Origin: Escherichia coli
Lineage (GTDB): Bacteria; Pseudomonadota; Gammaproteobacteria; Enterobacterales; Enterobacteriaceae
Reading direction: 5' to 3' (one strand)
Length of the DNA stretch: 64,000 nucleotides
NCBI RefSeq assembly: GCF_030384885.1
Contig: NZ_CP128613.1
Made by a program: the position numbers and the translations under genes
Notes under the pieces: generated by a model
What the model saw: only the letters and a program-made list of their open reading frames with translations
Database searches by the model: none
What the model was told of the DNA's origin: nothing
In this document: in pieces, positions 1 through 64,000 of the stretch
How the letters are laid out: each line of letters begins with the position of its first letter
Numbering within the stretch: position 1 is the first letter of the stretch

Positions 1-139
1 TTATAAGATCTACCGCGAAGGCTTTACCGGGCTGGATTTGGCTTCGTCTGCCGCGCAGTCGGTGGTGTTGATGTGCCTCGTCATCGTGCTGACGGTGGTG
101 CAGTTCCGCTATGTTGAAAGCAAGGTGCGTTACCAATGA
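1..139 (+). CDS. ugpA: sn-glycerol-3-phosphate ABC transporter permease UgpA, 3' end only (truncated by window start)
   Basis: Open frame running in from the window edge; stop TGA overlaps the ugpE ATG (caATGA); position upstream of ugpE matches the ugp operon order. Confidence 0.7.
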
Positions 140-981
140 TTGAGAACCGTCCGTGGCTGACAATATTCAGCCATACCATGCTGATCCTCGGGATCGCGGT
201 GATCCTCTTCCCGCTGTACGTGGCGTTTGTCGCGGCGACGCTGGATAAACAGGCCGTCTACGCCGCGCCGATGACGCTCATCCCCGGCACGCATCTGTTG
301 GAAAACATCCACAACATCTGGGTGAACGGGGTAGGCACAAATAGCGCGCCGTTCTGGCGGATGTTGCTTAACAGCTTCGTGATGGCGTTCAGCATTACGC
401 TCGGCAAGATTACCGTCTCGATGCTCTCGGCATTTGCCATTGTCTGGTTTCGTTTTCCGCTGCGTAACCTCTTCTTTTGGATGATTTTTATCACCCTGAT
501 GCTGCCAGTTGAAGTGCGTATCTTCCCGACAGTAGAAGTCATCGCCAACCTGAACATGCTCGACAGCTACGCTGGTTTAACGCTGCCGCTGATGGCCTCG
601 GCAACTGCTACCTTCCTGTTCCGCCAGTTCTTTATGACGCTGCCGGATGAGCTGGTGGAAGCCGCGCGGATCGACGGCGCGTCACCAATGCGTTTCTTTT
701 GCGACATCGTTTTCCCGCTGTCGAAAACCAATCTGGCGGCGCTGTTTGTGATCACTTTTATTTACGGCTGGAACCAGTATTTGTGGCCGTTGTTGATTAT
801 TACCGACGTTGATCTCGGCACCACTGTGGCAGGGATCAAAGGGATGATCGCTACAGGCGAAGGCACCACGGAATGGAATTCGGTGATGGCGGCGATGTTG
901 TTAACGCTTATCCCTCCGGTGGTGATTGTTTTAGTGATGCAGCGTGCCTTCGTGCGCGGCCTGGTCGATAGTGAGAAATAA
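136..981 (+). CDS. ugpE: sn-glycerol-3-phosphate ABC transporter permease UgpE
   Basis: 281-aa ORF, multi-TM permease translation; operon context ugpE-ugpC-ugpQ. Confidence 0.93.
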
Positions 982-982
982 G

Positions 983-2053
983 ATGGCAGGACTGAAATTA
1001 CAGGCAGTAACCAAAAGCTGGGATGGCAAAACCCAGGTCATTAAACCGCTGACCCTTGATGTGGCGGATGGCGAATTTATCGTGATGGTCGGGCCGTCTG
1101 GCTGCGGGAAATCCACGTTGCTGCGCATGGTTGCCGGGCTGGAGCGGGTCACCGAAGGCGATATCTGGATTAACGACCAACGCGTGACCGAAATGGAGCC
1201 GAAAGATCGCGGGATTGCGATGGTGTTCCAGAACTACGCTCTTTATCCGCATATGAGTGTCGAAGAAAACATGGCGTGGGGGCTGAAAATTCGCGGCATG
1301 GGCAAGCAACAAATTGCCGAACGTGTTAAAGAAGCGGCGCGCATTCTGGAGCTGGATGGCCTGCTCAAGCGCCGTCCGCGTGAGCTTTCTGGCGGTCAGC
1401 GTCAGCGTGTGGCGATGGGCCGTGCGATTGTGCGCGATCCGGCGGTGTTCCTGTTTGATGAGCCGCTCTCTAACCTCGATGCCAAGCTGCGTGTTCAGAT
1501 GCGCCTTGAGCTGCAACAACTGCACCGTCGCCTGAAAACGACTTCACTCTACGTTACTCACGATCAGGTTGAGGCGATGACGCTCGCTCAGCGGGTAATG
1601 GTGATGAACGGCGGCGTTGCCGAACAGATTGGCACGCCAGTTGAAGTCTACGAAAAGCCCGCCACTCTGTTTGTGGCGAGTTTTATCGGCAGTCCGGCGA
1701 TGAACCTGCTGACAGGCCGCGTGAATAACGAAGGCACGCATTTCGAACTGGATGGCGGTATCGCGCTACCGCTAAACGGTGGCTACCGTCAGTATGCCGG
1801 GCGTAAAATGACTCTTGGCATTCGCCCGGAACATATTGCGTTAAGCTCGCAGGCAGAAGGCGGCATACCGCTGGTGATGGACACGCTGGAGATCCTCGGC
1901 GCAGATAACCTGGCGCACGGACGCTGGGGCGAACAGAAGCTGGTGGTGCGACTGGCGCATCAGGAGCGCCCGACGACAGGCAGCACGCTGTGGCTGCATC
2001 TGCCGGAAAATCAGCTGCATCTTTTTGATGGTGAAACAGGACAACGAGTATGA
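983..2053 (+). CDS. ugpC: sn-glycerol-3-phosphate ABC transporter ATP-binding protein UgpC
   Basis: Walker [13 protein letters not shown] signature LSGGQRQR; start moved to ATG at 983 (MAGLKLQAV...), since the track ORF is N-extended. Confidence 0.93.
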
Positions 2054-2793
2054 GTAACTGGCCTTATCCCCGCATCGTCGCCCACCGTGGCGGCGGTAAA
2101 CTGGCCCCGGAAAACACCCTGGCGGCAATCGACGTTGGGGCAAAATACGGTCATAAGATGATCGAATTTGACGCGAAGTTATCGAAAGATGGCGAGATCT
2201 TCCTGCTGCATGACGACAATCTCGAGCGTACCAGCAATGGTTGGGGCGTCGCGGGCGAACTGAACTGGCAGGATTTACTGCGCGTGGATGCGGGCAGTTG
2301 GTACAGCAAAGCGTTTAAAGGTGAGCCGCTGCCGTTGCTTTCGCAGGTGGCGGAACGCTGCCGTGAACATGGGATGATGGCAAATATTGAAATCAAACCC
2401 ACCACTGGCACTGGTCCATTAACGGGCAAAATGGTATCGCTGGCGGCGCGCGAACTGTGGGCTGGTATGACGCCGCCGCTGCTGTCATCGTTTGAGATTG
2501 ATGCTTTAGACGCCGCACACCAGGCTGCACCGGAACTGCCGCGCGGTTTGTTGCTGGATGAGTGGCGCGACGACTGGCGCGAACTGACCACGCGGCTGGA
2601 CTGCGTCTCTATTCATCTCAATCATAAGTTGCTCGATAAAGCGCGAGTGATGCAGTTGAAAGACGCTGGATTACGGATTCTGGTTTATACCGTCAACAAA
2701 CCCCAGCGCGCGGCAGAGTTGCTGCGCTGGGGCGTGGATTGCATCTGTACCGATGCGATTGATGTGATTGGCCCGAACTTTACGGCCCAATAG
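2050..2793 (+). CDS. ugpQ: glycerophosphodiester phosphodiesterase UgpQ
   Basis: 247-aa ORF, 4-bp overlap with ugpC stop; GDPD-family-like translation. Confidence 0.92.
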
Positions 2794-3220
2794 TTTTCAA
2801 CGGAATATCAGGCTGCGGCGTGCTGGGCTGATTCAGCATGTCGCCGTTTCTTCTCTCTGGCAACATATGCTGCTGATTCAACGAACTATCCGGATTACGG
2901 TTGCTGTTTAACATTCCGCCGTTGGTGTTGGGCAGCATTTGCTGCCGGGCGGGATTTAGCTCCCCCGGCTGTGACTGCAATACCCGCTGAGAGTTGCTAT
3001 TAAGCTGATTTTCTAAATGCTGCTGTTGCAACTGCGTTTGCGTTTTCAGTTGCTGATTCAGCATCCCTTTTTGCTGGATTTGCTGCGTTTGCATTTGAGT
3101 TTGCATTCGCTGCTGGCTGGGGATCTGATACCCCGGCTGGTTAGGGTTGTTCAGAGTATTAATGGGCTGTGCAAAGCCGACAAAAGGCAGGAGTGCCGTC
3201 AAAAGCAGAAGTCGTTTCAT
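2780..3220 (-). CDS. yhhA: Gln-rich secreted protein YhhA
   Basis: 146-aa ORF with N-terminal signal peptide ([17 protein letters not shown]) and Q/N-rich low-complexity body. Confidence 0.85.
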
Positions 3221-3339
3221 CGCGTATCCTCCTCTGAAGATATTCTTTAAGTTTACTCCTTTCCTGCAATCATCAGGATTAATTCAGAGTTATATACCAG
3301 GCTTAGCTGGGGTTGCCCCTTAATCTCTGGAGTATAACG

Positions 3340-5085
3340 ATGATAAAACCGACGTTTTTACGCCGGGTGGCTATTGCTGCTCTGCTCACAGGAAGTTGTT
3401 TTAGTGCTGTCGCCGCGCCACCTGCGCCGCCGCCAGTCTCGTATGGCGTGGAGGAGGATGTCTTCCATCCGGTACGCGCGAAGCAGGGGATGGTAGCATC
3501 TGTGGACGCCACTGCCACTCAGGTGGGGGTAGATATCCTTAAGCAGGGCGGGAATGCCGTTGATGCTGCCGTGGCAGTGGGCTACGCGCTGGCGGTAACG
3601 CATCCGCAGGCAGGGAATCTGGGCGGCGGCGGTTTTATGCTGATCCGCACTAAAGATGGCAATACCACCGCCATCGATTTCCGCGAAATGGCACCCGCCA
3701 AAGCGACCCGCGATATGTTCCTTGATGATCAGGGCAACCCGGACAGCAAAAAATCTCTCACTTCGCATCTTGCTTCTGGCACACCCGGTACGGTAGCGGG
3801 CTTCTCGTTGGCGCTGGAGAAATACGGCACCATGCCGCTGAACAAAGTTGTGCAGCCTGCGTTTAAACTGGCACGCGATGGTTTTATCGTTAACGATGCG
3901 CTGGCAGACGATCTCAAAACCTACGGCAGTGAAGTGCTACCAAATCACGAAAACAGCAAAGCTATCTTCTGGAAAGAGGGCGAACCGCTGAAAAAGGGCG
4001 ACAAGCTGGTACAGACGAATCTGGCAAAGAGCCTGGAGATGATTGCCGAAAACGGCCCGGATGAATTCTACAAAGGCACGATAGCGGAACAAATCGCCCT
4101 GGAGATGCAGAAAAACGGTGGCTTGATCACTAAAGAAGATTTAGCGGCGTATAAAGCGGTCGAACGTACACCAATAAGTGGCGATTATCGCGGGTATCAG
4201 GTTTACTCCATGCCACCGCCATCTTCCGGCGGGATTCATATCGTGCAGATCCTCAATATTCTGGAAAACTTCGATATGCAGAAATACGGCTTTGGCAGCG
4301 CCGATGCGATGCAAATCATGGCAGAAGCGGAGAAATACGCCTACGCCGACCGCTCGGAATATCTTGGCGACCCGGATTTTGTCAAAGTACCGTGGCAGGC
4401 GCTGACCAATAAAGCCTATGCCAAATCTATTGCCGATCAAATCGATATCAATAAAGCGAAGCCATCCAGCGAAATTCGTCCTGGCAAGCTTGCGCCTTAT
4501 GAGAGTAATCAAACTACCCATTACTCAGTGGTGGATAAAGACGGTAACGCCGTGGCGGTGACCTATACGCTGAACACCACCTTCGGTACGGGCATTGTCG
4601 CGGGCGAGAGCGGTATTTTGCTTAATAATCAGATGGATGATTTCTCCGCCAAACCAGGCGTACCGAACGTTTACGGGCTGGTGGGCGGCGATGCTAACGC
4701 TGTCGGGCCGAATAAACGTCCGCTGTCATCGATGTCACCAACCATTGTGGTGAAAGACGGAAAAACCTGGCTGGTGACCGGTAGCCCTGGCGGAAGCCGA
4801 ATTATCACCACTGTGCTGCAAATGGTGGTGAACAGCATCGATTATGGCATGAATGTCGCCGAAGCGACCAATGCGCCGCGTTTCCACCATCAGTGGTTGC
4901 CGGACGAGCTGCGTGTCGAGAAAGGATTTAGTCCGGATACGCTCAAGCTGCTGGAAGCAAAAGGTCAGAAAGTGGCGCTGAAAGAGGCGATGGGCAGTAC
5001 ACAAAGCATTATGGTTGGGCCTGACGGTGAGTTGTACGGTGCATCCGACCCGCGCTCGGTGGATGATTTAACGGCGGGGTACTAA
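3340..5085 (+). CDS. ggt: gamma-glutamyltranspeptidase
   Basis: Start set at MIKPTFLRR...; signal peptide; conserved GGT motifs (TTHYSVVDKDGNAVAVTYTLN, autoprocessing Thr region). Confidence 0.95.
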   Translation: MIKPTFLRRVAIAALLTGSCFSAVAAPPAPPPVSYGVEEDVFHPVRAKQGMVASVDATATQVGVDILKQGGNAVDAAVAVGYALAVTHPQAGNLGGGGFMLIRTKDGNTTAIDFREMAPAKATRDMFLDDQGNPDSKKSLTSHLASGTPGTVAGFSLALEKYGTMPLNKVVQPAFKLARDGFIVNDALADDLKTYGSEVLPNHENSKAIFWKEGEPLKKGDKLVQTNLAKSLEMIAENGPDEFYKGTIAEQIALEMQKNGGLITKEDLAAYKAVERTPISGDYRGYQVYSMPPPSSGGIHIVQILNILENFDMQKYGFGSADAMQIMAEAEKYAYADRSEYLGDPDFVKVPWQALTNKAYAKSIADQIDINKAKPSSEIRPGKLAPYESNQTTHYSVVDKDGNAVAVTYTLNTTFGTGIVAGESGILLNNQMDDFSAKPGVPNVYGLVGGDANAVGPNKRPLSSMSPTIVVKDGKTWLVTGSPGGSRIITTVLQMVVNSIDYGMNVAEATNAPRFHHQWLPDELRVEKGFSPDTLKLLEAKGQKVALKEAMGSTQSIMVGPDGELYGASDPRSVDDLTAGY

Positions 5086-5091
5086 GGTTAG

Positions 5092-5117
5092 CGGCCCTCT
5101 TCGTGGGAAGAGGGCCG
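5092..5117. terminator. bidirectional hairpin terminator between ggt and yrhB
   Basis: Perfect inverted repeat cggccctcttc-gtgg-gaagagggccg immediately after the ggt stop, between convergent genes. Confidence 0.6.
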
Positions 5118-5122
5118 TATTG

Positions 5123-5407
5123 TCAGGGCAAGCCGAAGGTAGCTTTTTTTATTTCATAATCCTGTAGATATTCTTCCAGCGGCTTTGCCGTTCCCAGCGA
5201 ATGAATTTCACCACTGTCTTTATCAATAATAAAAGGTGCGTTACCAGCTAAGCGCGCGGCCTCATCACCAGTTTCGAGAAATTCTCGTGCTTCGAAACAG
5301 AAATACCAGCCCTGGCTAAAGCGTCCATGTAGAGTAATGACGACGGCGAGATCTGCATCATCAAGGTAATGGTTCGCTTTCGCGAATGCTTCCTGATAAT
5401 TAATCAT
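5123..5407 (-). CDS. yrhB: small heat-stable protein YrhB
   Basis: 94-aa ORF (MINYQEAFAKANHYLDD...) matching my recollection of YrhB. Confidence 0.8.
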   Translation of the reverse strand: MINYQEAFAKANHYLDDADLAVVITLHGRFSQGWYFCFEAREFLETGDEAARLAGNAPFIIDKDSGEIHSLGTAKPLEEYLQDYEIKKATFGLP

Positions 5408-5518
5408 AATGATTCTGGATTTTCCGATGGGGCAGTTAGGTCATGCTTTTTTTCAAGCGCAACATATCCAACAAAGCCTTAATAAAATATTGTAATTTAC
5501 AATAAGTGTTAATGATGT

Positions 5519-6007
5519 TCATTTCACACGCGCCATATAATACGCATCGACATATTCACCGTTTCGTAATGCGTACTTCTTGCCAGTCCCTTCAATCTCA
5601 AAGCCGAATTTTTTATAGACCTTAATTGCTGGCGCGTTATCAACGAACACCGTTAGTTCAATACGATCTACCCGCAACCAGTTGTCGCACATTGCAATCA
5701 TCTCTCGCATCAGGGCGCTGGCGACGCCGCGGTTCTTCCAGCGGGAGTCGACACAGATACCAAAGTCGGCAACATGACTGCGGCGTGGGCGTTGTTGCAC
5801 GTCAATAGTGAGATGACCCACAACGTCTCCATCAATACAGGCGACGAGTTGCTTGATGCCGGGACGATCGGCGAGTCGCTCCTGCCACATATGATCGGAA
5901 GGATGAGGCACCTGTAGTGTGTTGCAATACACCTCCGGCTGGGCGTGAATCTGCCTGATGGCCTCGTAATCCCGTGTTTCTGCATGGCGTATTACTATCT
6001 CACTCAT
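5519..6007 (-). CDS. yhhY: GNAT-family N-acetyltransferase YhhY
   Basis: Start set at MSEIVIRHAETRDYEAIRQIH...; acetyl-CoA binding motif region RGVASALM. Confidence 0.85.
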   Translation of the reverse strand: MSEIVIRHAETRDYEAIRQIHAQPEVYCNTLQVPHPSDHMWQERLADRPGIKQLVACIDGDVVGHLTIDVQQRPRRSHVADFGICVDSRWKNRGVASALMREMIAMCDNWLRVDRIELTVFVDNAPAIKVYKKFGFEIEGTGKKYALRNGEYVDAYYMARVK

Positions 6008-6094
6008 TCCTTTGTCCTCTTTGGGGTAAATGTCCCTTTCAACATCATTGACTTTCAAATGCGAGTCAAATGCATTTTTTTGCAAAAAGTGTTG

Positions 6095-6128
6095 GACAAG
6101 TGCGAATGAGAATGATTATTATTGTCTC
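6095..6128 (+). promoter_or_regulatory. ryhB promoter with Fur box
   Basis: aatgagaatgattattatt resembles the Fur consensus gataatgataatcattatc and lies immediately upstream of the RyhB 5' end. Confidence 0.6.
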
Positions 6129-6218
6129 GCGATCAGGAAGACCCTCGCGGAGAACCTGAAAGCACGACATTGCTCACATTGCTTCCAGTATTACTTAGCC
6201 AGCCGGGTGCTGGCTTTT
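6129..6218 (+). ncRNA. ryhB: RyhB small regulatory RNA (Fur-repressed, iron-sparing)
   Basis: Sequence gcgatcaggaagaccctcgcggagaacctgaaagcacgacattgctcacattgcttccagtattacttagccagccgggtgctggcttttttttt matches RyhB as I recall it, including the terminal hairpin and U-run; located between yhhY and yhhX. Confidence 0.9.
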
Positions 6219-6341
6219 TTTTTGACCTTTCGTTCTCAATTTATCCACGGGAAGTGCTTGTGTTTGTTATGCGCACTCCTGTAGGAACCGCGTCCGCTTT
6301 GCGCTAAGGTGGTAGATAACCACCTTAAAAAGGACGAAATC

Positions 6342-7379
6342 ATGGTCATCAACTGCGCCTTTATTGGCTTCGGCAAAAGCACCACCCGTTACCATCTGCC
6401 GTATGTACTTAACCGCAAGGATAGCTGGCATGTCGCGCATATTTTTCGCCGCCATGCGAAGCCGGAAGAACAGGCTCCCATTTATTCCCATATTCATTTC
6501 ACCAGCGATCTCGACGAAGTGCTAAACGATCCCGACGTTAAGTTGATTGTCGTCTGCACTCATGCGGACAGCCACTTCGAGTACGCGAAACGCGCGCTGG
6601 AAGCCGGGAAAAATGTGCTGGTCGAAAAACCGTTCACCCCGACACTTGCGCAGGCGAAAGAGCTGTTTGCGCTGGCGAAAAGCAAAGGGCTGACCGTTAC
6701 GCCGTATCAGAATCGTCGCTTTGACTCCTGTTTTCTGATGGCGAAAAAAGCGATTGAAAGCGGCAAGCTGGGAGAGATTGTCGAAGTGGAAAGCCATTTT
6801 GACTATTACCGCCCGGTGGCAGAAACCAAACCTGGACTGCCGCAGGATGGCGCGTTCTATGGCCTTGGTGTGCATACCCTCGACCAGATAATCTCGCTGT
6901 TCGGTCGCCCGGATCACGTCGCTTATGACATCCGCAGCCTGCGTAATAAAGCCAATCCTGACGACACCTTCGAAGCGCAGCTGTTTTATGGCGATCTAAA
7001 AGCCATCGTCAAAACCAGCCATCTGGTGAAAATCGATTATCCGAAATTTATCGTTCACGGGAAGAAAGGTTCGTTTATTAAATATGGTATCGACCAGCAG
7101 GAAACCAGCCTGAAGGCTAATATTATGCCGGGCGAGCCGGGATTCGCAGCGGATGATTCGGTCGGTGTGCTGGAGTATGTCAATGACGAGGGCGTTACGG
7201 TCAGAGAAGAGATGAAGCCGGAGATGGGCGATTACGGACGCGTTTATGATGCGTTGTACCAAACCATCACCAACGGTGCACCAAATTACGTCAAGGAATC
7301 TGAAGTTCTTACCAATCTGGAAATCCTTGAACGCGGTTTTGAGCAAGCCTCTCCCTCCACAGTGACTCTTGCGAAGTAA
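6342..7379 (+). CDS. yhhX: Gfo/Idh/MocA-family NAD(P)-dependent oxidoreductase YhhX
   Basis: Start set at MVINCAFIGFGKSTTRYHLPY (Rossmann GxGxxG-like N-terminus); 345 aa. Confidence 0.88.
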   Translation: MVINCAFIGFGKSTTRYHLPYVLNRKDSWHVAHIFRRHAKPEEQAPIYSHIHFTSDLDEVLNDPDVKLIVVCTHADSHFEYAKRALEAGKNVLVEKPFTPTLAQAKELFALAKSKGLTVTPYQNRRFDSCFLMAKKAIESGKLGEIVEVESHFDYYRPVAETKPGLPQDGAFYGLGVHTLDQIISLFGRPDHVAYDIRSLRNKANPDDTFEAQLFYGDLKAIVKTSHLVKIDYPKFIVHGKKGSFIKYGIDQQETSLKANIMPGEPGFAADDSVGVLEYVNDEGVTVREEMKPEMGDYGRVYDALYQTITNGAPNYVKESEVLTNLEILERGFEQASPSTVTLAK

Positions 7380-7501
7380 GTTTGATGACCTCTCGAATAG
7401 TTCAATTTTTTTGAACAGAGGGGTCAATTTTCACCCTCTATCATCCCAGGCGGATCGGGTCCACACTAAGCCCATCGAAATCATTCAGGGGGCGAATACA
7501 A

Positions 7502-8197
7502 ATGATCTACTTACGCAAAGCAAATGAACGTGGTCATGCAAATCATGGCTGGCTGGACTCCTGGCATACTTTCTCTTTTGCCAACTATTACGACCCGAAC
7601 TTTATGGGCTTTTCCGCGCTGCGCGTGATTAACGACGACGTGATTGAAGCAGGGCAGGGCTTCGGCACTCACCCGCATAAAGATATGGAAATTTTGACCT
7701 ACGTGCTGGAAGGTACTGTTGAGCACCAGGACAGCATGGGCAATAAAGAGCAGGTTCCGGCGGGCGAGTTCCAGATTATGAGTGCGGGTACGGGTATTCG
7801 TCACTCAGAGTACAACCCAAGCAGTACCGAGCGTCTGCATCTGTATCAGATCTGGATCATGCCAGAAGAAAACGGCATTACGCCACGTTATGAACAACGT
7901 CGCTTCGATGCCGTACAGGGTAAACAGCTGGTGCTTTCGCCTAATGCGCGAGATGGTTCGTTGAAAGTGCATCAGGATATGGAGCTGTACCGTTGGGCGC
8001 TGGTGAAAGATGAGCAGTCGGTGCATCAGATTGCCGCTGAACGCCGCGTCTGGATCCAGGTGGTGAAAGGCAATGTCACCATTAACGGCGTGAAAGCCTC
8101 GACCAGCGATGGTCTGGCAATCTGGGATGAGCAGGCAATCTCCATCCATGCGGATAGCGACAGCGAAGTGTTACTGTTCGATCTGCCGCCGGTTTAA
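7502..8197 (+). CDS. yhhW: pirin-like quercetin 2,3-dioxygenase YhhW
   Basis: 231-aa ORF; cupin metal-binding His motif (GFGTHPHKDMEILTYVLEG). Confidence 0.9.
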   Translation: MIYLRKANERGHANHGWLDSWHTFSFANYYDPNFMGFSALRVINDDVIEAGQGFGTHPHKDMEILTYVLEGTVEHQDSMGNKEQVPAGEFQIMSAGTGIRHSEYNPSSTERLHLYQIWIMPEENGITPRYEQRRFDAVQGKQLVLSPNARDGSLKVHQDMELYRWALVKDEQSVHQIAAERRVWIQVVKGNVTINGVKASTSDGLAIWDEQAISIHADSDSEVLLFDLPPV

Positions 8198-8246
8198 AAC
8201 TTAACGGCATTTTTGAAGCCTGCCTTTTTGCGGGCTTCATCGCTCG

Positions 8247-8283
8247 CCCCGGTCGCGTGCTGATGTACGCGACCGGGGTTTCG
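8247..8283 (+). terminator. rho-independent terminator downstream of yhhW
   Basis: ccccggtcgcg ... cgcgaccgggg perfect stem followed by tttcg. Confidence 0.6.
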
Positions 8284-8420
8284 TCGCGTCTTTAGTACAA
8301 TGCGATGCAATTGATTTAGTGTATATCTAATTATTGTAAACAAGCACTGTTTTCTCCGGGAAGGTTCTGATGCGTCCGTGTTAAACTAAGAGAATCTATC
8401 TCTTTTGTACCTTCAGGACG

Positions 8421-9416
8421 ATGAAAAAGAAAAGACCCGTACTTCAGGATGTGGCTGACCGTGTTGGCGTGACCAAAATGACGGTCAGCCGTTTTTTACG
8501 CAACCCGGAGCAGGTTTCCGTCGCTCTACGTGGCAAGATTGCCGCCGCTCTTGATGAACTGGGTTATATTCCCAATCGCGCGCCCGATATCCTCTCTAAT
8601 GCCACCAGCCGGGCGATTGGCGTCCTGTTACCTTCACTCACCAACCAGGTTTTCGCTGAAGTATTACGCGGTATCGAAAGCGTCACGGACGCACACGGTT
8701 ATCAGACGATGCTGGCGCACTACGGTTACAAACCGGAAATGGAGCAAGAACGCCTCGAATCAATGCTTTCCTGGAATATCGACGGACTTATTCTCACCGA
8801 ACGTACCCACACGCCCCGCACCTTAAAGATGATTGAAGTAGCGGGTATTCCGGTGGTGGAGCTGATGGACAGTAAGTCGCCGTGCCTCGATATCGCCGTC
8901 GGTTTTGATAACTTTGAAGCGGCACGCCAGATGACCACCGCCATTATTGCTCGCGGGCATCGTCACATTGCCTATCTCGGCGCACGCCTCGACGAACGTA
9001 CTATCATCAAACAGAAGGGATATGAGCAGGCGATGCTGGATGCAGGCCTGGTGCCGTATAGCGTGATGGTCGAGCAATCTTCTTCTTACTCTTCCGGTAT
9101 TGAACTGATTCGCCAGGCGCGGCGGGAATATCCGCAGTTGGATGGCGTATTTTGTACTAATGATGACCTGGCGGTCGGCGCGGCGTTTGAATGTCAGCGT
9201 CTGGGGCTGAAAGTTCCTGACGATATGGCGATTGCCGGTTTCCACGGTCATGACATTGGTCAGGTGATGGAGCCACGGCTGGCGAGCGTGCTGACGCCGC
9301 GTGAGCGGATGGGCAGCATTGGCGCTGAGCGCCTGCTGGCGCGTATTCGTGGCGAATCTGTGACACCGAAAATGTTAGATTTAGGTTTCACCTTGTCACC
9401 AGGCGGATCTATTTAA
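8421..9416 (+). CDS. gntR: LacI-family gluconate repressor GntR
   Basis: 331 aa; N-terminal HTH (LQDVADRVGVTKMTVSRFL) plus periplasmic-binding-like core. Confidence 0.93.
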   Translation: MKKKRPVLQDVADRVGVTKMTVSRFLRNPEQVSVALRGKIAAALDELGYIPNRAPDILSNATSRAIGVLLPSLTNQVFAEVLRGIESVTDAHGYQTMLAHYGYKPEMEQERLESMLSWNIDGLILTERTHTPRTLKMIEVAGIPVVELMDSKSPCLDIAVGFDNFEAARQMTTAIIARGHRHIAYLGARLDERTIIKQKGYEQAMLDAGLVPYSVMVEQSSSYSSGIELIRQARREYPQLDGVFCTNDDLAVGAAFECQRLGLKVPDDMAIAGFHGHDIGQVMEPRLASVLTPRERMGSIGAERLLARIRGESVTPKMLDLGFTLSPGGSI

Positions 9417-9495
9417 GCTCACAAATTTGAAGTAGCTCACACTTATACACTTAAGGCACGGATGGATATTGCTTCTGTTTTTGTCCGGCTGGACA

Positions 9496-9524
9496 ATGTT
9501 ACCGATAACAGTTACCCGTAACAT
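9496..9524 (+). promoter_or_regulatory. GntR operator pair upstream of gntK
   Basis: atgttaccgataacagttacccgtaacat: two overlapping palindromic half-site pairs of the ATGTTACCCGTAACAT type. Confidence 0.6.
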
Positions 9525-9555
9525 TTTCTGATTCTTGTATTGTGGGGGCACCACT

Positions 9556-10083
9556 TTGAGCACGACTAACCATGATCACCACATTTACGTCTTGATGGGC
9601 GTATCGGGCAGCGGCAAATCTGCAGTCGCCAGTGAAGTGGCGCATCAACTTCATGCCGCGTTTCTTGATGGCGATTTCCTCCATCCGCGCTGCAATATCG
9701 AAAAAATGGCGTCTGGCGAACCGCTGAATGACGACGATCGCAAACCGTGGTTACAGGCGCTTAACGACGCCGCGTTTGCCATGCAGCGCACCAATAAAGT
9801 GTCGCTGATCGTCTGTTCTGCACTGAAAAAGCACTATCGCGACCTGCTGCGTGAAGGTAATCCGAATCTCTCTTTCATCTACCTGAAAGGCGATTTTGAT
9901 GTAATTGAAAGCCGTCTGAAAGCGCGCAAAGGCCATTTCTTTAAAACCCAAATGCTGGTGACGCAGTTTGAAACGCTGCAGGAGCCGGGTGCGGACGAAA
10001 CCGATGTACTGGTGGTGGATATCGATCAACCGCTGGAAGGTGTTGTGGCAAGCACCATTGAGGTTATTAAAAAAGGCAAATAA
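9556..10083 (+). CDS. gntK: thermoresistant gluconokinase GntK
   Basis: P-loop GVSGSGKS; start assigned to TTG at 9556 to give the 175-aa protein (MSTTNHDHHIYVLMG...), with an in-frame ATG 21 nt upstream as the alternative. Confidence 0.88.
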   Translation: MSTTNHDHHIYVLMGVSGSGKSAVASEVAHQLHAAFLDGDFLHPRCNIEKMASGEPLNDDDRKPWLQALNDAAFAMQRTNKVSLIVCSALKKHYRDLLREGNPNLSFIYLKGDFDVIESRLKARKGHFFKTQMLVTQFETLQEPGADETDVLVVDIDQPLEGVVASTIEVIKKGK

Positions 10084-10086
10084 GTA

Positions 10087-11427
10087 GTGACTACATTAAC
10101 GCTTGTTTTAACAGCAGTAGGGTCTGTTTTACTGCTGCTGTTTTTAGTCATGAAGGCGCGTATGCACGCTTTCCTGGCTTTGATGGTGGTGTCTATGGGG
10201 GCTGGCCTTTTTTCCGGTATGCCGCTCGATAAAATCGCAGCGACGATGGAAAAAGGGATGGGAGGCACCCTCGGCTTCCTGGCGGTAGTTGTCGCCCTGG
10301 GAGCCATGTTTGGCAAGATCTTACATGAAACCGGCGCAGTCGATCAGATTGCCGTCAAAATGCTCAAATCCTTCGGTCACAGTCGTGCGCATTATGCCAT
10401 TGGCCTTGCGGGCCTGGTTTGTGCGCTACCACTGTTCTTTGAAGTGGCGATTGTTCTGCTGATTAGCGTTGCTTTCTCAATGGCGCGCCATACTGGCACG
10501 AACCTGGTGAAGCTGGTTATCCCGTTATTCGCGGGCGTGGCGGCAGCAGCGGCGTTCTTACTACCGGGGCCAGCGCCAATGCTGCTGGCATCGCAGATGA
10601 ATGCTGACTTTGGCTGGATGATCCTGATTGGCCTGTGTGCGGCAATCCCGGGAATGATTATTGCCGGGCCGCTGTGGGGTAATTTCATCAGCCGCTATGT
10701 GGAGCTGCATATTCCTGACGATATCAGCGAACCGCATCTCGGCGAAGGCAAAATGCCGTCCTTCGGATTCAGCCTGTCGCTGATCCTGCTGCCGCTGGTG
10801 CTGGTGGGGCTGAAAACCATTGCCGCACGTTTTGTGCCGGAAGGCTCTACCGCTTACGAATGGTTCGAGTTTATCGGTCATCCGTTTACCGCAATTCTGG
10901 TCGCTTGCCTGGTAGCAATTTACGGCCTGGCGATGCGTCAGGGTATGCCGAAAGACAAAGTGATGGAGATTTGCGGTCACGCGCTGCAACCGGCGGGGAT
11001 TATTCTGCTGGTGATTGGTGCAGGCGGCGTGTTCAAACAGGTGCTGGTTGACTCTGGCGTAGGTCCGGCGCTGGGCGAAGCGTTAACCGGCATGGGCCTG
11101 CCGATTGCCATCACCTGCTTCGTGCTGGCAGCTGCAGTGCGCATCATTCAGGGTTCTGCCACCGTTGCCTGTTTAACGGCGGTGGGACTGGTGATGCCGG
11201 TTATTGAACAGCTGAACTACTCCGGTGCGCAAATGGCGGCGCTGTCAATTTGTATCGCCGGTGGTTCGATTGTTGTCAGCCACGTTAACGACGCCGGTTT
11301 CTGGTTGTTCGGTAAATTTACCGGCGCGACCGAAGCCGAAACGCTGAAAACCTGGACCATGATGGAAACCATCCTCGGCACCGTTGGTGCCATCGTCGGG
11401 ATGATTGCGTTCCAGCTGTTGAGTTAA
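10087..11427 (+). CDS. gntU: low-affinity gluconate transporter GntU (GntP family)
   Basis: 446-aa polytopic membrane protein; GTG start directly after the gntK stop. Confidence 0.92.
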   Translation: MTTLTLVLTAVGSVLLLLFLVMKARMHAFLALMVVSMGAGLFSGMPLDKIAATMEKGMGGTLGFLAVVVALGAMFGKILHETGAVDQIAVKMLKSFGHSRAHYAIGLAGLVCALPLFFEVAIVLLISVAFSMARHTGTNLVKLVIPLFAGVAAAAAFLLPGPAPMLLASQMNADFGWMILIGLCAAIPGMIIAGPLWGNFISRYVELHIPDDISEPHLGEGKMPSFGFSLSLILLPLVLVGLKTIAARFVPEGSTAYEWFEFIGHPFTAILVACLVAIYGLAMRQGMPKDKVMEICGHALQPAGIILLVIGAGGVFKQVLVDSGVGPALGEALTGMGLPIAITCFVLAAAVRIIQGSATVACLTAVGLVMPVIEQLNYSGAQMAALSICIAGGSIVVSHVNDAGFWLFGKFTGATEAETLKTWTMMETILGTVGAIVGMIAFQLLS

Positions 11428-11436
11428 GTTTGTTCG

Positions 11437-11469
11437 CCCGGTAGTTGTGACGCTACCGGGCTCTTTTCG
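11437..11469. terminator. hairpin terminator between gntU and yhgN
   Basis: cccggtag-ttgtgacg-ctaccggg followed by ctcttttcg. Confidence 0.6.
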
Positions 11470-11483
11470 AAAAACTCTCCTCG

Positions 11484-12077
11484 TTACCCCTTCATCCACA
11501 TTCGAATGCCGTCGAGGAACATCTGAGTTGCCATCATCACCAGAATCAATCCCATCAGGCGTTCAAGTGCATTCACCCCTTTCTCGCCCAGCAGACGTAA
11601 AAATAGCGAAGACTGTAGCAGGATGACAAAGGTGCCACCCCAGGCCAGCAGCAGAGCAATTACCAGATGTCCCATCTGATTCGGGTACTGATGAGACAAC
11701 AACATCAGCGTGGCGAGAATAGTCGGCCCGGCGACTAACGGAATTGCCAACGGCACGATAAACGGCTCTTCACCTGCCGGAAGCCCGCTGCTATTTCCTG
11801 AAGCACTGGGGAAAATCATCTTAATGGCGATCAGAAACAGAATGATGCCGCCAGAAATGGAGACGGTTTCTGCCCGCAGGCTAAGAAATGCCAGAATTTT
11901 CTCGCCCGCAAACAGGAACACCAGCATCACCAGGAGAGCAATAAGCAACTCTCGCACCATGATTGCCCGCCGTCTTTTCGGTTCAGTATGTTTCAGTACG
12001 GACATGAAAATAGGTAGGTTTCCGAGCGGATCCATAATCAGGATCAATAAAACTGCTGCAGAAATGATTTCATTCAT
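11484..12077 (-). CDS. yhgN: MarC-family inner membrane protein YhgN
   Basis: 197-aa hydrophobic ORF (MNEIISAAVLLILIMDPLGNLPIF...). Confidence 0.88.
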   Translation of the reverse strand: MNEIISAAVLLILIMDPLGNLPIFMSVLKHTEPKRRRAIMVRELLIALLVMLVFLFAGEKILAFLSLRAETVSISGGIILFLIAIKMIFPSASGNSSGLPAGEEPFIVPLAIPLVAGPTILATLMLLSHQYPNQMGHLVIALLLAWGGTFVILLQSSLFLRLLGEKGVNALERLMGLILVMMATQMFLDGIRMWMKG

Positions 12078-12269
12078 AACTCAAATTCCCTGATAATTGC
12101 CGCGGACTTTCTGCGTGCTAACAAAGCAGGATAAGTCGCATTACTGATGGCTTCGCTATCATTGATTAATTTCACTTGCGACTTTGGCTGCTTTTTGTAT
12201 GGTGAAAGATGTGCCACGAGGAGACCGGCACATTTATACAGCACACATCTTTGCAGGAAAAAAACGCTT

Positions 12270-13373
12270 ATGAAAAATGTTGGTTTTATCGGCTGGCGCG
12301 GTATGGTCGGCTCCGTTCTCATGCAACGCATGGTTGAAGAGCGCGACTTCGACGCCATTCGCCCTGTCTTCTTTTCTACTTCTCAGCTTGGTCAGGCTGC
12401 GCCGTCTTTTGGCGGAACCACTGACACACTTCAGGATGCCTTTGATCTGGAGGCGCTAAAGGCCCTCGATATCATTGTGACCTGTCAGGGCGGCGATTAT
12501 ACCAACGAAATCTATCCAAAGCTTCGTGAAAGCGGATGGCAAGGTTACTGGATTGACGCAGCATCATCTCTGCGCATGAAAGATGACGCCATCATCATTC
12601 TTGACCCCGTCAATCAGGACGTTATTACCGACGGATTAAATAATGGCATCAGGACTTTTGTTGGCGGTAACTGTACCGTAAGCCTGATGTTGATGTCGTT
12701 GGGTGGTTTATTCGCCAATGATCTTGTTGATTGGGTGTCCGTTGCAACCTACCAGGCCGCTTCCGGCGGTGGTGCGCGACATATGCGTGAGTTATTAACC
12801 CAGATGGGCCATCTGTATGGCCATGTGGCAGATGAACTCGCGACCCCGTCCTCTGCTATTCTCGATATCGAACGCAAAGTCACAACCTTAACCCGTAGCG
12901 GTGAGCTGCCGGTGGATAACTTTGGCGTGCCGCTGGCGGGTAGCCTGATTCCGTGGATCGACAAACAGCTCGATAACGGTCAGAGCCGCGAAGAGTGGAA
13001 AGGGCAGGCGGAAACCAACAAGATCCTCAACACATCTTCCGTAATTCCGGTAGATGGTTTATGTGTGCGTGTCGGGGCATTGCGCTGCCACAGCCAGGCA
13101 TTCACTATTAAATTGAAAAAAGATGTGTCTATTCCGACCGTGGAAGAACTACTGGCTGCGCACAATCCGTGGGCGAAAGTCGTTCCGAACGATCGGGAAA
13201 TCACTATGCGTGAGCTAACCCCAGCTGCCGTTACCGGCACGCTGACCACGCCGGTAGGCCGTCTGCGTAAGCTGAATATGGGGCCGGAGTTCCTGTCAGC
13301 CTTTACCGTGGGCGACCAGCTGCTGTGGGGGGCCGCGGAGCCGCTGCGTCGGATGCTTCGTCAACTGGCGTAA
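12270..13373 (+). CDS. asd: aspartate-semialdehyde dehydrogenase
   Basis: Start set at [21 protein letters not shown]; the track ORF is N-extended by 41 codons; 367 aa. Confidence 0.96.
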
Positions 13374-13645
13374 TCTTTATTCATTAAATCTGGGGCGCGT
13401 TGCCGCCCCTGTTAGTGCGTAATACAGGAGTAAGCGCAGATGTTTCATGATTTACCGGGAGTTAAATAGAGCATTGGCTATTCTTTAAGGGTGGCGGAAT
13501 ACAAGAGTATTTACAGCCTTACCTGAAGTGAGGACGACGCAGAGAGGATGCACAGAGTGCTGCGCCGTTCAGGTCAAAAAAATGTCACAACCAGAAGTCA
13601 AAAATCCAGTTGGATGGGGTGACACAATAAAACAGGAAGACAAGC

Positions 13646-15832
13646 ATGTCCGATCGTATCGATAGAGACGTGATTAACGCGCTAATTGCAGGCCATTTTG
13701 CGGATCCTTTTTCCGTACTGGGAATGCATAAAACCACCGCGGGACTGGAAGTCCGTGCCCTTTTACCCGACGCTACCGATGTGTGGGTGATTGAACCGAA
13801 AACTGGGCGCAAACTCGCAAAACTGGAGTGTCTCGACTCACGTGGATTCTTTAGCGGCGTCATTCCGCGGCGTAAGAATTTTTTCCGCTATCAGTTGGCT
13901 GTTGTCTGGCATGGTCAGCAAAACCTGATTGATGATCCTTACCGTTTTGGTCCGCTAATCCAGGAAATGGATGCCTGGCTATTATCTGAAGGTACGCATC
14001 TGCGCCCATATGAAACCTTAGGCGCGCATGCAGATACTATGGATGGCGTCACGGGGACGCGTTTTTCTGTCTGGGCTCCAAACGCCCGCCGGGTCTCGGT
14101 AGTCGGTCAATTCAACTACTGGGACGGTCGCCGTCACCCGATGCGCCTGCGTAAAGAGAGCGGCATCTGGGAACTGTTTATCCCTGGGGCGCATAACGGT
14201 CAGCTCTATAAATACGAGATGATTGATGCCAATGGCAACTTGCGTCTGAAGTCCGACCCTTATGCCTTCGAAGCGCAAATGCGCCCGGAAACCGCGTCTC
14301 TTATTTGCGGGCTGCCGGAAAAGGTTGTGCAGACTGAAGAGCGCAAAAAGGCGAATCAGTTTGATGCGCCAATCTCTATTTATGAAGTTCACCTGGGCTC
14401 CTGGCGTCGCCACACCGACAACAATTTCTGGTTGAGCTATCGCGAGCTGGCCGATCAACTGGTGCCTTATGCTAAATGGATGGGCTTTACCCACCTCGAA
14501 CTGCTGCCCATTAACGAGCATCCGTTCGATGGTAGTTGGGGTTATCAGCCAACCGGCCTGTATGCGCCGACCCGCCGCTTTGGTACTCGCGACGACTTCC
14601 GTTATTTCATTGATGCCGCACACGCAGCTGGTCTGAACGTGATTCTCGACTGGGTGCCAGGCCACTTCCCGACCGATGACTTTGCGCTTGCCGAATTTGA
14701 TGGCACGAACTTGTATGAACACAGCGATCCGCGCGAAGGCTACCATCAGGACTGGAATACGCTGATCTACAACTATGGTCGCCGTGAAGTCAGTAACTTC
14801 CTTGTCGGTAATGCGCTTTACTGGATCGAACGTTTTGGTATTGATGCGCTGCGCGTCGATGCTGTGGCATCAATGATTTATCGCGACTACAGCCGCAAAG
14901 AGGGGGAGTGGATCCCGAACGAATTTGGCGGGCGCGAGAATCTTGAAGCGATTGAATTCTTGCGTAATACCAACCGTATTCTTGGTGAGCAGGTTTCCGG
15001 TGCGGTGACAATGGCTGAGGAGTCTACCGATTTCCCTGGCGTTTCTCGTCCGCAGGATATGGGCGGTCTGGGCTTCTGGTACAAGTGGAACCTCGGCTGG
15101 ATGCATGACACCCTGGACTATATGAAGCTCGACCCGATTTATCGTCAGTATCATCACGGTAAGCTCACCTTCGGGATGCTCTACAACTACACTGAAAATT
15201 TCGTCCTGCCGTTGTCGCATGATGAAGTGGTCCACGGTAAAAAATCGATTCTCGACAGGATGCCAGGCGACGCATGGCAGAAATTCGCTAACCTGCGCGC
15301 GTACTATGGCTGGATGTGGGCATTCCCGGGCAAGAAACTGCTGTTCATGGGGAACGAATTTGCCCAGGGCCGCGAGTGGAACCATGACGCCAGCCTCGAC
15401 TGGCATCTGCTGGAAGGCGGCGATAACTGGCACCACGGTGTCCAGCGTCTGGTGCGCGATCTGAACCACACCTACCGCCACCATAAAGCAATGCATGAAC
15501 TGGATTTTGACCCGTATGGCTTTGAATGGCTGGTGGTGGATGACAAAGAACGCTCGGTGCTGATCTTTGTTCGCCGCGACAAAGCCGGGAATGAAATCAT
15601 CGTTGCCAGTAACTTTACGCCAGTGCCGCGTCATGATTATCGCTTCGGCATTAACCAGCCGGGTAAATGGCGTGAGATCCTCAATACCGATTCCATGCAC
15701 TATCACGGCAGTAATGCAGGCAATGGCGGCACGGTACACAGCGATGAGATTGCCAGCCACGGTCGTCAGCATTCACTAAGCCTGACACTACCACCGCTGG
15801 CCACTATCTGGCTGGTTCGGGAGGCAGAATGA
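13646..15832 (+). CDS. glgB: 1,4-alpha-glucan branching enzyme GlgB
   Basis: 728 aa; GH13 motifs; first gene of the glgBXCAP cluster. Confidence 0.97.
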
Positions 15833-17802
15833 CACAACTCGCTATTGGCAAACCCGCACCCCTCGGCGCGCATTACGACGGTCAGGGCGTCAACTTCACA
15901 CTTTTCTCCGCTCATGCCGAGCGGGTAGAACTGTGTATCTTTGACGCCAATGGCCAGGAACATCGCTATGACTTGCCAGGGCACAGTGGCGACATTTGGC
16001 ACGGTTATCTGCCGGATGCGCGTCCGGGTTTGCGTTATGGTTATCGCGTTCATGGCCCCTGGCGACCCGCCGAGGGACATCGCTTTAACCCGGCGAAGTT
16101 GTTGATTGATCCTTGCGCGCGGCAAATTGACGGGGAGTTTAAAGATAACCCGCTGCTGCACGCAGGTCATAATGAACCTGACTATCGCGACAACGCCGCC
16201 ATTGCGCCGAAATGTGTAGTGGCGGTTGATCACTATGACTGGGAGGATGATGCCCCGCCGCGCACGCCGTGGGGCAGCACTATCATTTATGAAGCCCATG
16301 TCAAAGGATTAACGTATCTGCACCCGGAGATCCCGGTCGATATCCGCGGCACTTATAAAGCCCTGGGGCATCCGGTGATGATCAACTATTTGAAACAGTT
16401 GGGCATTACTGCGCTGGAGTTGCTGCCGGTGGCACAATTTGCCAGCGAACCACGCCTGCAACGTATGGGGTTAAGTAACTACTGGGGCTATAACCCGGTG
16501 GCGATGTTTGCCCTGCATCCGGCGTATGCCTGCTCGCCAGAAACGGCGCTGAATGAGTTTCGCGATGCAATCAAAGCACTGCATAAAGCGGGTATCGAAG
16601 TCATTCTTGATATCGTGCTTAACCATAGTGCGGAACTGGACCTCGACGGTCCGTTATTCTCTCTGCGTGGGATCGACAACCGTAGCTATTATTGGATAAG
16701 AGAAGATGGTGATTATCACAATTGGACAGGCTGTGGCAACACGCTCAATTTGAGTCATCCGGCGGTGGTGGATTATGCCAGCGCCTGCCTGCGTTATTGG
16801 GTAGAAACCTGCCACGTCGATGGTTTCCGTTTTGATCTGGCGGCAGTCATGGGCCGTACGCCTGAGTTCCGTCAGGATGCTCCGTTGTTTACCGCAATTC
16901 AGAACTGCCCGGTGCTCTCGCAGGTGAAGTTAATTGCCGAACCGTGGGATATTGCGCCTGGTGGTTATCAGGTGGGAAATTTCCCGCCACTGTTTGCTGA
17001 GTGGAACGATCATTTCCGTGATGCTGCCCGTCGTTTCTGGCTGCATTATGATTTGCCTCTGGGGGCGTTTGCCGGGCGTTTTGCTGCCTCCAGCGATGTT
17101 TTTAAACGTAATGGTCGTCTGCCGAGTGCCGCGATTAATCTCGTCACCGCGCATGACGGTTTTACGCTTCGCGACTGCGTTTGCTTCAACCATAAACACA
17201 ATGAAGCAAACGGAGAAGAAAATCGCGACGGGACCAACAACAATTACAGTAACAATCATGGTAAAGAAGGATTAGGCGGTACTCTTGACCTGGTTGAACG
17301 GCGGCGCGACAGCATTCACGCCCTGTTAACAACGTTGTTGCTCTCCCAGGGTACGCCGATGTTACTGGCCGGTGACGAACATGGTCATAGCCAGCATGGC
17401 AATAACAATGCCTACTGTCAGGATAATCAATTAACCTGGTTGGACTGGTCGCAGGCAAGCAGTGGTTTAACCGCATTTACCGCCGCGTTAATCCATCTGC
17501 GCAAGCGCATTCCCGCTTTGGTGGAGAATCGCTGGTGGGAAGAAGGCGACGGCAATGTCCGTTGGCTAAATCGATATGCTCAACCTTTAAGCACGGATGA
17601 GTGGCAAAACGGGCCGAAACAGCTGCAAATTCTGCTCTCGGATCGCTTTTTGATCGCAATTAACGCCACGCTTGAGGTAACAGAGATTGTTTTACCTGCT
17701 GGGGAGTGGCACGCCATTCCCCCATTCGCTGGAGAGGATAACCCAGTGATTACGGCTGTCTGGCAGGGACCTGCACACGGATTGTGTGTGTTCCAGAGAT
17801 GA
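15829..17802 (+). CDS. glgX: glycogen debranching enzyme GlgX
   Basis: 657 aa; ATGA overlap with glgB stop; GH13 catalytic motifs. Confidence 0.96.
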
Positions 17803-17819
17803 TAAAAAAGGAGTTAGTC

Positions 17820-19115
17820 ATGGTTAGTTTAGAGAAGAACGATCACTTAATGTTGGCGCGCCAGCTGCCATTGAAATCTGTTGCCCTGATACTGGCGGGA
17901 GGACGTGGTACCCGCCTGAAGGATTTAACCAATAAGCGAGCAAAACCGGCCGTACACTTCGGCGGTAAGTTCCGCATTATCGACTTTGCACTGTCTAACT
18001 GCATCAACTCCGGGATCCGTCGTATGGGCGTGATCACCCAGTACCAGTCCCATACTCTGGTGCAGCACATTCAGCGCGGCTGGTCATTCTTCAATGAAGA
18101 AATGAACGAGTTTGTCGATCTGTTGCCAGCGCAGCAGAGAATGAAAGGGGAAAACTGGTATCGCGGCACCGCAGATGCGGTCACGCAAAACCTCGACATT
18201 ATTCGCCGTTACAAAGCGGAATATGTGGTGATCCTGGCGGGCGACCATATCTACAAGCAAGACTACTCGCGTATGCTTATCGACCACGTCGAAAAAGGCG
18301 CACGTTGCACCGTCGCTTGTATGCCTGTACCGATTGAAGAAGCCTCCGCATTTGGCGTTATGGCGGTTGATGAGAACGATAAAATTATCGAATTCGTTGA
18401 AAAACCCGCTAACCCGCCGTCAATGCCGAACGATCCGAGCAAATCTCTGGCGAGCATGGGTATCTACGTCTTTGACGCCGACTATCTGTATGAACTGCTG
18501 GAAGAAGACGATCGCGATGAGAACTCCAGCCACGACTTTGGTAAAGATTTGATTCCCAAAATCACCGAAGCCGGTCTGGCCTATGCGCACCCGTTCCCGC
18601 TCTCTTGCGTACAATCCGACCCGGATGCCGAGCCGTACTGGCGCGATGTGGGTACGCTTGAAGCTTACTGGAAAGCGAACCTCGATCTGGCCTCAGTGGT
18701 GCCGGAACTGGATATGTACGATCGCAATTGGCCAATTCGCACCTACAATGAATCATTACCGCCAGCGAAATTCGTGCAAGATCGCTCCGGTAGCCACGGG
18801 ATGACCCTTAACTCACTGGTTTCCGGCGGTTGTGTGATCTCCGGTTCGGTGGTGGTGCAGTCCGTTCTGTTCTCGCGCGTTCGCGTGAATTCATTCTGCA
18901 ACATTGATTCCGCCGTATTGTTACCGGAAGTATGGGTAGGTCGCTCGTGCCGTCTGCGCCGCTGCGTCATTGATCGTGCTTGTGTTATTCCGGAAGGCAT
19001 GGTGATTGGTGAAAACGCAGAGGAAGATGCACGTCGTTTCTATCGTTCAGAAGAAGGCATCGTGCTGGTAACGCGCGAAATGCTACGGAAGTTAGGGCAT
19101 AAACAGGAGCGATAA
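17820..19115 (+). CDS. glgC: glucose-1-phosphate adenylyltransferase GlgC
   Basis: Start set at [17 protein letters not shown]; nucleotidyltransferase motif LAGGRGTRL. Confidence 0.96.
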
Positions 19116-20548
19116 TGCAGGTTTTACATGTATGTTCAGAGATGTTCCCGCTGCTTAAAACCGGCGGTCTGGCTGATGTTATTGGGGCATTACCCGCAGC
19201 ACAAATCGCAGACGGCGTTGACGCTCGCGTACTGTTGCCTGCATTTCCCGATATTCGCCGTGGCGTAACCGATGCGCAGGTGGTATCTCGCCGTGATACC
19301 TTCGCTGGGCATATCACGCTGTTGTTCGGCCATTACAACGGGGTTGGCATTTACCTGATTGACGCGCCGCATCTCTATGATCGTCCGGGAAGCCCGTATC
19401 ACGATACCAACTTATTTGCCTACACTGACAACGTATTGCGTTTTGCGCTGTTGGGGTGGGTTGGGGCAGAAATGGCCAGCGGGCTTGACCCATTCTGGCG
19501 CCCTGATGTGGTGCATGCGCACGACTGGCATGCGGGCCTTGCGCCTGCGTATCTGGCGGCGCGTGGGCGTCCGGCGAAGTCGGTGTTTACTGTGCACAAC
19601 CTGGCCTATCAAGGCATGTTTTATGCACATCACATGAATGACATTCAATTGCCATGGTCATTCTTTAATATTCATGGGCTGGAATTCAACGGACAAATCT
19701 CTTTCCTGAAGGCTGGTCTGTACTATGCCGATCATATTACGGCGGTCAGCCCGACCTACGCTCGCGAGATCACCGAACCGCAGTTTGCCTACGGTATGGA
19801 AGGTCTGTTGCAACAGCGTCACCGTGAAGGGCGTCTTTCCGGCGTACTAAACGGCGTGGATGAAAAAATCTGGAGTCCAGAGACGGACTTACTGTTGGCC
19901 TCGCGTTACACCCGCGATACGTTGGAAGATAAAGCGGAGAATAAGCGCCAGTTACAAATCGCAATGGGGCTTAAGGTTGACGATAAAGTGCCGCTTTTTG
20001 CAGTGGTGAGCCGTCTGACCAGCCAGAAAGGTCTCGACCTGGTGCTGGAAGCCTTACCAGGCCTTCTGGAGCAGGGCGGACAGCTGGCGCTACTCGGCGC
20101 GGGTGATCCGGTGCTGCAGGAAGGTTTCCTTGCCGCGGCCGCGGAATATCCCGGACAAGTGGGCGTTCAGATTGGCTATCACGAAGCATTTTCGCATCGC
20201 ATTATGGGCGGCGCGGACGTCATTCTGGTGCCCAGCCGTTTTGAACCGTGCGGCTTAACGCAACTTTATGGATTGAAGTACGGTACGCTGCCGTTAGTGC
20301 GGCGCACCGGTGGGCTTGCTGATACGGTTTCTGACTGTTCTCTTGAGAACCTTGCAGATGGCGTCGCCAGTGGGTTTGTCTTTGAAGATAGTAATGCCTG
20401 GTCGCTGTTACGGGCTATTCGACGTGCTTTTGTACTGTGGTCCCGTCCTTCACTGTGGCGGTTTGTGCAACGTCAGGCTATGGCAATGGATTTTAGCTGG
20501 CAGGTCGCGGCGAAGTCGTACCGTGAGCTTTACTATCGCTTGAAATAG
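19115..20548 (+). CDS. glgA: glycogen synthase GlgA
   Basis: 477 aa; N-terminal KTGGL motif; 1-nt overlap with glgC stop. Confidence 0.96.
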
Positions 20549-23014
<2,466 letters not shown>

Positions 23015-23030
23015 GTTCACTATAAAATAG

Positions 23031-23060
23031 AACGGGGCCAAATCGGTCCCGTTTTTTTTC
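23031..23060 (+). terminator. rho-independent terminator of the glg operon
   Basis: aacggggcc-aaatc-ggtcccgtt stem followed by an 8-T run. Confidence 0.75.
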
Positions 23061-23131
23061 GCCTTTATTTCGGAGAAGTGTCCAGAGGGGCAAGGGGATT
23101 CGGGGGAGTATAATTTCGCCATTCAGAAAGA

Positions 23132-24649
23132 ATGGAAAGAATAATGCAAAACAGAAAATGGATTTTGACCTCGCTGATAATGACTTTTTTCGGCATCCCC
23201 ATACTGGCGCAATTTTTGGCAGCGGTTATTGCCATGCTGGGGGCCGGGCTTGCCGCTATTCTTGAGGCTTGCAATTTACTCTTTACGCCAACAATTTATC
23301 TTCTACTCAACGTCTTTATGCTGACGCTGGGGGCGATAATCCTATTTTTCTCTGGTCGCGTGTGGGCCGGTGATAGCGCACCAGAAAACAGAGAAATAGC
23401 CGTCTGGCGGCAATGCTTTTTTCTTTTACCTGCACTGTTAACTCTGGTTGGCTGGATAATCACGCTACATCTGGCAGATTATCAATTTCGCCAAATGGGA
23501 GCAGGTTGGTTGGCAGAGCTTATGCTCCCCTGGCTGGGAGTTTTGTTAGTCTCATTAGTCGGAGGTGAGTTCTGGTGGATAGTCATTATACCCGTTGGTG
23601 CGCATATTAGTTTTTCGCTGGGGTATGGCTGGCCGACCAGATATCCTTTAACCGGCACGTACGGGTTACGTTGCCGTAATTCCCTCCTGTTTATCCTTCT
23701 CATGCTTGGTTTTATCGCTGGTTATCAGGCTTATTTATATAAACAGATTAATCCCGGCGTCGGTGTGCGTGAAAATATTGATACCTGGGCCTGGCGACCC
23801 GATAAACTCAATAATCAACTGACGCCACTGCGTGGTAAACCGCAAATTCAGTTTACACAAAACTGGCCGCGACTCGATGGTGCTACGGCGGCGTACCCAA
23901 TTTATGCTTCTGCCTTTTATGCGTTGAGCGTTATACCGGAAGATTTCCACACATGGGAATATCTGGAGAACTCTCGTACCCCCGATGCATATAACAGGAT
24001 TGTTAAAGGTGATGCCGATATTATTTTTGTGGCGCAACCTTCCGGTGGGCAGAAAAAACGTGCAGAGGAATCGGGCGTCACTTTGAACTACACTCCTTTC
24101 GCCCGTGAAGCATTCGTTTTCATCGTCAATGCGGATAACCCGGTTAATTCCCTGACTGACCAACAGGTGCGTGACATCTTCAGTGGCGCAATTACCAACT
24201 GGCGTACTGTTGGCGGTAACGATCAGGAGATCCAGACCTGGCAACGCCCGGAAGACTCTGGCAGCCAGACAGTGATGCAATCGCAGGTCATGAAAAATGT
24301 CCGCATGATCTCGCCGCAGGAAACCGAAGTGGCAAGCATGATGGAGGGAATGATTAAAGTTGTTGCCGAATACCGTAATACAAACAACTCAATAGGCTAC
24401 ACCTTCCGCTATTACGCAACACAAATGAATGCCGATAAAAATATAAAACTGCTAGCTATTAACGGTATTGCACCGACTGCGGAAAATATTCGTAACGGCA
24501 AATATCCATATATCGTCGATGCCTTTATGGTAACGCGGGAAAATACTACGTCAGAAACACAAAAACTGGTCGAATGGTTTTTAACGCCGCAGGGGCAGAG
24601 TCTGGTGGAAGATGTGGGTTATGTACCGTTGCATACAACAATGAAATAA
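23132..24649 (+). CDS. islet 1 gene 1: polytopic membrane domain fused to a PstS-like (phosphate-binding-protein fold) periplasmic domain
   Basis: 505-aa ORF; residues about 1-200 form several hydrophobic helices; the C-terminal part shows PstS-like motifs (AAYPIYASAF; QRPEDSGSQTVM, compare PstS RADGSGTS; SIGYTFRYYA). Function not assigned. Confidence 0.7.
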   Translation: MERIMQNRKWILTSLIMTFFGIPILAQFLAAVIAMLGAGLAAILEACNLLFTPTIYLLLNVFMLTLGAIILFFSGRVWAGDSAPENREIAVWRQCFFLLPALLTLVGWIITLHLADYQFRQMGAGWLAELMLPWLGVLLVSLVGGEFWWIVIIPVGAHISFSLGYGWPTRYPLTGTYGLRCRNSLLFILLMLGFIAGYQAYLYKQINPGVGVRENIDTWAWRPDKLNNQLTPLRGKPQIQFTQNWPRLDGATAAYPIYASAFYALSVIPEDFHTWEYLENSRTPDAYNRIVKGDADIIFVAQPSGGQKKRAEESGVTLNYTPFAREAFVFIVNADNPVNSLTDQQVRDIFSGAITNWRTVGGNDQEIQTWQRPEDSGSQTVMQSQVMKNVRMISPQETEVASMMEGMIKVVAEYRNTNNSIGYTFRYYATQMNADKNIKLLAINGIAPTAENIRNGKYPYIVDAFMVTRENTTSETQKLVEWFLTPQGQSLVEDVGYVPLHTTMK

Positions 24650-24674
24650 CTTTTGAGAGAACGGAATCAGCGCG

Positions 24675-25667
24675 ATGAATAAATTCATAGGCGTTTTACT
24701 GCTAGGTGCGGTTTTACTGGCGGGATGTGTCGACCGGGAAGGCTACTATAACAGCGTCAGGGAAGAAGACAGCCATGGACTGACGACTCTGCGGGGGCAA
24801 CCTGAATTACGTTACAACGATGATTGGTCAAGATGGCCGAGAGTATACGGCGCTACAGCCTTATACCCGCTGTATGCCTCCGCGTATTATGAATTAGTAC
24901 CCGAGCCAAAAGATAAGGATCGAACCTCGCTGGCCTGGCAGGCGTATGGTTTGCAACAAACCCGAACAGCTGAAGCCTACGATAGTCTGATCAAGGGTAC
25001 CGCGACGGTTATTTTTGTTGCACAACCGTCGGAAGGACAGAAAAAACGTGCAGAAGAAGCAGGCGTTAAACTGAAATATACCGCGTTTGCCCGCGAAGCC
25101 TTTGTCTTTATCGTTGATATCAAAAACCCGGTTAATTCACTTAGCGAACAGCAGGTCAAAGACATTTTTAGCGGTAAAGTGAGTCGCTGGAATAAAGTGG
25201 GCGGCGGTGACGAAAGTATAAAAGTCTGGCAGCGGCCAGAAGATTCTGGAAGCCAAACGGTTATGAAGGGACTGGTTATGCAAGATACTCCAATGCTGCC
25301 AGCCAAAAAATCCACTGTTATCGATCTTATGGGCGGTTTAATTACCGAAGTCGCCGACTACCAAAACACAACATCTTCCATTGGATACACCTTCCACTAT
25401 TACGTCACACGTATGAATGACAATATGCTCAAAATGCGCAAACAGATCAAACTGCTAGCTATAACTGGCATTGCGCCTACAGAGGAAAATATCCGTAACG
25501 GCACTTATCCGTACATAATTGATGCTTATATGGTGACGCACGAAACCCCTGCGCTGGAAACGCAGAAATTCGTCGACTGGTTTTTAAGCCCGCAGGGACA
25601 GCAATTGGTAGAGGATGTGGGGTATGTGCCGATTCATGACGCATCATACGAATCATCAGTGCAATAA
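24675..25667 (+). CDS. islet 1 gene 2: lipoprotein with PstS-like substrate-binding domain
   Basis: 330 aa; lipobox LLAGC; same motifs as the gene-1 C-terminal domain (ALYPLYASAYY; QRPEDSGSQTVM; SIGYTFHYY). Confidence 0.72.
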   Translation: MNKFIGVLLLGAVLLAGCVDREGYYNSVREEDSHGLTTLRGQPELRYNDDWSRWPRVYGATALYPLYASAYYELVPEPKDKDRTSLAWQAYGLQQTRTAEAYDSLIKGTATVIFVAQPSEGQKKRAEEAGVKLKYTAFAREAFVFIVDIKNPVNSLSEQQVKDIFSGKVSRWNKVGGGDESIKVWQRPEDSGSQTVMKGLVMQDTPMLPAKKSTVIDLMGGLITEVADYQNTTSSIGYTFHYYVTRMNDNMLKMRKQIKLLAITGIAPTEENIRNGTYPYIIDAYMVTHETPALETQKFVDWFLSPQGQQLVEDVGYVPIHDASYESSVQ

Positions 25668-26269
25668 TGATGAATAAAATCAGACTTTATATTCCTCCGT
25701 TAATTCTTGGTTTTGTTATTGTGCCGTTGTTGGTGTGGCCGACGGTGGTTGCGCTGGCTGCTTCTGTTATCACGCTGAGTTTTCTGGGAGAGATACTGTT
25801 CTCTATCCCGCTCATGATCAGGCGTATTTCACTTCTGCAATTACAACTATGGTTATCGGCTGAATATGCGCTTTTCTTCTGTGCAATGGTGGGCGTTGGT
25901 TGGCAATTTGCGCGCAGAACGCCACCTGAATTGAAAAGCAGACTGCATTGTTGGCTGGTATTTGCACCAGTTTATTTCTGGTTGCTCCTGTGGAATATCA
26001 TTTTCTATGTCGCGCCAGCGAATATTGCGTTGCTGGAGAATATGCGCAGTTTCTTTCTGACAGTTGTCTGGCTCCCACTGAATTTTTCGCCATTTTGGTC
26101 TCAACCGTGGATTGACTTTGTCGGTCCAATAAGCGCACAGCTTGGTTTTGCGTTGGGATATTATTGCCAGTGGCGTAGCAAAAATAGAAGCCAGATACGG
26201 AAGTGGAGTGAGTGGGGAACGTGCCTGAGTTTTGTTACGTTGGGTATGATGGCGTGGGCTTTGCGGTAA
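25667..26269 (+). CDS. islet 1 gene 3: small polytopic membrane protein, paralog of the gene-1 N-terminal domain
   Basis: 200 aa, 4-6 hydrophobic segments; PISAQLGFALGYYCQW resembles PVGAHISFSLGYGW in gene 1; start ATG overlaps the gene-2 stop (TAATG). Confidence 0.65.
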   Translation: MMNKIRLYIPPLILGFVIVPLLVWPTVVALAASVITLSFLGEILFSIPLMIRRISLLQLQLWLSAEYALFFCAMVGVGWQFARRTPPELKSRLHCWLVFAPVYFWLLLWNIIFYVAPANIALLENMRSFFLTVVWLPLNFSPFWSQPWIDFVGPISAQLGFALGYYCQWRSKNRSQIRKWSEWGTCLSFVTLGMMAWALR

Positions 26270-26376
26270 TTCCCTGACTCAAAAAGTAGGTCAGATTGTT
26301 GACAAAGTGCGCTTTGTTCATGCCGGATGCGACATGAACGTCTTATTGGCCTACAAGACCATGCAAATTGTAGTGG

Positions 26377-27626
<1,250 letters not shown>

Positions 27627-27647
27627 AATTCAATATATTGCATAAGC

Positions 27648-27678
27648 CACGTAGGCCTGATAAGCGTAGCGCATCAGG
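27648..27678. repeat. REP (repetitive extragenic palindromic) element
   Basis: gtaggcctgataagcgtagcgcatcaggca fits the REP pattern GCCTGATGCG...CTTATCAGGCCTAC. Confidence 0.7.
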
Positions 27679-27692
27679 CAGTTTTTTGTTTA

Positions 27693-27727
27693 TCATCAGT
27701 CTCAGGTCAGATTGAAATCTGACCTGG
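27693..27727 (-). terminator. glpD hairpin terminator
   Basis: Perfect palindrome caggtcagat-tgaa-atctgacctg, 16 bp downstream of the glpD stop on the minus strand. Confidence 0.65.
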
Positions 27728-27742
27728 CCACCTTACGTTAAT

Positions 27743-29248
27743 TTACGACGCCAGCGACAACCTCTGCTGCGTATATTCCCCTAGCCACTGACTCACACGG
27801 GATTGTTGCTGCGCATTCAGCCACATGCCTTGTTTTGTGCGACGCCACAGGGCATCGTCGGCGCGGCGGACCCATTCGTGGTCGACCAGATATTTCAGCT
27901 CTGCTTCGTAAAACTCATGCCCGAAATCCTCCCCAAGATCGCTTACCGCCCCCGCATTGCCGAGCAGCAGCTCGCTATTGCTGCCGTAAGTGCGCGCGTA
28001 GTGACGTGCCAGCGATTCAGTCAGGAACGGGTAACGGCGGCGCAGGCGGGCGGCGTAATCGTCGCGGTCGCCTTCAATGGCTCCGCCCGGCAGCACGCTC
28101 TCTTTCGTCCACGCTGGGCCAATGCCCTGATAATATGGCGTCAGTTTTTCCAGCGCGTGTTCCGCCAGTTTGCGGTAGGTGGTCAGCTTACCGCCGAATA
28201 CCGATAACAGCGGAGCTTTGCCGTTTTCATCATGGATATCAAGGGTGTAATCACGGGTAATGGCCTGCGGCGAATCAGATTCATCATCACACAGTGGACG
28301 CACGCCGGAGTAGGTCCAGACGATATCATCCCGGCTTAGCGGCTTTTTAAAGTGCGCGTTATACACTTTCAGCAGGTAATTGATTTCACTCTCTTCAATC
28401 TTCACCGCTTTCGGATCGCCTTTATACTCCACATCGGTGGTGCCGATAATGGAAAACTCGTCCATCCACGGGATCACGAAGACAATACGTTTATCTTCGT
28501 TTTGCAGAATGTAGGCTTGCTTCTGGGTATGCACACGCGGCACGACAATATGGCTGCCTTTGATCAGGCGAATGCCATAAGGTGAGGGTAGATGCATACC
28601 GTCGTCGAAGAACTGCTTCACCCACGGGCCGGTGGCGTTCACGAGGCCGCGCGCTTGCCAGCTATATTTTTTGCCGGTATCGATATCTTCCGCTTCCACA
28701 ATCCACAGGCCGTTTTCGCGGCGAGCAGAAGTGGCACGAGTACGGGTAAGCACTTCACCGCCTTTACGCACCACCATCTGGGCGTTGGCGAGTACCAGAC
28801 GGGCGTCGTCTACCCAACAGTCGGAATATTCGAATCCGCGCTTAATTTCCGGTTTTAACACTGAATTTGCGCCAAAACGCAAACCGGTTGATCCCGGCAG
28901 GCTGGTGCGTTTACCCAGATGATCGTACATAAACAGACCAATACGGATCATCCACGCCGGACGCAGATGCGGGCGATGCGGCAGGCGAAAACGCATCGGG
29001 AAAGCGATATGGGGAGCCATTTTCAGCAACACTTCACGTTCAGCCAGCGCCTCGCTGACCAGGCGGAATTCATAGTGCTCAAGGTAGCGCAGGCCACCAT
29101 GAATGAGTTTTGAACTGGCGGAAGAGGTCGCACAAGCGAGATCCTGCGCCTCCAGCATCAGCACGGATAAACCGCGTCCAGCGGCGTCTGCCGCGATACC
29201 AGCACCATTGATGCCGCCACCTATCACAATCAGATCTTTGGTTTCCAT
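27743..29248 (-). CDS. glpD: aerobic glycerol-3-phosphate dehydrogenase GlpD
   Basis: Start set at METKDLIVIGGGINGAGIA (FAD-binding GxGxxG); 501 aa. Confidence 0.96.
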   Translation of the reverse strand: METKDLIVIGGGINGAGIAADAAGRGLSVLMLEAQDLACATSSASSKLIHGGLRYLEHYEFRLVSEALAEREVLLKMAPHIAFPMRFRLPHRPHLRPAWMIRIGLFMYDHLGKRTSLPGSTGLRFGANSVLKPEIKRGFEYSDCWVDDARLVLANAQMVVRKGGEVLTRTRATSARRENGLWIVEAEDIDTGKKYSWQARGLVNATGPWVKQFFDDGMHLPSPYGIRLIKGSHIVVPRVHTQKQAYILQNEDKRIVFVIPWMDEFSIIGTTDVEYKGDPKAVKIEESEINYLLKVYNAHFKKPLSRDDIVWTYSGVRPLCDDESDSPQAITRDYTLDIHDENGKAPLLSVFGGKLTTYRKLAEHALEKLTPYYQGIGPAWTKESVLPGGAIEGDRDDYAARLRRRYPFLTESLARHYARTYGSNSELLLGNAGAVSDLGEDFGHEFYEAELKYLVDHEWVRRADDALWRRTKQGMWLNAQQQSRVSQWLGEYTQQRLSLAS

Positions 29249-29279
29249 GCTGCCCTCATTCACTTTCGTTAAAGCTCAT

Positions 29280-29301
29280 AAATGTTCGTTATCGAACATA
29301 T
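29280..29301. promoter_or_regulatory. GlpR operator in the glpD/glpE divergent control region
   Basis: Near-perfect palindrome aaATGTTCGTTATCGAACATat. Confidence 0.7.
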
Positions 29302-29359
29302 TAGCAAAGAATCGCGCTTTGGGTAACATTGAAAAAACATTTTAGAGTGATATGTATAA

Positions 29360-29764
<405 letters not shown>

Positions 29765-29796
29765 CGCTTTATACTGTCCCCTTTTGTGTGGAATAA

Positions 29797-30639
<843 letters not shown>

Positions 30640-30655
30640 TTCCAGGGATTTATAA

Positions 30656-31414
30656 ATGAAACAAACACAACGTCACAACGGTATTATTGAACTGGTTAAA
30701 CAGCAGGGTTATGTCAGCACCGAAGAACTGGTGGAACACTTCTCCGTCAGTCCGCAGACTATTCGTCGTGACCTCAACGAGCTGGCGGAGCAAAACCTGA
30801 TCCTGCGTCACCATGGCGGCGCGGCACTGCCTTCCAGTTCGGTTAACACGCCGTGGCACGATCGTAAGGCCACCCAGACCGAAGAAAAAGAGCGTATTGC
30901 CCGCAAAGTGGCGGAGCAAATTCCTAACGGCTCGACGCTATTTATTGATATCGGCACCACGCCGGAAGCGGTGGCGCACGCGCTGCTTAATCACAGCAAT
31001 TTGCGCATTGTGACCAACAATCTCAACGTCGCTAACACGCTGATGGTGAAAGACGATTTCCGCATTATCCTCGCCGGTGGCGAATTACGCAGCCGCGATG
31101 GTGGGATCATTGGCGAAGCGACGCTCGATTTTATCTCCCAGTTCCGCCTCGACTTCGGGATTCTGGGGATCAGCGGCATCGATAGCGACGGCTCGCTGCT
31201 GGAGTTCGATTACCACGAAGTTCGCACCAAACGCGCTATTATTGAGAACTCGCGCCACGTTATGCTGGTTGTCGATCACTCGAAATTTGGCCGTAATGCG
31301 ATGGTCAATATGGGCAGCATCAGCATGGTCGATGCCGTCTACACCGACGCCCCGCCACCAGCGAGCGTGATGCAGGTGCTGACAGACCATCATATTCAGC
31401 TGGAGCTGTGCTGA
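30656..31414 (+). CDS. glpR: DeoR-family glycerol-3-phosphate regulon repressor GlpR
   Basis: 252 aa; N-terminal HTH (RHNGIIELVKQQGYVSTEELVEHFSVSPQTIRRDL). Confidence 0.94.
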   Translation: MKQTQRHNGIIELVKQQGYVSTEELVEHFSVSPQTIRRDLNELAEQNLILRHHGGAALPSSSVNTPWHDRKATQTEEKERIARKVAEQIPNGSTLFIDIGTTPEAVAHALLNHSNLRIVTNNLNVANTLMVKDDFRIILAGGELRSRDGGIIGEATLDFISQFRLDFGILGISGIDSDGSLLEFDYHEVRTKRAIIENSRHVMLVVDHSKFGRNAMVNMGSISMVDAVYTDAPPPASVMQVLTDHHIQLELC

Positions 31415-32994
31415 TCCTGCACGGCTTCCCACGTCAGACCAAAACGCGCCAGGTATTTGCGTAGCCGATCCGCGTCGTTGACGCTGGCTTTGCCCTGGCG
31501 CGAAACATCAAAGAGTTCACGCCCGGCAGCGGAAAGCGATTTTGCCTGACGGCAAACGACGATAACGTTTTCCAGTTGCATGCGGTCAAAGAGATCGATG
31601 TTTTCCGCTTCAGCGCCCAGTAGCGGTGTAAGCACGGAAGGGCGGCTTTCCTGCCAGTTATAGCGCAGACGGTTTATCTCATCTTCAACCACTTCCAGAG
31701 TGATGCGTCCGCTAGTGGCAAAGGTTGCCATTCGCGTGACGCTGGCAGAAAGCTCGCGAAAGTTACCGCGCCATGTTGCCTGGGGAGATGTCGCAAAGGC
31801 CAGCCAGGCGCGCCTCGCTTCGGTGTTAAAACGTACGCTGTCGCCGGTGAGTGAGGCGTGGCGCTCCACTTCATAATCCAGGTTCGGTTCAATATCTTCC
31901 TGGCGCTGGCGTAGACCCGGCAGGGTGAAGGTCCAGAGATTGATCCGCGCGTACAGGTCTTCGCGAAATTTGCCTTCGGCAACCAGCTGACGCAAATCGC
32001 GCACCGTTCCGGCGATCAGCTGAAAATCACTGCTCACCTGGCGATCGCTACCAAACGGGTAAAAGGTTTTCTCTTCAATGGCTTTTAGCAACATTGCCTG
32101 TTCGTCTGCGCCCAGTTCGCCAATCTCATCAAGAAACAACATGCCGCCGTTGGCACTGCGTAATAATCCTTCACGAGATTCCCGCGCCCCGGTAAACGCG
32201 CCTTTTACATGACCAAACAGCGTCGACATGGCGGTATCACCGCGCAGGGTGGCGCAGTTCACTTCCACAAACGCGCCGCTAAACTGATGCCGCGCCTGTT
32301 TTAACTCGAAGATGCGTCGTGCCAGAAACGACTTTCCCGCACCGGTCGGGCCGTTAAGCAGGATCGGTGCGCGGGATTTGATCGCCACTTTTTCGATCTG
32401 CTCAATCATGCGGTTGAAGTGGGCGTTACGCGTGGCAATGCCGGATTTGAGGAAATCGAGGGTTTGCTGGCGTTCTTCGGCAAAGCGGCTGGCGATGGCG
32501 TTATAACGGCTTAAATCGAGATCGATAATCGTCACTTCACCTGCGCCGCGCGGTTGTTCTTTTTTGCGCGGTGGTGAAGATTGTATCAACCGGGCGGGCA
32601 AGTAACGCGCTTCTGCCAGCAGAAACCAGCAAATCTGCGCGACGTGGGTACCGGTGGTGATGTGAATTAAATAGTCTTCTTTATCAGGTTCGAACGCGTA
32701 ACCACGGGCGAAATCATGCAGGCAGGCGTAAACCTCCTCGAAATCCCACGGGTTATGCAGTTCAATCTCAACGCTCACCACTTCTGTTTCTGGCGAAACA
32801 TTGGCGATATCGCGTTTAAGCGTTTCAAACAGCGAGCGTGAGCGGGCGTCGTGCAACAATTCCAGTCGATTGATGACTAACGATTCTTGCTGGCATAGAC
32901 AGAGTGACGGACGCCATTTCGACCATCGCTGACTGCCGCGCCCGGCATAATCCAGTACGGTGCCGACAAAGCCAAAAGCCACTGTTTTACGCAT
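31396..32994 (-). CDS. rtcR: sigma-54-dependent transcriptional activator RtcR
   Basis: 532 aa; AAA+ sigma-54 activator motifs (GPTGAGKS, GAFTGA). Confidence 0.93.
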   Translation of the reverse strand: MRKTVAFGFVGTVLDYAGRGSQRWSKWRPSLCLCQQESLVINRLELLHDARSRSLFETLKRDIANVSPETEVVSVEIELHNPWDFEEVYACLHDFARGYAFEPDKEDYLIHITTGTHVAQICWFLLAEARYLPARLIQSSPPRKKEQPRGAGEVTIIDLDLSRYNAIASRFAEERQQTLDFLKSGIATRNAHFNRMIEQIEKVAIKSRAPILLNGPTGAGKSFLARRIFELKQARHQFSGAFVEVNCATLRGDTAMSTLFGHVKGAFTGARESREGLLRSANGGMLFLDEIGELGADEQAMLLKAIEEKTFYPFGSDRQVSSDFQLIAGTVRDLRQLVAEGKFREDLYARINLWTFTLPGLRQRQEDIEPNLDYEVERHASLTGDSVRFNTEARRAWLAFATSPQATWRGNFRELSASVTRMATFATSGRITLEVVEDEINRLRYNWQESRPSVLTPLLGAEAENIDLFDRMQLENVIVVCRQAKSLSAAGRELFDVSRQGKASVNDADRLRKYLARFGLTWEAVQDQHSSS

Positions 32995-33127
32995 CTTAGA
33001 TATCCTTATAAAAGACGATATTTCATTATCGGCGAATTGGCTTTGCGGGAAATCTCCGCTTACGGACGTAAAGATTTAATCTATTAAAAACAATGAATTA
33101 AAAAATTAAGCTGCTTATTTAATTTTC

Positions 33128-33143
33128 TGGCACGACGGTTGCA
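33128..33143 (+). promoter_or_regulatory. sigma-54 (-24/-12) promoter of rtcBA
   Basis: TGGCACgacggTTGCA matches the TGGCAC-N5-TTGCA consensus, about 40 bp upstream of the rtcB start. Confidence 0.8.
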
Positions 33144-33181
33144 ATTATCAGGACAGCAAACAACGAAAAGAGAAAAACAAA

Positions 33182-34408
33182 ATGAATTACGAATTACTGA
33201 CCACTGAAAATGCCCCGGTAAAAATGTGGACCAAAGGCGTGCCGGTAGAGGCCGATGCGCGTCAGCAACTTATTAATACGGCGAAGATGCCGTTTATTTT
33301 CAAACATATTGCGGTAATGCCGGATGTACACCTGGGTAAAGGTTCCACCATTGGTAGCGTGATCCCAACCAAAGGAGCGATTATTCCGGCGGCGGTGGGG
33401 GTAGATATCGGTTGTGGAATGAACGCACTGCGAACTGCGTTAACGGCGGCTGACCTGCCTGAAAACCTGGCGGAGCTGCGTCAGGCGATTGAAACTGCCG
33501 TGCCGCACGGACGTTCCAATAATCGTAGCCGTCGTGATAAAGGCGCATGGGAGCATCCGCCTGTTAACGTCGATGCTAAATGGGCCGAGCTGGAAGCTGG
33601 TTATCAGTGGTTAACGCAAAAATATCCGCGTTTCCTTAACACTAATAACTATAAACATCTGGGAACGCTGGGAACGGGTAACCACTTTATTGAAATCTGC
33701 CTTGATGAGTCGGACCAGGTGTGGATTATGCTGCACTCCGGTTCACGCGGAATTGGTAATGCCATCGGGACTTACTTTATCGATCTGGCACAAAAAGAGA
33801 TGCAGGAAACGCTTGAAACGTTGCCATCGCGTGACCTGGCGTACTTTATGGAAGGTACGGAATACTTTGATGATTACCTGAAAGCGGTGGCCTGGGCGCA
33901 GCTTTTTGCCAGCCTTAACCGCGATGCGATGATGGAAAATGTGGTAACGGCGTTGCAGAGCGTTACGCAGAAAACGGTAAGACAGCCACAAACGCTGGCG
34001 ATGGAAGAGATCAACTGTCACCACAACTATGTGCAAAAAGAACAGCACTTTGGCGAAGAGATCTATGTGACGCGTAAAGGCGCGGTGTCTGCGCGTGCTG
34101 GTCAATATGGAATTATTCCCGGTTCGATGGGGGCGAAAAGCTTTATTGTCCGTGGGCTGGGAAATGAAGAGTCGTTCTGTTCGTGCAGCCACGGTGCCGG
34201 GCGGGTAATGAGCCGTACTAAAGCGAAAAAACTGTTCAGCGTGGAAGATCAAATTCGTGCCACCGCGCATGTGGAATGCCGTAAAGATGCCGAAGTGATC
34301 GACGAAATCCCGATGGCGTATAAAGATATCGACGCGGTGATGGCGGCACAAAGCGATCTGGTGGAAGTTATCTACACCCTGCGTCAGGTGGTGTGTGTAA
34401 AAGGATAA
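33182..34408 (+). CDS. rtcB: RNA-splicing ligase RtcB
   Basis: 408 aa; conserved RtcB metal/GTP-binding His/Cys motifs. Confidence 0.95.
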   Translation: MNYELLTTENAPVKMWTKGVPVEADARQQLINTAKMPFIFKHIAVMPDVHLGKGSTIGSVIPTKGAIIPAAVGVDIGCGMNALRTALTAADLPENLAELRQAIETAVPHGRSNNRSRRDKGAWEHPPVNVDAKWAELEAGYQWLTQKYPRFLNTNNYKHLGTLGTGNHFIEICLDESDQVWIMLHSGSRGIGNAIGTYFIDLAQKEMQETLETLPSRDLAYFMEGTEYFDDYLKAVAWAQLFASLNRDAMMENVVTALQSVTQKTVRQPQTLAMEEINCHHNYVQKEQHFGEEIYVTRKGAVSARAGQYGIIPGSMGAKSFIVRGLGNEESFCSCSHGAGRVMSRTKAKKLFSVEDQIRATAHVECRKDAEVIDEIPMAYKDIDAVMAAQSDLVEVIYTLRQVVCVKG

Positions 34409-35428
<1,020 letters not shown>

Positions 35429-35470
35429 TATAAAGATGTAAGCCGGAACCGACGTATTATCCGGCTAAAC

Positions 35471-38182
<2,712 letters not shown>

Positions 38183-38683
38183 TCACTTCACTGTGGAAAA
38201 TGAGGAAATATTATTTTTTTTGCGCTTCGTAATTAATGGTTATAAGGTCGGCCAGAAACCCTTCTAATGCAAGCGATGACGTTTTTTTATGTGTCTGAAT
38301 TTGCACTGTGTCACAATTCCAAATGTTTATTAACAACTCACCTAATAACGACGCTGATGCAGCGTGAATACTGGGTTTTACGGTATTTTCCTCATGTTCA
38401 TCAGTTTCATTTAAGCAAGGGAGTCTTCTCAATTCCTGATGAAAGAGCCATCTAAAAAGAGGATCTTAATAAACCTATTAAGAATGAGATGGAACAAACT
38501 GGATGTTTTACTTATGAAACTGTTTCACTCCTTTACTTAATTTATAGAGTTACCTTCCGCCTTTTGAAAATACACAACGGCCATTTTTTGCACCTAGATA
38601 CAGATTTTCTGCGCTGTATGGCATTGATTTGCTGCTAATCCTGTGGATTGCACTAGGTTTAAGTGGTCGAGATCACATTTCCT

Positions 38684-38730
38684 TGCTCATCCCCGCAACT
38701 CCTCCCTGCCTAATCCCCCGCAGGATGAGG
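38684..38730 (+). promoter_or_regulatory. MalT boxes of the malPQ promoter
   Basis: Three GGA(T/G)GA-type boxes: gctcatcccc (reverse), aactcctccc (reverse), caggatgagg (forward), 70-115 bp upstream of the malP start. Confidence 0.65.
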
Positions 38731-38775
38731 AAGGTCAACATCGAGCCTGGCAAACTAGCGATAACGTTGTGTTGA

Positions 38776-41193
<2,418 letters not shown>

Positions 41194-41202
41194 GGAAGCT
41201 CG

Positions 41203-43287
41203 ATGGAAAGCAAACGTCTGGATAATGCCGCGCTGGCGGCGGGGATCAGCCCCAATTACATCAATGCCCACGGTAAACCGCAGTCGATTAGCGCCGAAAC
41301 CAAACGGCGTTTGCTTGACGCGATGCATCAACGTACCGCCACGAAAGTGGCGGTAACGCCAGTCCCGAATGTCATGGTCTATACCAGCGGCAAAAAAATG
41401 CCGATGGCGGTGGAGGGCAGCGGCGAATATAGCTGGCTGCTGACCACCGAAGAAGGAACGCAGTACAAAGGCCATGTAACGGGGGGCAAAGCGTTCAATT
41501 TACCGACGAAGTTGCCGGAAGGTTATCACACGTTGACACTCACCCAGGACGACCAGCGCGCGCATTGCCGGGTGATTGTCGCCCCGAAACGCTGTTACGA
41601 ACCGCAGGCGTTGCTGAATAAACAAAAGCTGTGGGGCGCCTGCGTCCAGCTTTATACGCTGCGATCGGAAAAAAACTGGGGTATTGGGGATTTTGGCGAT
41701 CTCAAAGTGATGCTGGTGGATGTGGCAAAACGTGGCGGGGCTTTCATCGGTCTGAACCCGATTCATGCGCTCTATCCGGCAAATCCGGAAAGTGCCAGTC
41801 CGTATAGCCCGTCTTCTCGTCGCTGGCTAAATGTGGTTTATATCGACGTTAACGCCGTCGAAGATTTCCATCTTAGCGAAGAGGCTCAGGCCTGGTGGCA
41901 GTTACCGACCACGCAACAGACGCTGCAACAGGCACGGGATGCCGACTGGGTCGATTACTCCACCGTCACTGCGCTGAAAATGACAGCATTGCGGATGGCG
42001 TGGAAAGGTTTTGCGCAACGTGATGATGAGCAGATGGCCGCGTTTCGCCAGTTTGTTGCAGAGCAGGGCGACAGCCTGTTCTGGCAGGCGGCGTTTGACG
42101 CGTTACATGCCCAGCAAGTGAAAGAAGACGAAATGCGCTGGGGCTGGCCTGCATGGCCAGAGATGTATCAGAACGTGGATTCACCAGAAGTGCGTCAGTT
42201 CTGCGAAGAACATCGTGATGACGTCGATTTTTATCTCTGGTTGCAGTGGCTGGCTTACAGCCAGTTTGCCGCCTGCTGGGAGATAAGCCAGGGCCATGAA
42301 ATGCCGATTGGCTTGTACCGTGATCTGGCGGTTGGCGTAGCAGAGGGTGGAGCAGAAACCTGGTGCGACCGGGAGTTGTATTGCCTGAAAGCGTCGGTGG
42401 GCGCGCCGCCGGATATCCTCGGCCCGTTGGGGCAGAACTGGGGATTGCCGCCGATGGATCCGCATATCATCACCGCGCGTGCCTATGAACCGTTTATCGA
42501 GCTGTTGCGTGCCAATATGCAAAACTGCGGCGCGTTGCGAATTGACCATGTGATGTCGATGCTGCGTTTGTGGTGGATACCGTATGGCGAGACGGCAGAT
42601 CAGGGCGCGTATGTTCACTATCCGGTAGATGATCTGCTCTCGATTCTGGCACTCGAAAGTAAGCGCCATCGCTGCATGGTGATTGGTGAAGACCTCGGCA
42701 CTGTACCGGTAGAGATTGTCGGTAAACTGCGCAGCAGCGGTGTGTACTCCTACAAAGTGCTCTATTTCGAAAGCGACCACGAGAAGACATTCCGCGCGCC
42801 GAAAGCGTATCCGGAGCAGTCGATGGCGGTTGCGGCGACACACGACCTGCCTACACTGCGTGGCTACTGGGAGAGCGGGGATTTAACACTGGGCAAAACG
42901 CTGGGGCTGTACCCGGATGAAGTGGTATTGCGCGGTCTGTATCAGGATCGCGAACTGGCGAAGCAAGGGTTACTGGATGCACTGCATAAACATGGTTGCC
43001 TGCCAAAACGTGCGGGGCATAAGGCATCGTTAATGTCGATGACGCCGATGCTTAATCGTGGTTTGCAACGTTATATCGCTGATAGTAACAGTGCTCTGTT
43101 AGGGCTTCAGCCAGAAGACTGGCTGGATATGGCCGAACCGGTAAATATTCCCGGAACCAGTTACCAGTATAAAAACTGGCGGCGCAAGCTTTCCGCAACG
43201 CTTGAGACGATGTTTGCTGATGATGGCGTGAACAAGTTGCTGAAGGATTTGGACAGACGGCGCAGAGCGGCTGCGAAGAAGCAGTAG
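41203..43287 (+). CDS. malQ: 4-alpha-glucanotransferase (amylomaltase) MalQ
   Basis: 694-aa ORF directly downstream of malP. Confidence 0.96.
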   Translation: MESKRLDNAALAAGISPNYINAHGKPQSISAETKRRLLDAMHQRTATKVAVTPVPNVMVYTSGKKMPMAVEGSGEYSWLLTTEEGTQYKGHVTGGKAFNLPTKLPEGYHTLTLTQDDQRAHCRVIVAPKRCYEPQALLNKQKLWGACVQLYTLRSEKNWGIGDFGDLKVMLVDVAKRGGAFIGLNPIHALYPANPESASPYSPSSRRWLNVVYIDVNAVEDFHLSEEAQAWWQLPTTQQTLQQARDADWVDYSTVTALKMTALRMAWKGFAQRDDEQMAAFRQFVAEQGDSLFWQAAFDALHAQQVKEDEMRWGWPAWPEMYQNVDSPEVRQFCEEHRDDVDFYLWLQWLAYSQFAACWEISQGHEMPIGLYRDLAVGVAEGGAETWCDRELYCLKASVGAPPDILGPLGQNWGLPPMDPHIITARAYEPFIELLRANMQNCGALRIDHVMSMLRLWWIPYGETADQGAYVHYPVDDLLSILALESKRHRCMVIGEDLGTVPVEIVGKLRSSGVYSYKVLYFESDHEKTFRAPKAYPEQSMAVAATHDLPTLRGYWESGDLTLGKTLGLYPDEVVLRGLYQDRELAKQGLLDALHKHGCLPKRAGHKASLMSMTPMLNRGLQRYIADSNSALLGLQPEDWLDMAEPVNIPGTSYQYKNWRRKLSATLETMFADDGVNKLLKDLDRRRRAAAKKQ

Positions 43288-43299
43288 AGAGCGGTTGAT

Positions 43300-43320
43300 G
43301 CCGGATGCGATGCATCCGGC
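43300..43320. terminator. bidirectional hairpin between malQ and gntT
   Basis: gccggatgc-gat-gcatccggc perfect stem between convergent genes. Confidence 0.6.
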
Positions 43321-43331
43321 AGTCAGTGTTA

Positions 43332-44648
43332 TCAAATCACCATATTCAGCAGCAGACAGCCTACCAGACCGCACACCGAGATAATGGTTTCCAGCATCGA
43401 CCAGGACTTGATGGTCTCGCCGATAGTCAGGTTAAAGTACTCTTTGAATAGCCAGAAGCCCGGATCGTTCACGTGAGAGAAAATCACACTACCGGAACCA
43501 ACCGCAATAACCATCAGTTCCGGGCTAACACCCGTCGTTGCAATTAGTGGTGCCGCGATACCCCCCGCAGTGATTGCCGCAACGGTTGCGGAACCCAGCG
43601 CGATACGCAGTACGGCGGCAATCGACCAGGCCATCAGCAGCGGAGAAATGTTGGTTTCGTGCATCATGGAAGCAATGTATTTGTCCACGCCGCTGTCTAC
43701 CAGCACCTGCTTGAACGCACCGCCACCACCGATGATCAACAGCATCATCGCGATGATTTTGATGGAAGAAACCAGCGTGTCGTTAATCTGATCCATTGAA
43801 CGACCACGGTTCAGACCAAAGGTGAACATCGCAATCAACACGGCAATCAGCGTTGCCATTACCGGGTCACCGAGGAACTCCGCCACTGGCAGGAAAGCGT
43901 GACCTTTCGGCAGGATCATTTCGGCAATTGCACGCATCGCCATCAGCACAACCGGCACCAGAGAAGTCCAGACGCTGACGCCAAAGCTTGGCATCTCTTC
44001 TTCGCTGAAGGTTTTCGCGCTGTACAGACCTTCCGGGATTGGCTTATCGATACCTTTCAGCACGCGAGCGTAAACCGGACCGGCGAGAATAACGGTTGGG
44101 ATTGCCAGAATAGTTCCGTACAGCAGGGTCTTACCCATATCGGCATTGAAAATGGTGGCAATCGCAGTTGGGCCCGGATGTGGCGGCAGGAAGCCGTGGG
44201 TCACAGACAGCGCAGCCGCCATTGGTACACCAACATACAGCAGCGGAATATTCGCGGAAGCCGCGATGGTAAACACCAGCGGCAGCATTAGCACGAAGCC
44301 CACTTCATAGAACAGGGCAAAACCGACAGTAAAACCGGTTAACACTACCGCCCATTGGATGTGTTTTTTACCAAATTTGGCAATCAGCGTGGTGGCGATA
44401 CGCTGTGCACCACCGCAGTCTGCCAGCATTTTGCCCAGCATCGCGCCAAAACCCATGATCAGGGCAAGGCTACCGAGCGTCCCGCCGACACCAGCTTTGA
44501 TGGAGCCAATAACTTTATCCAGCGGCATTCCCTGCATTAATCCAACAGCAAGCGCCACGAGGACGAGAGCGATGAATCCGTTCATTTTGAAGCGGATCAT
44601 CAGGAGCAACAACAAGATTACACCGATAGCAACAATGACTAATGGCAT
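43332..44648 (-). CDS. gntT: high-affinity gluconate transporter GntT
   Basis: 438-aa GntP-family permease, paralogous to GntU in this window. Confidence 0.94.
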   Translation of the reverse strand: MPLVIVAIGVILLLLLMIRFKMNGFIALVLVALAVGLMQGMPLDKVIGSIKAGVGGTLGSLALIMGFGAMLGKMLADCGGAQRIATTLIAKFGKKHIQWAVVLTGFTVGFALFYEVGFVLMLPLVFTIAASANIPLLYVGVPMAAALSVTHGFLPPHPGPTAIATIFNADMGKTLLYGTILAIPTVILAGPVYARVLKGIDKPIPEGLYSAKTFSEEEMPSFGVSVWTSLVPVVLMAMRAIAEMILPKGHAFLPVAEFLGDPVMATLIAVLIAMFTFGLNRGRSMDQINDTLVSSIKIIAMMLLIIGGGGAFKQVLVDSGVDKYIASMMHETNISPLLMAWSIAAVLRIALGSATVAAITAGGIAAPLIATTGVSPELMVIAVGSGSVIFSHVNDPGFWLFKEYFNLTIGETIKSWSMLETIISVCGLVGCLLLNMVI

Positions 44649-44669
44649 GATTTACCTGGCCTTTCATTT

Positions 44670-44824
44670 GTTATGGGTAACGTCAATTTTCTGACGACAA
44701 ACTCTAATTATCCCAATCGGGAACAGAGATATTGCGGCACCACGACTGATACCCACTAAAACTAATTATTGTAGTCAGATGTCAGGAGTATGTTTGGTAC
44801 CCACGTGAATGATACGGGTAACAT
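44670..44824 (-). promoter_or_regulatory. gntT control region with two GntR operators
   Basis: tgttatgggtaacg (44670-44683) and atgatacgggtaacat (44809-44824) are palindromic GntR-type sites upstream of gntT. Confidence 0.6.
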
Positions 44825-44947
44825 CTGGCGTTTGAGAATCACCAGAGCGGGGTAAATTTAAATTATGAGAGGTTGGTCATATTATCGCGGGGAAACGTAG
44901 GGACTGGATTTGCCGAGGCAATGTAGCGCCAACGCCTGGCAGACGGC

Positions 44948-44980
44948 CCGATAAGACGCTTTAGCGTCGCATCGGGCAAT
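44948..44980. repeat. REP-like palindromic element
   Basis: ccgataagacgctttagcgtcgcatcgggca, a REP-type imperfect palindrome in the intergenic region. Confidence 0.5.
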
Positions 44981-44999
44981 CTATAAAAGAGAGGATAAC

Positions 45000-45575
45000 T
45001 TAGTAGTAAGAGTGTTCGCCGCGCTGGTGTTCGGTGAGATCGCGTACACCTTTCAGCTCCGGGAATTCGTTCAGCAGCTGCTTTTCGATCCCTTCTTTCA
45101 GCGTCACATCGACCATTGAACAACCGTTACAACCGCCGCCAAATTGCAGAATGGCGTAACCGTCTTCGGTGATTTCCATCAGCGAAACGCGACCACCGTG
45201 ACCGGCAAGCTGTGGGTTGATCTGCGACTGCAGCATATACTCCACGCGCTCCATCAGCGGCGCATCGTCAGCTACTTTGCGCATTTTGGCGTTTGGGGCT
45301 TTCAGCGTCAGCTGAGAACCCAACTGGTCGGTAACAAAGTCGATCTCTGCATCTTCCAGGTAAGGCGCGCTTAACTCATCAACATACGCGGTCAGCAGGT
45401 CAAATTTCAGGGCAGTGTCGGTGGCTTCCACAGCGTCCGGCGGACAATAAGAAACGCCACATTCAGCGTTAGGCGTGCCAGGGTTAATCACAAATACGCG
45501 GATTTGTGTCCCTTCTTCCTGATTTGCCAGCAGTTTGGCAAAGTGCGCTTGTGCAGCATCGGAAATACGGATCAT
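45000..45575 (-). CDS. nfuA: Fe-S cluster carrier protein NfuA
   Basis: 191 aa; C-terminal Nfu CxxC motif (GGGCNGCSM). Confidence 0.93.
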
Positions 45576-45633
45576 AGTAATGGCCTAATAGTTGACTATT
45601 TTAGTTGGTTATAATACGCCCATCATCGAGGCT

Positions 45634-46335
<702 letters not shown>

Positions 46336-46336
46336 A

Positions 46337-47125
<789 letters not shown>

Positions 47126-47156
47126 ACAGCTGTTGAAATGGCGAGACAGAACTTTA

Positions 47157-48032
47157 CTAGCTCGCCGCAGCCAACTCCTCTTCTGACACCCCGGTAAATC
47201 GCATGATGTCTGCAAGAGGGACTCCGGATTCAAGCATTATTTTTGCTATATGCAAGGCTTTGGATTGTTCCCCCTCTTGCCGCAATCTTTCCGCAATAGT
47301 CATTAAACTCTCCTTGTGTTTCGGTGAACGTTCGGCAACGCCGTCGATAAAATCGTTAAAACGTACCGCATCGCCGGTTTGTAGTATGTAATTAAACAGC
47401 CCTTTGATTTGTCTGTCATTAGCGTATCCACTACTTAATAAGCAGGCCATTTGCTCTACTAGCCCCATCAGGTCGCGTTGACGTATATGTTTTTGAATTA
47501 GCTCCAGCAGCGCCATGCGCCGGTGCTGCATGATTTCATCATCAGGCATGACAGTGACATCAATCAGCGGAAATGCAGAGGCATAAAGCTGCCTTGCCAG
47601 TTTGGGATCGGCGAAACAATCCAGCCAACACAGTGAATAGGGATAGGGGCTTTCAATGCCGTGGTAAAACAACAATGGCACCACCATCGGCAACGTTTTG
47701 TATCCGGCATCCAGGTGATTTTGCATTGCGGCAATGGCGTAACGCATCATGCGAAATGCGATCAGTTTGTTTGAGGTGCTTTGATGTTCAATCAGACAAT
47801 AGATATATCCCGGTCCTTGTTCCGTTTTCACCGACCACAGCACGTCGGAATAGCTTTCACGCAGATCGTCATCAATAAAGCTGCTCGACTCCAGCTTGAG
47901 GGTTTTCATATCACAGAGCGCGTGAATAGGTGCCGGTAAATGGAACGCAAGAAAATCGCGCGCCGTCTCCGGTTGGCGTAAAAAGAGTTTGAACAGCGCA
48001 TCGTGTGGGGTGGAACTCTGCTTTTTGCTCAT
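47157..48032 (-). CDS. rpnA: Rpn-family recombination-promoting nuclease (transposase_31-like) YhgA/RpnA
   Basis: 291-aa ORF matching my recollection of YhgA. Confidence 0.82.
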
Positions 48033-48233
48033 GGCGTTCCTTCACCTGTTGTTTGAATGCCGCGACTCTACGCGCCACTCCACACCTGTGCATTAGCGAG
48101 TTTTCATCCCTGCGAGACGCTTTCAGAGGAACTTACGTTGTACTGCAAGAGTTGCATTTTTATGGAAAGCCGCACGCAAAAAAGCCCGGTTGCAAACGCA
48201 TACCGGGCTTTCAAAACAGGTAGTAAAACAAGG

Positions 48234-48470
48234 TTAACGTAACGCCCACCACTCACGCAGACAGGCTTTGCCTTCCGGGCAGCTTTTACAACTCCCGGAG
48301 AGGCAGCCGTCAGGTTCTTCCTGAATTCGCACGGCTTTGCCCATACTTTCCAGCTGTTGCAGCATGGCGTTAATCATGGGTTGCGGAGTGTTCAATGTCT
48401 GGCTTATCTGGGCCGCTTCCATACGGCCCCGTAATGCCAGCAAATCACGCACCTGAATGAGCGAAGCCAT
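48234..48470 (-). CDS. feoC: ferrous iron transport protein FeoC
   Basis: Start set at [15 protein letters not shown]; winged-helix plus Cys-rich tail; 78 aa. Confidence 0.85.
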
Positions 48471-48480
48471 TGCTGTATCC

Positions 48481-50802
48481 TTAGTGGCAATCGCCAGTGG
48501 TGCTGGCTGCACAGCAACTGCTTACCGATTTGCGTGTTGCCAGCAGTTCGATATCGACCCGGCTACGTGCGCGACGCAGCAAACCGATAACCACGATGTT
48601 AAACAGGATAACCGCCAGAATGCACACCAGGCTGTAAGTTGGGTGCTGGCTGTAGCTGGCGACCTGGTAGAACAATGTTGCCAGTGAGTAAGCAATATTC
48701 AGCCCCCACAGGATGGAGAAGCCCATCCAGCCACGGCTTGATTCACGGGCGATGGCCCCCATCACCGAGATACACGGTACATACAGCAGAACGAAAATCA
48801 GGTAGCTGTAAGCAGCTGCTGCGCTTCCAAATTTCTGATCCATCACGCCCATCGCTCCGGTACCCATTTCACCGTCGCCTTTGCTCGCTTCAATGGGGTT
48901 CATCAGTACGCTAAGACTGAAGGTGTCTTTCAGACTCTGCCAGGTTTCATCTACCGCGCTGAATAGCTCTTCACCGAGGTTAAATTCCGCCGGATTGAAC
49001 TCTTCATCCTGAATATTTTCTGCGGTGTAGAGAGTGTTGAGCGTACCCACTACCACTTCTTTCGCCATTGCGCCCGTGAACAGGCCAACTGTTGCCTGCC
49101 AGTTATCTTCATGTACACCAATCGGCTTGAAGACCGGGGTGATCACCCGACTAACGGAAGCCAATGCGGAGTCGTTGATGTTATCGACGATTTTCCCGCT
49201 CAGAGAGAAGCTGTTGAAAGCGCTCAGGAAAATGCTGACGATGATAATCACTTTACCAGCACGCAGAACGAAACCTTTCAGACGCTGCCAGGTCTGGATA
49301 ATCAGGCTTTTAACGTGTGGTACATGGTAGACCGGTAGCTCCATGACAAACGGCGTCGCTTCACCGCGCATGATGGTGTACTTGAGCATCAGGCCAGTCA
49401 GCACCGCCATCACAATACCGAGCATATACAGCGAGAAGACCGCCAGCGCACCGTTCTGCCCGAAGAAGGCAGCCGCGAATACGGCGAAGATAGCCAGACG
49501 CGCGCCGCAGGACATAAACGGTGCCATCATGATGGTCATCAGACGTTCACGCGGTGCATCAAGCGTACGTGCGCCCATTACCGACGGTACGTTACAACCG
49601 AAACCAACGATCAGCGGTACAAAGGATTTCCCGGGCAAGCCCAGCGCCTGCATCAGACGGTCCATCACAAACGCCGCACGCGCCATATAGCCGGAGTCCT
49701 CGAGGAAGGAGAGGAACAGGTACATCATGCCGATCTGTGGCACCAGTGGCAGAACGGTGTTAATACCGCCCCCCAGGCCCTGGGCGAGGAAGATAGTCAG
49801 CCAGTCCGGGAAGTGGAGCGTGTAGCCAATCCACTGAATACCATGCACAAATAGCGCCACGGAGCCGACGTCAAACAGTGGCTGTAACGCCCCGCCGATG
49901 TTGATAGCCAACAGGAACATCAGGTACATCACAAAGAGGAAAATCGGCAGACCGAGGAAACGGTTGAGCACGATTTTATCTACCGCAGTGGTGAAACGGC
50001 TGGGTTCTGCCGTCAGGGTGTTGCTTACCACATCACAGATGGCAGCAATGCACTGGTAACGCGCATCGGCAATGTGCAGCGCCGGATCGTCCATCTCATT
50101 ACGCAGACGGGCGAGGGCGGCATCAAGATGCTGCGACGCTTCACCGGCGTAGGCGCGGCTGTAGATATCGCCTTCCAGCATTTGCAGGCCCAGCCAGCGA
50201 CGTTGTTTGAGCGGGATGTCGGAAGGCATCACTTTTGCCAGTGAATCTGCTTCGTTGAGCAGCGGCTGTGCGTAATGCACCAGTTCCACATTCTCGTTAG
50301 CTTTATAGCGATCAATCGCCAGCTTGAGCGCTTCAATACCGCGACCACGAGTTGAAACCAGCGGGATCACCGGGCAGCCAAGACGTGCCGACAGAGCATC
50401 AATTTCAATGCGAATATTTTGCTTCTCGGCAATGTCGAGCATGTTCAGCGCCACGATGCAGGGAATGCCGAGTTCCAGCAGTTGTAGCGTCAGGTACAGG
50501 TTACGCTCAAGGTTAGACGCATCCACCACGTTAATCAGCAGGTCAGCGTCGCCACTCAAAATGTAGTGACAGGCGATTTGCTCATCGAGCGAGGTCTGCG
50601 ATGAGATGGTGGTCAGAGAATAGGTGCCGGGGAGGTCCACCAGCGTGACCTGATGATCGGTGGTGGAGAATTGCCCTTCTTTACGTTCGACGGTAACGCC
50701 AGCCCAGTTACCTACACGCTGGCGCGCGCCGGTGAGCTGGTTAAATAAGGTTGTCTTGCCAGAATTTGGATTACCAATTAAGCCAATGGTTAATTTTTTC
50801 AT
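48481..50802 (-). CDS. feoB: ferrous iron transporter FeoB (GTPase plus permease)
   Basis: Start set at [21 protein letters not shown] (G1 motif); large polytopic C-terminal domain. Confidence 0.95.
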
Positions 50803-50818
50803 TGTTGTTATCACCGTA

Positions 50819-51046
50819 TTAACAGGAAACCGCTTCCACTTCTAATAAGGCCAGATCTTTTTTGCGTAATACCAGGCTCACACGACGGGTTTCGATATGA
50901 ATGGGGTCGCCAAGTGGAGCGACGCGCACCACATTAAAAGAGGAGCCAGGTAACATGCCAAGAGAAAGCAGTTTTTGGCGATATGCCGGGCTGATTTCAC
51001 GGGAAAAGCCAGTGATTTTCCACGCAGTATCTGGAGTGTATTGCAT
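50819..51046 (-). CDS. feoA: ferrous iron transport protein FeoA
   Basis: 75-aa SH3-like ORF upstream of feoB. Confidence 0.9.
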
Positions 51047-51154
51047 AGGTGCCTACTTGTTTCTCATTAACTGGATAACTACCTCATGGGGCGTTTGACA
51101 GCGACATGAGACCAGATGATTTGCCAACAAAGGAGAGATTAAATAATCAACAAC

Positions 51155-51177
51155 ACAATGATAATGAGAATGGTTTC
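51155..51177 (-). promoter_or_regulatory. candidate Fur box in the feoABC promoter region
   Basis: aatgataatgagaatggtttc resembles the Fur consensus, about 110 bp upstream of the feoA start. Confidence 0.45.
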
Positions 51178-51430
51178 TATCAGCAATACTTAAAATGTGT
51201 GCGAATGTTGGTTTAGATAATAATCTGCGTGAATGTTGATGTGGCTCAAGGTTATATCGCAGCGAAAATATAATTCGAATGGCGAATTATCAGGGCGGGT
51301 TAATGTTTAATTAAGGTTTCATTTGTTAATTAAGTGATAAATATTGACGAAATATAGTGTGAGTTTCGTTGTGGAATAAAAATGCCGGAGATATTCTCCG
51401 GCATTTTTATGTCAGGCATGGCGTTTATTG

Positions 51431-51464
51431 CCAGATGCGGCGTGAACGCCTGATCTGGCCTACG
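51431..51464. repeat. REP element
   Basis: gccagatgcggcgtgaacgcctgatctggcctac is a classic REP sequence. Confidence 0.75.
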
Positions 51465-51502
51465 ATCTTGTGCAAATTCGAACCGTAGGCCAATCAGGAG
51501 GT

Positions 51503-53824
51503 TTAACGTTTTTTGCCCATTGCCGCCGCCAGCGCATCCATCATCGCGCTGTTACCGGCAGGCTGCGCTTCACGACCGCGTGGTTTGGCTGCCGGGCGGT
51601 TGTTTTGCGGGCGTTCATTACCGCCCCCGCGACGGGCGTTGGTTTCGCCAGGCTGCTCGTCCAGACGCATAGTCAGGGCGATACGTTTACGCTGAAGATC
51701 CACTTCCAGCACTTTCACCTTCACAATGTCGCCCGCTTTCACCACGGTATGCGGATCTTCCACAAACTTGTTCGACAATGAAGAGATGTGAACCAGGCCG
51801 TCCTGATGTACGCCAATATCGACAAACGCGCCAAAGTTGGTGACGTTGGTCACCGCACCTTCGAGGATCATACCCGGTTGCAGGTCGTTCATTGTCTCGA
51901 CGCCATCGGCAAACTGGGCGGTTTTAAATTCCGGACGCGGATCGCGACCCGGTTTTTCCAGCTCTTTGATGATGTCGGTTACCGTCGGCACACCGAATTT
52001 CTCATCAGTAAAGTCAGACGCTTTCAGGTTACGCAGTTCGCTGCTGTTACCCATCAGATCTTTCAGTGCCTGCTGTGTTGCTGCCAGAATGCGTTCCACC
52101 ACCGGATAGGCTTCCGGGTGAACAGTAGAGGCGTCCAGCGGGTTGTCACCGTGGTTAATGCGCAAGAAGCCTGCGCACTGCTCGAAGGCTTTTGGCCCCA
52201 GGCGGCTGACTTTTAACAGTTGCTGGCGGTTCTGGAACTGGCCGTTCTCATCGCGCCAGGCCACAATGTTTTGCGCCATCATGCGCGTCAGGCCCGCCAC
52301 GCGGGTTAACAGCGGAACGGAAGCGGTGTTGAGATCGACGCCAACGGCGTTTACGCAGTCTTCTACTACTGCATCCAGTTTGCGGGCCAGCTGCGTCTGG
52401 CTGACGTCATGCTGATACTGACCTACGCCGATAGATTTCGGATCGATTTTCACCAGCTCCGCCAGCGGATCCTGCAAACGACGGGCGATAGACACCGCGC
52501 CACGCAGCGAAACATCGAGATCCGGGAACTCCTGCGCTGCCAGCTCGGAAGCCGAGTAAACCGACGCGCCTGCTTCGCTGACGATCACTTTCTGTGCGGT
52601 CACTTTCGGAAACTGCTTCTGAACGTCGAGATAGAAACGCTCAGTTTCGCGGGAAGCCGTACCGTTACCGATTGCCACCAGTTCAACGTTATGTTTTTCA
52701 CACAAGGCAGCAACGGTCATCGCTGCTTTTGCGGCTTGTCCGGTGTGCGGATAAATGGTGTCGGTCGCCACCAGTTTACCCGTCGCATCGACTACCGCCA
52801 CTTTTACCCCGGTACGCAGACCCGGATCGAGGCCCATCGTCGCACGCAGTCCGGCTGGGGCCGCCATCAGCAGATCGTGCAGGTTACGGGCAAAGACGTT
52901 GATTGCTTCATCTTCTGCACGTTCGCGCACTGTACCCATCAGTTCGGTTTCCAGGTGCATCAGCACCTTGATGCGCCAGGTCCAGCTCACCACGCCTTTG
53001 CGCCAGCTATCCGCCGGGGCATTGTTCAGGCGCAGACCGAGGTGATCCATGATGATTTGCTCGCAATAGCTCTCTTTTGGCGGTTCGTCGAACTGCGGAT
53101 CGGCATTTAGCGAAAGCTGGAGTACGCCTTCGTTACGCCCACGGAACATCGCCAGCGCGCGGTGAGAAGGCACCGTTGACAGCGGTTCGTGATGATCGAA
53201 ATAGTCGCGGAATTTCGCCCCTTCCTCTTCTTTACCGTTCACCACCGTAGAAACCAAATGCGCGTTCTTCCACAGATAATCACGCACTTTCGCCAGCAGC
53301 GCGGCATCTTCGGCAAACCGTTCCATCAGGATATAGCGCGCGCCGTCCAGCGCGGCTTTGGTATCTGCTACGCCTTTATCGGCATCAACATATTGTGCAG
53401 CGGCGACTTCTGGCGTGTGCGACGGATCGTTCCACAGTAGGTCGGCCAGTGGCTCAAGTCCTGCTTCAATAGCAATTTGCCCGCGGGTGCGGCGTTTAGG
53501 TTTGTAGGGCAGGTAGAGGTCTTCGAGTTCGGTTTTGCTTAAGGTGGCGTTGATAGCATTCGCCAGCTCGTCGGTCAGTTTGCCTTGCTCGGAAATGGAC
53601 TTGAGGATTGCCTGACGTCTCTCTTCCAGCTCGCGCAAATAGCTCAGACGCGTTTCCAGATTACGCAGTTGCGTGTCATCCAGACCGCCGGTGATTTCCT
53701 TACGATAACGTGCGATAAACGGCACGGTATTCCCTTCGTCAAGCAGGCGAACGGCAGCGTCAACCTGTTCCGGGCGCGCCTGAATTTCACCCGCAATAAT
53801 GCGGCAGAACGAATCATTCATCAT
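51503..53824 (-). CDS. yhgF: Tex-like RNA-binding protein YhgF (S1 domain)
   Basis: 773 aa; C-terminal S1 domain and basic tail. Confidence 0.93.
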
Positions 53825-53920
53825 GGTTTGAGTTCATCTTTTCGGATCAAAAATCAGGGGATAGTTATACGGACTGGCTGGCAAAAATGCCAGCCATCGG
53901 CAGGAGGTTAAGACTCTTCC

Positions 53921-54397
53921 TTACGGTTTCACGTACTCGATAGCATTAACATACCAGCTCGCTTCCCCGGCAGGGGTATTGACCACTGCCAGATCGCCCA
54001 CTTCTTTTTTCAGCAATGCGCGGGCCATTGGGGAATCGATAGAGATGTAATCTTTACGGCCAAAAATTTCATCGTAGCCGACAATGCGAAAACGGTGAGT
54101 CACGCCATCGTCGTTTTCAATCTCCACCCATGCGCCAAAAAAGACTTTGCCTTCCTGTTGCGGGGAGTAATCGACGATTTTGAGATTTTCCATGCATTTA
54201 GTGAGATAGCGCACGCGACGGTCGATTTCACGCAGACGCTTTTTATTATACTGATAGTCAGCATTTTCGCTGCGGTCGCCCAGACTTGCAGCCCAGGTCA
54301 CTTTTTTTGTGACCTCCGGGCGCTCTTCACGCCAGAGATAATTTAGCTCTTGTTTGAGTTTTTCATACCCTTCCCGGGTAACCAGGGGCGTTTTCAT
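53921..54397 (-). CDS. greB: transcription elongation factor GreB
   Basis: Start set at MKTPLVTREGYEKLKQEL; 158 aa. Confidence 0.93.
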   Translation of the reverse strand: MKTPLVTREGYEKLKQELNYLWREERPEVTKKVTWAASLGDRSENADYQYNKKRLREIDRRVRYLTKCMENLKIVDYSPQQEGKVFFGAWVEIENDDGVTHRFRIVGYDEIFGRKDYISIDSPMARALLKKEVGDLAVVNTPAGEASWYVNAIEYVKP

Positions 54398-54624
54398 CTC
54401 GTTGATTCCCTTTGTCTGTTTGATAATGCGCACATTGGGTATAACGTGATCATATCAACAGAATCAATAATGTTTCGCCGAATAAATTGTATACTTAAGC
54501 TGCTGTTTAATATGCTTTGTAACAATTTAGGCTGAAATTCATACCAGATTTAGCTGGTGACGAACGTAAGCTTTTTTAAGAATACACGCTTACAAATTGT
54601 TGCGAACCTTTGGGAGTACAAAGA

Positions 54625-56693
<2,069 letters not shown>

Positions 56694-56695
56694 AT

Positions 56696-56731
56696 AAAAC
56701 GGGAGGAGAAGGAGCCTCCTGTTTTATTTTG
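56696..56731 (+). terminator. envZ rho-independent terminator
   Basis: aaaacgggagg-agaaggag-cctcctgtttt followed by atttt. Confidence 0.7.
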
Positions 56732-56856
56732 TGCACTCAGTATCTACTGAATGAATACGGTCTCAGACATCGGCACCATACGAAGTAAAGTGTACTGTAA
56801 GCTGATTGCAGGCTAGCGTATCCTGATTAGTAAAAGCACACTAAAGGAATAGCTTG

Positions 56857-58140
56857 ATGCAACTTACCAACGAAGAACAAGTACAGATTGCTCGTATAAA
56901 AGAAAAAATCCCACGCATTGCCGCACTGGATCCTGAATGTAAGTTATTCGGTTCTGAAGGTTGGAAATATCAATGGCCGAAGCCTGCCAGCGAGGCGGAA
57001 ATAGCTTCCTGGGAGAAAAAACATAGCGTCACTTTGCCACGGGAATATCGAATTTTTCTTCGCTATATCGCTAATGGCGGTCCGGCACATGCCTACGGTC
57101 TTGAATCTTTAGGCGGTACAGATATTTATGGCGATATAACAAAAGAAAGCCCTGTACCGCTTTATATGACGCAGCAGGATGTTGATGTGTTGAATGCTGG
57201 CCGTACAGAAGATGATGAAGAATATAGTTTTTTTGACGGCGCATTGACCATTCTCACCCTGGGATGTACTTATGATATTTGCCTGGTGGTGACGGGGCAG
57301 TATCGCGGAAGGTTAATGCTGACTGATGGTGATGAAGATTATCCGTTTGATTTTATATATGATAAAAATTTCCTCAACTGGTATGAACGCTGGCTGGACG
57401 ATTTTATTGCTGGCATGAGTATGAAGGGTTTCGATAGAAGTTTGCCAGGAACGCAAATTCAACTGCGTGAGTGGTTTTTAACTGAGAAAATCCCGGATTT
57501 ACGTAGATCCATTTTATTCTCGCTATGCCGTTTTCCACAGATAGAACCCGAAACTTTTGCCCTTTGGGAACATGTTTGCCGTACAGAGAATGATAAAGAA
57601 TTGTGTGAAGAGGCATTCATAAGATTACGCCAAAAAAAAGTTTCTTGTGCTGCAGATATTTTTCGACTCTATTTTGCAATGTCAGATGAATTACGTGATA
57701 TTGCTATTAAAGATCTCCGTTTTGCCTGTAGAGATAGTGTGGTGAATATTGAGGATTATATTCATTCACTGTTAATAATAATGCCTGAACTTGACGATGA
57801 CACTCTATCCTCAGCTGTCTTTGCTATACGAGAAACAGAGTATAATAAATATGATACTTTTCTGCCGCTTCTCGAACGTATCACTGATGACCGTCAGCAA
57901 ACATTATTGTGGGCGATGAGTAAGGCGCCTGATTTCAATGAAAGCCGAGGATTCGTTGAGTTGGTATTACCGCTTTTTGCATCATCAAAGATGGAGAATG
58001 TAAGGAAGGCTATTTTGTTGCTCATTGAAGTTAAAGATAATCGTATTCCACCATTGGTTGATGAAGCTGCAACTCGTTTCCCTGAACTGACCATTTTACG
58101 AGAAAACTACTATCTCAGGACGTGGGGACATAAGCCATAA
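56857..58140 (+). CDS. islet 2 ORF A: SUKH (SMI1/KNR4)-like N-terminal domain fused to a C-terminal alpha-helical repeat (HEAT/ARM-like) domain
   Basis: ATG at 56857 with AAAGGA Shine-Dalgarno 8 nt upstream; N-terminal motif SWEKKHSVTLPREYRIFLRYIANGG and YDKNFLNWYERWLDDFI typical of SMI1/KNR4; C-terminal half has repeated helix pairs. Confidence 0.7.
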   Translation: MQLTNEEQVQIARIKEKIPRIAALDPECKLFGSEGWKYQWPKPASEAEIASWEKKHSVTLPREYRIFLRYIANGGPAHAYGLESLGGTDIYGDITKESPVPLYMTQQDVDVLNAGRTEDDEEYSFFDGALTILTLGCTYDICLVVTGQYRGRLMLTDGDEDYPFDFIYDKNFLNWYERWLDDFIAGMSMKGFDRSLPGTQIQLREWFLTEKIPDLRRSILFSLCRFPQIEPETFALWEHVCRTENDKELCEEAFIRLRQKKVSCAADIFRLYFAMSDELRDIAIKDLRFACRDSVVNIEDYIHSLLIIMPELDDDTLSSAVFAIRETEYNKYDTFLPLLERITDDRQQTLLWAMSKAPDFNESRGFVELVLPLFASSKMENVRKAILLLIEVKDNRIPPLVDEAATRFPELTILRENYYLRTWGHKP

Positions 58141-58177
58141 ATTAATGGTTCAGAAATGATCTAACGCGGAGAAAAAT

Positions 58178-58708
58178 ATGATCAGGGAACATATTCAGCA
58201 AGCGATAAATAATAGGTTAGCATTTGATGGCCCATTCAATGTTGTTCCTGAACCTGCAAGCACTGCGTTTGATAGCCGGATCCCGACATTGAAAAACGGT
58301 GTCTGGCAGAAGGCCAGCCCTATGTTGCAGGCGCGTTTTGCACATTGTGGACGTTGGTTAAGCGCTACACATGGAAGCTGGCTAAGTATAAGTGACATGG
58401 AAACGCTTTGGCAGGAACACATAGAAGATACGTTTCTTGATGAAATCAAAATGAATGCTGTAGCTTCAAGTGATAATTGGGATAACCATGCCTTGGGACT
58501 ATTTCGTTCTCATCGCCTGTCACTTTTTGCCGGTAGTGATTACAGTTATGAAATGGTTTTTCTCCTTTGGCTAGATAGTACCGTTGAGCCAGAGGTCTGG
58601 GTTTATGACTGCAATGGGGAATCACGTTATAAAGATCTTAATGATTACCTGAATGCATATATTAATGATGACGTAAGCGCCTGTGAGCGCTCTTGGCGAG
58701 TAGAATGA
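58178..58708 (+). CDS. islet 2 ORF B: hypothetical 176-aa cytoplasmic protein
   Basis: ATG with GGAG Shine-Dalgarno; no confident family assignment by eye; the C-terminal EPEVWVYDCNGESRYKDLNDYLNAYIN loosely resembles the C-terminal signature of SUKH-type immunity proteins. Confidence 0.55.
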   Translation: MIREHIQQAINNRLAFDGPFNVVPEPASTAFDSRIPTLKNGVWQKASPMLQARFAHCGRWLSATHGSWLSISDMETLWQEHIEDTFLDEIKMNAVASSDNWDNHALGLFRSHRLSLFAGSDYSYEMVFLLWLDSTVEPEVWVYDCNGESRYKDLNDYLNAYINDDVSACERSWRVE

Positions 58709-59331
58709 ATAGCCCCCCTTGCCCCTTTGATCCACAAACCGCACATTACCTCGGCACAGTGCAAATCCACTACACCTCAACCACCTTCAACGCTGCCGTT
58801 AAGCATTATACCTATCACATTAAAAAGCGTTTTAAAGGGGTTAAATGGGGAATTGGTACCGCTGGCTTATTGGCTATATTGCCCATGATCCCACAATGGT
58901 TGAAACCTTCTCATGACTTTAAACTCAACGCAATCAGTACGTTAATTCTTCTATTAATGTTGCCACTCCTCTTATCAATGTTCCTGTTAATCAGCAGAAG
59001 AATTAACGATTTTAAGTCAAAAACAAAGCAAGTTACTTTTACGAAACCCGTGCGTTATGCGTTTTATTTCGAGGGGATTGTTTTTTATGAATCTCATCAG
59101 CAGGGCATACTTCGCTGGGAAGATTTTTATGGCATTGAGTATGAAGAAGATTATTTGTGGCTTTTTCTGCATTTACCGAAGAGTTTTCCCAGAGAAGCGA
59201 CGAAAGCGTTTTGCGATATTTTCATTCCCACCAGTGCGATAAAAGCGCAGCCTGAACTGGATACGTTTTTTCGTGAAACACGCCACTCGCTGGATTATCT
59301 GTTTGTCCCGTTTAATTCTGACAGAAAATAA
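58705..59331 (+). CDS. islet 2 ORF C: small membrane protein, possibly YcxB-like (two TM helices plus a PH-like domain)
   Basis: ATG at 58705 overlaps the ORF B stop (ATGA); two hydrophobic helices (GIGTAGLLAILPMIPQWL; ISTLILLLMLPLLLSMFLLI) followed by a soluble domain. Confidence 0.6.
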   Translation: MNSPPCPFDPQTAHYLGTVQIHYTSTTFNAAVKHYTYHIKKRFKGVKWGIGTAGLLAILPMIPQWLKPSHDFKLNAISTLILLLMLPLLLSMFLLISRRINDFKSKTKQVTFTKPVRYAFYFEGIVFYESHQQGILRWEDFYGIEYEEDYLWLFLHLPKSFPREATKAFCDIFIPTSAIKAQPELDTFFRETRHSLDYLFVPFNSDRK

Positions 59332-59334
59332 CAT

Positions 59335-59362
59335 ATCCCCCGTATCTGGTGAAACGGGGGAT
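59335..59362 (-). terminator. pck rho-independent terminator (also ends islet 2)
   Basis: atcccccgt-atctggtgaa-acgggggat perfect stem; T-rich on the minus strand after the hairpin. Confidence 0.7.
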
Positions 59363-59383
59363 TTCGTCGCTTAACTTATCGGA

Positions 59384-61006
59384 TTACAGTTTTGGACCAG
59401 CCGCTACCAGCGCGGCACCCGCTGGGGTGTCGGTGTATTTATCGAAGTTGTCGATAAACAGTTTCGCCAGAGTTTCGGCTTTTTCCTGCCACTGTTCAGG
59501 AGAAGCGTAGGTGTTACGCGGATCGAGGATCTTAGTGTCTACGCCCGGCAGTTCAGTCGGGATTGCCAGGTTAAACATCGGCAAAGTGAAGGTTTCTGCG
59601 TTATCCAGCGAACCGTTGAGGATGGCGTCGATAATGGCGCGGGTATCTTTAATGGAGATACGTTTGCCAGTACCGTTCCAGCCAGTGTTAACCAGATATG
59701 CCTGCGCACCCGCCGCTTGCATACGTTTCACCAGCACTTCTGCGTACTGAGTTGGGTGCAGCGACAGGAACGCCGCGCCGAAGCAAGCGGAGAAGGTTGG
59801 CGTCGGTTCGGTGATGCCACGTTCAGTACCGGCCAGTTTGGCGGTGAAGCCAGAGAGGAAGTGGTACTGAGTTTGATCGGCAGTCAGGCGAGAAACCGGC
59901 GGCAGCACACCAAAGGCGTCTGCGGTCAGGAAGATAACTTTAGTTGCGTGGCCCGCTTTGGAAACCGGTTTAACGATGTTATCGATGTGATAGATCGGAT
60001 AAGAAACGCGGGTGTTCTCGGTTTTTGAACCATCGTCAAAATCGATAGTGCCATCTTCACGTACGGTGACGTTTTCCAGCAGCGCATCGCGACGGATAGC
60101 GTTGTAGATTTCAGGTTCCGCTTCTTTCGACAGCTTGATGGTTTTCGCGTAGCAGCCGCCTTCGAAGTTAAACACGCCGTCGTCATCCCAGCCGTGCTCG
60201 TCATCGCCAATCAGGCGACGTTTCGGGTCGGTGGAAAGGGTGGTTTTACCGGTGCCGGAAAGGCCAAAGAACACCGCAACATCGCCTTTCTCGCCAACGT
60301 TGGCGGAGCAGTGCATAGAAGCGATGCCTTTCAGCGGCAGCAGGTAGTTCATCATCGAGAACATCCCTTTCTTCATTTCGCCGCCGTACCAGGTACCGCC
60401 AATCAACTGCATACGCTCGGTCAGGTTAAACGCCACGAAGTTTTCAGAGTTCAGCCCCTGCTCTTTCCACTGGGGGTTAGTGCATTTTGCGCCGTTCATA
60501 ACGATAAAGTCAGGTTTAAAACCAGCCAGCTCTTCATCGCTCGGGCGAATAAACATGTTTTTGACAAAATGCGCCTGCCAGGCCACTTCGGTGATGAAAC
60601 GGACGGAAAGACGCGTGTCTGGGTTCGCACCACAGAAAGCGTCGACAACGAACAGACGTTTGCCAGAAAGCTGTTTGGTCACCAGGCCCTTCAGATGCTG
60701 CCAGGTTTCCGGAGAGAGAGGTTTGTTGTCGTTCTTACCTTTGCCTTTATCAGCCCACCAGAAGGTATCGCGAGTGGTATCGTCACGGACGATATACTTA
60801 TCTTTTGGTGAGCGACCGGTGAATATACCGGTATCGACGGCAACGGCACCCAGATTAGTTAACACCCCGCGCTCATAACCTGTCAGGCTCGGATCGAGCT
60901 CTTCCTGATACAGCAGGTCGTAGCTTGGGTTGTAAACGATATCATGTACGTCACTGATACCATAAGCCTCGAGTTCTTGCGGGGTCAAACCATTGTTAAC
61001 GCGCAT
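59384..61006 (-). CDS. pck: phosphoenolpyruvate carboxykinase (ATP)
   Basis: Start set at [17 protein letters not shown]; kinase-1a motif GLSGTGKTT; 540 aa. Confidence 0.96.
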
Positions 61007-61384
61007 TTCACTGCTCCTTAGCCAATATGTATTGCCTGAATAGTAAAGTCTTTTTGGGGGTGTTAACCGCGACAAGGCTCATAGATTTACGTATCTGGAG
61101 AAATTCATATTTGACAAAAAACTCCGTGATTCCTGTCACGAAACGGTTGCTATTATCGCAGAAATAGCATTTTAGGTGTGGAAAATGTTCTTAAAAGGTT
61201 AAATCTTGGTTTATATGGCGGGAATATTGTGAGTGGAATCGCATTCCTGAATGAAATTGATGCAAATTCAATCGGTAAAGTATCGATTCACCACGCTAAC
61301 TTTTTTTGATTATTTTCTGAAAAAAGCAAAATACTACGGCCCGGATGCGATAATTAACCCACTTTTTGATTCTGGATAACTAAC

Positions 61385-63109
61385 ATGGATAACGTTGAAC
61401 TTTCACCCGCAACACGCTGGGGGATGATTGTTACCGGATTACTTCAGGGTCTAGTTTGCTACCTACTGATCGCCTGGCTTTCCGGAAAAAATCACAGTTG
61501 GATTGTTTATGGCGTGCCTGCGACCGTCGCGTTTTCATCCGTTTTACTCTTCTCCGTGATCTCCTTTAAACAGAAGCGCCTTTGGGGATGGCTGGCGCTG
61601 GTGTTTATTGCCACGCTGGGAATGAGCGGCTGGCTGAAGTGGCAAACTGATGGCATGAACCCCTGGAGAGCTGAAAAGGCGCTTTGGGATTTTGGTTGCT
61701 ATCTGCTGCTGATGGCAATGTTGTTGCTACCGTGGATACAACAAAGCCTTCGCATCCGCAATGACAGTAGCCGCTATCGCTATTTTTACCAGTCAGTATG
61801 GCATAACGTACTTATATTACTGGTGATTTTTCTCGCCAATGGCCTGACGTGGCTGGTACTTTTACTGTGGGGCGAGTTGTTTAAACTTGTTGGCATCACG
61901 TTTTTCAAAACGCTCTTTTTTGCAACCGACTGGTTTATTTATCTCACGTTAGGTCTGGTTACCGCACTGGCGGTGATCCTCGCGCGTACACAGTCACGTT
62001 TAATCGACTCTATTCAAAAGTTGTTCACGTTAATCGCCACGGGGTTGCTGCCGTTAGTATCATTGCTAACCCTGATGTTTATCATCACCCTGCCGTTTAC
62101 GGGCCTGAGCGCGATTTCTCGCCACATCTCCGCCGCCGGGTTGCTGTTGACGCTGGCCTTTTTGCAATTGATTTTAATGGCTATTGTCCGCAATCCGCAA
62201 AAAGCGTCACTTCCCTGGACGGGGCCGTTGCGTTGCCTGATTAAAACCGCTCTGCTGGCTGCTCCGCTGTATGTGTTCGTCGCCGCCTGGGCGTTATGGC
62301 TGCGGGTCGCTCAGTACGGCTGGACTGTCGACCGCTTGCAGGGCGCGCTGGCGGTGCTGGTGTTACTGATATGGTCGCTGGGGTATTTTGTCAGTATCGT
62401 CTGGCGTAAAGGGCAAAACCCTCTTGTTCTTCAGGGCAAAGTGAACCTTGCGGTTTCGTTATTGGTGTTGGTAATACTGGTGCTTCTTAATTCGCCGGTG
62501 CTGGATAGTATGCGCATTAGTGTGAACAGTCATATGGCACGTTATCAGAGCGGCAAGAACACGCCAGATCAGGTAAGTCTCTACATGCTCGAACAGAACG
62601 GTCGCTATGGACGTGCGGCGCTTGAGTCGCTGAAAAGCGATGCCGAGTATATGAAAGACCCGAAACGCGCACGGGATCTGCTGATGACGTTAGATGGAGA
62701 GCAACATCTTCAGGAACAGGTATCGGAAAAAGTATTAGCCGAAAATGTGTTAATTGCCCCAGGCTCTGGCAAACCGGATACGGCATTCTGGTCGGCCTTA
62801 ATCCAGGATCGCTATAACGTGATGACCTGTATTGAAAAAGACGCCTGCGTACTGGTCGAGCAAGATCTGAATAGTGATGGTCAGGTGGAGCGGATCCTGT
62901 TTGCTTTTAATGATGACAGAGTCATTGTCTATGGCTTTGACCCGGCCAGAAAAGAATGGGACGCGCTTGATATGAGTTTACTTCCGCGCCAAATAACGAA
63001 AGAAAAATTACTCGCTGCTGCGAAGGATGGAAAACTGGGGACGAAGCCTAAAGCATGGTGTGATCTGACGGTAGATGGTGAAACGCTGGAAATAAACCTA
63101 AGTAAGTGA
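61385..63109 (+). CDS. yhgE: polytopic inner membrane protein YhgE
   Basis: 574 aa; multiple TM helices in the N-terminal two thirds. Confidence 0.85.
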
Positions 63110-63174
63110 CAATGCGTATTTGATTTTTTATCGGATACGACGCTTTATCTTACCAACAATAACTTGCGAATTAT

Positions 63175-63212
63175 TGCGTAGGCCTGGTAAGCGCAGCGCA
63201 TCAGGCCATTAC
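63175..63212. repeat. REP element
   Basis: gcgtaggcctggtaagcgcagcgcatcaggcc, REP-type palindrome between yhgE and hslO. Confidence 0.7.
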
Positions 63213-63253
63213 GTCGTAAAATCCGGCAGAGCACTCTCTGCCGGACATACTCA

Positions 63254-64000
63254 TTAATGAACTTGCGGATCTGCCGGAGACGCGTTGTTGCGGATTTCAG
63301 CAATATCCATCGCATTGAACAGATAGTGGTTACCGCAGTAATCACAATGCATGTCAATTTCGCCTTCTTCCGCCAGAATGCTATCCACTTCTTCATCCGG
63401 CAGTGTTTTTAGCGCGTCGGCGCAACGTTCACGCGAACAGGTGCATTTGAACTCCACATCCTGCGGATCGTAAACCGTCACCTCTTCTTCGTGATACAAA
63501 CGCCACAACACTTCGTTTGCCGGTAAGGTCAGCAGTTCTTCGGTTTTGATGGTTTCGGTTAGCGTTGCCAGGTGGTCAAAGTCGTCCTGCTGGGCATTTT
63601 GCGCAGGCATTACCTGCAACAACATACCGCCTGCAGCCGGTTTGCCGTCTACGTCGCCGGTGCGAATAAACAGGCGCGTCGGCAGCTGTTCAGAACGCAT
63701 AAAGTAATCTTCCAGGCAGGCCGCCAGGGTATCACCTTCCAGACCCACCACGCCCTGATAGCGTTCACCTTCGCTCGGGGTGATGGTGATCACCACGTAA
63801 CCATTGCCCACTAGCGTTTTCAGGTCGGCATTTTCCGGAATTTCGCCCTGTACGCGCGCGACGCCACGCATCTGCTGTTTGTTGTTTCCGTTGATGACCG
63901 CCAGACTCATCGGGCCGTCGCCTTGCAGCTGTACGGTGATATCACCATCAAATTTTAGCGTAGCGGTTAACAGGCTGGTCGCAACCAGCAGTTCTGCCAG
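63254..64000 (-). CDS. hslO: redox-regulated chaperone Hsp33 (HslO), 3' part; the 5' end lies beyond the window
   Basis: C-terminal zinc centre CTCS...[10 protein letters not shown]; the frame stays open to the window edge, upstream of the first Met in the track. Confidence 0.9.

Follow-up and report, generated by a model that had tools for sequence, protein, structure and literature searches.

In the window, by which we mean the whole 64,000-nucleotide stretch of DNA that was analyzed, the small gene yrhB lies at a junction whose two walls are the core genes ggt and yhhY. The gene ggt is convergent with both yrhB and yhhY. The features of the junction are as follows.

3340-5085, plus strand: ggt, encoding gamma-glutamyltransferase, a core gene and one wall of the junction (RefSeq annotation of an identical record, and the table of open reading frames)
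5091-5118: a G+C-rich hairpin with a 12-bp stem, where ggt and yrhB converge, between their stop codons (folding energy -26.8 kcal/mol, z = -3.7)
5123-5407, minus strand: yrhB, 94 amino acids, Pfam family Imm35, reading frame intact, the sole islet gene kept in the window
5408-5518, minus strand: a spacer of 111 bp between yrhB and yhhY
5519-6007, minus strand: yhhY, encoding a GNAT N-acetyltransferase (annotation, and Pfam Acetyltransf_1 with E = 1.4e-18), a core gene and the other wall of the junction

The hairpin at 5091-5118 also occurs in the loci of O157, Citrobacter freundii, and a contig labeled Escherichia fergusonii, and a related hairpin is found in genomes with an empty site. It is probably a bidirectional terminator, and it is the edge of the islet on the ggt side. 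Beyond yhhY, the window continues with the RyhB small RNA, yhhX, yhhW, and gntRKU. RyhB lies at 6158-6222 on the plus strand and has the same neighbors as in K-12, yhhY and yhhX (Rfam RF00057, 83.1 bits, E = 9.5e-16), with its own promoter-like site at 6093-6122 and a terminator at 6197-6215. The window is a 100% match to E. coli 2013C-4282 (NZ_CP027579.1), where ggt, yrhB, yhhY, and yhhX are annotated. It runs in the direction opposite to the K-12 map, and its identity to K-12 is 94.7 to 96.8% over the full 64 kb, too low for E. coli sensu stricto. The strain has been listed as a member of Escherichia cryptic clade I that carries stx1 (PMC10100065).

The annotated order in K-12 MG1655 is yhhY-yhhZ-yrhA::IS1E-yrhD-yrhB-ggt, with the insA6 and insB6 genes of IS1E splitting yrhA, and it is 3.1 kb longer than the arrangement in the window. 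With blastn, window positions 163 to 5413 aligned with positions 15001 to 9754 of the K-12 locus, and window positions 5523 to 12148 aligned with positions 6623 to 1. One breakpoint falls at the yhhY stop codon and the other 6 bp before the start of yrhB. Between them, K-12 has 3126 bp (positions 6628 to 9753 of its locus) and the window has 109 bp, so that yrhB and yhhY are not neighbors in K-12. The initial annotation had given the distance between yrhB and yhhY as 111 bp, which is exact, and had placed yhhZ, yrhA, and an IS1 copy between the two genes in K-12, which agrees with the MG1655 annotation save for the omission of yrhD. Its statement that this K-12 segment is absent from the window is borne out by blastn, but a simple loss does not follow from it, since the 109 bp have no detectable K-12 counterpart; this indicates a replacement rather than a clean excision. 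The yhhY stop codon itself differs among haplotypes: the window type has TGA and the empty type TAG, and K-12 and O157 share TAA. The variable segment therefore starts exactly at, or within, the yhhY stop.

The spacer showed no similarity to the K-12 islet or its flanks, either by short-word blastn or by local alignment with shuffled controls (z = 1.2), and a remnant of K-12 intergenic DNA was rejected as its source on both grounds. The same local alignment gave z = 11 against C. freundii and z = 9 against the relic in O157. By blastn the spacer is collinear with positions 7921 to 8264 of the C. freundii locus, the match running on into yrhB. Two features were placed within it.

5446-5478, minus strand: the best-conserved core of the relic, with 30 of 33 nucleotides identical to C. 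freundii and one 3-nucleotide gap
5488-5504: a perfect A+T-rich palindrome, TATTGTAAtTTACAATA, followed by UUUUAUU on the minus strand, as read from the sequence

By translation and tblastn, the relic core reads GFVGYVALEKK, compared with GFVEYVGLERKK and a stop codon at the C terminus of an 85-amino-acid protein of C. freundii, and the frame stays open as far as a TGA that overlaps the ATG of yrhB. A profile hidden Markov model of the 85-amino-acid family matched the spacer with E = 6e-3 in the window, in a small search space, and with E = 4e-4 in strain 042. These comparisons lead us to read the spacer as a relic of the 3' end of the 85-amino-acid gene that precedes yrhB in the C. freundii islet, together with its junction to yrhB. 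The match in the window is short, 33 nucleotides at the core, and because the family has two similar internal segments, the register of the relic within the gene is not fully certain. The family is intact in Citrobacter islets; named homologs of the intact gene come from Citrobacter and Budvicia, and none carries an E. coli label. The 3' end of an Hcp-Gln_amidase toxin gene was also considered as a source of the spacer and was rejected, as homology to the E. fergusonii-labeled locus ends 9 bp upstream of the yrhB ATG.

The same model matched the interval between yrhD and yrhB with E = 2e-14 in K-12 and E = 4e-12 in strain 536, in both cases over the N-terminal two-thirds of the protein. The window type and the K-12/536 type keep different pieces of the same lost gene, which argues that neither was derived from the other. 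In K-12, this "intergenic" DNA (positions 9563 to 9721 of the K-12 locus; K-12 coordinates 3584562 to 3584720) is an 85-amino-acid-family pseudogene with one internal stop that is unannotated in MG1655 and also present in 536.

Scans of the spacer for promoters, terminators, and RNA folding gave nothing above chance, the one promoter-like site (5512-5484, minus strand) lying within chance expectation. The palindrome is at best a weak terminator after yhhY: its fold was not significant (z = -1.7), and the terminator scan was blank there. A promoter scan found no significant promoter for yrhB. Transcription of yrhB by read-through from yhhY is plausible, and the gene is probably expressed in the window by that route or from a weak promoter in the spacer.

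The state of the junction in other species was surveyed with YhhY as the query, taking one genome per species; 40 loci were returned, about 38 of which also contained ggt. In nearly all of these approximately 38 outgroup loci, ggt and yhhY are adjacent and tail to tail, about 45 to 100 bp apart. This adjacency was seen in Escherichia albertii, Escherichia whittamii, three further Escherichia lineages, Citrobacter sedlakii, Enterobacter, Klebsiella, Lelliottia, Pluralibacter, and others. Besides Escherichia and C. freundii, the only sampled species with a large segment between the two genes was Franconibacter pulveris, where about 2.9 kb separates yhhY from ggt (L028, 8487-11351). A 4-kb contig from a metagenome-assembled genome of "Flavihumibacter sp." (CABHOW010000200.1) carries K-12-like yhhX, yhhY, yhhZ, yrhA, and yrhD at 99 to 100% protein identity and stops short of ggt; it is almost certainly E. 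coli contamination of that assembly. In E. coli genomes with an empty site, the spacer can be aligned base by base with its counterpart in E. albertii and other outgroups. Since the outgroups are empty and share a homologous spacer with empty-site E. coli, the DNA found at this site in other E. coli is an insertion that is polymorphic in the species, and the ancestral state of the site was empty.

Within the species, 5426 complete E. coli genomes were surveyed. The K-12 type, with yhhZ present, accounts for 3806 of them (70%), the ancestral empty junction for 985 (18%), an O157:H7-type segment with a DUF4225 gene for 343 (6%), and the window type, consisting of yrhB, a spacer of about 110 bp, and yhhY, for 232 (4%); other states make up, by subtraction, about 60 genomes (about 1%). 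The gene yrhB is present in 4068 of the 5426 (75%) and absent from 25%. A single further window-type genome, 2017-02-2CC, closely resembles the window (99.4% identity). The other 230, which include 042 and APEC O78, show 87 to 89% identity across the junction, and the 109-bp spacing is found in all. Such divergence between clade I and 230 E. coli genomes is not as expected of a recent event, and the window haplotype is old. Recurrent short deletions were considered and rejected: a chimeric query that joined the end of yhhY to the start of yrhB, in their K-12 alleles, recovered a single class with the 109-bp spacer (230 genomes).

These data bear directly on whether the window arose by a recent, simple deletion of a K-12-type yhhZ-yrhA-yrhD module, with the 111 bp as leftover K-12 intergenic DNA. 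Such an origin would fit the collinearity of yrhB and both flanks with K-12 and the majority standing of yhhZ-type genomes. It conflicts with a spacer that resembles not K-12 but, significantly, the DNA upstream of yrhB in C. freundii and O157, with the survival in K-12 and 536 of the other, N-terminal end of the 85-amino-acid gene, and with the age of the junction in its two lineages. Moreover, yhhY and yrhB were found within 650 bp of each other in no genome with K-12 alleles. We consider a K-12 deletion largely refuted and very unlikely.

Alternatively, the short state could be primitive, yrhB having arrived alone or with a short leader and the yhhZ-yrhA and DUF4225 modules having been inserted later. 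Clade I and E. coli sensu stricto both have the short state, and between them it has diverged about as much as the core genes on either side; this is consistent with such an order of events, as is the window-type spacer that O157 has beside a remnant of yrhB. The spacer, however, holds a 3' coding end in a frame that ends on the yrhB start codon, from which it follows that an upstream gene once existed. The immunity genes of this family are attached to toxins in relatives, including at the ggt locus, and C. freundii shares the full order of yhhZ, yrhA, the 85-amino-acid gene, and yrhB. On balance we think a primitive short state unlikely, and we favor an old deletion within a longer islet.

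Several different islets occupy the site. YhhZ of K-12 contains the Hcp domain of type VI secretion systems (T6SS) and a weak HNH match by Pfam, and it has been described as an "evolved Hcp" and as a His-Me finger nuclease (PMC2907695, PMC5714182). Because yrhA overlaps the yhhZ stop codon, yrhA is likely the immunity gene of YhhZ. This Hcp-HNH and yrhA module is found in K-12-type E. coli and in C. freundii, whose islet consists of yhhY, a 294-amino-acid gene, homologs of YhhZ (71% identity) and YrhA (67%), the 85-amino-acid gene, YrhB (73%), an 86-amino-acid gene, and ggt. In the E. fergusonii-labeled locus, the neighbor of ggt is a yrhB with 83% identity that overlaps the 3' end of a 383-amino-acid gene encoding an Hcp domain fused to Gln_amidase; the species label is the depositor's, and the contig is 96.5% identical to the window versus 93.9% to K-12. 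The protein is 86% identical to YhhZ over residues 1 to 235 and unrelated afterwards, the signature of a polymorphic toxin whose C-terminal toxin domain has been swapped. Across these loci, the HNH form is paired with a downstream YrhA and the deamidase form with a downstream YrhB. In the window, the table of open reading frames contains no fusion of Hcp (PF05638) to a toxin between ggt and yhhY, whereas K-12, C. freundii, and the E. fergusonii-labeled locus each have one.

A further toxin-domain gene, encoding DUF4225, lies at the same site in O157:H7. Experimental work has established DUF4225 as a T6SS toxin domain (Jana et al. 2022, PMC9765294). Of yrhB, O157 retains the initial 38 bp, along with about 50 bp of window-type spacer. 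In O157:H7 MB41-1, a frameshifted RecQ-family helicase gene and a DprA gene (L004, 15043-18369) lie between gntU and yhgN and are absent from both the window and K-12. At least three different toxin modules thus use the site between ggt and yhhY, and the gene in the window would be the immunity gene of one of them.

The initial annotation had called this a variable junction in a neighborhood that appears to trade toxin/immunity cassettes. The population survey, with four main states, confirms the variability, and three different T6SS-linked toxin modules at the same site support the trading of cassettes. The missing K-12 module is toxin/immunity-like, as was proposed there, but the retained yrhB was overlooked: it too belongs to an immunity family, Imm35, so the window still holds part of a toxin/immunity system. 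The site is empty in related species and has alternative contents within E. coli, which is the pattern of an integration hotspot; none of the papers searched links yhhY with a hotspot. The table of open reading frames and the K-12 annotation show no integrase, tRNA, recombinase, or mobile-element gene at the window site, and no flanking direct repeats or att-like repeats were found at the junction beyond the target duplication of IS1E in K-12. More likely, the contents were exchanged by homologous recombination in the core genes on either side.

Other parts of the window also differ from K-12. A 2.66-kb segment between envZ and pck (56725-59383) is absent from K-12 and contains a 428-amino-acid open reading frame (56854-58140) whose SUKH-1/SMI1-KNR4 domain represents a further superfamily of immunity proteins from polymorphic toxin systems, as well as two open reading frames that matched nothing in Pfam. 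The segment is probably the other variable junction to which the initial annotation alluded. Two more segments absent from K-12, at 23365-26210 and 26369-27625, lie between glgP and glpD near the yzgL remnant of K-12. The first contains PBP_like_2 open reading frames (23132-24649 and 24675-25667) and a 200-amino-acid open reading frame, and the second is an IS3-family element with transposase open reading frames at 27243-27590 and 26377-27123, both on the minus strand.

YrhB of the window matches the Pfam family Imm35 (PF15567) with 80.7 bits against a cutoff of 27.5 (E = 8.5e-23), over positions 2 to 85 of the 85-position profile. Zhang et al. (2012, PMC3482391) linked Imm35 specifically to Tox-PL1, a toxin with a papain fold. 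Homologs of YrhB indeed lie directly downstream of Gln_amidase toxins, overlapping the toxin gene by 1 to 4 bases; in four Pectobacterium genomes, a homolog with 69% identity overlaps the end of a CdiA whose C-terminal domain is Gln_amidase, which is Tox-PL1. The window yrhB does not directly follow a toxin of the Tox-PL1/Gln_amidase or Ntox40 type; its upstream neighbor is yhhY, 111 bp away. With a clear Imm35 match and no adjoining toxin, it is an orphan member of the family. The cognate Gln_amidase toxin end gave no blastn match in the 5426 complete E. coli genomes, that of the window strain included, at the nucleotide level, where a very diverged toxin would escape. No E. coli name occurs among the best 120 protein relatives of the toxin domain, which come from Scandinavium, Erwinia, Pseudomonas, Pantoea, Salmonella, Acinetobacter, and others and are carried by Hcp, CdiA, and Rhs proteins.

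The yrhB frame is intact in all six sequences compared (the window, 2017-02-2CC, 042, K-12, 536, and the E. fergusonii-labeled locus), and pairwise dN/dS values among the six range from 0.16 to 0.44, in a gene of only 285 bp with few differences; the gene may be under purifying selection. It is also a mosaic. Relative to a toxin-adjacent copy (L053, 1650-1934), the window gene (5123-5407) has 99.5% nucleotide identity over codons 33 to 94 and 64.6% over codons 1 to 32. This suggests a recombination breakpoint inside yrhB and a variable N-terminal third that possibly determines specificity. With codons 1 to 32 only about 65% identical, the specificity of the orphan YrhB may differ from that of the toxin-adjacent copy, or may have shifted. 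A sequence search found no solved structure of YrhB or of a YrhB complex.

In K-12, yrhB is annotated as a "putative heat shock chaperone," and it has been counted among the chaperones (PMC6598250). Were YrhB a housekeeping stress chaperone, its toxin neighbors would be incidental and the junction irrelevant to bacterial competition; the occurrence of the gene in three-quarters of E. coli could be cited in favor. A housekeeping role sits poorly, though, with its absence from the remaining quarter and, at this site, from every outgroup species sampled, with the strong Imm35 match, and with homologs that overlap the stop codons of deamidase toxins in two different delivery systems. We find a chaperone role hardly credible. 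Instead, we take yrhB to be an orphan immunity gene, judging from family membership and gene context, and predict that YrhB binds and blocks a deamidase.

In light of these observations, we consider it probable that a T6SS Hcp-toxin islet once stood at this ancestrally empty site and that only its immunity part is left in the window, after an old deletion that was not derived from the K-12 arrangement. The starting point would have been the two convergent core genes, ggt and yhhY, with about 45 to 100 bp and one hairpin between them. A small type VI secretion islet would then have been gained between them in Escherichia and some Citrobacter, its fuller form resembling that of C. freundii, in which several small immunity genes follow an Hcp with a C-terminal toxin. 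This toxin end would be swappable. In one version it would be a papain-fold glutamine deamidase (Tox-PL1, Pfam Gln_amidase) with the cognate yrhB directly after it; in the common E. coli version it would be an HNH nuclease with yrhA for immunity, and yrhB would be a leftover further downstream. In the lineage of the window, an old internal deletion may have begun at the yhhY stop codon and ended within the small gene that preceded yrhB, leaving the 111-bp relic and an intact yrhB with no toxin. YrhB should still neutralize glutamine-deamidase toxins from neighbors, whether borne by Hcp through T6SS or by CdiA in contact-dependent inhibition, and selection for such protection may explain why the gene was retained.

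A broader proposal is more tentative, and we would put it at somewhat below even chances. YrhB, in about 75% of E. coli, may be a species-wide orphan shield against glutamine-deamidase toxins that are encoded by neighboring enterobacteria, on Hcp or CdiA proteins, and not by complete E. coli genomes, and the window haplotype may have been kept by selection since before the split of clade I from part of E. coli sensu stricto. If true, it would represent a long-lived strategy of defense without offense at a fixed chromosomal site. If the protection is real, the presence or absence of yrhB could influence which Escherichia coexist with deamidase-armed gut competitors. The analysis also proposes an orphan immunity role for a K-12 gene whose function is uncertain and names a candidate toxin, a re-annotation that is testable, and it provides a small, well-bounded example of the build-up and erosion of a toxin/immunity islet, with population frequencies for each state.

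Each part of this reading has a counterpart among known systems. Orphan immunity genes and immunity-only islands occur downstream of rhs and cdi loci, in T6SS auxiliary clusters of Vibrio cholerae, and in acquired interbacterial defense clusters of Bacteroidales. Like them, yrhB is intact, has no toxin, and lies downstream of a displaced toxin end. It differs in that it is just one gene, its chromosomal site is fixed, and neither recombinase nor mobile-element genes lie close by; the protection it affords is putative. The Hcp-ET proteins, as summarized in PMC6730261 and PMC6099711 from Ma et al. (2017), are polymorphic T6SS effectors with ETi immunity genes, and papain-like peptidases are given as one of their five clans (PMC6099711). 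The junction islet resembles them in having an Hcp with a swappable C-terminal toxin and then immunity genes, as in YhhZ and in the E. fergusonii-labeled Hcp-Gln_amidase with yrhB directly after it. A shared N terminus with alternative toxins, each with its own immunity gene, is found across the loci outside the window; the window itself differs in having the immunity gene alone, with no Hcp-ET gene. As far as those summaries describe it, the ET5/ETi5 pair of Ma et al. may correspond to the YrhB family.

The Imm35/Tox-PL1 pair is a further counterpart, in that YrhB scores well above the Pfam cutoff and its homologs follow Gln_amidase (Tox-PL1) as was predicted for that pair (PMC3482391). The difference is that yrhB stands alone in the window, and the toxin domain has no nucleotide match in the 5426 complete E. 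coli genomes. The DUF4225 gene of O157:H7, between ggt and yhhY with a small, apparently membrane-embedded open reading frame beside it, is reminiscent of the DUF4225 effector in Hcp auxiliary modules (PMC9765294). However, O157 has no adjacent hcp, the small open reading frame does not lie downstream of the DUF4225 gene but converges on it, and DUF4225 does not occur in the window. Bacteria that keep a shield after losing the weapon are a tidy but ordinary case, and the findings at ggt-yhhY leave current concepts of polymorphic toxin systems unchanged. Since all of the components are of known kinds, namely, Hcp-ET toxins, Imm35/Tox-PL1 pairs, and orphan immunity genes, the junction is a new documented instance rather than a new mechanism.

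Follow-up and report, generated by a model that had tools for sequence, protein, structure and literature searches.

RyhB and its control by Fur have been textbook knowledge since 2002, and the repression by Fur, the need for Hfq and the decay of target mRNAs are established for the Escherichia coli K-12 allele, which is identical to the copy described here. The mechanism reportedly goes back to Masse and Gottesman in 2002 and to later work. As summarised in two papers (PMC4211561 and PMC2189734), RyhB is repressed by Fe2+-Fur, binds Hfq, represses translation and leads to RNase E-dependent decay of its targets, and it also activates a few of them, such as shiA. Salmonella RfrA (RyhB-1) and RfrB (RyhB-2, IsrE) and Yersinia RyhB1 and RyhB2 share the family, the Fur control and the conserved core with the copy studied here. 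RfrA, reported to be 82% identical to E. coli RyhB, and Yersinia RyhB1 lie in the same genomic context as E. coli ryhB (PMC4211561). Salmonella and Yersinia carry a second, island-borne sibling, whereas our sequence holds one copy, which is the E. coli allele. The Pseudomonas RNAs PrrF1 and PrrF2 (RF00444) are functional analogues, Fur-repressed and iron-sparing, but not homologous to RyhB; in a permissive local scan the PrrF model scored 21.3 bits here (E = 0.85), below its gathering score of 90.

Here we describe the ryhB locus in a 64,000-nucleotide stretch of E. coli DNA (the window). Gene annotation was taken from positions 3924818–3988817 of NZ_CP027579.1 (strain 2013C-4282), to which the window is 99.992% identical, with four substitutions and one single-base indel. 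Judged from its sequence, the locus is almost certainly the canonical single-copy E. coli ryhB, encoding a Fur-repressed, iron-sparing sRNA that would act through Hfq-dependent pairing, and feoABC, elsewhere in the window, would be an independent Fur-repressed operon.

The ryhB gene and its conservation

The features of the locus are as follows.

5519–6007, minus strand: yhhY (N-acetyltransferase), divergent upstream neighbour and synteny marker (RefSeq annotation, open reading frame list)
6093–6122, plus strand: ryhB sigma-70 promoter, with −35 TGGACA at 6093–6098, an 18-nt spacer and −10 TATTAT at 6117–6122 (promoter scan, identity to K-12)
6102–6127, no strand assigned: Fur operator, overlapping sites in 3- and 6-bp register that cover the −10 hexamer (consensus match)
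6129–6223, plus strand: RyhB sRNA (Rfam RF00057, identity to K-12 b4451)
6165–6197, plus strand: RyhB pairing core, nt 37–69 (identical to K-12)
6166–6174, plus strand: GACAUUGCU, RyhB nt 38–46, exact complement of sodB mRNA −4 to +5, a stretch that spans the start codon (checked against the K-12 sodB leader)
6197–6223, plus strand: ryhB intrinsic terminator, a GC-rich 7-bp stem (6197–6215) followed by nine T (terminator scan, minimum free energy (MFE) fold, paired in the Rfam consensus structure)
6342–7379, plus strand: yhhX (oxidoreductase), downstream neighbour on the same strand as ryhB and synteny marker (RefSeq annotation, open reading frame list)

The Rfam covariance-model search that the preliminary description had proposed as a check on its RyhB call gave a match to RF00057 (RyhB) at 6158–6222 on the plus strand, with 83.1 bits (E = 3.6e-14) over the full model (1–67), above the gathering score of 55 bits, and a permissive local Rfam scan returned RF00057 as the sole significant family at the locus. 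The match starts at 6158 and not at 6129 because the model, only 67 nt long, spans the conserved core and terminator and omits the 5′ 29 nt of RyhB; the placement of RyhB at 6129–6218 is therefore unaffected. By direct alignment, positions 6001–6225, which run from the yhhY start through the promoter and Fur box to RyhB and its terminator, are 100% identical to E. coli K-12 MG1655. The K-12 record (NC_000913.3) annotates the ncRNA ryhB (b4451) over the equivalent of 6129–6223 (95 nt). Its first base is our 5′ end, 6129, and the span 6129–6218 is the classical 90-nt form, whose end falls inside the T tract. The earlier reading of an intact RyhB thus agrees both with the Rfam call and with the identity to b4451.

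The comparison with K-12 leaves no difference within the element: the nucleotides of promoter, Fur operator, RNA and terminator are all identical, and the yhhY/yhhX context and the complementarity to sodB are common to both. As far as its sequence goes, the element is one already known, identical to the laboratory reference allele. Differences start 3 nt past the T tract, in the ryhB–yhhX spacer, where there are seven in about 90 bp.

In the E. coli genome survey, no row from a PGAP-annotated RefSeq genome has a feature under ryhB, and only the curated K-12 record annotates the gene; in NZ_CP027579.1 the locus tag RS19705 is skipped. Since PGAP records do not list ryhB, a missing annotation there is not evidence that the gene is absent.

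Given that sibling RyhB genes are known in related genera (PMC4211561) and that mobile elements have inserted elsewhere in the window, the locus might have been a decayed or inactive RyhB, or a divergent island paralogue of the RyhB2/RfrB/IsrE type, and not a functional canonical gene. The identity to K-12 ryhB, promoter included, argues against this, as does the canonical enterobacterial context, in which yhhY and yhhX flank the gene (RefSeq annotation, open reading frame list and K-12 record). Copy number points the same way, with one RyhB match in the window by Rfam scan and, across E. coli, a median of one copy of the promoter and gene per genome, always chromosomal and never on plasmids. 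Because of the identity to an experimentally characterised allele, together with synteny, we treat decay or a paralogue as excluded, with a vanishingly small probability of being correct.

The canonical gene is close to invariant in the species. Of 5,426 complete E. coli genomes, 5,424 carry the promoter and gene (6090–6225, 136 bp), and in 5,413 the identity is at least 99%, whereas the adjoining ryhB–yhhX spacer (6224–6345, 122 bp) is only 90–95% identical in most of the 5,426 genomes. In a seven-strain alignment, the invariant block ends within a few bases of the T tract. A nearly invariant gene next to a spacer that varies by 5–10% indicates, at the level of sequence comparison, purifying selection on the ryhB promoter, operator and RNA.

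A rare natural variant of RyhB occurs in the clinical isolate E. coli 23AR0151 (NZ_CP195448.1), with 93.8% identity compared with at least 99% in the 5,413 genomes. It carries a 9-nt tandem duplication of ACATTGCTC in the pairing core, at the equivalent of approximately 6167–6175; a third copy is thereby added to the imperfect repeat ACATTGCTC/ACATTGCTT that RyhB naturally has.

The spacer of the window is itself unusual, being at least 99% identical only in the strain's own record among the 5,426 genomes. Two changes, an added G at 6312 and an A to G at 6316, were seen in the window alone in the seven-strain alignment. Through them a weak 7-bp hairpin becomes a perfect palindrome with 9-bp arms, TAAGGTGGT-agata-ACCACCTTA (6306–6328), shortly before the yhhX ribosome-binding site. 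It folds at −12.7 kcal/mol (z = −2.8), compared with −7.9 kcal/mol (z = −1.4) in K-12. It is conceivable, though we regard it as a long shot, that in this lineage the completed palindrome affects how yhhX is expressed or how far Fur-dependent transcription from ryhB reads through into yhhX.

Promoter, terminator and Fur operator

The promoter scan places the −10 hexamer 7 nt ahead of the start at 6129. At the other end of the gene, both the terminator scan and the MFE fold show a rho-independent hairpin with a U tail, the usual Hfq-binding module in RyhB's class of sRNAs. The MFE of the whole molecule is indistinguishable from that of shuffled sequences (z = −0.67). This is often so for Hfq-dependent sRNAs whose pairing regions are long and single-stranded, and it does not speak against the identity of RyhB.

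Fur sites were scored by consensus matching with empirical nulls and not by a weight matrix. The 7-1-7 motif TGAGAATGATTATTA at 6107–6121 has two mismatches to TGATAATNATTATCA and is centred on 6114, which corresponds to −15. It is overlapped by the 19-mer GAGAATGATTATTATTGTC at 6108–6126, which matches the classical Fur consensus at 16 of 19 positions, and by GCGAATGAGAATGATTATT at 6102–6120, with 14 of 19. TGAGAATGATTATTA and GAGAATGATTATTATTGTC are each the single best match to their own form of the consensus in the 64 kb. Chen et al. 2007 (PMC2189734) described a 25.2-bit Fur site at −15 of ryhB, confirmed by gel shift and overlapping two weaker sites, and the centre of the 7-1-7 motif in the window coincides with this published position. 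The consensus scan and the published position together put a Fur operator over the ryhB promoter; the −10 hexamer lies wholly within it, and promoter occlusion therefore follows from the geometry.

A chance resemblance has to be weighed here: with an AT-rich, palindromic consensus such as that of Fur, partial matches are frequent in AT-rich promoters, and the ‘Fur box’ could simply be an AT-rich −10 region. The window does hold seven other 7-1-7 sites with three mismatches, mostly within genes, and the total of eight sites with at most three mismatches compares with 2.06 expected. However, the ryhB site ranks first among approximately 128,000 positions by both forms of the consensus, and when the 64 kb was resampled 100 times with a first-order Markov model, no resample scored 16 of 19; the best score was 15 (in eight resamples). 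The operator is also invariant across E. coli. Rank, resampling and the published gel shift together exclude chance resemblance in our view, and the residual probability that we would give it is negligible. The claim of an intact Fur box at ryhB is accordingly borne out, and we read the site as a genuine operator.

Target pairing and the feoABC operon

The 9-nt exact complement between RyhB and K-12 sodB is preserved in a pairing core identical to that of K-12. This complementarity is consistent with the established pairing, and the RyhB element is therefore, as judged by every available sequence criterion, functionally intact.

The second iron locus in the window is the feoABC operon. The extra G of the window at 33397 means that RefSeq coordinates transferred to this region need a correction of +1, which is included below.

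48234–51046, minus strand: feoABC, ferrous-iron transport operon (RefSeq annotation with the +1 correction)
50819–51046, minus strand: feoA (RefSeq annotation; ATG read directly at 51046)
48481–50802, minus strand: feoB (RefSeq annotation)
48234–48470, minus strand: feoC (RefSeq annotation)
51154–51184, no strand assigned: feoA-proximal Fur-like array of three overlapping 19-mers in 6-bp register, with 13, 13 and 12 of 19 matches (consensus scan)

The proximal array lies 117–129 nt upstream of the feoA ATG and includes the hexamer GATAAT in perfect form at 51160; another perfect copy, at 51216–51221, falls in the region of the distal site. Individually the sites are weak, given that 13 of 19 matches are reached at 26 of approximately 64,000 window positions, and they are much weaker than the ryhB operator. 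Relative to the feoA ATG, the Fur clusters predicted by Chen et al. (PMC2189734) convert to approximately −121/−127 and −180, which in the window corresponds to approximately 51167/51173 and 51226, within a few bases of the Fur-like hits, and the same authors note in vivo Fur binding at feo by Kammler et al. The phasing of the sites and their agreement with the published clusters suggest that feoABC belongs to the Fur regulon in this strain as well.

Gene order in feoABC is like that of K-12, and the proximal 175 nt upstream of feoA, including the proximal published Fur cluster, are identical to K-12. At the distal site two bases differ, and the window copy, with its perfect GATAAT, is closer to the consensus. 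Across the distal upstream region (approximately −175 to −330), divergence from K-12 is visibly greater than in the proximal 175 nt. Further out, in the yhgF–feoA interval (51380–51520, minus strand), yhgF has on its downstream side a terminator-like hairpin, GCCGGAGAATATCTCCGGC, with a run of T behind it, and adjoining the hairpin is a REP-like palindromic stretch, GCCTACG...CGTAGGC, followed by GGCGTTCACGCC.

The preliminary description had reported feoABC with a candidate Fur box, had named RyhB and feoABC as known Fur-regulated loci and had offered RyhB as an internal positive control for sequence-based annotation. The operon and its Fur-like sites are where it placed them, the gel-shifted site at ryhB and the in vivo binding at feo support the second point, and all checks on RyhB agree. 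Its statement that RyhB lies within 6 kb of two iron-related loci was wrong: feoABC is 42 kb and nfuA approximately 39 kb away, and the annotated genes within 6 kb of RyhB in RefSeq (ugpQ, yhhA, ggt, yrhB, yhhY, yhhX, yhhW, gntRKU and yhgN) include no iron loci.

The presence of RyhB and feoABC in one 64-kb window could still be taken as a linked iron neighbourhood, for example with RyhB targeting the feo or nfuA mRNAs in cis-proximity, and 7-nt complements to the RyhB core do occur at feoC −4 (AGCAATG) and feoB −36 (TGGAAGC). These have to be set against a contiguous-seed test over 50 gene starts of the window, in which the longest complement to the core was 8 nt (yhhY) and within shuffle expectation; complements of at least 8 nt arose in 45 of 1,000 shuffled leaders, and the sodB control gave 9 nt. 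RNAduplex on full-length RyhB against −60 to +30 of the same 50 gene starts was uninformative, with a median of −32 kcal/mol and a shuffle mean of −32.2 kcal/mol, and sodB was not distinct by this measure. Approximately 30 unrelated genes (carbohydrate, glycogen, maltose and rtc genes) separate the two loci, and the main text of a ribosome-profiling study of RyhB targets (PMC4666370) does not mention nfuA, feoA, feoB, yhhX, yhhY or glpD. We consider a linked neighbourhood very improbable. The co-occurrence of ryhB and feoABC is the normal E. coli map, with no functional link found beyond Fur as their repressor.

The wider window and the proposed mechanism

The window corresponds to the 3.54–3.58 Mb region of K-12 read on the opposite strand, with the following gene order.

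First part: ugpAECQ, yhhA, ggt, yrhB, yhhY, [ryhB], yhhX, yhhW, gntRKU, yhgN, asd, glgBXCAP, insert
Middle: glpD, glpEGR, rtcRBA, malT, malPQ, gntT, nfuA, gntX, bioH, rpnA
Last part: feoCBA, yhgF, greB, ompR-envZ, small insert, pckA, yhgE, hslO

The insert of approximately 4.4 kb between glgP and glpD (23141–27554) carries two genes for PstS-family phosphate-binding proteins, a hypothetical gene and an IS3 element; at this position K-12 presumably has only a remnant of the yzgL pseudogene. The only Rfam match at gathering level in the window other than RyhB, isrC (RF01387, 145 bits; 27436–27558, minus strand), coincides with the 5′ end of the IS3-family (ISEc31-like) transposase gene at 26377–27554 (minus strand). 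Copies of the matching 123 nt are found in 2,103 of 5,426 E. coli genomes, with as many as 16 places in a single genome and 473 places on plasmids. What the isrC model detects here is the end of an insertion sequence, not an sRNA gene in its own right.

The interval between envZ and pckA (approximately 56857–59331) holds three genes, coding for an SMI1/KNR4-family protein and two hypotheticals. Proteins of this family are often immunity proteins of polymorphic toxin systems, and the interval looks like a small orphan-immunity islet. It is AT-rich and the source of many weak matches to the Fur consensus. In rtcB (33182–34408, plus strand), the window has an intact open reading frame of 408 amino acids that includes the extra G at 33397, and RefSeq NZ_CP027579.1, which is without this G, lists the gene as a ‘frameshifted’ pseudogene. 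The difference goes back either to a sequencing error in NZ_CP027579.1 or to the window being from a sister assembly or a corrected one.

For the regulation of ryhB in this strain, the account established for K-12 would apply. When iron is sufficient, Fe2+-Fur dimers would occupy the operator at 6102–6127 over the −10 hexamer, shutting out RNA polymerase. Under iron limitation, Fur would leave the operator and the RyhB RNA of approximately 90 nt would be transcribed from 6129, with transcription predicted to end at the hairpin and U tract of 6197–6223. Bound to Hfq, its core (nt 37–69) would pair with the translation-initiation regions of the sodB, sdhCDAB, acnB, ftnA and bfr mRNAs, which encode non-essential iron-using proteins. 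Pairing would block translation and lead to RNase E-dependent decay of these mRNAs, the ‘iron-sparing’ response. The feoABC operon would take part as an independent Fur-repressed system for Fe2+ uptake that has only the repressor in common with ryhB. For this copy, what is shown is the identity of the sequence, where the motifs lie and how strong they are statistically, the conservation of the locus and its complementarity to sodB; the steps of repression, Hfq binding and decay come from established knowledge.

Given that this ryhB copy is identical to the reference allele, it adds nothing new on iron regulation. The result serves as quality control and validates, for this window, the sequence-based annotation of the preliminary description, which placed a 90-nt sRNA, its transcription start and its operator to the base from raw sequence.

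Follow-up and report, generated by a model that had tools for sequence, protein, structure and literature searches.

The window, a stretch of 64,000 nucleotides of an Escherichia coli genome, carries between glgP and glpD an islet in which a fused gene encoding a membrane domain and a binding domain (gene 1) is followed by a separate binding-domain gene (gene 2) and a separate membrane-domain gene (gene 3). The coordinates of these genes and of their flanking features are collected in Table 1. The three open reading frames lie where an earlier note on this DNA had placed them, all of the motifs quoted there were recovered, and the TAATG overlap of genes 2 and 3 by one nucleotide is real. Purifying selection acts on all three genes with dN/dS values of 0.10-0.37 overall (gene 1, 0.13-0.29; gene 2, 0.10-0.19; gene 3, 0.17-0.37). 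The IS3-family element is missing from the O157 and TL20 versions of the locus and is not part of the three-gene system. No Pho-box-like site was found near the islet.

Table 1. Features of the glgP-glpD islet in window coordinates.
Feature	Position	Strand	Description	Basis
glgP terminator hairpin and T-run	23030..23059	+	left edge of the islet	read directly from the sequence
Gene 1	23132..24649	+	505 aa; membrane domain, linker and PstS-type binding domain	ORF, RefSeq, Pfam
Gene 1, RefSeq start	23141	+	502 aa; labelled 'PstS family'	RefSeq
Gene 1, N-terminal membrane domain	23132..23749	+	residues 1 to ~206; six long helices; without Pfam family	
Gene 1, C-terminal PstS-type binding domain	23819..24634	+	residues 230-501; 59% identity to gene 2	
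Gene 2	24675..25667	+	330-aa lipoprotein-type PstS-like binding protein	
Chimeric 3' tail of gene 2	25634..25667	+	right-hand junction of the cassette replacement	DNA alignment, tail motif
TAATG stop/start overlap of genes 2 and 3	25665..25669	+		read from the sequence
Gene 3	25667..26269	+	200 aa; free-standing membrane-domain homolog	hhalign, BLASTP through intermediates
IS3-family insertion sequence	26377..27590	-	between gene 3 and glpD; right flank in this strain	

All three genes would belong to one two-domain family, of which the fused gene 1 represents the standard form, in which the final helix and a short linker connect the membrane domain to the binding domain. The latter matches the Pfam family PF12849 (PBP_like_2) over residues 250-485 (E 1.4e-29). 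For the membrane domain a fold of six helices and about 200 residues, without a solved relative, is predicted with confidence. It contains the conserved motif PVGAHISFSLGY at residues 154-165; the motif shared with gene 3, P-x-[GS]-A-[HQ]-x-x-F-x-LGY, had been assigned to the last hydrophobic segment and in fact falls into the penultimate helix of the model (H149-169). Word-based searches with this domain returned Escherichia fragments only. The fused architecture was read in about 75 homologs from many genera across Enterobacterales and beyond, and by structure matches it reaches into the Firmicutes. Based on this covalent linkage the two domains very probably cooperate in the fused proteins, and to this extent the earlier suggestion that they act as a pair holds; it does not extend to genes 2 and 3, which form no conserved pair. 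With six helices, the N- and C-termini of the membrane domain would lie on the same side. The binding domain should face the periplasm; export of the gene 1 product is predicted from an arginine-rich loop preceding the last helix, and the loop charge pattern of the membrane domain is ambiguous as to topology.

Gene 2 is homologous to the C-terminal domain of gene 1, as had been proposed from shared motifs: residues 36-321 of gene 2 align with residues 230-501 of gene 1 with 59% identity over 286 residues (E 4e-119), far beyond chance. A lipobox L-A-G-C at residues 15-18, with the predicted cleavage site between G and C, points to export of the gene 2 product to the periplasm. Gram-positive bacteria export binding proteins as lipoproteins, as is predicted for gene 2. 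Of 5,426 complete E. coli genomes, 884 contain the gene. Its homologs bear PF12849, and PADLOC returned no match for gene 2, gene 3 or the 236-aa and 255-aa proteins.

The binding domains of genes 1 and 2 match solved PstS proteins in profile searches (E 1e-20 to 1e-15). The loop R187-x-x-x-S191-G192-S193, which aligns with the PstS structures, and G59-A60-T61 are invariant; by analogy with E. coli PstS these residues are candidates for phosphate contact. Phosphate binding is nevertheless not assured, since HMMER gave no alignment of the binding-domain N-lobe to solved PstS proteins, and against the NCBIfam model TIGR02136 gene 1 scores 118.8 bits and gene 2 115.8 bits, both below the cutoff of 206.6. 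The ligand is probably a phosphate-like oxyanion or a protein partner. Genes for an ABC permease or ATPase were called neither in the islet nor in any related locus read with its flanks. The products of genes 1 and 2 would thus be membrane-tethered periplasmic binding proteins that feed no adjacent ABC transporter, although a distant transporter may use them, and the membrane domain would serve as an anchor and as a probable partner of the binding domain.

The relationship of gene 3 to the membrane domain of gene 1 had been proposed from a shared motif, and it is established through intermediates and profiles rather than by direct comparison. Gene 3 carries the motif PISAQLGFALGY at residues 154-165, and the motifs of the two proteins are collinear and occur at the same residue numbers. 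Direct BLASTP of the gene 1 N-terminal domain against gene 3 yields only E 0.062 over 35 aa, hhalign of shallow Escherichia-only alignments gives P 0.016, and shuffle tests give z ~3.6 with full shuffling and p ~0.05-0.07 with block shuffling that keeps the hydropathy profile. Taken by themselves, these direct statistics would fit a chance likeness between two hydrophobic proteins of similar length. The homology became firm when the N-terminal domains of fused homologs from other genera were added. A distant gene 3 relative, P0150, aligns end to end with a Salmonella N-terminal domain (32% identity over 185 aa, E 7.6e-15), and gene 3 itself reaches E 4.6e-8; end-to-end BLASTP hits through intermediates span E 1e-8 to 1e-15. 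In a profile-profile comparison by hhalign, from whose query the gene 3 family was kept out, the membrane-domain family matches gene 3 with Prob 98.8%, E 6.4e-17 and a score of 108.8 over 169 columns, while the reversed control scored 19, GlpG scored 20 and none of 20 block shuffles exceeded 39. Chance similarity is refuted by these comparisons and retains a negligible probability. The comparison of alignments A6 and A1 was left out of the evidence because it is circular, A6 including gene 3. Gene 3 is a free-standing, fast-evolving lineage of the membrane domain. When the gene 3 profile was searched exhaustively with HMMER, it recovered only Escherichia-type sequences or fragments and one distant relative and did not match the fused proteins directly, and an AlphaFold2 model of gene 3 from an Escherichia-only alignment was unusable (pLDDT 45.9).

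The locus thus holds a fused protein together with free homologs of both of its domains, as the earlier note had described it; the free copies were not, as far as the trees and the junction indicate, split from gene 1. Neighbour-joining trees with 200 bootstraps were calculated, one for each domain. For the binding domain, the short lipoprotein types, gene 2 among them, make up one clade (185/200) and gene 1 belongs to another (200/200), the two being joined in none of the 200 replicates. The membrane-domain tree likewise recovers the gene 3 lineage, a trio, in all 200 replicates, and in none of them does it join gene 1; its basal placement could be a product of long-branch attraction. In the separate genes, moreover, the binding domain comes first and the membrane domain second, opposite to their arrangement within the fused protein.

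A further indication of the origin of the separate copies comes from the junction of genes 2 and 3. The conserved upstream neighbour of gene 3 is a gene for a soluble protein of 255 or 278 aa; the 255-aa gene was counted in 2,952 complete E. coli genomes, and a partner of the 278-aa/255-aa family also occurs at a distant relative. Neither the 255-aa protein nor the membrane domains gave a significant match in Pfam or NCBIfam. In the DNA alignment, similarity to locus forms B and C begins at 25634 and runs on into gene 3, and gene 2 ends with the last ~11 codons of the 255-aa gene (protein end ...HDASYESSVQ); the motif C-L-C-A-M-[YH]-D in this tail is the 255/278-aa family's own. In the other locus forms the junction before gene 3 reads TAAAGATG with a spacer of 2 nt. 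The presence of these codons in gene 2 indicates that the junction of genes 2 and 3, together with their coupling, was inherited when one cassette replaced another. The 255-aa gene, the usual predecessor of gene 3, would have given way to a gene 2 cassette that kept its last codons and the tight junction, and co-translation of gene 3 with gene 2 in this strain would mainly be a result of this inherited junction. Gene 2 itself would be a lipoprotein-anchored binding domain from a separate, old clade.

With a probability of about 70%, we regard the separate copies as old, independently acquired relatives and not as products of a recent split of the fused gene. The competing view, proposed in the earlier note as duplication followed by fission, is that a local duplicate of gene 1 was split into genes 2 and 3, whose products still act together non-covalently. 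Homologs of both domains standing side by side with an overlap of 1 nt, the purifying selection seen in each of the three genes, and the cooperation of the domains for which the fused architecture argues would all agree with it, but the failure of both genes to group with gene 1, the reversed gene order and the derivation of the gene 2 tail and junction from the 255-aa gene make it improbable. The distribution of the genes is unfavourable to it as well: among the contexts examined, adjacency of genes 2 and 3 is limited to E. coli form A loci, short binding proteins were found without gene 3, and in strain SF-468, which lacks gene 1 at this locus, no gene for a binding protein accompanies gene 3 within the 12.6 kb that were read.

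Judged from gene order, the fused gene is an old resident beside glpD, and in most loci read from Escherichia, Salmonella and Klebsiella it lies between glgP and glpD. The order glgP, fused gene, variable part, glpD is found in Salmonella (L015) and in Klebsiella, while another Salmonella locus (L012) has the fused gene upstream of glpD but lacks glgP. The islet of E. coli is a hypervariable cassette site with deeply diverged alleles (dS up to 0.95, compared with 0.05-0.2 for glgP). For the 236-aa protein, Pfam gave no match and NCBIfam only a weak one to the YbbD N-terminus. In Pseudocitrobacter the site holds a degenerate fused gene and a gene for a short binding protein, the latter in translational coupling with a membrane-domain gene. 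Coupling of short binding proteins to the fused gene itself occurs in other lineages of Escherichia. Some functional link may therefore exist between free binding proteins and membrane-domain proteins.

Relatives of gene 2 in Salmonella and E. albertii are encoded directly after Rhs toxin domains, in the slot usually taken by immunity genes. This arrangement was seen in at least five loci from two genera (L009, L016, L020, L025-L028). In E. albertii, VgrG is followed by a PAAR-Rhs gene with the toxin domain CT1 and by the binding protein P0194. In Salmonella, one binding-protein gene follows a CT1 domain that shares about 67% identity with its E. albertii counterpart, and a second follows the remnant of another toxin domain, CT2; further loci hold an intact CT2 before P0191, and CT1 before P0197 beside PAAR and ankyrin-repeat genes. 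CT1 spans positions 4501-4893 of the E. albertii locus L016, and CT2 positions 3402-3944 of the Salmonella locus L020.

These neighbourhoods raise another explanation for the islet, namely that an orphan immunity cassette against periplasm-acting Rhs/T6SS toxins is represented by gene 2 and perhaps by the entire variable part. E. coli strains would retain gene 2 without its toxin to protect themselves from attackers. Besides the position of its clade relatives, the pairing of the two toxin families with different binding-protein subclades, the hypervariability of the islet and the periplasmic location predicted from the lipoprotein signal of gene 2 are in line with such a role. It is weakened by the situation in E. 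coli: the plus strand of the window contains neither a toxin domain nor the DPxGL Rhs core motif, gene 2 does not lie downstream of a toxin domain there, and its own subclade was seen only beside glgP and without toxins. A DNA-level search of complete E. coli genomes for CT1, the one domain covered, gave no hit, and a scan of genome contigs for CT1 returned one distant locus only. A CT1 relative with 44% identity is followed by a gene for a small membrane protein instead of a binding protein, CT1 and CT2 have no match in Pfam or the PDB, and the short binding proteins coupled to the fused gene look like an operon of paralogs rather than immunity cassettes. A literature search on Rhs, 'immunity protein' and PstS found no such role for the binding-protein fold, and we know of no immunity protein with this fold. 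On balance we consider the orphan-cassette explanation rather unlikely. The broader proposal, in which the short PstS-like lipoproteins would be an unrecognised immunity family against two Rhs/T6SS toxin families and the islet an orphan-immunity island around an ancestral tethered binding protein, is put forward tentatively and with equal reserve.

The reading of the separate copies as independently acquired relatives has consequences for the annotation of these genes. The 'PstS family ABC transporter substrate-binding proteins' of this islet stand without an adjoining transporter, and in their fused form they bring with them a previously undescribed, predicted six-helix membrane domain. Gene 3, so far a 'hypothetical protein', gains a family, and the K-12 pseudogene yzgL is explained as a deletion remnant. 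More generally, a locus that resembles a textbook case of gene fission was in fact built as family members replaced one another as cassettes. Should the connection with Rhs toxins prove true, the binding-protein fold would join the known kinds of immunity proteins and two new toxin domains would be defined.

Compared with known systems, genes 1 and 2 share the R-x-x-x-S-G-[ST] anion loop with the PstS family (PF12849; TIGR02136; the Clostridium perfringens structures PDB 4q8r and 4gd5; PstS1 of Streptococcus pneumoniae, 4exl). In contrast to classical PstS, gene 1 carries a membrane domain of about 200 aa and six helices, and unlike in PstS systems, pstCAB-like permease and ATPase genes are lacking at all loci read and a Pho box at the islet. 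Rhs/T6SS toxin-immunity modules and orphan immunity islands are an established concept in the literature on polymorphic toxins; the islet resembles them in being a hypervariable cassette site and in the position of gene 2 relatives after toxin domains, and it differs from them in the toxin-free plus strand of the window and in a neutralising activity that is only putative. As in Rosetta-stone pairs, which arise by fusion or fission, a fused protein and free homologs of both domains exist, here within one locus, but here the free components are neither inherited together nor conserved as neighbours of each other, and they do not stem from the adjoining fused gene. A further counterpart is the yzgL pseudogene of E. 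coli K-12, which occupies the same locus and joins the first ~226 nt of gene 1 to a sequence ending in the last ~60 nt of gene 3; whereas K-12 has lost almost the entire islet, the window preserves its intact three-gene form.

The islet, which is 100% identical to that of strain 2013C-4282, belongs to an Escherichia coli chromosome in which glgA, glgP, genes 1, 2 and 3, an IS3 element, glpD, glpE and glpG follow one another; in O157 and TL20 the IS3 element has no counterpart at this locus. The earlier note had read genes 2 and 3 as a split version of the fused gene 1, created by duplication followed by fusion or fission. Its observation of the domain relationships is confirmed, and its interpretation is supported in part. 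The kinship of gene 2 with the C-terminal domain of gene 1 is fully borne out, as residues 36-321 of gene 2 are 59% identical to residues 230-501 of gene 1 (E 4e-119). Both contain the PstS-type domain PF12849, and neither reaches the curated cutoff of TIGR02136. The N-terminus of the gene 2 product is a lipoprotein signal whose last residues are L-A-G-C. R-x-x-x-S-G-S, the anion-loop motif, shows no variation and can be aligned with PstS structures; the N-lobe of the binding domain cannot.

Coordinates of islet genes (window) and of regions in the compared loci (L handles)
Feature	Sequence	Coordinates	Strand	Remark
Gene 1	window	23132-24649		RefSeq start 23141
Gene 2	window	24675-25667
Gene 3	window	25667-26269
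IS3-family element	window	26377-27590	-	programmed-frameshift transposase; between gene 3 and glpD
Rhs toxin + binding protein	L016	4459-5999		E. albertii
Rhs toxin + binding protein	L009	2550-4241; 5546-6993		Salmonella
Rhs toxin + binding protein	L020	3402-4972		Salmonella
Rhs toxin + binding protein	L025	2956-4466
Rhs toxin + four-helix membrane protein	L019	2230-2941
Rhs toxin + four-helix membrane protein	L020	2031-3001		Salmonella
255-aa/236-aa-type genes	L003	4751-5518
255-aa/236-aa-type genes	L004	5663-7143
255-aa/236-aa-type genes	L008	121-957
234/236-aa and YbbD-like regions	L013	7838-8958
234/236-aa and YbbD-like regions	L015	7534-8657
234/236-aa and YbbD-like regions	L004	5663-6373
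Three-paralog array	L017/L018	2487-5981		TA054-type
Three-paralog array	L023	1006-4501		TA054-type
Short binding-protein gene + 351-aa gene	L011	6001-8057		Pseudocitrobacter cyperus
yzgL pseudogene	L006	3141-3362		K-12-type strains

Compared directly, gene 3 and the first 200 residues of gene 1 show only weak similarity (BLASTP E 0.062; hhalign P 0.016 with shallow, Escherichia-only alignments), and their alignment scores lie above full shuffles (z about 3.6) but reach only a p of about 0.05-0.07 against hydropathy-keeping shuffles. A search with gene 2 revealed that the fused architecture of about 500 aa is widespread, occurring in Salmonella, Klebsiella, Intestinirhabdus, Phytobacter, Leclercia, Rahnella, Budviciaceae, Leminorella and Saezia. 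Most of their N-domains are homologous to that of gene 1 (30-40% identity for Salmonella and Klebsiella), the more distant ones weakly or not at all. Gene 3 matches N-domains of fused homologs with E 4.6e-8 over 187 residues, and P0150, its one distant relative from an exhaustive HMMER search, matches them end to end (E 7.6e-15, 185 residues). Compared with a profile of 67 fused-protein N-domains from which gene 3 sequences were left out, the gene 3 family scored 108.8 (Prob 98.8%, E 6.4e-17, 169 columns), while the reversed control scored 19, 20 block shuffles at most 39 and an unrelated membrane protein 20. Because of these intermediates and a profile comparison exceeding all controls, gene 3 is a free-standing homolog of the membrane domain. 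The motif that the earlier note had seen in both lies in the penultimate helix and not in the last hydrophobic segment. A confident AlphaFold2 model of the membrane domain, built from a 36-sequence alignment, contains six long helices (pLDDT 88.8, pTM 0.85). Nearly all of its Foldseek matches in AFDB50 with E <0.001 carry an annotated phosphate-binding (PBP/PstS) domain; the weaker ones (E 0.09-0.24, probability 1.00) are PBP-domain proteins, about 470-480 residues long, and include one from the Firmicute Xylocopilactobacillus. The membrane domain falls into no Pfam or NCBIfam family.

The glgP-glpD locus is a cassette site. The fused gene lies between glgP and glpD, upstream of glpD, in Klebsiella and one Salmonella locus, and upstream of glpD with glgP missing in another Salmonella locus; Pseudocitrobacter and other Escherichia lineages have variant arrangements. 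Form A contains genes 1, 2 and 3. In form B a 255-aa gene stands between gene 1 and gene 3, and form C has a 236-aa gene in addition, between gene 1 and the 255-aa gene. A B2 strain carries a fimbrial operon together with the 236-aa gene, the 255-aa gene and gene 3, with gene 1 missing, and in K-12 yzgL alone is left. Among 5,426 complete genomes, gene 1 was found in 3,347, the 255-aa gene in 2,952 and gene 2 in 884. The 255-aa gene and gene 3 are a conserved module, since a gene for a 278-aa homolog, 49% identical to the 255-aa protein, also precedes P0150 and overlaps its reading frame. In DNA alignments form A departs from forms B and C directly after the gene 1 stop codon, and similarity resumes within gene 2, about 35 nt from its end. 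The protein's tail, ...HDASYESSVQ, is the counterpart of the native ...YDASSESSGH tail in the 255-aa family. The TAATG overlap of genes 2 and 3 differs by one base from the ancestral TAAAGATG junction. Judged from these breakpoints and the 255-aa-type tail, gene 2 displaced the 255-aa gene and took over the coupling that this gene had with gene 3; the adjacency of genes 2 and 3 is secondary.

Neighbour-joining trees with 200 bootstraps were calculated for both domains. Short binding proteins of the lipoprotein type group in a clade of their own (185/200, one long branch left out), apart from the Escherichia gene 1 clade (200/200), and no replicate unites the two (0/200). Gene 2 is about equally far from the gene 1 C-domain (59%) and from fused proteins of Salmonella (up to 62%). 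In the membrane-domain tree, gene 3 groups with its form-B allele and P0150 (200/200); this clade joins gene 1 in 0/200 and falls outside the core enterobacterial N-domains in 144/200, a placement for which long-branch attraction could account. With 0/200 in both trees, genes 2 and 3 are not local duplication products of gene 1. The fission of a local gene 1 duplicate is not supported either by the chimeric junction or by the order of the split genes, binding before membrane domain, which reverses that of the fused protein.

Several variants of the locus were observed. The gene 2 slot of most E. coli strains holds the 255-aa gene, encoding a cysteine-rich soluble protein without family match, sometimes together with the 236-aa gene, the sole match of whose product, a weak one, is to the N-terminus of YbbD; translational coupling links the 255/278-aa gene to gene 3. 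In Klebsiella and Salmonella the fused gene has two further genes downstream, one for a 234-aa protein with 56% identity to the E. coli 236-aa protein and one for a YbbD-like protein of 139-181 aa. Of YbbD (PRK09781), the N-terminus resembles the first ~45 residues of the 234/236-aa proteins and the remainder the 139-aa protein. The TA054-type Escherichia lineage carries a 516-aa fused gene and, after it, two short binding-protein genes, with gene 3 absent; all three overlap by 4 nt in L023/L024, and only the two short genes in L017/L018. In Pseudocitrobacter cyperus an ATGA overlap joins a short binding-protein gene to a 351-aa gene for a membrane domain with an internally deleted binding domain, and the C-terminal ~35 residues of both products are nearly identical, which suggests gene conversion and decay of the fused gene. 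The yzgL pseudogene, a deletion remnant, comprises ~226 nt from the start of gene 1; its locus also keeps the last ~60 nt of gene 3.

All three islet genes are under purifying selection (dN/dS 0.10-0.37). Within E. coli, islet alleles (23141-26269 against the corresponding loci L002, L003, L005 and L007) reach dS 0.1-0.95 and dN up to 0.18, far more than the adjacent glgP (dS 0.05-0.2, dN about 0.001), an indication of old allelic lineages or of repeated import through recombination. ABC permease or ATPase genes were found in none of the related loci read, and no Pho-box-like site near the islet. The binding proteins are best read as membrane-tethered periplasmic proteins that would act without an adjacent transporter, with the membrane domain as the putative partner of the fused form's binding domain. 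Judged from the fused family, the two domains may cooperate, as the earlier note had proposed; its dedicated pairing of genes 2 and 3 is not supported.

In E. albertii and Salmonella, relatives from the gene 2 clade, short genes for PstS-like lipoproteins, lie directly downstream of Rhs C-terminal toxin domains; these belong to two families, CT1 and CT2, neither with a Pfam or PDB match. The E. albertii array consists of VgrG, a PAAR-Rhs gene with a terminal 131-aa CT1, the binding protein after a gap of 84-105 nt, and another Rhs start. In Salmonella one binding-protein gene comes after a CT1 that is about 67% identical to the E. albertii copy, and another after a CT2 remnant. Of two further short binding proteins, P0191 is preceded by an intact CT2 and P0197 by CT1, with adjoining PAAR and ankyrin-repeat genes. 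A Citrobacter CT1 relative (44% identical) is followed by a small membrane protein, not a binding protein. Other Rhs toxin domains of the same arrays, one of which shares 44% identity with CT1, precede small membrane proteins with four helices (111-113 aa), presumably the immunity proteins of the preceding toxins. An immunity role for gene 2 is put forward as a hypothesis, because its own subclade was found only adjoining glgP and a scan of the window's + strand gave no toxin domain. The slot directly after an Rhs toxin domain, where the short relatives of gene 2 reside, is the usual position of an immunity gene.

Follow-up and report, generated by a model that had tools for sequence, protein, structure and literature searches.

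In Escherichia coli K-12 the stop codons of envZ and pckA lie 75 bp apart, at an empty site; a first-pass annotation of the DNA studied here had given a gap of under 100 bp. In the window that we analyzed, a stretch of 64,000 nucleotides of E. coli DNA, three genes occupy this junction. What do these genes do, and how did they come to lie between two core genes?

A three-gene segment between envZ and pckA

Between the stop codons of envZ and pckA, the window has 2692 bp (positions 56693-59384) with 41.7% G+C. In 300-bp steps the G+C fraction is 0.36-0.46 inside the islet versus 0.52-0.59 in envZ and pckA, in agreement with the AT-richer segment that the first-pass annotation had described. The gap is filled by three open reading frames on the same strand, which we call ORFs A, B, and C (Table 1); the islet has no other coding-strand ORF of 60 aa or more, and an Rfam scan of it was empty. 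ORF B follows ORF A after 37 bp, and ORFs B and C overlap by 4 bp, with the start of C on the stop of B (ATGA), as expected from the translational coupling proposed earlier. Given these gaps of 37 and -4 bp, and hairpins at the two ends only, A, B, and C are probably carried on one transcript. A consensus scan gave no convincing promoter on the + strand upstream of ORF A.

The left boundary of the islet is the terminator hairpin of envZ. This hairpin is common to all the site variants that we aligned (K-12, TA, A30, L008, L010, and L019), and their sequences part directly after its T-run. At the K-12 site, it is the only hairpin. A second hairpin, which ends 22 bp before the pckA stop, had been assigned to pckA in the first-pass annotation. 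We find instead that it belongs to the islet: It is present in all site variants with HEAT or YcxB modules (see below) and absent from K-12. The foreign DNA therefore reaches about position 59381, where only a few bases are left before pckA stops. This islet-borne hairpin probably terminates transcription in both directions, that of ORF C and that of pckA.

Table 1. Features of the envZ-pckA islet (positions in the window)
Feature	Position	Strand	Description
envZ terminator hairpin	56692..56729		Inverted repeat, 15-nt arms, 93% complementary; left boundary of the islet
ORF A	56857..58140	+	427 aa; N-terminal SUKH-1 (SMI1/KNR4) and C-terminal half, HEAT-like in relatives
ORF B	58178..58708	+	176 aa; SUKH-fold protein, family un-named
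ORF C	58705..59331	+	208 aa; YcxB-family membrane protein, TM hairpin and PH-like C-terminal domain
Islet-borne hairpin	59335..59362		Inverted repeat, 12-nt arms, 92% complementary; directly 3' of ORF C

As noted previously for this DNA, neither an integrase or IS nor a meaningful direct repeat in the flanks was found at the islet, and the region between greB and yhgE holds no integrase or recombinase. Searches with distant blastn gave no match to the islet in plasmid or phage DNA. Apart from the Pfam matches of ORF A, nothing significant was obtained for any of the three proteins in PADLOC, NCBIfam, and PHROGs scans, and no toxin domain was matched in Pfam or in these three sets. The literature offered nothing specific on the accessions of the islet proteins or on the envZ-pckA site.

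The SUKH proteins A and B and a probable Rhs toxin target

ORF A, named SMI1/KNR4 family protein in RefSeq, has a significant sequence-profile match to the SUKH superfamily: Residues 43-169 match Pfam SMI1_KNR4 (E 2.7e-6) and SUKH_6 (E 3.4e-5), and SMI1_KNR4 is matched by 19 of the 20 members of its family (E<=1e-3). HEAT_2 is matched by 2/20 members at E<=1e-3 and by 7/20 at E<=0.1, ORF A itself not being among them. Between its C-terminal half and the 142-aa HEAT module of other site variants, no homology was detectable (hhalign probability 0.4%). In its SUKH part, ORF A shares 54% identity with a 208-aa SUKH-only protein on the Serratia plasmid pAM01, located within a CdiA/Ntox17/Imm31 orphan (polymorphic-toxin/immunity) array. 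Full-length relatives of ORF A stand singly among housekeeping genes, both in Klebsiella and at other places in E. coli, which counts against an immunity role. We read ORF A as a polyimmunity-type protein.

The sequence of ORF B has no match in Pfam, in NCBIfam, or among PDB sequences, and no SUKH profile recognizes it. Its predicted structure (pLDDT 90.7) has the SUKH alpha+beta fold, and it is through this modeled fold only that we place ORF B in the SUKH superfamily. Structural matches include the immunity proteins YobK, Tdi1, and Atu4351; SUKH domains also serve roles other than immunity, as in Syd, Smi1, and FBXO3, which counts against an immunity reading. Over its full length, ORF B is 54% identical to a gene that directly follows a VgrG-Eag-Rhs toxin of T6SS type in 70 other E. 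coli genomes, and 56% identical to the equivalent gene in Pectobacterium parmentieri. In E. coli 05-3629 and in Pectobacterium, the homolog is a 176-aa gene in the immunity position of a VgrG-Eag(DcrB)-Rhs locus, 12-19 bp downstream of a PAAR/VgrG-linked Rhs toxin, and the C-terminal domains of the toxins are homologous to each other. In 05-3629, the toxin is WP_032141712.1, with its C-terminal domain in the last ~130 residues, and the cognate 176-aa protein is WP_023155453.1. Unlike these cognate genes, ORF B of the window has no Rhs gene beside it: Its upstream neighbor is ORF A, and not an Rhs or CdiA toxin gene, which is why we call it an orphan. We thus read ORF B as an orphan homolog of the gene for immunity to a T6SS Rhs toxin.

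The toxin is present in ~1.3% of complete E. coli genomes, and also in Pectobacterium. None of 69 carriers (of the 70, one was unlisted) has the islet, where an overlap of only ~0.2 genomes would be expected by chance; carriers were found by DNA search, which divergent toxins of the same family would escape. The C-terminal toxin domain, with the tail motif ...GHTPDVGWGG..., has no Pfam, NCBIfam, or PDB match. Its HxxD-like "HTPD" motif, together with the Tdi1 and Atu4351 fold matches of ORF B, may hint at an Ntox15-like DNase. Other relatives of ORF B (57% identity over 82% of the query) are found in arrays with Imm19, Imm21, Imm32, Imm17, and SUKH genes; these arrays, of Bacteroidales type and of the AID/rAID kind, adjoin a tyrosine recombinase. 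In Corticimicrobacter, an ORF B homolog lies beside a SUKH_6 gene.

In our preferred reading, to which we give a probability of roughly 0.65, the islet represents a polyimmunity (orphan immunity) locus of small size that probably shields its carrier against toxins injected by competing bacteria. [quoted passage not shown] Each is envisaged to block, by binding to it, the C-terminal toxin domain of an effector (of T6SS Rhs or CDI type) that rivals deliver by contact. The likely target of ORF B would be the unclassified toxin domain of the VgrG-Eag-Rhs effector. We infer from these data toxin neutralization by A and B, cross-protection at 54% identity, and co-transcription. Such an identity may be insufficient for toxin binding; it falls within the 35-62% identity to cognates at which orphan SUKH immunity proteins have been reported to be protective (PMC12247911).

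ORF C, the variants of the site, and the age of the islet

ORF C has a TM hairpin followed by a PH-like beta-sandwich and a C-terminal helix, an architecture that it shares with the YcxB family (PF14317, bacterial PH-like membrane proteins). All of its structural neighbors are annotated YcxB-like, and the sequence match to PF14317 is marginal (E 0.56-0.65); among its relatives, 5/15 match at E<=0.1, the best at 4e-3. The start at 58705 is supported by the motif FDPQTAHYLG, conserved upstream of the GTG start given in RefSeq, and by the UniProt entry A0A1Q6B7U4. With SUKH in A, and in B by fold, the combination of an immunity-type domain and a membrane protein seen at first pass is thus present.

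The ORF C subfamily is tiny (15 matches among 1.84 billion representatives) and tied both to the envZ-pckA site and to the HEAT module. In E. coli A30 and Escherichia sp. E4742, HEAT and YcxB modules form one gene; in Salmonella enterica, the fusion has the two in reverse order. All variants seen have a HEAT-type domain upstream of their YcxB module. More distant relatives were obtained at two loci from a narrow alignment, in Superficieibacter, where the gene is solitary, and in Snodgrassella. In other Escherichia and in Salmonella, the HEAT-YcxB gene is split by immunity cassettes, and the YcxB start codon was kept after independent rearrangements: the split of the window and L010 type, that of L008, and the insertion of CdiI_5 in Salmonella. 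ORF C is the C-terminal module, a remnant, of the HEAT-YcxB gene found at the site; it would lie in the inner membrane, immunity cassettes having been placed repeatedly just upstream of the YcxB module.

The islet is carried by 18 of 5426 complete E. coli genomes (0.33%), every time at envZ-pckA; it is a rare accessory operon, at a core intergenic site as had been proposed. These genomes, from humans, cattle, dogs, pigs, and goats, have the three frames intact at 99-100% identity. A RelE/ParE-NadS toxin-antitoxin pair occupies the site in ~1330 genomes (24.5%), a single HEAT-YcxB gene in one, and the sampled remainder is K-12-like, with an empty site. Presence in essentially all E. coli is thus not observed, nor is homology of all three proteins to housekeeping proteins. 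Draft genomes provide a further form, HEAT|B'|C', and in Salmonella CdiI_5 immunity genes stand in place of the middle gene, with only a 2-bp overlap at the insertion junction by way of target-site duplication. The envZ-pckA gap has multiple alleles: Depending on the genome, it contains immunity genes, a toxin-antitoxin pair, or nothing.

Measured against E. albertii, synonymous divergence is 0.20-0.37 for the islet and 0.36-0.43 for envZ and pckA. Since this dS is close to that of the flanks, and since the site has several allelic forms in Escherichia and Salmonella, the islet looks like an old polymorphism, lost by most E. coli, rather than a recent insertion. The segment had been described as inserted, which is an oversimplification. 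Identity to K-12 in a sliding window is 93-100% throughout the flanks, with no gradient. The ratio dN/dS is 0.22-0.48 for the islet genes and 0.003-0.007 for the flanking genes. The reading frames are kept, but the rapid protein evolution is of the sort typically seen in immunity genes.

The same observations bear on a different view, that the islet is a neutral relic, an old decaying polymorphism whose genes are no longer useful in E. coli. The rarity of the islet and the frameshift of ORF A in E. albertii are compatible with decay, and so are a dN/dS 30-100 times that of the flanks, the origin of ORF C as a split-off piece of a longer gene, and a synonymous divergence pointing to old rather than newly selected DNA. 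However, dN/dS is well below 1 in all three genes, the frames are intact in all 18 genomes, from varied hosts, and the YcxB start codon survived the rearrangements listed above. We consider a relic unlikely.

Another possibility is one cooperative, membrane-associated system, in which the HEAT domain and YcxB are partners and the SUKH proteins act as adaptors or sensors. HEAT-YcxB fusions in both orders, the constant position of a HEAT-type domain upstream of YcxB, and the translational coupling of B and C would be expected of it. Nevertheless, the C-terminal half of ORF A has no detectable homology to the HEAT module, relatives of ORF A and distant relatives of ORF C occur alone, and the middle gene is exchanged for unrelated CdiI_5 genes in Salmonella. 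Fusion in either order is, moreover, also seen in published polyimmunity proteins made of independent domains (PMC3482391). A cooperative system is accordingly quite improbable in our estimation. The three genes are not inherited together as a system: A relatives stand alone, B relatives lie by Rhs toxins or in immunity arrays, and C is the HEAT-YcxB remnant. Because A and B, and distant relatives of C, are found elsewhere without the other genes, A-B-C is a mosaic rather than a three-part machine, and A and B probably do not need ORF C.

ORF C is not accounted for by a polyimmunity model, and the fusions in both orders could reflect a working partnership of ORF C with HEAT that this model overlooks. 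Together with at least two unrelated cassette uptakes at the domain boundary and the kept start codon, they lead us to mention, as a long shot, that the HEAT-YcxB gene may be a previously undescribed membrane-anchored component of interbacterial defense. In one version, YcxB may be a type of immunity protein against membrane-acting toxins; in the other, it may be a platform working with adjacent soluble immunity proteins.

Known immunity loci and the place of the islet

Polyimmunity loci (Zhang, Aravind and co-workers 2012, PMC3482391) are recognized by co-oriented genes that lie close together, that no toxin interrupts, and whose content differs from strain to strain; an adjacent recombinase is reported for several of them, not all. 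The islet resembles these loci in that its immunity-type genes stand in tandem on one strand, separated by very little DNA; it has no toxin gene, its content varies between strains, and SUKH is the dominant domain. ORF A, like polyimmunity proteins, would join SUKH to a further immunity-type domain made of repeats, namely HEAT, which the same work lists as an immunity class. Unlike the "extended" loci with four or more, the islet has two immunity genes, with three domains. It also differs from polyimmunity loci in having no adjacent recombinase, in its fixed core-genome site, and in including a YcxB membrane gene, which is not a described immunity family. The acquired interbacterial defense (AID/rAID) clusters of gut Bacteroidales (PMC12247911) are likewise made of diverged orphan T6SS immunity genes in genomes without the toxin, and ORF B, at 54% identity to its cognate, is in the protective range described for them. 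Unlike them, the islet has no recombinase, repeats, or mobile-element context, its host is E. coli and not a member of Bacteroidales, and it numbers two or three genes versus a dozen or more. Of the toxin/immunity locus that the first-pass annotation had envisaged, the immunity part therefore stands, as SUKH genes, and the toxin part does not: Only immunity genes are present.

The anti-phage module envisaged in the same annotation found no support. Here ORF C would be a membrane-disrupting abortive-infection effector, checked or triggered by the SUKH proteins; the accessory operon is compact, and its variable site holds the RelE/ParE-NadS pair in about a quarter of the genomes. The sole match in PADLOC-DB 2.0, to PycTM, is weak (E 0.021) and covers the TM segment of ORF C. 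Neither PADLOC nor PHROGs gave a significant match for any gene, none of A, B, and C has an enzymatic or nucleotide-sensing domain, the three do not co-occur outside Escherichia, and phage genomes have no match to the islet. Relatives of A and B are found in interbacterial toxin/immunity settings, not in defense islands, and we regard phage defense as very unlikely. Finally, a self-contained toxin-antidote module, with ORF C as a membrane toxin neutralized by A and/or B, would suit a small membrane protein coupled to a preceding immunity-type gene at a site where many strains have a classical toxin-antitoxin pair, yet it is hardly credible, as the ORF C module exists without a SUKH gene in A30 and Salmonella (in both fused to HEAT) and in Superficieibacter (the solitary distant relative), the widespread YcxB family is not known to include toxins, and ORF B has a clear external toxin partner.

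As an orphan immunity locus, the islet is a small example of a kind of locus already described and no new kind of system. If our reading is correct, E. coli would offer a concrete example of orphan immunity whose pairing is open to test, namely ORF B against an unclassified Rhs toxin that ~1.3% of complete E. coli genomes deploy through a T6SS. A SUKH-fold family that escapes sequence profiles would gain its first functional lead, and the pairing would also bear on strain-to-strain competition in the gut.

Layout and occupancy of the envZ-pckA site

From envZ to the stop codon of pckA, the gap in the window measures 2,692 bp, against 75 bp in K-12, consistent with the spacing of under 100 bp that the first-pass annotation had quoted. 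Its G+C content is 41.7%, with 300-bp windows at 0.36-0.46 inside the gap versus 0.52-0.59 in the flanking genes, and it carries three plus-strand ORFs (Table), so that the low-GC islet described in that annotation is real. The right-hand hairpin, previously read as the pck terminator, is missing from K-12 and is therefore part of the islet. As first described, no integrase or IS was found around the islet, nor was any significant flanking repeat, and an Rfam scan of it gave no match. RefSeq starts ORF C at a GTG further downstream; we prefer the earlier start, because the peptide FDPQTAHYLG, 5' of this GTG, is kept in relatives and the resulting 208-aa form is held in UniProt.

Table. Features of the islet, its flanks and comparison loci (L-numbers, own coordinates); dS and dN/dS are relative to Escherichia albertii.
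Feature	Coordinates	Strand	Context	dS	dN/dS
ompR-envZ		+	upstream of islet gap	0.43 (envZ)	0.007 (envZ)
Hairpin	56692-56729		left end of islet		
ORF A	56857-58140	+		0.34	0.22
ORF B	58178-58708	+	37 bp from ORF A	0.20	0.39
ORF C	58705-59331	+	ATG overlaps ORF B stop	0.37	0.37
Hairpin	59335-59362		right end of islet		
pckA		-	downstream of islet gap, then yhgE	0.36	0.003
RelE/ParE toxin and NadS antitoxin	L003 1625-2297	opposite	E. coli WS1933D, envZ-pckA site		
Split HEAT-YcxB gene with insert	L019 4348-6618		Salmonella enterica, envZ-pckA site		
365-aa YcxB-HEAT gene	L027 7001-8098		Salmonella enterica, several serovars, envZ-pckA site		
VgrG-Eag-Rhs effector locus	L005 2710-7525		Pectobacterium parmentieri, T6SS		
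VgrG-Eag-Rhs effector locus	L036 1847-6901		E. coli 05-3629, T6SS		

The presence/absence comparison proposed at first pass bore out an accessory locus: the islet occurs in only 18 of 5,426 complete E. coli genomes, always at the same chromosomal site and with 99-100% identity, in strains whose hosts include humans, cattle, dogs, pigs and goats. Its DNA had no match in the plasmid and phage collections searched. About 1,330 of these genomes (24.5%) instead carry an opposite-strand RelE/ParE-NadS pair at the site, which indicates that the gap is a multi-allelic hotspot and not a one-off insertion point. A single genome, strain A30, has one 346-aa gene there; those sampled from the remainder are K-12-like.

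E. albertii shares the islet arrangement. ORF A is present there (L010 6681-7963; L011 5406-6688) in pieces of 295 and 132/133 aa, apparently broken by a frameshift, and B and C are intact. Judging from the substitution rates (Table), the age of the islet seems close to that of the split between the two species; its genes maintain their reading frames but encode fast-changing proteins. That the islet is a relic is less well supported than the polyimmunity reading given below.

Elsewhere in the window, the glgP-glpD interval (23142-27555) looks like another accessory insertion; besides a pair of PstS-family genes and a hypothetical gene, it holds an IS3 transposase whose frameshift is programmed. 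The identical RefSeq record annotates rtcB (33183-34408) as a frameshifted pseudogene.

HEAT and YcxB modules at the site

In A30 and Escherichia sp. E4742, a HEAT-like domain of 145 residues and a module of the type of ORF C, a YcxB-family membrane protein, are fused in that order in the 346-aa gene. Homology of the window to A30 starts at ~58726, the HEAT part being replaced by ORFs A and B. The single gene of some Salmonella serovars has the reverse order, YcxB module first and HEAT second. In another Salmonella (L019), the A30-type gene is split by a 1,225-bp insert exactly at FDPQTAH / YLGTVQ, with an overlap of just 2 bp at the junction; the insert contains two CdiI_5 copies, the second of them truncated and now providing the YcxB module with its start, as well as a fragment of 91 aa that may be a toxin tail. 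In draft genomes of other E. coli and of Shigella, the order is HEAT-142 (a 142-aa HEAT-type protein), then counterparts of ORF B (66% identical) and ORF C (~60% identical). Superficieibacter has a distant relative of ORF C as a solitary gene downstream of secF. A cooperative HEAT-YcxB-SUKH system is less well supported than the polyimmunity reading, as is the proposal that ORF C is a toxin.

SUKH proteins and an Rhs toxin next to ORF B homologues

Residues 43-169 of ORF A match SUKH-1 (E 2.7e-6) and SUKH_6 (E 3.4e-5), and SMI1_KNR4 is matched in 19/20 of its relatives. HEAT_2 matches the C-terminal half of two of the 20 at E<=1e-3 and of seven at E<=0.1 (best 4.7e-9); the profile did not match ORF A itself, whose C-terminal half has no detectable relationship to HEAT-142. 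Zhang et al. use the name polyimmunity protein for a SUKH domain fused to another immunity-type repeat domain, and count HEAT repeats among immunity classes (PMC3482391). In Klebsiella aerogenes, and in E. coli at a different site, full-length relatives of ORF A (39-62% identity) are solitary and flanked by housekeeping genes. A 208-aa protein of Serratia plasmid pAM01, 54% identical to the SUKH part of ORF A alone, sits within an array of Ntox17, Imm31, DUF637 (CdiA-type), DUF596 and deaminase genes.

In another E. coli (L025 7001-8275), a 424-aa ORF A paralogue (39% identity) stands alone between DinG-type helicase and RidA-type genes, a second E. coli site with a solitary SUKH gene. In the window, yrhB lies between ggt and yhhY (5124-5408), which may be another small immunity-type site; the K-12 yrhA/yrhB region presumably also has a SUKH-type gene.

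Profile searches with ORF B, a SUKH-fold protein by predicted structure, gave no match. Its family is small (34 clusters, in Enterobacterales, Burkholderiales, Caulobacter and metagenomic lineages). In P. parmentieri, a homologue (56% identity) begins 19 bp downstream of a 1,423-aa PAAR-Rhs gene, itself preceded by Hcp, VgrG and a DcrB/Eag gene. DNA of this Rhs C-terminal domain has 71% matches in 70 complete E. coli genomes. In E. coli 05-3629, VgrG and DcrB-related genes precede a 1,503-aa Rhs gene, followed 12 bp later by a 176-aa gene whose full-length identity to ORF B is 54% (E 9e-70). The two Rhs toxin tails are clearly homologous; the toxin domain (~125 residues, tail ...GHTPDVGWGG...) had no match in Pfam, NCBIfam or PDB, and the gene after it encodes a SUKH-fold protein, the putative immunity protein, whose family has no name. 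Further homologues, with 57% identity across 82% of the query, lie in arrays of Imm19, Imm21, Imm32, Imm17 and SUKH genes adjoining a tyrosine recombinase, or else adjoin a SUKH_6 gene. The three kinds of context, after a toxin in Pectobacterium, after a toxin of the same type in E. coli and in immunity arrays, point the same way. None of the 69 listed among the 70 toxin-carrying accessions has the islet, and as regards this toxin ORF B is thus an orphan. Since orphan SUKH immunity proteins are reported to protect at 35-62% identity to their cognates (PMC12247911), protection by ORF B at 54% is plausible.

A probable small polyimmunity locus

Modules move independently, unrelated immunity genes occupy the middle position, and the islet contains neither a toxin nor an enzyme. 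It is most simply read as a small polyimmunity locus made up of orphan immunity genes. Such a locus would have been built beside a HEAT-YcxB gene known from this site, part of which it replaces. The islet shares with published polyimmunity loci its same orientation, short gaps, lack of toxin and strain variability, but differs in being small and without a recombinase (PMC3482391). An anti-phage system is less well supported. The toxin/immunity leaning of the first-pass annotation was partly right, for immunity and not for a toxin, which the islet lacks. As its most useful by-product, the analysis offers a toxin-immunity pairing inside E. coli that can be put to the test.

Follow-up and report, generated by a model that had tools for sequence, protein, structure and literature searches.

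A toxin-less, probably immunity-like gene array in a multi-allelic cassette slot between envZ and pckA of Escherichia and some Salmonella

The window analysed here is a 64,000-nucleotide stretch of contig NZ_CP128613.1 from E. coli 2013C-4282, a strain assigned to Escherichia cryptic clade I (PMC10100065). In it the convergent core genes envZ (55341–56693, + strand) and pckA (59384–61006, − strand), placed from the annotation of RefSeq NZ_CP027579.1, which matches the window at 100%, form the left and right homology arms of a variable segment (56726–59383, + strand). The segment is 2,658 bp long and 92% coding, with three same-strand open reading frames that we call A, B and C. Its GC content is 41.6% against 53–57% in the flanks, and GC3 is 34–44% in the cassette against 61–67% outside.

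The limits of the segment follow from comparison of its junctions with those of empty sites such as K-12, in which one shared hairpin beyond envZ is followed by a 44-nt spacer up to the pckA stop codon. The last base homologous to empty sites is T56725, downstream of the envZ stop at 56693, and on the other side variable sequence starts directly after the pckA stop codon (59384, minus strand); 2,658 bp are thus swapped for 44 bp of K-12, with no clean insertion. The first-pass annotation had placed the insert at 56732–59334, bounded precisely by two native terminator hairpins, and this holds for one side only. The envZ-side hairpin (56694–56727) is indeed the native terminator shared by envZ and pckA, and is common to empty sites, to alleles carrying a toxin-antitoxin (TA) pair or IS200, and to all Escherichia cassette alleles. 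The pckA-side hairpin (59335–59362) and the next 21 nt are missing from empty sites, so the variable segment has to be drawn as 56726–59383. This second hairpin is also missing from the TA and IS200 alleles, and occurs only together with gene C, in Escherichia alleles and in the Salmonella allele L022; a different pckA-side hairpin is carried by the Salmonella allele L031, and another by the TA cassette. In the A-B-C allele the cassette-borne hairpin, with fold energies of −18.3 (+ strand) and −18.6 (− strand) kcal/mol, serves as terminator for both ORF C and pckA. In the window strain the native envZ hairpin is weaker than elsewhere: its RNA folds at −17.3 kcal/mol, and the K-12 and E. albertii versions reach −20.3 and −23.2, respectively. 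The K-12 spacer was also considered as a deletion scar of the islet leader, an origin we reject, as local alignment is no better than with shuffled sequence (the score is reached by 173 of 300 shuffles when the entire islet is aligned, and by 804 of 1000 with the leader).

ORF A (56857–58140, + strand, 427 aa) combines an N-terminal SMI1/KNR4 (SUKH-1) domain, matched by PF09346 at 29.6 bits with a cutoff of 25.4, and a HEAT-like C-terminal half; its homologues, at 29–46% identity, bear PF13646 (HEAT_2). Its ATG start is conserved in E. albertii, while an upstream TTG is not. ORF B (58178–58708, + strand, 176 aa) follows after 37 nt. It has no sequence-family match: in Pfam no SUKH model is hit, nor anything at E≤10 except an irrelevant DUF3884 (0.12), and a profile search of the PDB returned nothing. 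Its predicted fold, which matches Tdi1, YobK and Atu4351 (all known immunity proteins) among others, would place it in the SUKH superfamily. A Superficieibacter gene that follows an ORF A homologue was rejected as a homologue of ORF B. ORF C (58705–59331, + strand, 208 aa), the start of which overlaps the ORF B stop (ATGA), is predicted to have two TM helices and a C-terminal PH-like domain, and was compared with YcxB and other bacterial PH-domain membrane proteins (PF14317). It has just 15 relatives among 1.84 billion representative proteins, nearly confined to the envZ-pckA locus. NCBIfam, PADLOC and PDB sequence searches with A, B and C gave nothing significant, the PADLOC match of C to PycTM being weak (E=0.02). 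Distant relatives of A and C are solitary genes between core genes, never adjoining a toxin. Cassette genes show dN/dS values of 0.17–0.4 (0.17 for ORF A), compared with 0.01 in the flanks, the value of envZ against E. albertii. Several E. albertii strains have ORF A as a pseudogene while B and C are intact.

Upstream of ORF A lies a 131-nt leader (56726–56856, + strand), the only non-coding DNA before the first gene, as previously stated, at a slightly larger extent. A cassette promoter had been expected within 56736–56856, and our search of the region lends this no support. The best sigma-70-like candidate on the + strand (CAGACA at 56764–56769, a 16-nt spacer, TAAAGT at 56786–56791) has a PWM score of 6.0, near the background median of 5.6; in sister strains and E. 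albertii the corresponding TTCAGA-N18-TAAAGT reaches 7.9, under the 90th percentile of 8.45, and a consensus scan of the leader found no + strand promoter site. The leader does carry a ribosome binding site (AAGGA, 56844–56848, + strand), and its block 56783–56822 is nearly invariant between this strain and E. albertii. An Rfam scan of the region for non-coding RNA gave sub-threshold noise only. No convincing sigma-70 promoter was found, so that expression may start at a weak promoter in the leader, reach the cassette as read-through past the envZ terminator, or do both. In sister alleles with an H-type (HEAT) first gene, that gene begins ~33 nt past the envZ hairpin, a spacing that leaves no room for a separate promoter.

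The terminator region of convergent envZ and pckA is a cassette slot with many alleles, 0–2.7 kb in size, of which the A-B-C segment is one. Among 5,426 complete E. coli genomes a nadS-relE toxin-antitoxin pair occupies the slot in 1,331, a HEAT::C fusion in one (strain A30) and IS200 in at least one (ETEC1738). The motif GTGCAC at 56731–56736 of the window resembles the end of the ETEC1738 IS200 copy and is a palindrome of only 6 nt. Most of the other complete genomes appear to have an empty slot, and it is empty in 21 of 30 evenly sampled ones. Arrays at the same site comprise A-B-C, or A-B-C plus TA, in E. albertii; H-B'-C' in Escherichia sp. MOD1-EC7003 and in a Shigella-labelled genome; H..C in E. 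whittamii; and H-CdiI_5-CdiI_5'-C or C::H in Salmonella, where the CdiI_5 genes occupy the place of ORF B. A relative of gene C is found in all these related arrays and adjoins pckA except in the Salmonella C::HEAT fusion (L031). Fusions of HEAT and C occur in either order (HEAT::C in A30, C::HEAT in L031); the A30 N-terminal HEAT module has no BLASTP match to the C-terminal half of ORF A. At least six different cargoes share the same junctions across Escherichia and one Salmonella lineage, none with a mobility gene, while in L031 the junction sequences differ on both sides. In a literature search on an envZ/pckA hotspot, no paper describes envZ-pckA as such a site.

The A-B-C islet itself is present in 18 of the 5,426 genomes, always at envZ-pckA and in single copy. 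These carriers are every cryptic clade I genome (18/18), with none among the other complete E. coli genomes, and two independent core markers used to rank the genomes, malQ (15 kb to the left) and nudE-mrcA (~9 kb to the right), each place exactly the same 18 at the top. The A-B-C allele is thereby shown to be fixed and vertically inherited in cryptic clade I. It is an old lineage trait of the strain, neither a recent nor a sporadic arrival.

Acquisition by homologous recombination of flanking core DNA had been proposed for the insert, and the proposal fits the locus as a whole better than it fits this genome. Unrelated cargoes share junctions, and synonymous divergence of cassette and flanks, estimated over 176–540 codons of a mosaic region, is discordant in both directions. 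In the comparison with E. albertii, A, B and C have a dS of 0.18, 0.20 and 0.33, envZ one of 0.45 and pck one of 0.36–0.40; against Salmonella dS is 0.19 for C and 0.5–0.9 for the flanks; against MOD1-EC7003 it is 0.92 for C and saturated for B, with flanks at 0.33–0.37; and against E. whittamii it is 0.28 for C and 0.30–0.32 for the flanks. In E. albertii one allele is stacked on another, and pck' and 'envZ fragments remain as scars where the two meet. The discordance and the stacked, scarred alleles support exchange by flank recombination, for which the evidence is good at the level of the entire locus. In the present genome, however, recent or sporadic acquisition does not stand: the islet is present in all 18 clade I genomes. 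No import tract is visible in comparisons with K-12, A30 and a TA strain; the whole 40-kb neighbourhood lies 2–8% from K-12, and membership of clade I keeps divergence high along its full length, so that a local import could not be seen. SNPs beside the A30 cassette lie at an even ~2% against K-12, a pattern that would need a close cassette-free relative to be informative.

The slot resembles replacement islands exchanged by flanking recombination, of which the O-antigen locus between galF and gnd is an example. It shares with them unrelated cargoes at identical junctions between conserved core genes, the absence of a mobility signature, and disagreement between cargo and flank phylogenies. 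It differs in being much smaller, in lying inside a convergent terminator region, in that each cargo supplies its own pckA-side terminator, and, in this genome, in having no detectable imported tract in the flanks.

An account without any insertion in this lineage, in which a C-anchored array was ancestral to Escherichia at this site and the empty and TA states arose by deletion or replacement, has a real but minority chance of being correct. Besides clade I, gene C is found at envZ-pckA in E. albertii, E. whittamii, MOD1-EC7003 and an E. ruysiae-like strain, and its divergence from E. albertii (0.33) and E. whittamii (0.28) equals that of the flanks (0.36–0.45 and 0.30–0.32, respectively), as old vertical descent would predict. 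All clade I genomes carry the islet, nothing in the K-12 spacer resembles a cassette, and the empty site of K-12 may represent a loss. Yet the GC3 of the cassette shows no amelioration towards that of the flanks, A and B have half the flank dS, and the genomes that represent the species E. coli, E. fergusonii, E. marmotae and E. ruysiae lacked a match. Moreover, the dS of C against Salmonella lies so far below that of the flanks that horizontal exchange certainly occurs.

As to function, the cassette probably encodes immunity-like proteins. Polyimmunity loci, as defined by Zhang, de Souza, Anantharaman, Iyer and Aravind in 2012, consist of tandem genes in one orientation, without a toxin and with strain-variable content; HEAT repeats and SUKH fusions are among their listed modules, and fusion proteins are typical of small loci with two or three genes (PMC3482391). 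The cassette has at least two tandem genes of immunity superfamilies, SUKH members by Pfam (A) and by fold (B), all on the + strand with tiny gaps (37 nt and the ATGA overlap), and in A the SUKH domain is fused to HEAT, another listed module. No full-length toxin gene or toxin cassette is present, the neighbours being only envZ and pckA, nor was a toxin seen in related arrays at the slot. Gene content varies across strains and species (A-B-C, H-B'-C', H::C, C::H, H-CdiI_5-CdiI_5'-C, TA and empty). The cassette departs from these loci in having only two or three genes and no adjacent recombinase, and in that gene C, constant across alleles, falls outside the listed immunity families. Comparable strain-variable, toxin-less arrays of immunity genes are the AID, or orphan immunity, clusters of Bacteroidales, which probably protect against effectors of other strains (bioRxiv 10.1101/471110; 10.1101/2025.05.03.651265). 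AID clusters reportedly lie on mobile elements with recombinases, whereas the envZ-pckA cassette has no recombinase and a fixed chromosomal slot. A-B-C, a tightly packed toxin-less operon, answers to the description of a small polyimmunity locus, and most likely makes orphan immunity proteins that would pre-emptively neutralise the polymorphic toxins of competitors (CDI, Rhs, T6SS). The CdiI_5 genes in the place of ORF B in Salmonella and a dN/dS higher in the cassette than in the flanks count in favour. Speaking against this are the lack of a recognisable immunity family for C, the relatives of A and C that never lie beside a toxin, and the decay of A in several E. albertii strains.

The constancy of C, which is found in every allele and beside pckA except in the Salmonella fusion while other modules vary, and its fusion to HEAT in both orders could instead mean that the proteins work together as a complex and are not separate immunity genes. 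We regard it as unlikely that A, B and C form one unit in place of immunity proteins, such as a membrane-anchored sensor or effector, C, whose SUKH, HEAT or CdiI-like recognition modules can be exchanged; such a unit could serve in defence or at the envelope, perhaps with a link to the EnvZ/OmpR transcript. The weak PycTM match of C would suit such a unit, as would H-type first genes so close to the envZ hairpin, a position that suggests co-transcription with ompR-envZ. On the other side, polyimmunity proteins typically join immunity domains that are unrelated (PMC3482391), none of the modules shows a detectable enzymatic or effector domain, and no PADLOC match is significant. That A decays alone, with B and C intact, makes independent genes a better fit than an obligate complex. 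Slightly more doubtful still is that the envZ-pckA arrays constitute a distinct, undescribed modular system, with C as constant membrane part, SUKH, HEAT and CdiI-like proteins as exchangeable specificity modules, and the whole expressed by extension of the ompR-envZ transcript at its 3' end.

The insert had also been said to lack IS, integrase, tRNA and obvious direct repeats, and domain, tRNA and repeat searches of the segment bear this out. Pfam, NCBIfam and PADLOC found no IS or integrase, the sole match being SMI1/KNR4 in ORF A, and no tRNA was found at the islet. The longest k-mer common to both junctions is 7 nt, equalled or exceeded in 115 of 500 shuffles, so junction comparison gives no direct repeat or attachment-like sequence beyond chance. 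No second copy of any islet part exists in the 18 carrier genomes, and the islet has no match among 72,556 plasmids and 50,697 phages. Classical genomic islands are alike in foreign base composition and presence/absence polymorphism, but differ from the cassette, in which none of their marks (integrase or transposase, tRNA or att target, direct repeats) was found. That the islet is a remnant of a self-mobile element (an integrase island, an IS composite or a MITE-borne cassette) that lost its mobility gene is largely refuted and highly improbable: although its base composition is foreign and the site does accept mobile DNA (IS200 between the envZ stop and hairpin in ETEC1738, an ERIC-like element in the E. 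whittamii leader), direct and inverted repeats do not exceed chance, tRNA and plasmid or phage matches are lacking, each carrier has one copy, unrelated cargoes use the same junctions, and three intact ORFs at 92% coding leave no room for gene remnants or pseudogenes.

We therefore favour, with somewhat more confidence than doubt, a single explanation that joins a swappable slot, a toxin-less immunity-like operon, flank recombination and vertical inheritance in clade I. At the level of the locus the evidence shows that alleles, which have no mobility machinery of their own, are exchanged, stacked or lost through recombination between the flanks (envZ/ompR and pckA). Because each cassette brings its own pckA terminator, alleles may differ in pckA 3' ends and in envZ read-through. 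The analysis corrects the picture of a sporadic, recent insert: the islet marks the lineage of Escherichia cryptic clade I, is shared with E. albertii, and offers three uncharacterised candidate immunity proteins. It lies in a previously undescribed slot at which TA pairs, arrays of immunity-like genes and IS elements take each other's place with no mobility gene involved, making the locus a compact natural system for the spread of small competition and defence cassettes by flank recombination.

The window is 100% identical to E. coli 2013C-4282 (NZ_CP027579.1). Its envZ stop (56693) and pckA stop (59384, minus strand) enclose an AT-rich block of 41.6% GC against 53–57% in the flanks, with GC3 of 34–44% against 61–67%. 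Three plus-strand ORFs occupy this islet, A (56857–58140, 427 aa), B (58178–58708, 176 aa) and C (58705–59331, 208 aa), with a 37-nt gap between A and B and an ATGA overlap of the B stop and C start. The ATG of A at 56857 is kept in E. albertii and an upstream TTG is not; the C start at ATG 58705 is backed by conservation of residues 8–18 across 15 homologues, PGAP annotation of the window strain placing it instead at GTG 58759. A hypervariable patch (58600–59000) takes in the end of B and, in C, the N-terminus and first TM helix; it diverges by 17–25% from E. albertii and by 3.5–5% among clade I strains, against 0–1% in the rest of their islet.

The first-pass annotation took the insert to be bounded precisely by two native terminator hairpins, and comparison of junctions with and without the insert upholds only the left of these. 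Empty sites such as K-12 contain envZ, a single hairpin that serves as terminator for both convergent genes, and a 44-nt spacer up to the pckA stop codon. The left hairpin (56694–56727) is common to every Escherichia allele examined and is not found in the Salmonella allele L031. The right hairpin (59335–59362, approximately −18.5 kcal/mol on either strand) and the 21 nt 3′ of it are missing from empty sites; both accompany gene-C cassettes, in clade I, E. albertii, baboon strain A30 and the Salmonella allele L022. L031 has another hairpin at the pckA side, and its junction sequences differ too; the cassette of the toxin-antitoxin pair nadS-relE has a different hairpin of its own. Homology to the empty site ends at T56725 and restarts with the stop codon of pckA, so that the variable segment spans 56726–59383 (2,658 bp) and replaces 44 bp. 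The 44-nt K-12 spacer is not recognisable as a cassette remnant in a shuffle test.

The absence of a mobility signature, also claimed from the first reading, is real. The islet contains no tRNA and no transposase or integrase domain (Pfam, NCBIfam and PADLOC returning only SMI1/KNR4, for A), an Rfam scan of the region matched no family, and the segment is 92% coding, which leaves no room for a concealed gene remnant. The longest k-mer common to the junctions, direct or inverted, is 7 nt, and at least 7 nt was reached in 115 of 500 shuffles. No part of the islet has a second copy in the carrier genomes, nor did 72,556 plasmids and 50,697 phage records give a match, even at blastn sensitivity. 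In ETEC1738 an IS200/IS605 copy separates the envZ stop codon from the shared hairpin (3395–4180 of locus L005), so true mobile elements also target the envZ–pckA terminator region.

The site holds different cargoes in different genomes. In E. coli, with the same junctions throughout, it is empty in 21 of 30 evenly sampled genomes, carries nadS-relE in 1,331 genomes and IS200 in ETEC1738, and in A30 holds one 346-aa gene, which combines an N-terminal HEAT module with 201 C-terminal residues that are 84% identical to C. E. albertii has envZ-A-B-C-pckA, and its type strain and CP117637 have A-B-C-pck′-′envZ-hairpin-nadS-relE-pckA, with envZ directly upstream of A in the type strain only and fimbrial genes there in CP117637. 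One Salmonella enterica allele reads envZ-H-CdiI_5-(91 aa)-CdiI_5 fragment-C-pckA, where H is a ~145-aa HEAT-repeat gene, and another Salmonella envZ-[C::HEAT]-pckA; Escherichia sp. MOD1-EC7003 and a Shigella-labelled genome have envZ-H-B′-C′-pckA, and E. whittamii envZ-(ERIC-like element)-H..C-pckA. All of these related arrays include a C relative, and it adjoins pckA in all but the Salmonella C::HEAT fusion, whose HEAT half is nearer pckA; the other modules vary. C and HEAT are fused in both orders, as C::HEAT in L031 (6001–7098; GCA_917097915.1) and as HEAT::C in A30 (L004 4566–5606), Escherichia sp. E4742 and E. whittamii. The E. whittamii element, approximately 260 nt long and ERIC/IRU-like, lies downstream of the envZ hairpin in the short leader that precedes the HEAT gene (L028 ~4949–5215); it contains ATGTAAGCTCCTGGGGATTCAC and is assigned to ERIC by the ERIC primer sequences.

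Recombination of flanking core DNA, the route first proposed, is the best mechanism for this locus. We used synonymous divergence (dS) to tell cassette history from flank history. Between the window and E. albertii, dS is 0.18 for A, 0.20 for B and 0.33 for C, against 0.45 for envZ, 0.36–0.40 for pckA and 0.26 for ompR; for Salmonella it is 0.19 for C against 0.5–0.9 in the flanks, and for MOD1-EC7003 0.92 for C, with B saturated, against 0.33–0.37. Some cassette genes are therefore much younger, and others much older, than the surrounding chromosome, a mixture that is the signature of allelic replacement. A direct footprint of flank joining is the stacked E. albertii allele (type strain NBRC 107761, L029 7590–8050; CP117637.1, L021 6693–7101), in which two alleles stand in tandem with an intact pckA after nadS-relE. 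The stretch separating A-B-C from nadS-relE holds 56 nt from the very end of pckA, 73 nt from inside pckA, and ~245 nt from the end of envZ together with the hairpin, the envZ fragment being 97.8% identical to the same strain's envZ; two alleles were therefore joined via their flanks. It is possible that the empty K-12 state is a loss, as C occurs in several deep Escherichia lineages and differs from its E. albertii and E. whittamii counterparts about as much as the flanks do, but the unameliorated GC3 argues for ongoing horizontal turnover.

On the window genome, the data show no more than that the event predates clade I diversification, and no local import tract was detectable. The islet is carried by 18 of 5,426 complete E. 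coli genomes, always at envZ–pckA and with at least 99% identity. The malQ segment, 15 kb to the left, is at least 99% identical in 17 of the 18 carriers and at most 96.4% in all other genomes, and for the nudE–mrcA segment, ~9 kb to the right, exactly the 18 carriers rank top. Both 2013C-4282 and EC42405 belong to Escherichia cryptic clade I (PMC10100065), within which the islet is 0–1% divergent and the flanks contain patches of 2–6%. Acquisition is ancient and lineage-fixed, not sporadic. Nearby, the greB–ompR intergenic region and ompR 5′ end (54401–54700) diverge from E. albertii by 0–1%, against 8–13% for envZ 1 kb downstream, which points to strong constraint or else to an inter-species recombination patch. 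Divergence in the neighbourhood peaks in the yhgE–hslO intergenic region (62732–63231), at 9–13% with an indel against other E. coli and at 3–6% even among clade I strains.

A promoter for the cassette had been placed within 56736–56856. The 131-nt leader is indeed the sole non-coding DNA upstream of A, but the search for promoter elements found nothing convincing: a plus-strand consensus scan of the leader gave no sigma-70 promoter, and the best PWM site, CAGACA-N16-TAAAGT (ending at 56791), scores 6.0, where the background of random 190-nt stretches from the window has a median of 5.6. In sister clade I strains and E. albertii the site reads TTCAGA-N18-TAAAGT and scores 7.9, which still does not reach the 90th percentile (8.45); a T-to-C change alters the TTCAGA −35 element in the window strain. 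The segment 56783–56822, which includes TAAAGT, is nearly invariant between clade I and E. albertii and is the best place to seek a start site. The envZ hairpin is predicted at −17.3 kcal/mol in the window, compared with −20.3 in K-12 and −23.2 in E. albertii. This lower stability comes from substitutions in the terminator stem (56700–56721) that three sister clade I strains lack; the folded hairpins of K-12, A30 and E. albertii lie at about −20 to −23 kcal/mol. Where an array is of the H type, the first ATG is ~33 nt past the hairpin, so these arrays probably rely on read-through from ompR-envZ. The weaker hairpin and the short H-type leaders point away from a leader promoter, which for A is plausible but unsupported, and transcription may read through from envZ into A.

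ORF A matches SMI1/KNR4 (SUKH-1) above the Pfam cutoff, HEAT_2 also being found in more distant homologues, and its family is rare (24 matches in 5.8 billion sequences). Its relatives elsewhere are solitary between core genes, at yoaA–yoaB in other E. coli and adjoining dkgA in Klebsiella aerogenes and Superficieibacter. These solitary A relatives (39–62% identity) and distant C relatives (L017–L019, L014–L016, L013, L033–L035) are flanked by unrelated core genes and never have a toxin beside them; no integrase or IS lies near, only an RpnA-like Transposase_31 gene ~4 kb off in Superficieibacter. The A and C families seem to spread generally as single-gene intergenic inserts. ORF A has been independently inactivated in several E. 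albertii strains (L029 5099–6385, L024 4681–5963, L020 4151–5436), by a nonsense codon at position 211 in the type strain and by a frameshift giving 295 + 132 aa in three other assemblies; B and C are intact there, and A is annotated full length in 18 of 18 clade I genomes.

Polyimmunity loci are tandem, same-strand, closely spaced immunity genes, most commonly SUKH, which lack toxins and vary between strains; fusion ‘polyimmunity proteins’ are frequent in small ones, and the listed immunity modules include HEAT repeats (Zhang et al. 2012, PMC3482391). The islet agrees with these loci on every sequence-level criterion, but its C belongs to no immunity family. Bona fide CdiI_5 genes stand in the Salmonella allele where B sits in the window. 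From this fit and the CdiI_5 genes in the B slot we infer, and favour, an orphan-immunity role for the islet genes. The envZ–pckA junction is a conserved cassette slot whose immunity-like arrays have a rare membrane protein as their anchor.

What the first reader, a model, noticed from the sequence alone, without database searches (positions are those of the whole stretch)
56857..58140. ORF A: SUKH (SMI1/KNR4) immunity-type domain fused to a helical-repeat domain, with no toxin gene nearby
The N-terminal ~190 aa carries the signature I associate with SMI1/KNR4 (SUKH-1) proteins (SWEKKHSVTLPREYRIFLRYIANGG ... FDFIYDKNFLNWYERWLDDFI). These are best known as immunity proteins of polymorphic toxin systems. 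No Rhs, CdiA or other toxin ORF is adjacent, and the domain is fused to a ~230-aa alpha-helical repeat region. That suggests either an orphan immunity gene or a SUKH fold repurposed as a binding or sensor module.
Basis: partly seen in the sequence, partly recalled or inferred. Interest (0 to 1): 0.7.

Follow-up and report, generated by a model that had tools for sequence, protein, structure and literature searches.

The report
Orphan SUKH–HEAT immunity-type gene island
A rare three-gene insert between envZ and pckA of E. coli looks like a small store of antidote genes against toxins injected by rival bacteria; the gene in question is a correctly recognised but untested binding protein of a known kind.

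Summary

- ORF A is the first gene of a low-GC, three-gene cassette found in 18 of 5,426 complete E. coli genomes.
- The next gene, ORF B, has no Pfam hit but also folds as SUKH. Its homologues sit directly behind Rhs toxins of one homologous family, in Pectobacterium and in 31 other E. coli genomes.
- The envZ-pckA site carries other cargo elsewhere: CdiI_5 immunity genes in Salmonella, a RelE/NadS pair, or nothing.
- SUKH+HEAT is not a one-off fusion. It is a fixed architecture with more than 500 clusters (50% identity) in at least six phyla, nearly always without a toxin neighbour.

Best reading (confidence 0.55): ORF A is an orphan immunity-type, toxin-binding protein in a small polyimmunity locus. 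No partner toxin was found, so a non-immunity adaptor role remains open.

It is a new member of a known kind, of modest interest.

The parts
56857..58140 (+). ORF A, 427 aa, SUKH-HEAT protein (WP_001177605.1)
56953..57408 (+). SUKH (SMI1/KNR4) alpha+beta domain of ORF A, aa ~33-184, preceded by a conserved N-terminal helix (aa 5-24, 56869-56928)
57454..58125 (+). HEAT-like repeat solenoid of ORF A, aa ~200-423, 14 helices
58178..58708 (+). ORF B, 176 aa, cryptic SUKH-fold immunity-type protein with no Pfam family
58705..59331 (+). ORF C, ~208 aa, small membrane protein (two hydrophobic helices read from the sequence plus a C-terminal domain); function unknown. It is the pckA-proximal gene wherever a homologue was found at the locus
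   Evidence: The ATG at 58705 overlaps the ORF B stop (ATGA). Conservation starts upstream of the PGAP GTG at 58759. Only weak hits: YcxB E=0.56, MASE8 0.035, PycTM 0.017. Present next to pckA in Salmonella, the G50 isolate, E. coli/Shigella, strain A30 and E. albertii.
56692..56729 (.). envZ terminator hairpin, conserved in strains with an empty site; left edge of the insert lies just after it (~56733)
   Evidence: Inverted repeat I2. Terminator scan. Same hairpin in DH10B, where only a 75-nt spacer separates envZ and pckA.
59335..59362 (.). Hairpin between ORF C and the 3' end of pckA; right edge of the insert (~59383)
   Evidence: Inverted repeat I5. Sequence. GC falls to 0.35-0.45 across 56650-59350, against about 0.55 in the flanks.

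Best explanation
ORF A is a cytoplasmic, non-enzymatic binding protein of the SUKH immunity-protein superfamily with a HEAT-repeat extension. It is carried as an orphan (pre-emptive) immunity gene in a three-gene, horizontally acquired polyimmunity cassette between envZ and pckA. Inferred mechanism: when a competitor injects a polymorphic toxin domain through a T6SS/Rhs or CDI system, the SUKH domain binds it and blocks it. The fast-evolving HEAT solenoid would add a second binding surface that sets or widens specificity. Shown here: the two folds, the cassette structure, its strain variability, and the toxin linkage of the neighbouring ORF B family. Inferred: that ORF A itself binds a toxin, and which toxin.
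For: Folds:
- HEAT repeats and SUKH are both listed as immunity domains, and polyimmunity loci and proteins are described, in Zhang et al. 2012 (PMC3482391).

Locus:
- GC drops to about 0.40.
- The three genes are co-directional with a 37-nt gap and an ATGA overlap.
- The cassette is present in 18 of 5,426 E. coli genomes.
- The same site is empty, or holds NadS/RelE, or IS200. In Salmonella it holds CdiI_5 genes.

Neighbour ORF B:
- It has a SUKH fold.
- Its homologues sit immediately 3' of homologous Rhs toxin tips in Pectobacterium and in 31 E. coli genomes.

Relatives of ORF A:
- Capnocytophaga and Saccharibacillus members sit in long co-directional arrays of small genes, with a weak Imm-NTF2 hit next door in Capnocytophaga.
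- A truncated copy of the SUKH half (54% identity) lies inside a CdiA-CT/Imm31/deaminase array on a Serratia plasmid.
- ORF A is split into two ORFs (211 and 179 aa) in the E. albertii type strain, as expected for a dispensable gene.
Against: - No full-length member of the family was found next to a toxin: 7 annotated neighbourhoods and 80 genome loci.
- Pfam over 96 operonic neighbours shows no toxin family and only 2 SUKH proteins. The upstream neighbours checked are housekeeping genes such as ribosomal protein S1, DhaK, PBP2 and a beta-lactamase-like gene.
- The architecture and the FLxWYERWLD helix are conserved across at least six phyla. That would be unusual for an immunity protein tracking a polymorphic toxin.
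- The Serratia copy is truncated and flanked by a group II intron and an IS fragment, so its context may be accidental.
- Similarity of the HEAT half to YibA is at fold level only (hhalign probability 5.9%).
- Nothing here measures binding or protection.
Confidence: 0.55

Rival explanations
1. The SUKH-HEAT protein is not an immunity protein. It is a stand-alone protein-protein adaptor or regulatory hub, like yeast Knr4/Smi1 or the SUKH domain of FBXO3, that binds a conserved cellular or envelope-related partner. It merely happens to sit in an insertion hotspot in E. coli.
For: - The architecture is fixed at about 440-480 aa in 518 clusters (50% identity) at E<=1e-30, almost all full-length matches, with full-length structural matches in Firmicutes, Actinobacteria, Proteobacteria, Bacteroidetes, Planctomycetes and Deinococcus.
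- Members are solo genes among housekeeping neighbours in Klebsiella, E. coli (yoaA-yoaB) and Flavobacterium.
- Operonic neighbours show no toxin or immunity enrichment.
- The SUKH half carries a near-invariant motif.
Against: - Distribution within the species is sporadic: 0.3% of E. coli genomes for ORF A and 2 of 5,426 for the paralogue.
- The region is low in GC, and ORF A is split into two ORFs (a likely pseudogene) in E. albertii.
- The gene travels with an Rhs-immunity family gene, in a locus that carries CdiI_5 genes in Salmonella.
- Relatives occur in array-type loci.
- A housekeeping adaptor would be expected in the core genome.
Confidence: 0.25
2. ORF A, B and C form one functional system, for example an abortive-infection or anti-phage module. 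In it the SUKH-HEAT protein would sense a phage protein and the membrane protein ORF C would act as effector.
For: The operon is tight and ORF B and ORF C overlap by ATGA. ORF C is a small membrane protein with a weak PADLOC PycTM hit, E=0.017. The locus lies in a hotspot that also hosts a toxin-antitoxin pair.
Against: - Each gene occurs independently of the others. ORF A relatives are solo. ORF B relatives follow Rhs toxins or stand alone. ORF C occurs alone or behind CdiI_5 or a 142-aa gene.
- There is no significant PADLOC, PHROG or NCBIfam match for any of the three.
- Phage records hold only four matches, all to the SUKH half in Listeria phage records.
Confidence: 0.08
3. ORF A is a decaying remnant with no current function, hitch-hiking beside ORF B and ORF C.
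For: It is split into two ORFs in E. albertii. A truncated copy exists on a Serratia plasmid. No sigma-70-like promoter was found upstream on the + strand by the simple scan.
Against: The gene is intact and at least 99.5% identical in all 18 E. coli carriers. It has a Shine-Dalgarno-like AGGA 9 nt upstream of the ATG. The model is confident and well packed. Full-length homologues are maintained in hundreds of lineages.
Confidence: 0.07

Closest known systems
SUKH-superfamily immunity proteins of polymorphic toxin systems (e.g. B. subtilis YobK, PDB 2PRV; Zhang et al. 2011/2012)
   Same: Same fold and Pfam family. Cytoplasmic, non-enzymatic and strain-variable. Located in a co-directional cluster with another immunity-type gene and no intervening toxin, as described for polyimmunity loci.
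   Different: About 230 extra residues of HEAT repeats. No cognate toxin is adjacent in any full-length relative examined. The SUKH half is far more conserved across phyla than is usual for immunity proteins.
Polyimmunity proteins and polyimmunity loci (Zhang et al. 2012, PMC3482391)
   Same: One polypeptide carries two domain types that are each listed as immunity domains (SUKH and Imm-HEAT). The locus holds tandem, tightly spaced, same-strand genes whose content varies between strains.
   Different: [quoted passage not shown] The locus has only three genes and no adjacent recombinase. The fusion is a fixed ancient architecture rather than an ad hoc concatenation.
E. coli YibA (PDB 1OYZ), a HEAT-repeat protein encoded 20 nt downstream of rhsA
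   Different: Only generic HEAT-repeat sequence similarity: profile E=0.015 and hhalign probability 5.9%. YibA has no SUKH domain.
Yeast Knr4/Smi1 and human FBXO3 SUKH domains
   Different: They are eukaryotic, sit in other domain contexts (disordered tails, an F-box), and have no link to mobile cassettes.

Membership tests
SUKH superfamily / Pfam SMI1_KNR4 (PF09346) | Significant match to the family profile | tested here: met
   SMI1_KNR4 E=2.7e-6 (28.4 bits) and SUKH_6 E=3.4e-5. PF09346 is precomputed for the cluster representative, and RefSeq names it SMI1/KNR4.
SUKH superfamily / Pfam SMI1_KNR4 (PF09346) | Alpha+beta SUKH fold | tested here: met
Immunity protein of a polymorphic toxin system (functional class) | Gene lies immediately downstream of its cognate toxin gene in at least some genomes | tested here: not met
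   None of 7 annotated neighbourhoods and none of 80 genome loci has an adjacent toxin. Only a truncated SUKH-only copy sits inside a CdiA-CT array on a Serratia plasmid.
Immunity protein of a polymorphic toxin system (functional class) | Member of a polyimmunity-type locus: same-strand, tightly spaced immunity genes, no intervening toxin, strain-variable content | tested here: met
   The ORF A-B gap is 37 nt and ORF B-C overlap by ATGA. The ORF B family is paired with Rhs toxins. The site holds CdiI_5 genes in Salmonella and other cargo elsewhere. The cassette is in 18 of 5,426 genomes.
Immunity protein of a polymorphic toxin system (functional class) | Binds and neutralises a toxin domain | not testable with these tools
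   Needs co-expression rescue, competition assays or binding measurements.
HEAT-repeat proteins (Pfam HEAT_2, PF13646) / 'Imm-HEAT' | Profile match to HEAT-like repeats and a solenoid fold | tested here: met
HEAT-repeat proteins (Pfam HEAT_2, PF13646) / 'Imm-HEAT' | Specific homology to a HEAT protein in a proven or positional immunity role (YibA type) | tested here: inconclusive
Known anti-phage defence systems (PADLOC-DB 2.0) | Significant match of any island protein to a defence-system model | tested here: not met
   ORF A and ORF B have no hits. ORF C matches PycTM only at E=0.017.

The most novel reading that the evidence does not exclude
SUKH-HEAT proteins are a distinct, ancient, toxin-independent family (>500 clusters in at least six phyla). 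The conserved SUKH face, with its FLxWYERWLD helix, would recognise one widely conserved ligand: either a broadly distributed effector class, giving broad-spectrum 'innate' immunity, or a conserved phage or cell component. The fast-evolving HEAT arm would tune specificity. That would make it a new class of stand-alone protective or sensor protein, not a cognate immunity protein.
Probability: 0.2. Interest if true: 0.6.

Novelty: new member of a known kind. Interest (0 to 1): 0.33.

Why it matters
If ORF A and ORF B protect against toxins fired by other E. coli, the island is a compact natural example of 'acquired interbacterial defence' in a gut pathogen lineage. Homologous Rhs toxin tips with an ORF B-like partner exist in 31 complete genomes. 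The envZ-pckA site would then be a small, easily scored hotspot for such cargo. The SUKH-HEAT family is large and uncharacterised and has no known partner. Finding its ligand would clarify what the many solitary SMI1/KNR4 genes in bacterial genomes are for. As it stands, the gene is already correctly named in RefSeq and nothing about it contradicts current ideas.

Tried and rejected
- **ORF B as a sequence relative of ORF A's SUKH domain.** hhalign and a PDB profile search found nothing. Only the structure prediction showed the SUKH fold.
- **A Pfam family for the Rhs toxin tip paired with ORF B.** None found.
- **A gene conserved next to the SUKH-HEAT family.** Clustering 1,504 ORFs from 80 loci gave only lineage-local synteny and generic families such as ABC ATPases. 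Large neighbouring ORFs turned out to be an LPXTG-type surface protein with a probable sortase (my reading of the sequences), a protein with only a weak EruA/NACHT hit (E=1.5e-4) and one with a caspase-like N-terminus (my reading). None is a polymorphic toxin.
- **The 170-aa gene after the Superficieibacter homologue as an ORF B relative.** No similarity.
- **The 142-aa gene in ORF A's slot in L099 as a remnant of ORF A.** No similarity.
- **Insertion scars.** No flanking direct repeats or att-like sequences. No convincing + strand promoter upstream of ORF A.
- **Literature.** Searches for SUKH with HEAT repeats, or SUKH with phage defence, returned only Zhang et al. 2012 as relevant.
- **NCBIfam, PADLOC and PHROGs.** Uninformative for all three island proteins.

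Full report
**1.

The window is the chromosome of E. coli strain 2013C-4282 (NZ_CP027579.1), matched at 100% identity. ORF A runs from an ATG at 56857 to the stop at 58140 and encodes 427 aa. RefSeq annotates the same CDS as WP_001177605.1, 'SMI1/KNR4 family protein'.

- Pfam finds SMI1_KNR4 at aa 43-152 (E=2.7e-6) and SUKH_6 at aa 46-169 (E=3.4e-5).
- An AlphaFold2 model built on 24 homologues is confident (pLDDT 89.7, pTM 0.82). It shows an N-terminal helix (aa 5-24), an alpha+beta domain (aa ~33-184) and 14 helices (aa 200-423).
- A profile of the family hits alphaRep/HEAT-repeat proteins at E=1e-17. Several homologues carry Pfam HEAT_2.

**2. The surroundings**

ORF A is the first of three same-strand genes in a low-GC patch (0.35-0.45, against about 0.55 in the flanks). 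The patch lies between the envZ terminator hairpin (56692-56729) and the 3' end of pckA.

- ORF B (58178-58708, 176 aa) follows ORF A after 37 nt.
- ORF C starts at an ATG (58705) that overlaps the ORF B stop (ATGA). Conservation among 14 homologues shows that this start, or one near it, is more likely than the GTG at 58759 that PGAP chose.

The rest of the 64-kb window is core E. coli: ugp, ggt, gnt, glg, glp, rtc, mal, feo, tex, greB, ompR-envZ, pckA, yhgE and hslO. It has no Rhs, CdiA or T6SS gene. 'No toxin nearby' is therefore correct.

**3. The locus is a cassette site**

Only 18 of 5,426 complete E. coli genomes carry the three-gene insert. ORF A is intact and at least 99.5% identical in all of them. 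The states seen at this site are:

| Genome(s) | Content between envZ and pckA |
|---|---|
| Many sampled E. coli genomes, e.g. DH10B | 75-nt spacer only |
| Many E. coli | NadS plus a RelE/ParE toxin, on the other strand |
| One sampled E. coli | IS200 |
| A Salmonella enterica isolate | 152-aa gene, a CdiI_5 gene, a CdiI_5 fragment, an ORF C homologue |
| An E. coli/Shigella lineage | 142-aa gene with a faint HEAT_2 hit (unrelated to ORF A), an ORF B homologue, an ORF C homologue |
| E. coli strain A30 | The 142-aa type gene appears fused in frame to ORF C |
| Isolate G50 | ORF C homologue only |
| E. albertii type strain | The island, with ORF A split into 211- and 179-aa pieces; ORF B and ORF C intact |

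I found no flanking repeats or recombinase.

**4. ORF B is a hidden SUKH protein of an Rhs-immunity family**

- In Pectobacterium parmentieri a 56%-identical homologue starts 20 nt after a 1,423-aa PAAR-Rhs protein that follows Hcp, VgrG and a DcrB-type gene.
- In 31 other complete E. coli genomes a 49%-identical homologue overlaps the end of an Rhs fragment in a vgrG-DUF2169-PAAR island, next to a second Rhs-core/Imm11 pair.
- The two Rhs proteins are homologous through their tips beyond the DPxGL motif, sharing the motif GHxPDVGWGG. Pfam does not recognise this tip.

ORF B is therefore best read as an orphan copy of the immunity gene for that Rhs toxin family, which other E. coli strains encode.

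**5. The SUKH-HEAT family**

A word-indexed search found only 24 clusters, but two wider searches show a large family.

- A profile search of 1.84 billion representatives gave 518 proteins at E<=1e-30. Nearly all of the best 150 match in a single stretch, and most span almost the whole profile (about positions 8-430, lengths mostly 430-480 aa).
- A scan of 100,044 species genomes for the peptide WYERWLD found 322 confirmed loci. These are mostly Paenibacillaceae, but also Chitinophaga, Capnocytophaga, Providencia, Xenorhabdus and Kitasatospora.
- Foldseek against AFDB50 gives full-length matches (TM about 0.7-0.8) in Firmicutes, Actinobacteria, Proteobacteria, Bacteroidetes, Planctomycetes and Deinococcus. 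All are named only 'Knr4/Smi1-like'.
- Across 120 full-length members the SUKH half is much better conserved than the HEAT half (median identity to ORF A 33% against 15%). A near-invariant helix, F172-L-x-W-Y-E-R-W-L-D181, stands out.

The fusion is thus a fixed architecture, not an oddity of this gene.

**6. Do toxins ever lie next to it?**

- In Klebsiella aerogenes, in E. coli (a 39%-identical paralogue between yoaA and yoaB) and in Flavobacterium, the gene is a solo insertion between housekeeping genes.
- In Superficieibacter it heads a run of small, mostly uncharacterised genes.
- In Capnocytophaga and Saccharibacillus it sits in long same-strand arrays of small genes without annotation, with a weak Imm-NTF2 hit next door in Capnocytophaga.
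- Across 80 genome loci no neighbour is conserved beyond local synteny. The large neighbouring ORFs I checked are not polymorphic toxins.
- A Pfam scan of 96 operonic neighbours shows no toxin family and only two further SUKH proteins.
- The one toxin-rich context is a Serratia plasmid. There a truncated copy of the SUKH half (54% identity over aa 1-185) lies among CdiA fragments, a 'polymorphic toxin type 17' gene, two Imm31 genes and a deaminase. It is bracketed by a group II intron and an IS fragment.
- The phage collection holds only four matches to ORF A, all to the SUKH half in Listeria phage records.

**7. Interpretation**

Several facts fit the description of polyimmunity loci and polyimmunity proteins in Zhang et al. 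2012, which lists both SUKH and HEAT repeats as immunity domains (PMC3482391):

- The genes are tightly spaced on one strand, and the cargo at the site varies between strains.
- The adjacent SUKH-fold gene has Rhs-linked relatives, and the same site in Salmonella carries CdiI_5 genes.
- ORF A has decayed in E. albertii.

In E. coli K-12 the HEAT-repeat protein YibA sits 20 nt behind rhsA, although its similarity to ORF A is only at fold level.

I therefore rate 'orphan immunity-type binding protein in a mini polyimmunity cassette' as most likely, at 0.55. The main rival, at 0.25, is that SUKH-HEAT proteins are toxin-independent adaptors. This is supported by their conservation, their fixed architecture and the complete lack of adjacent toxins. 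A single three-gene defence system (0.08) is disfavoured because each gene occurs independently of the others and none matches a PADLOC model. A dead remnant (0.07) is disfavoured because the gene is intact in all 18 carriers.

**8. Novelty and verdict**

The gene is already correctly named in RefSeq and UniProt, and its kind is well described. Three things are new here:

- The neighbouring ORF B is a cryptic SUKH immunity protein of an uncatalogued Rhs toxin family.
- envZ-pckA is a small cassette hotspot for such genes.
- SUKH-HEAT is a large, fixed, partner-less family that is not among the SUKH fusions listed in the literature I could search.

The finding is sound but ordinary in kind, so interest is modest.

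Noticed in passing
window 58178-58708 (ORF B); L012 9600-9981; L106 8250-9192: ORF B has no Pfam family but folds as SUKH. Its family pairs with an Rhs C-terminal toxin tip (motif GHxPDVGWGG) that has no Pfam match either. Together they look like an uncatalogued toxin-immunity pair, present in Pectobacterium and in 31 complete E. coli genomes.
   Followed up: yes
window 58705-59331 (ORF C): The PGAP start (GTG at 58759) looks too late. Conservation in homologues begins upstream, and an ATG at 58705 overlaps the ORF B stop (ATGA). ORF C is the pckA-proximal gene at this locus in every genome where a homologue was found (Escherichia, Salmonella and isolate G50). Its function is unknown.
   Followed up: partly
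window 56694-59383 (envZ-pckA spacer): The site is an insertion hotspot. It is empty (75 nt) in many sampled E. coli genomes. Other strains hold NadS plus RelE/ParE, IS200, or a 142-aa gene with a faint HEAT_2 hit. Salmonella holds CdiI_5 genes. No repeats or recombinase were seen.
   Followed up: partly
window ~23142-27555: A second accessory patch lies between glgP and glpD. It holds two PstS-family phosphate-binding genes, a hypothetical gene and an IS3 transposase.
   Followed up: no
window ~33183-34408: rtcB is annotated as a frameshifted pseudogene in this strain.
   Followed up: no
L009 9026-9961; L010 8492-9511; L066 8472-9494: A DUF7638/DUF7639 gene lies just upstream of the SUKH-HEAT gene in both Saccharibacillus (Firmicutes) and Capnocytophaga (Bacteroidetes). 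The two are 28% identical. This could be a recurrent array partner.
   Followed up: partly
L035 9460-9969 and eight other Paenibacillaceae loci (L050, L062, L065, L070, L071, L075, L079, L080): A 169-193-aa gene lies 14-19 nt upstream of the SUKH-HEAT gene. It has a weak endonuclease V-like NCBIfam hit (E=1e-5, far below the cut-off) and no PDB sequence match. It could be local synteny or a partner gene.
   Followed up: partly
L015 1656-2696 (E. coli A30); L099 7483-7911: In strain A30 the 346-aa gene carries ORF C (84% identity) after an N-terminal part that shares a short motif (NNPR..Y.D.LN.LLVTSGHYH) with the 142-aa gene of L099. This suggests an in-frame fusion with no ORF B between them; the two N-terminal parts were not directly aligned.
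   Followed up: partly
L006-L008 8001-9275; NZ_CP074749.1; NZ_ABACVG020000001.1: A second, 39%-identical SUKH-HEAT gene sits between yoaA and yoaB in only 2 of 5,426 complete E. coli genomes. Both of those genomes also carry ORF A.
   Followed up: partly

Follow-up and report, generated by a model that had tools for sequence, protein, structure and literature searches.

We consider it likely that three co-directional genes found between envZ and pckA in an Escherichia coli genome, here called ORF A, ORF B and ORF C, form an orphan-immunity islet, in which ORF B encodes an orphan immunity protein, ORF C encodes an autonomous membrane protein of the YcxB family, and the short overlap between the two genes reflects operon packing. 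The analysis covered a stretch of 64,000 nucleotides (the window), to which all positions refer.

A low-GC islet between envZ and pckA

The gene order in the window was greB-ompR-envZ, followed by ORF A-ORF B-ORF C, and then by pckA on the minus strand, yhgE and hslO. The accessory islet (56735-59383, approximately 2.65 kb, no strand assigned) takes the place of most of the envZ-pckA spacer of strain K-12, in which the convergent envZ and pck genes were only 75 bp apart according to the spacer alignment. The GC content of the islet was approximately 38-45%, compared with 52-58% in the flanks. Its left border is a terminator-like hairpin located 3' of envZ (56704-56720, plus strand), which was detected by a terminator scan and is conserved in the aligned spacer of K-12. 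Near the other end, a GC-rich hairpin (59335-59362) lies where ORF C and pckA converge, with folding energies of -18.3 and -19.6 kcal/mol and z-scores of -3.3 and -4.5 on the plus and minus strands, respectively. This hairpin probably acts as a terminator common to both genes.

Of 5426 complete E. coli genomes, 18 carried the islet, at the same site each time. Only ORFs A, B and C are located between envZ and pckA, with no recombinase or mobility gene among them. The Rfam scan of the islet gave sub-threshold chance matches only, and the promoter scan of the plus strand 5' of ORF A gave nothing convincing. Neither ORF B nor ORF C was present in the phage collection; the plasmid collection lacked ORF C and contained one partial match to ORF B, on a Sphingomonas plasmid. 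The islet is a horizontally acquired unit of three genes, with the ORF B/ORF C region forming its distal two-thirds. The dN/dS ratios were 0.17 for ORF A, 0.35 for ORF B and 0.29-0.47 for ORF C (below 0.5 in five comparisons), indicating that the islet genes are kept by selection yet evolve fast.

The first gene of the islet, ORF A (56857-58140, plus strand; 427 aa), encodes an N-terminal SUKH-1 (SMI1/KNR4) domain followed by a C-terminal part of approximately 250 aa without a Pfam match. The domain was assigned by Pfam (SMI1_KNR4, 2.7e-6; SUKH_6, 3.4e-5), with the PGAP name as further evidence, and the gene has its own Shine-Dalgarno sequence (anti-SD energy of -5.6 kcal/mol). As BLASTP detected no similarity between ORF A and ORF B, the two are not recent duplicates. 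BLASTP also detected no similarity between ORF A and the HEAT-like domain encoded at the corresponding locus of E. coli A30 (see below), indicating that the C-terminal part of ORF A is a different module. ORF A is the second immunity-type gene of the islet. An earlier note on this DNA had taken the protein encoded upstream of ORF B to be sensor-like, a description that gives way to the SUKH/SMI1-KNR4 assignment. EnvZ is encoded in a separate operon, closed by its own terminator-like hairpin.

The ORF B family and an Rhs toxin domain

ORF B (58178-58708, plus strand) encodes a soluble protein of 176 aa that is a "hypothetical protein" in RefSeq, and the description of it in the earlier note as soluble and unassigned still stands for Pfam and NCBIfam. 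The protein was confidently found to have the SUKH (SMI1/KNR4) alpha/beta fold. Its family comprises 34 clusters and has a sharply conserved motif, EPELWVYDxNGESRYKxLxxYLxAY. At the level of sequence profiles, SMI1_KNR4 and SUKH_3 to SUKH_6 did not recover ORF B, none of 31 family members reached a SUKH family of Pfam, and the hhalign comparison of the family with an alignment of four SUKH sequences was not significant (E = 0.43). The family thus differs from the SUKH superfamily in that its members reach no SUKH model of Pfam or NCBIfam. NCBIfam also gave no match for ORF A, ORF C, or the Rhs toxin C-terminal domain, HEAT-like domain and Salmonella cassette proteins described below.

The genomic neighborhoods of ORF B homologues pointed to a function. 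In P. parmentieri, a homologue with 56% identity immediately follows the gene for a PAAR-Rhs toxin in an Hcp-VgrG-DcrB-Rhs cluster. When one genome per species was scanned, the family was present in 20 species, and in six of them (Serratia rubidaea, Lonsdalea, P. zantedeschiae, Azovibrio, Burkholderia turbans and Aggregatibacter) the homologue was located 10-110 nt 3' of an Rhs gene encoding a common C-terminal domain of approximately 125 aa. The Rhs C-terminal domains adjacent to ORF B homologues were 56-94% identical to the Pectobacterium one, and the Rhs-linked homologues were 47-56% identical to ORF B. E. coli 05-3629 has a VgrG-DcrB-Rhs cluster encoding the same domain of approximately 125 aa, followed by the gene for a 176-aa protein that is 54% identical to ORF B. 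In total, an Rhs gene for this domain directly preceded the ORF B homologue at eight loci, each from a different species or strain, and at these loci the family lies directly 3' of, and co-varies with, one specific toxin domain. Together with the fold, this linkage indicates that the ORF B family is likely to be the cognate immunity partner of this Rhs C-terminal toxin domain. The domain was also found in an Rhs protein of Salmonella enterica, and sequence searches of Pfam, NCBIfam and PDB detected no relative of it.

The toxin domain of approximately 125 aa is absent from the 64-kb window, leaving the immunity gene there without its cognate effector. A toxin-immunity module of the E. coli 05-3629 type was present in 70 of the 5426 genomes (at least 99% identity), and the carriers listed (about 69 of the 70) did not overlap with the 18 genomes harboring the islet, although these genomes may have a diverged copy of the toxin at another site. 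In addition, a homologue of ORF B in Bacteroidales was located in an integrase-linked array together with Imm17, Imm19, Imm21, Imm32 and SMI1_KNR4 genes. The Rhs-linked homologues, the absence of the toxin from the window and the occurrence in the Bacteroidales immunity array mark ORF B as a probable orphan immunity gene. It differs from SUKH immunity proteins in that the partner toxin domain is unclassified and in that ORF B itself is an orphan, with no toxin nearby.

These features resemble those of the arrays for acquired interbacterial defense described in gut Bacteroidales (AID, and rAID where associated with a recombinase; Ross et al., 10.1101/471110; PMC12247911), which likewise consist of immunity-type genes without cognate effectors, and one of which includes the above-mentioned ORF B homologue. 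In rAID arrays, orphan immunity genes with 35-62% identity confer protection, as demonstrated experimentally for SUKH orphan genes (PMC12247911; 10.1101/471110). The islet is likewise patchily distributed among strains, foreign in composition, and contains an immunity gene diverged (54%) from the cognate one. In contrast to these arrays, it consists of only three genes, has no recombinase or other mobile element, occupies a fixed chromosomal site between envZ and pckA in Enterobacteriaceae, and ends in a gene for a YcxB-family membrane protein, which belongs to no recognized immunity family; protection by the islet is a prediction.

In the proposed mechanism, ORF B would bind and neutralize the matching Rhs C-terminal toxin when a competitor injects it. 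The toxin would be the C-terminus of approximately 125 aa of an Rhs protein linked to PAAR or VgrG and delivered by the T6SS, and strains that have the islet without the toxin would be protected. Among the known carriers of the toxin are other strains of E. coli, as well as Salmonella, Serratia and Pectobacterium. ORF B has only 54% identity to the cognate immunity protein of E. coli, so that any cross-protection against the E. coli toxin is hypothetical.

Structure and start site of ORF C

ORF C (58705-59331, plus strand) was assigned as a YcxB-family membrane protein of 208 aa starting from ATG 58705. The AF2 model (pLDDT 80), which was built on a shallow alignment of 17 sequences, consisted of a strand at residues 15-21, a helix at residues 25-42, a transmembrane hairpin, a beta-rich domain and a terminal helix. 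The N-terminal strand, YLGTVQI (58747-58767, plus strand), corresponds to invariant columns of the family and to blocks of the model with pLDDT above 90, and it presumably pairs with the C-terminal PH-like domain. The first transmembrane helix (residues ~44-66; 58834-58902, plus strand) was modeled as helices 44-58 and 61-66, and the second (residues ~72-100; 58918-59004, plus strand) as helix 76-107. The earlier note had predicted two strongly hydrophobic helices. This was true of the second, for which the 19-residue Kyte-Doolittle mean reached 2.62; the first was only moderately hydrophobic (approximately 1.25 by hand calculation, under the threshold of 1.6), yet the model showed it as a helix, and its hydrophobic character was shared by the rest of the family. 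The PH-like domain, corresponding to the C-terminal domain of YcxB (residues ~108-192; 59026-59280, plus strand), was placed in the cytoplasm. The K/R-rich flanks before the first and after the second helix suggested an N-in/C-in topology, with both soluble parts of the protein cytoplasmic. ORF C would thus form a two-helix hairpin in the inner membrane, with the N-terminal strand and the PH-like domain facing the cytoplasm.

The top Foldseek matches of ORF C were all annotated as YcxB, in agreement with the YcxB/PH-like soluble domain suggested in the earlier note, and the identical 208-aa protein is named "YcxB family protein" in UniProt. The match to Pfam PF14317 was sub-threshold (E = 0.56), and one of 17 relatives reached this model at E <= 0.001 and six at E <= 0.1. 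ORF C shares with the YcxB family (PF14317) the two N-terminal transmembrane helices followed by a C-terminal PH-like beta-sandwich, and its structure was similar to that of annotated YcxB; in contrast, its subfamily has an extra conserved strand and helix N-terminal to the transmembrane hairpin. The ORF C family is tiny, with 10 cluster representatives among 1.84 billion. The literature search on YcxB found no functional study.

The start of ORF C differs among databases. RefSeq/PGAP places it at GTG 58759 (190 aa), whereas the 208-aa UniProt/AFDB entry A0A1Q6B7U4 and the ENA gene calls begin at the ATG. This ATG (58705-58707) is in frame with the long ORF ending at 59331. The invariant block YLGTVQIHY in the columns of the ORF C family is located 5' of or across GTG 58759, as is the conserved block FDPQTAHYLGTVQIHY, in which the orthologues differ by synonymous third-position changes. 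The GTG start would cut the YLGTVQI strand, modeled with high confidence, and L017, an orthologue from Escherichia sp., has GTA in place of this codon. In addition, an in-frame stop codon is located directly 5' of the equivalent of the ATG in L017 and in strain G50. These comparative data favored ATG 58705 over GTG 58759, and the RefSeq start is probably truncated. Initiation at an upstream TTG (58693), which the earlier note had raised as an objection to its own reading, was rejected, as this codon is CTG in E. albertii.

The ORF B/ORF C junction

The 3' end of ORF B reads GTA GAA TGA, in which the last A of GAA and the following TG form the ATG of ORF C. The ORF B stop codon (TGA 58706-58708) and the ORF C start codon thus overlap as ATGA (58705-58708, plus strand), as noted earlier at the same coordinates, and the same overlap is seen in E. 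albertii. The ATG of ORF C had no Shine-Dalgarno sequence, with an anti-SD duplex energy of -3.0 kcal/mol corresponding to the 32nd percentile of islet positions, compared with -6.6 kcal/mol for ORF B. This was also the case in E. albertii, Salmonella and G50. In L017, a GGAGAG motif was located approximately 13 nt 5' of the start (-6.4 kcal/mol), and two of the stand-alone ORF C homologues had strong Shine-Dalgarno sequences (-7.7 and -8.6 kcal/mol), with a weaker one in a third (-4.0 kcal/mol). Where ORF C follows another gene, its start was within 4 nt of the preceding stop codon at every such locus examined.

The stop/start overlap and the lack of a ribosome-binding site of its own make it plausible that translation of ORF C is coupled to that of ORF B, as the earlier note had proposed. 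ORF C translation would then proceed by termination-reinitiation, probably depending on ribosomes that finish whichever gene precedes it. The overlap itself is ordinary, because ompR and envZ in the same window overlap identically (55341-55344) and because the orthologous B/C junctions vary, being ATGA in the window, TAGTAGATG in L017 and TAAAGCATG in G50, with a range from -4 to +4 nt. Overlaps of the ATGA type occur frequently, and the one between ORF B and ORF C carries no signal beyond chance. The B/C pair resembles coupled pairs of the ompR/envZ type in the identical overlap and in the downstream gene without a good Shine-Dalgarno sequence, but differs in its variable junctions and in that the coupling is a deduction. 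The fixed stoichiometry of the two products claimed earlier does not follow from the overlap, as OmpR and EnvZ are produced in very unequal amounts despite theirs. The overlap implies neither a complex of ORF B and ORF C, nor fixed stoichiometry, nor a toxin-antitoxin relationship.

Distribution of ORF B and ORF C

Every close homologue of ORF C examined adjoins pckA, and the genes 5' of it vary. The window and E. albertii had the order SUKH-B-C, and L017 and L023 the order HEAT-like-B-C. A HEAT::C fusion of 346 aa, represented by three protein clusters, occurs in E. coli A30, and a C::HEAT fusion of 365 aa has the same HEAT-like domain in the reverse order. In Salmonella, ORF C is preceded by genes for a 152-aa protein, CdiI_5, a 91-aa ORF (called in L006 only) and a CdiI_5 fragment; in strain G50, it follows an ORF B remnant with an internal deletion. 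The distant homologues (26-30% identity) were solitary, with housekeeping genes on either side. The cassette array at envZ-pckA thus varies, but always ends with ORF C. The linkage of ORF B to ORF C has been kept across several diverged versions of the islet in Escherichia, as explained by shared descent, although the two may also cooperate.

Of the 20 species with ORF B, both genes were found at the same locus in two, both Escherichia, and ORF B occurred without ORF C in the remaining 18; the profile search for ORF C in the ORF B loci outside Escherichia found none. Conversely, ORF C was found without an intact ORF B in at least five arrangements, so the two genes did not co-occur as a two-gene module. 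These distributions indicate that the two genes do not constitute a dedicated pair. Frameshifted alleles of ORF C were present in some lineages (P0041, P0047 and P0050). Together with the dN/dS ratios, these alleles indicate that ORF C is maintained but dispensable and evolves fast.

Alternative explanations

Our best guess at the function of ORF C, although less likely than not, is that it protects the cell at the membrane as an immunity or other protective factor of this defensive islet. In such a role, ORF C would be an orphan immunity protein acting in the inner membrane against a pore-forming or ionophoric effector, and the islet would comprise three independent immunities. The constant position of ORF C at the end of arrays of immunity-type genes (SUKH, CdiI_5 and HEAT-like), its low GC content as in the rest of the islet, its fast evolution and the frameshifted alleles are all consistent with this. 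Pore-forming colicins and some effectors of CDI and the T6SS usually have immunity proteins embedded in the membrane, which provides a precedent. However, no toxin gene was found beside a member of the ORF C family, close or distant, and a large polymorphic-toxin survey contained no mention of YcxB and no PH-domain or bPH immunity family; as in the functional literature searched, no link between YcxB and a toxin system emerged.

It seems rather unlikely that ORF C is an unrelated passenger or a decaying gene, with an overlap devoid of regulatory meaning. The frameshifted alleles, the absence of ORF C from more than 99% of E. coli genomes and its fairly high dN/dS would fit such a gene, but the ratio stayed below 0.5 in all five comparisons, intact ORFs occur in Escherichia, Salmonella and other Enterobacteriaceae, and the fold is confident and conserved.

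We regard as improbable the proposal that ORF C serves as an anchor in the membrane, or as an adaptor, for the soluble cassette protein encoded before it, for example by retaining immunity proteins at the inner membrane, the site at which injected toxins arrive. PH-like domains typically act as binding modules, and the one in ORF C could have this function. The fusion to one HEAT-like domain, placed N-terminally in some proteins and C-terminally in others, also fits an adaptor, as does the close spacing from the preceding stop codon at all such loci, four of which lack a Shine-Dalgarno sequence. On the other hand, the HEAT::C fusion of A30 resembles a simple in-frame deletion of ORF B when compared with the L017-type islet, and the distant homologues of ORF C are solitary. 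A broader version, with equally slim chances, would make ORF C, as the constant and translationally coupled terminal gene, a dedicated membrane platform for interbacterial defense, with a cytoplasmic PH-like domain to which exchangeable soluble immunity cassettes (SUKH, HEAT-like and CdiI) are fused or recruited. This would place the recruitment at the inner membrane, the entry point of T6SS and CDI toxins. If it were true, it would provide the first function for the YcxB family and a cassette-exchange hotspot at envZ-pckA in Enterobacteriaceae.

The abortive-infection or toxin-antitoxin-like module suggested in the earlier note, in which ORF C would be a membrane-disrupting effector checked by ORF B or co-assembled with it in a fixed ratio, is very improbable: the ATGA overlap, the missing Shine-Dalgarno sequence, the adjacency retained in the window-type, E. 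albertii and L017-type islets and a sub-threshold PADLOC match of the transmembrane region of ORF C to PycTM (E = 0.02) are in its favor, but ORF B is paired with the Rhs toxin domain instead in loci among the 18 species in which ORF C is missing, intact ORF C occurs without a functional ORF B in A30, Salmonella and G50 and alone in distant homologues, ORF B has an immunity-type SUKH fold, PADLOC gave no match for ORF A or ORF B, no known defense or toxin-antitoxin family model of PADLOC, Pfam or NCBIfam recovered the pair, and the phage and plasmid matches were not significant. The distributions of the two genes contradict this reading, which is largely refuted.

Implications of the probable orphan-immunity islet

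The orphan-immunity islet, which we consider the likely explanation, provides a likely function for the hitherto unannotated ORF B family, namely immunity, conferred by SUKH-fold proteins, to a so far unclassified toxin domain of Rhs proteins. The comparison of the orthologues also corrected the RefSeq start of ORF C, which is probably truncated. The envZ-pckA site is a small hotspot in Escherichia and Salmonella, in which differing immunity cassettes precede a constant YcxB-family gene. Furthermore, the results suggested a toxin/orphan-immunity polymorphism within E. coli, in which 70 of the 5426 genomes have the toxin module and 18 others have only the diverged immunity homologue. From such a polymorphism, the outcome of T6SS competition in the gut could be predicted at the level of strains.

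Rhs proteins adjacent to ORF B-family genes

A putative toxin domain of approximately 125 aa, with the sequence pattern ...GHTPDVGWGG...SRVNSY[IV]GGATQ..., was detected at the C-terminus of Rhs proteins in E. coli 05-3629 (L042 1855-6909), in Pectobacterium (L008 3710-8525), and in the comparison loci L024, L025, L028 and L037-L039. The gene next after this domain belonged to the ORF B family in every case. A search of Pfam, NCBIfam and PDB found no relative of the domain. The E. coli module composed of the Rhs toxin and the ORF B-family gene was present in 70 of 5426 complete genomes.

Junction of ORF B and ORF C

The ATGA motif at the junction of ORF B and ORF C is a routine one, as ompR and envZ, serving as an internal control in the same window, are joined by the same type of overlap (55341-55344). 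The start codon assigned to ORF C by PGAP was GTG 58759, giving a product of 190 aa (RefSeq WP_227456980.1 in NZ_CP027579.1). This assignment is probably a mis-annotation, because the 18 codons removed by it (58705-58759) contain an invariant and structurally confident beta-strand.

Fusions of ORF C homologues and the C-terminal part of ORF A

A HEAT-like domain of approximately 140 aa was joined to the YcxB-like protein (C) in both orders, HEAT::C and C::HEAT. Such fusions were found in E. coli A30 (L002 5566-6606), in the ORF C-family proteins P0036, P0038 and P0039, and in P0053 (L012 8001-9098), while the same domain was encoded by a free-standing gene in Escherichia sp. (L017 7483-7911). 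The A30 fusion looks like the product of an in-frame deletion of ORF B. The approximately 250 aa of ORF A located C-terminal to the SUKH-1 domain (57370-58140) matched nothing in Pfam and showed no resemblance to the HEAT-like domain of A30. An Rfam match to CyaR/RyeE, antisense within ORF A (57607-57682, minus strand), reached 23.5 bits (E = 0.37), where the gathering score is 47, and this sub-threshold match is most likely due to chance.

Variation and decay of the islet

At the envZ-pckA site of Salmonella enterica (L005/L006 4348-5996), the YcxB-like gene was preceded by a different cassette set, which began with a 152-aa ORF, continued with a CdiI_5 gene and an ORF of 91 aa (called only in L006), and ended with a CdiI_5 fragment. 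The homology to ORF C began only from YLGTVQIHY, suggesting a recombination breakpoint within the 5' end of C. In E. albertii (L003/L004), a gene pair of RelE-like (PF06296) and HTH proteins was located between ORF C and pckA (7101-7773), and yhgE was missing downstream of pckA; ORF A was split into two pieces of 296 aa and 132 aa in L003. Enterobacteriaceae bacterium G50 possessed an ORF B remnant (L007 5745-5998), retaining the 5' and 3' ends with the middle missing, directly 5' of an intact ORF C. In alignment A1 of ORF C-family proteins, the alleles P0041, P0047 and P0050 ended prematurely by a frameshift after ...EGIVF, entering the alternative frame that corresponds to the ORF at 59057-59242 in the window. 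These frameshifted alleles represent pseudogenisation of ORF C in some lineages.
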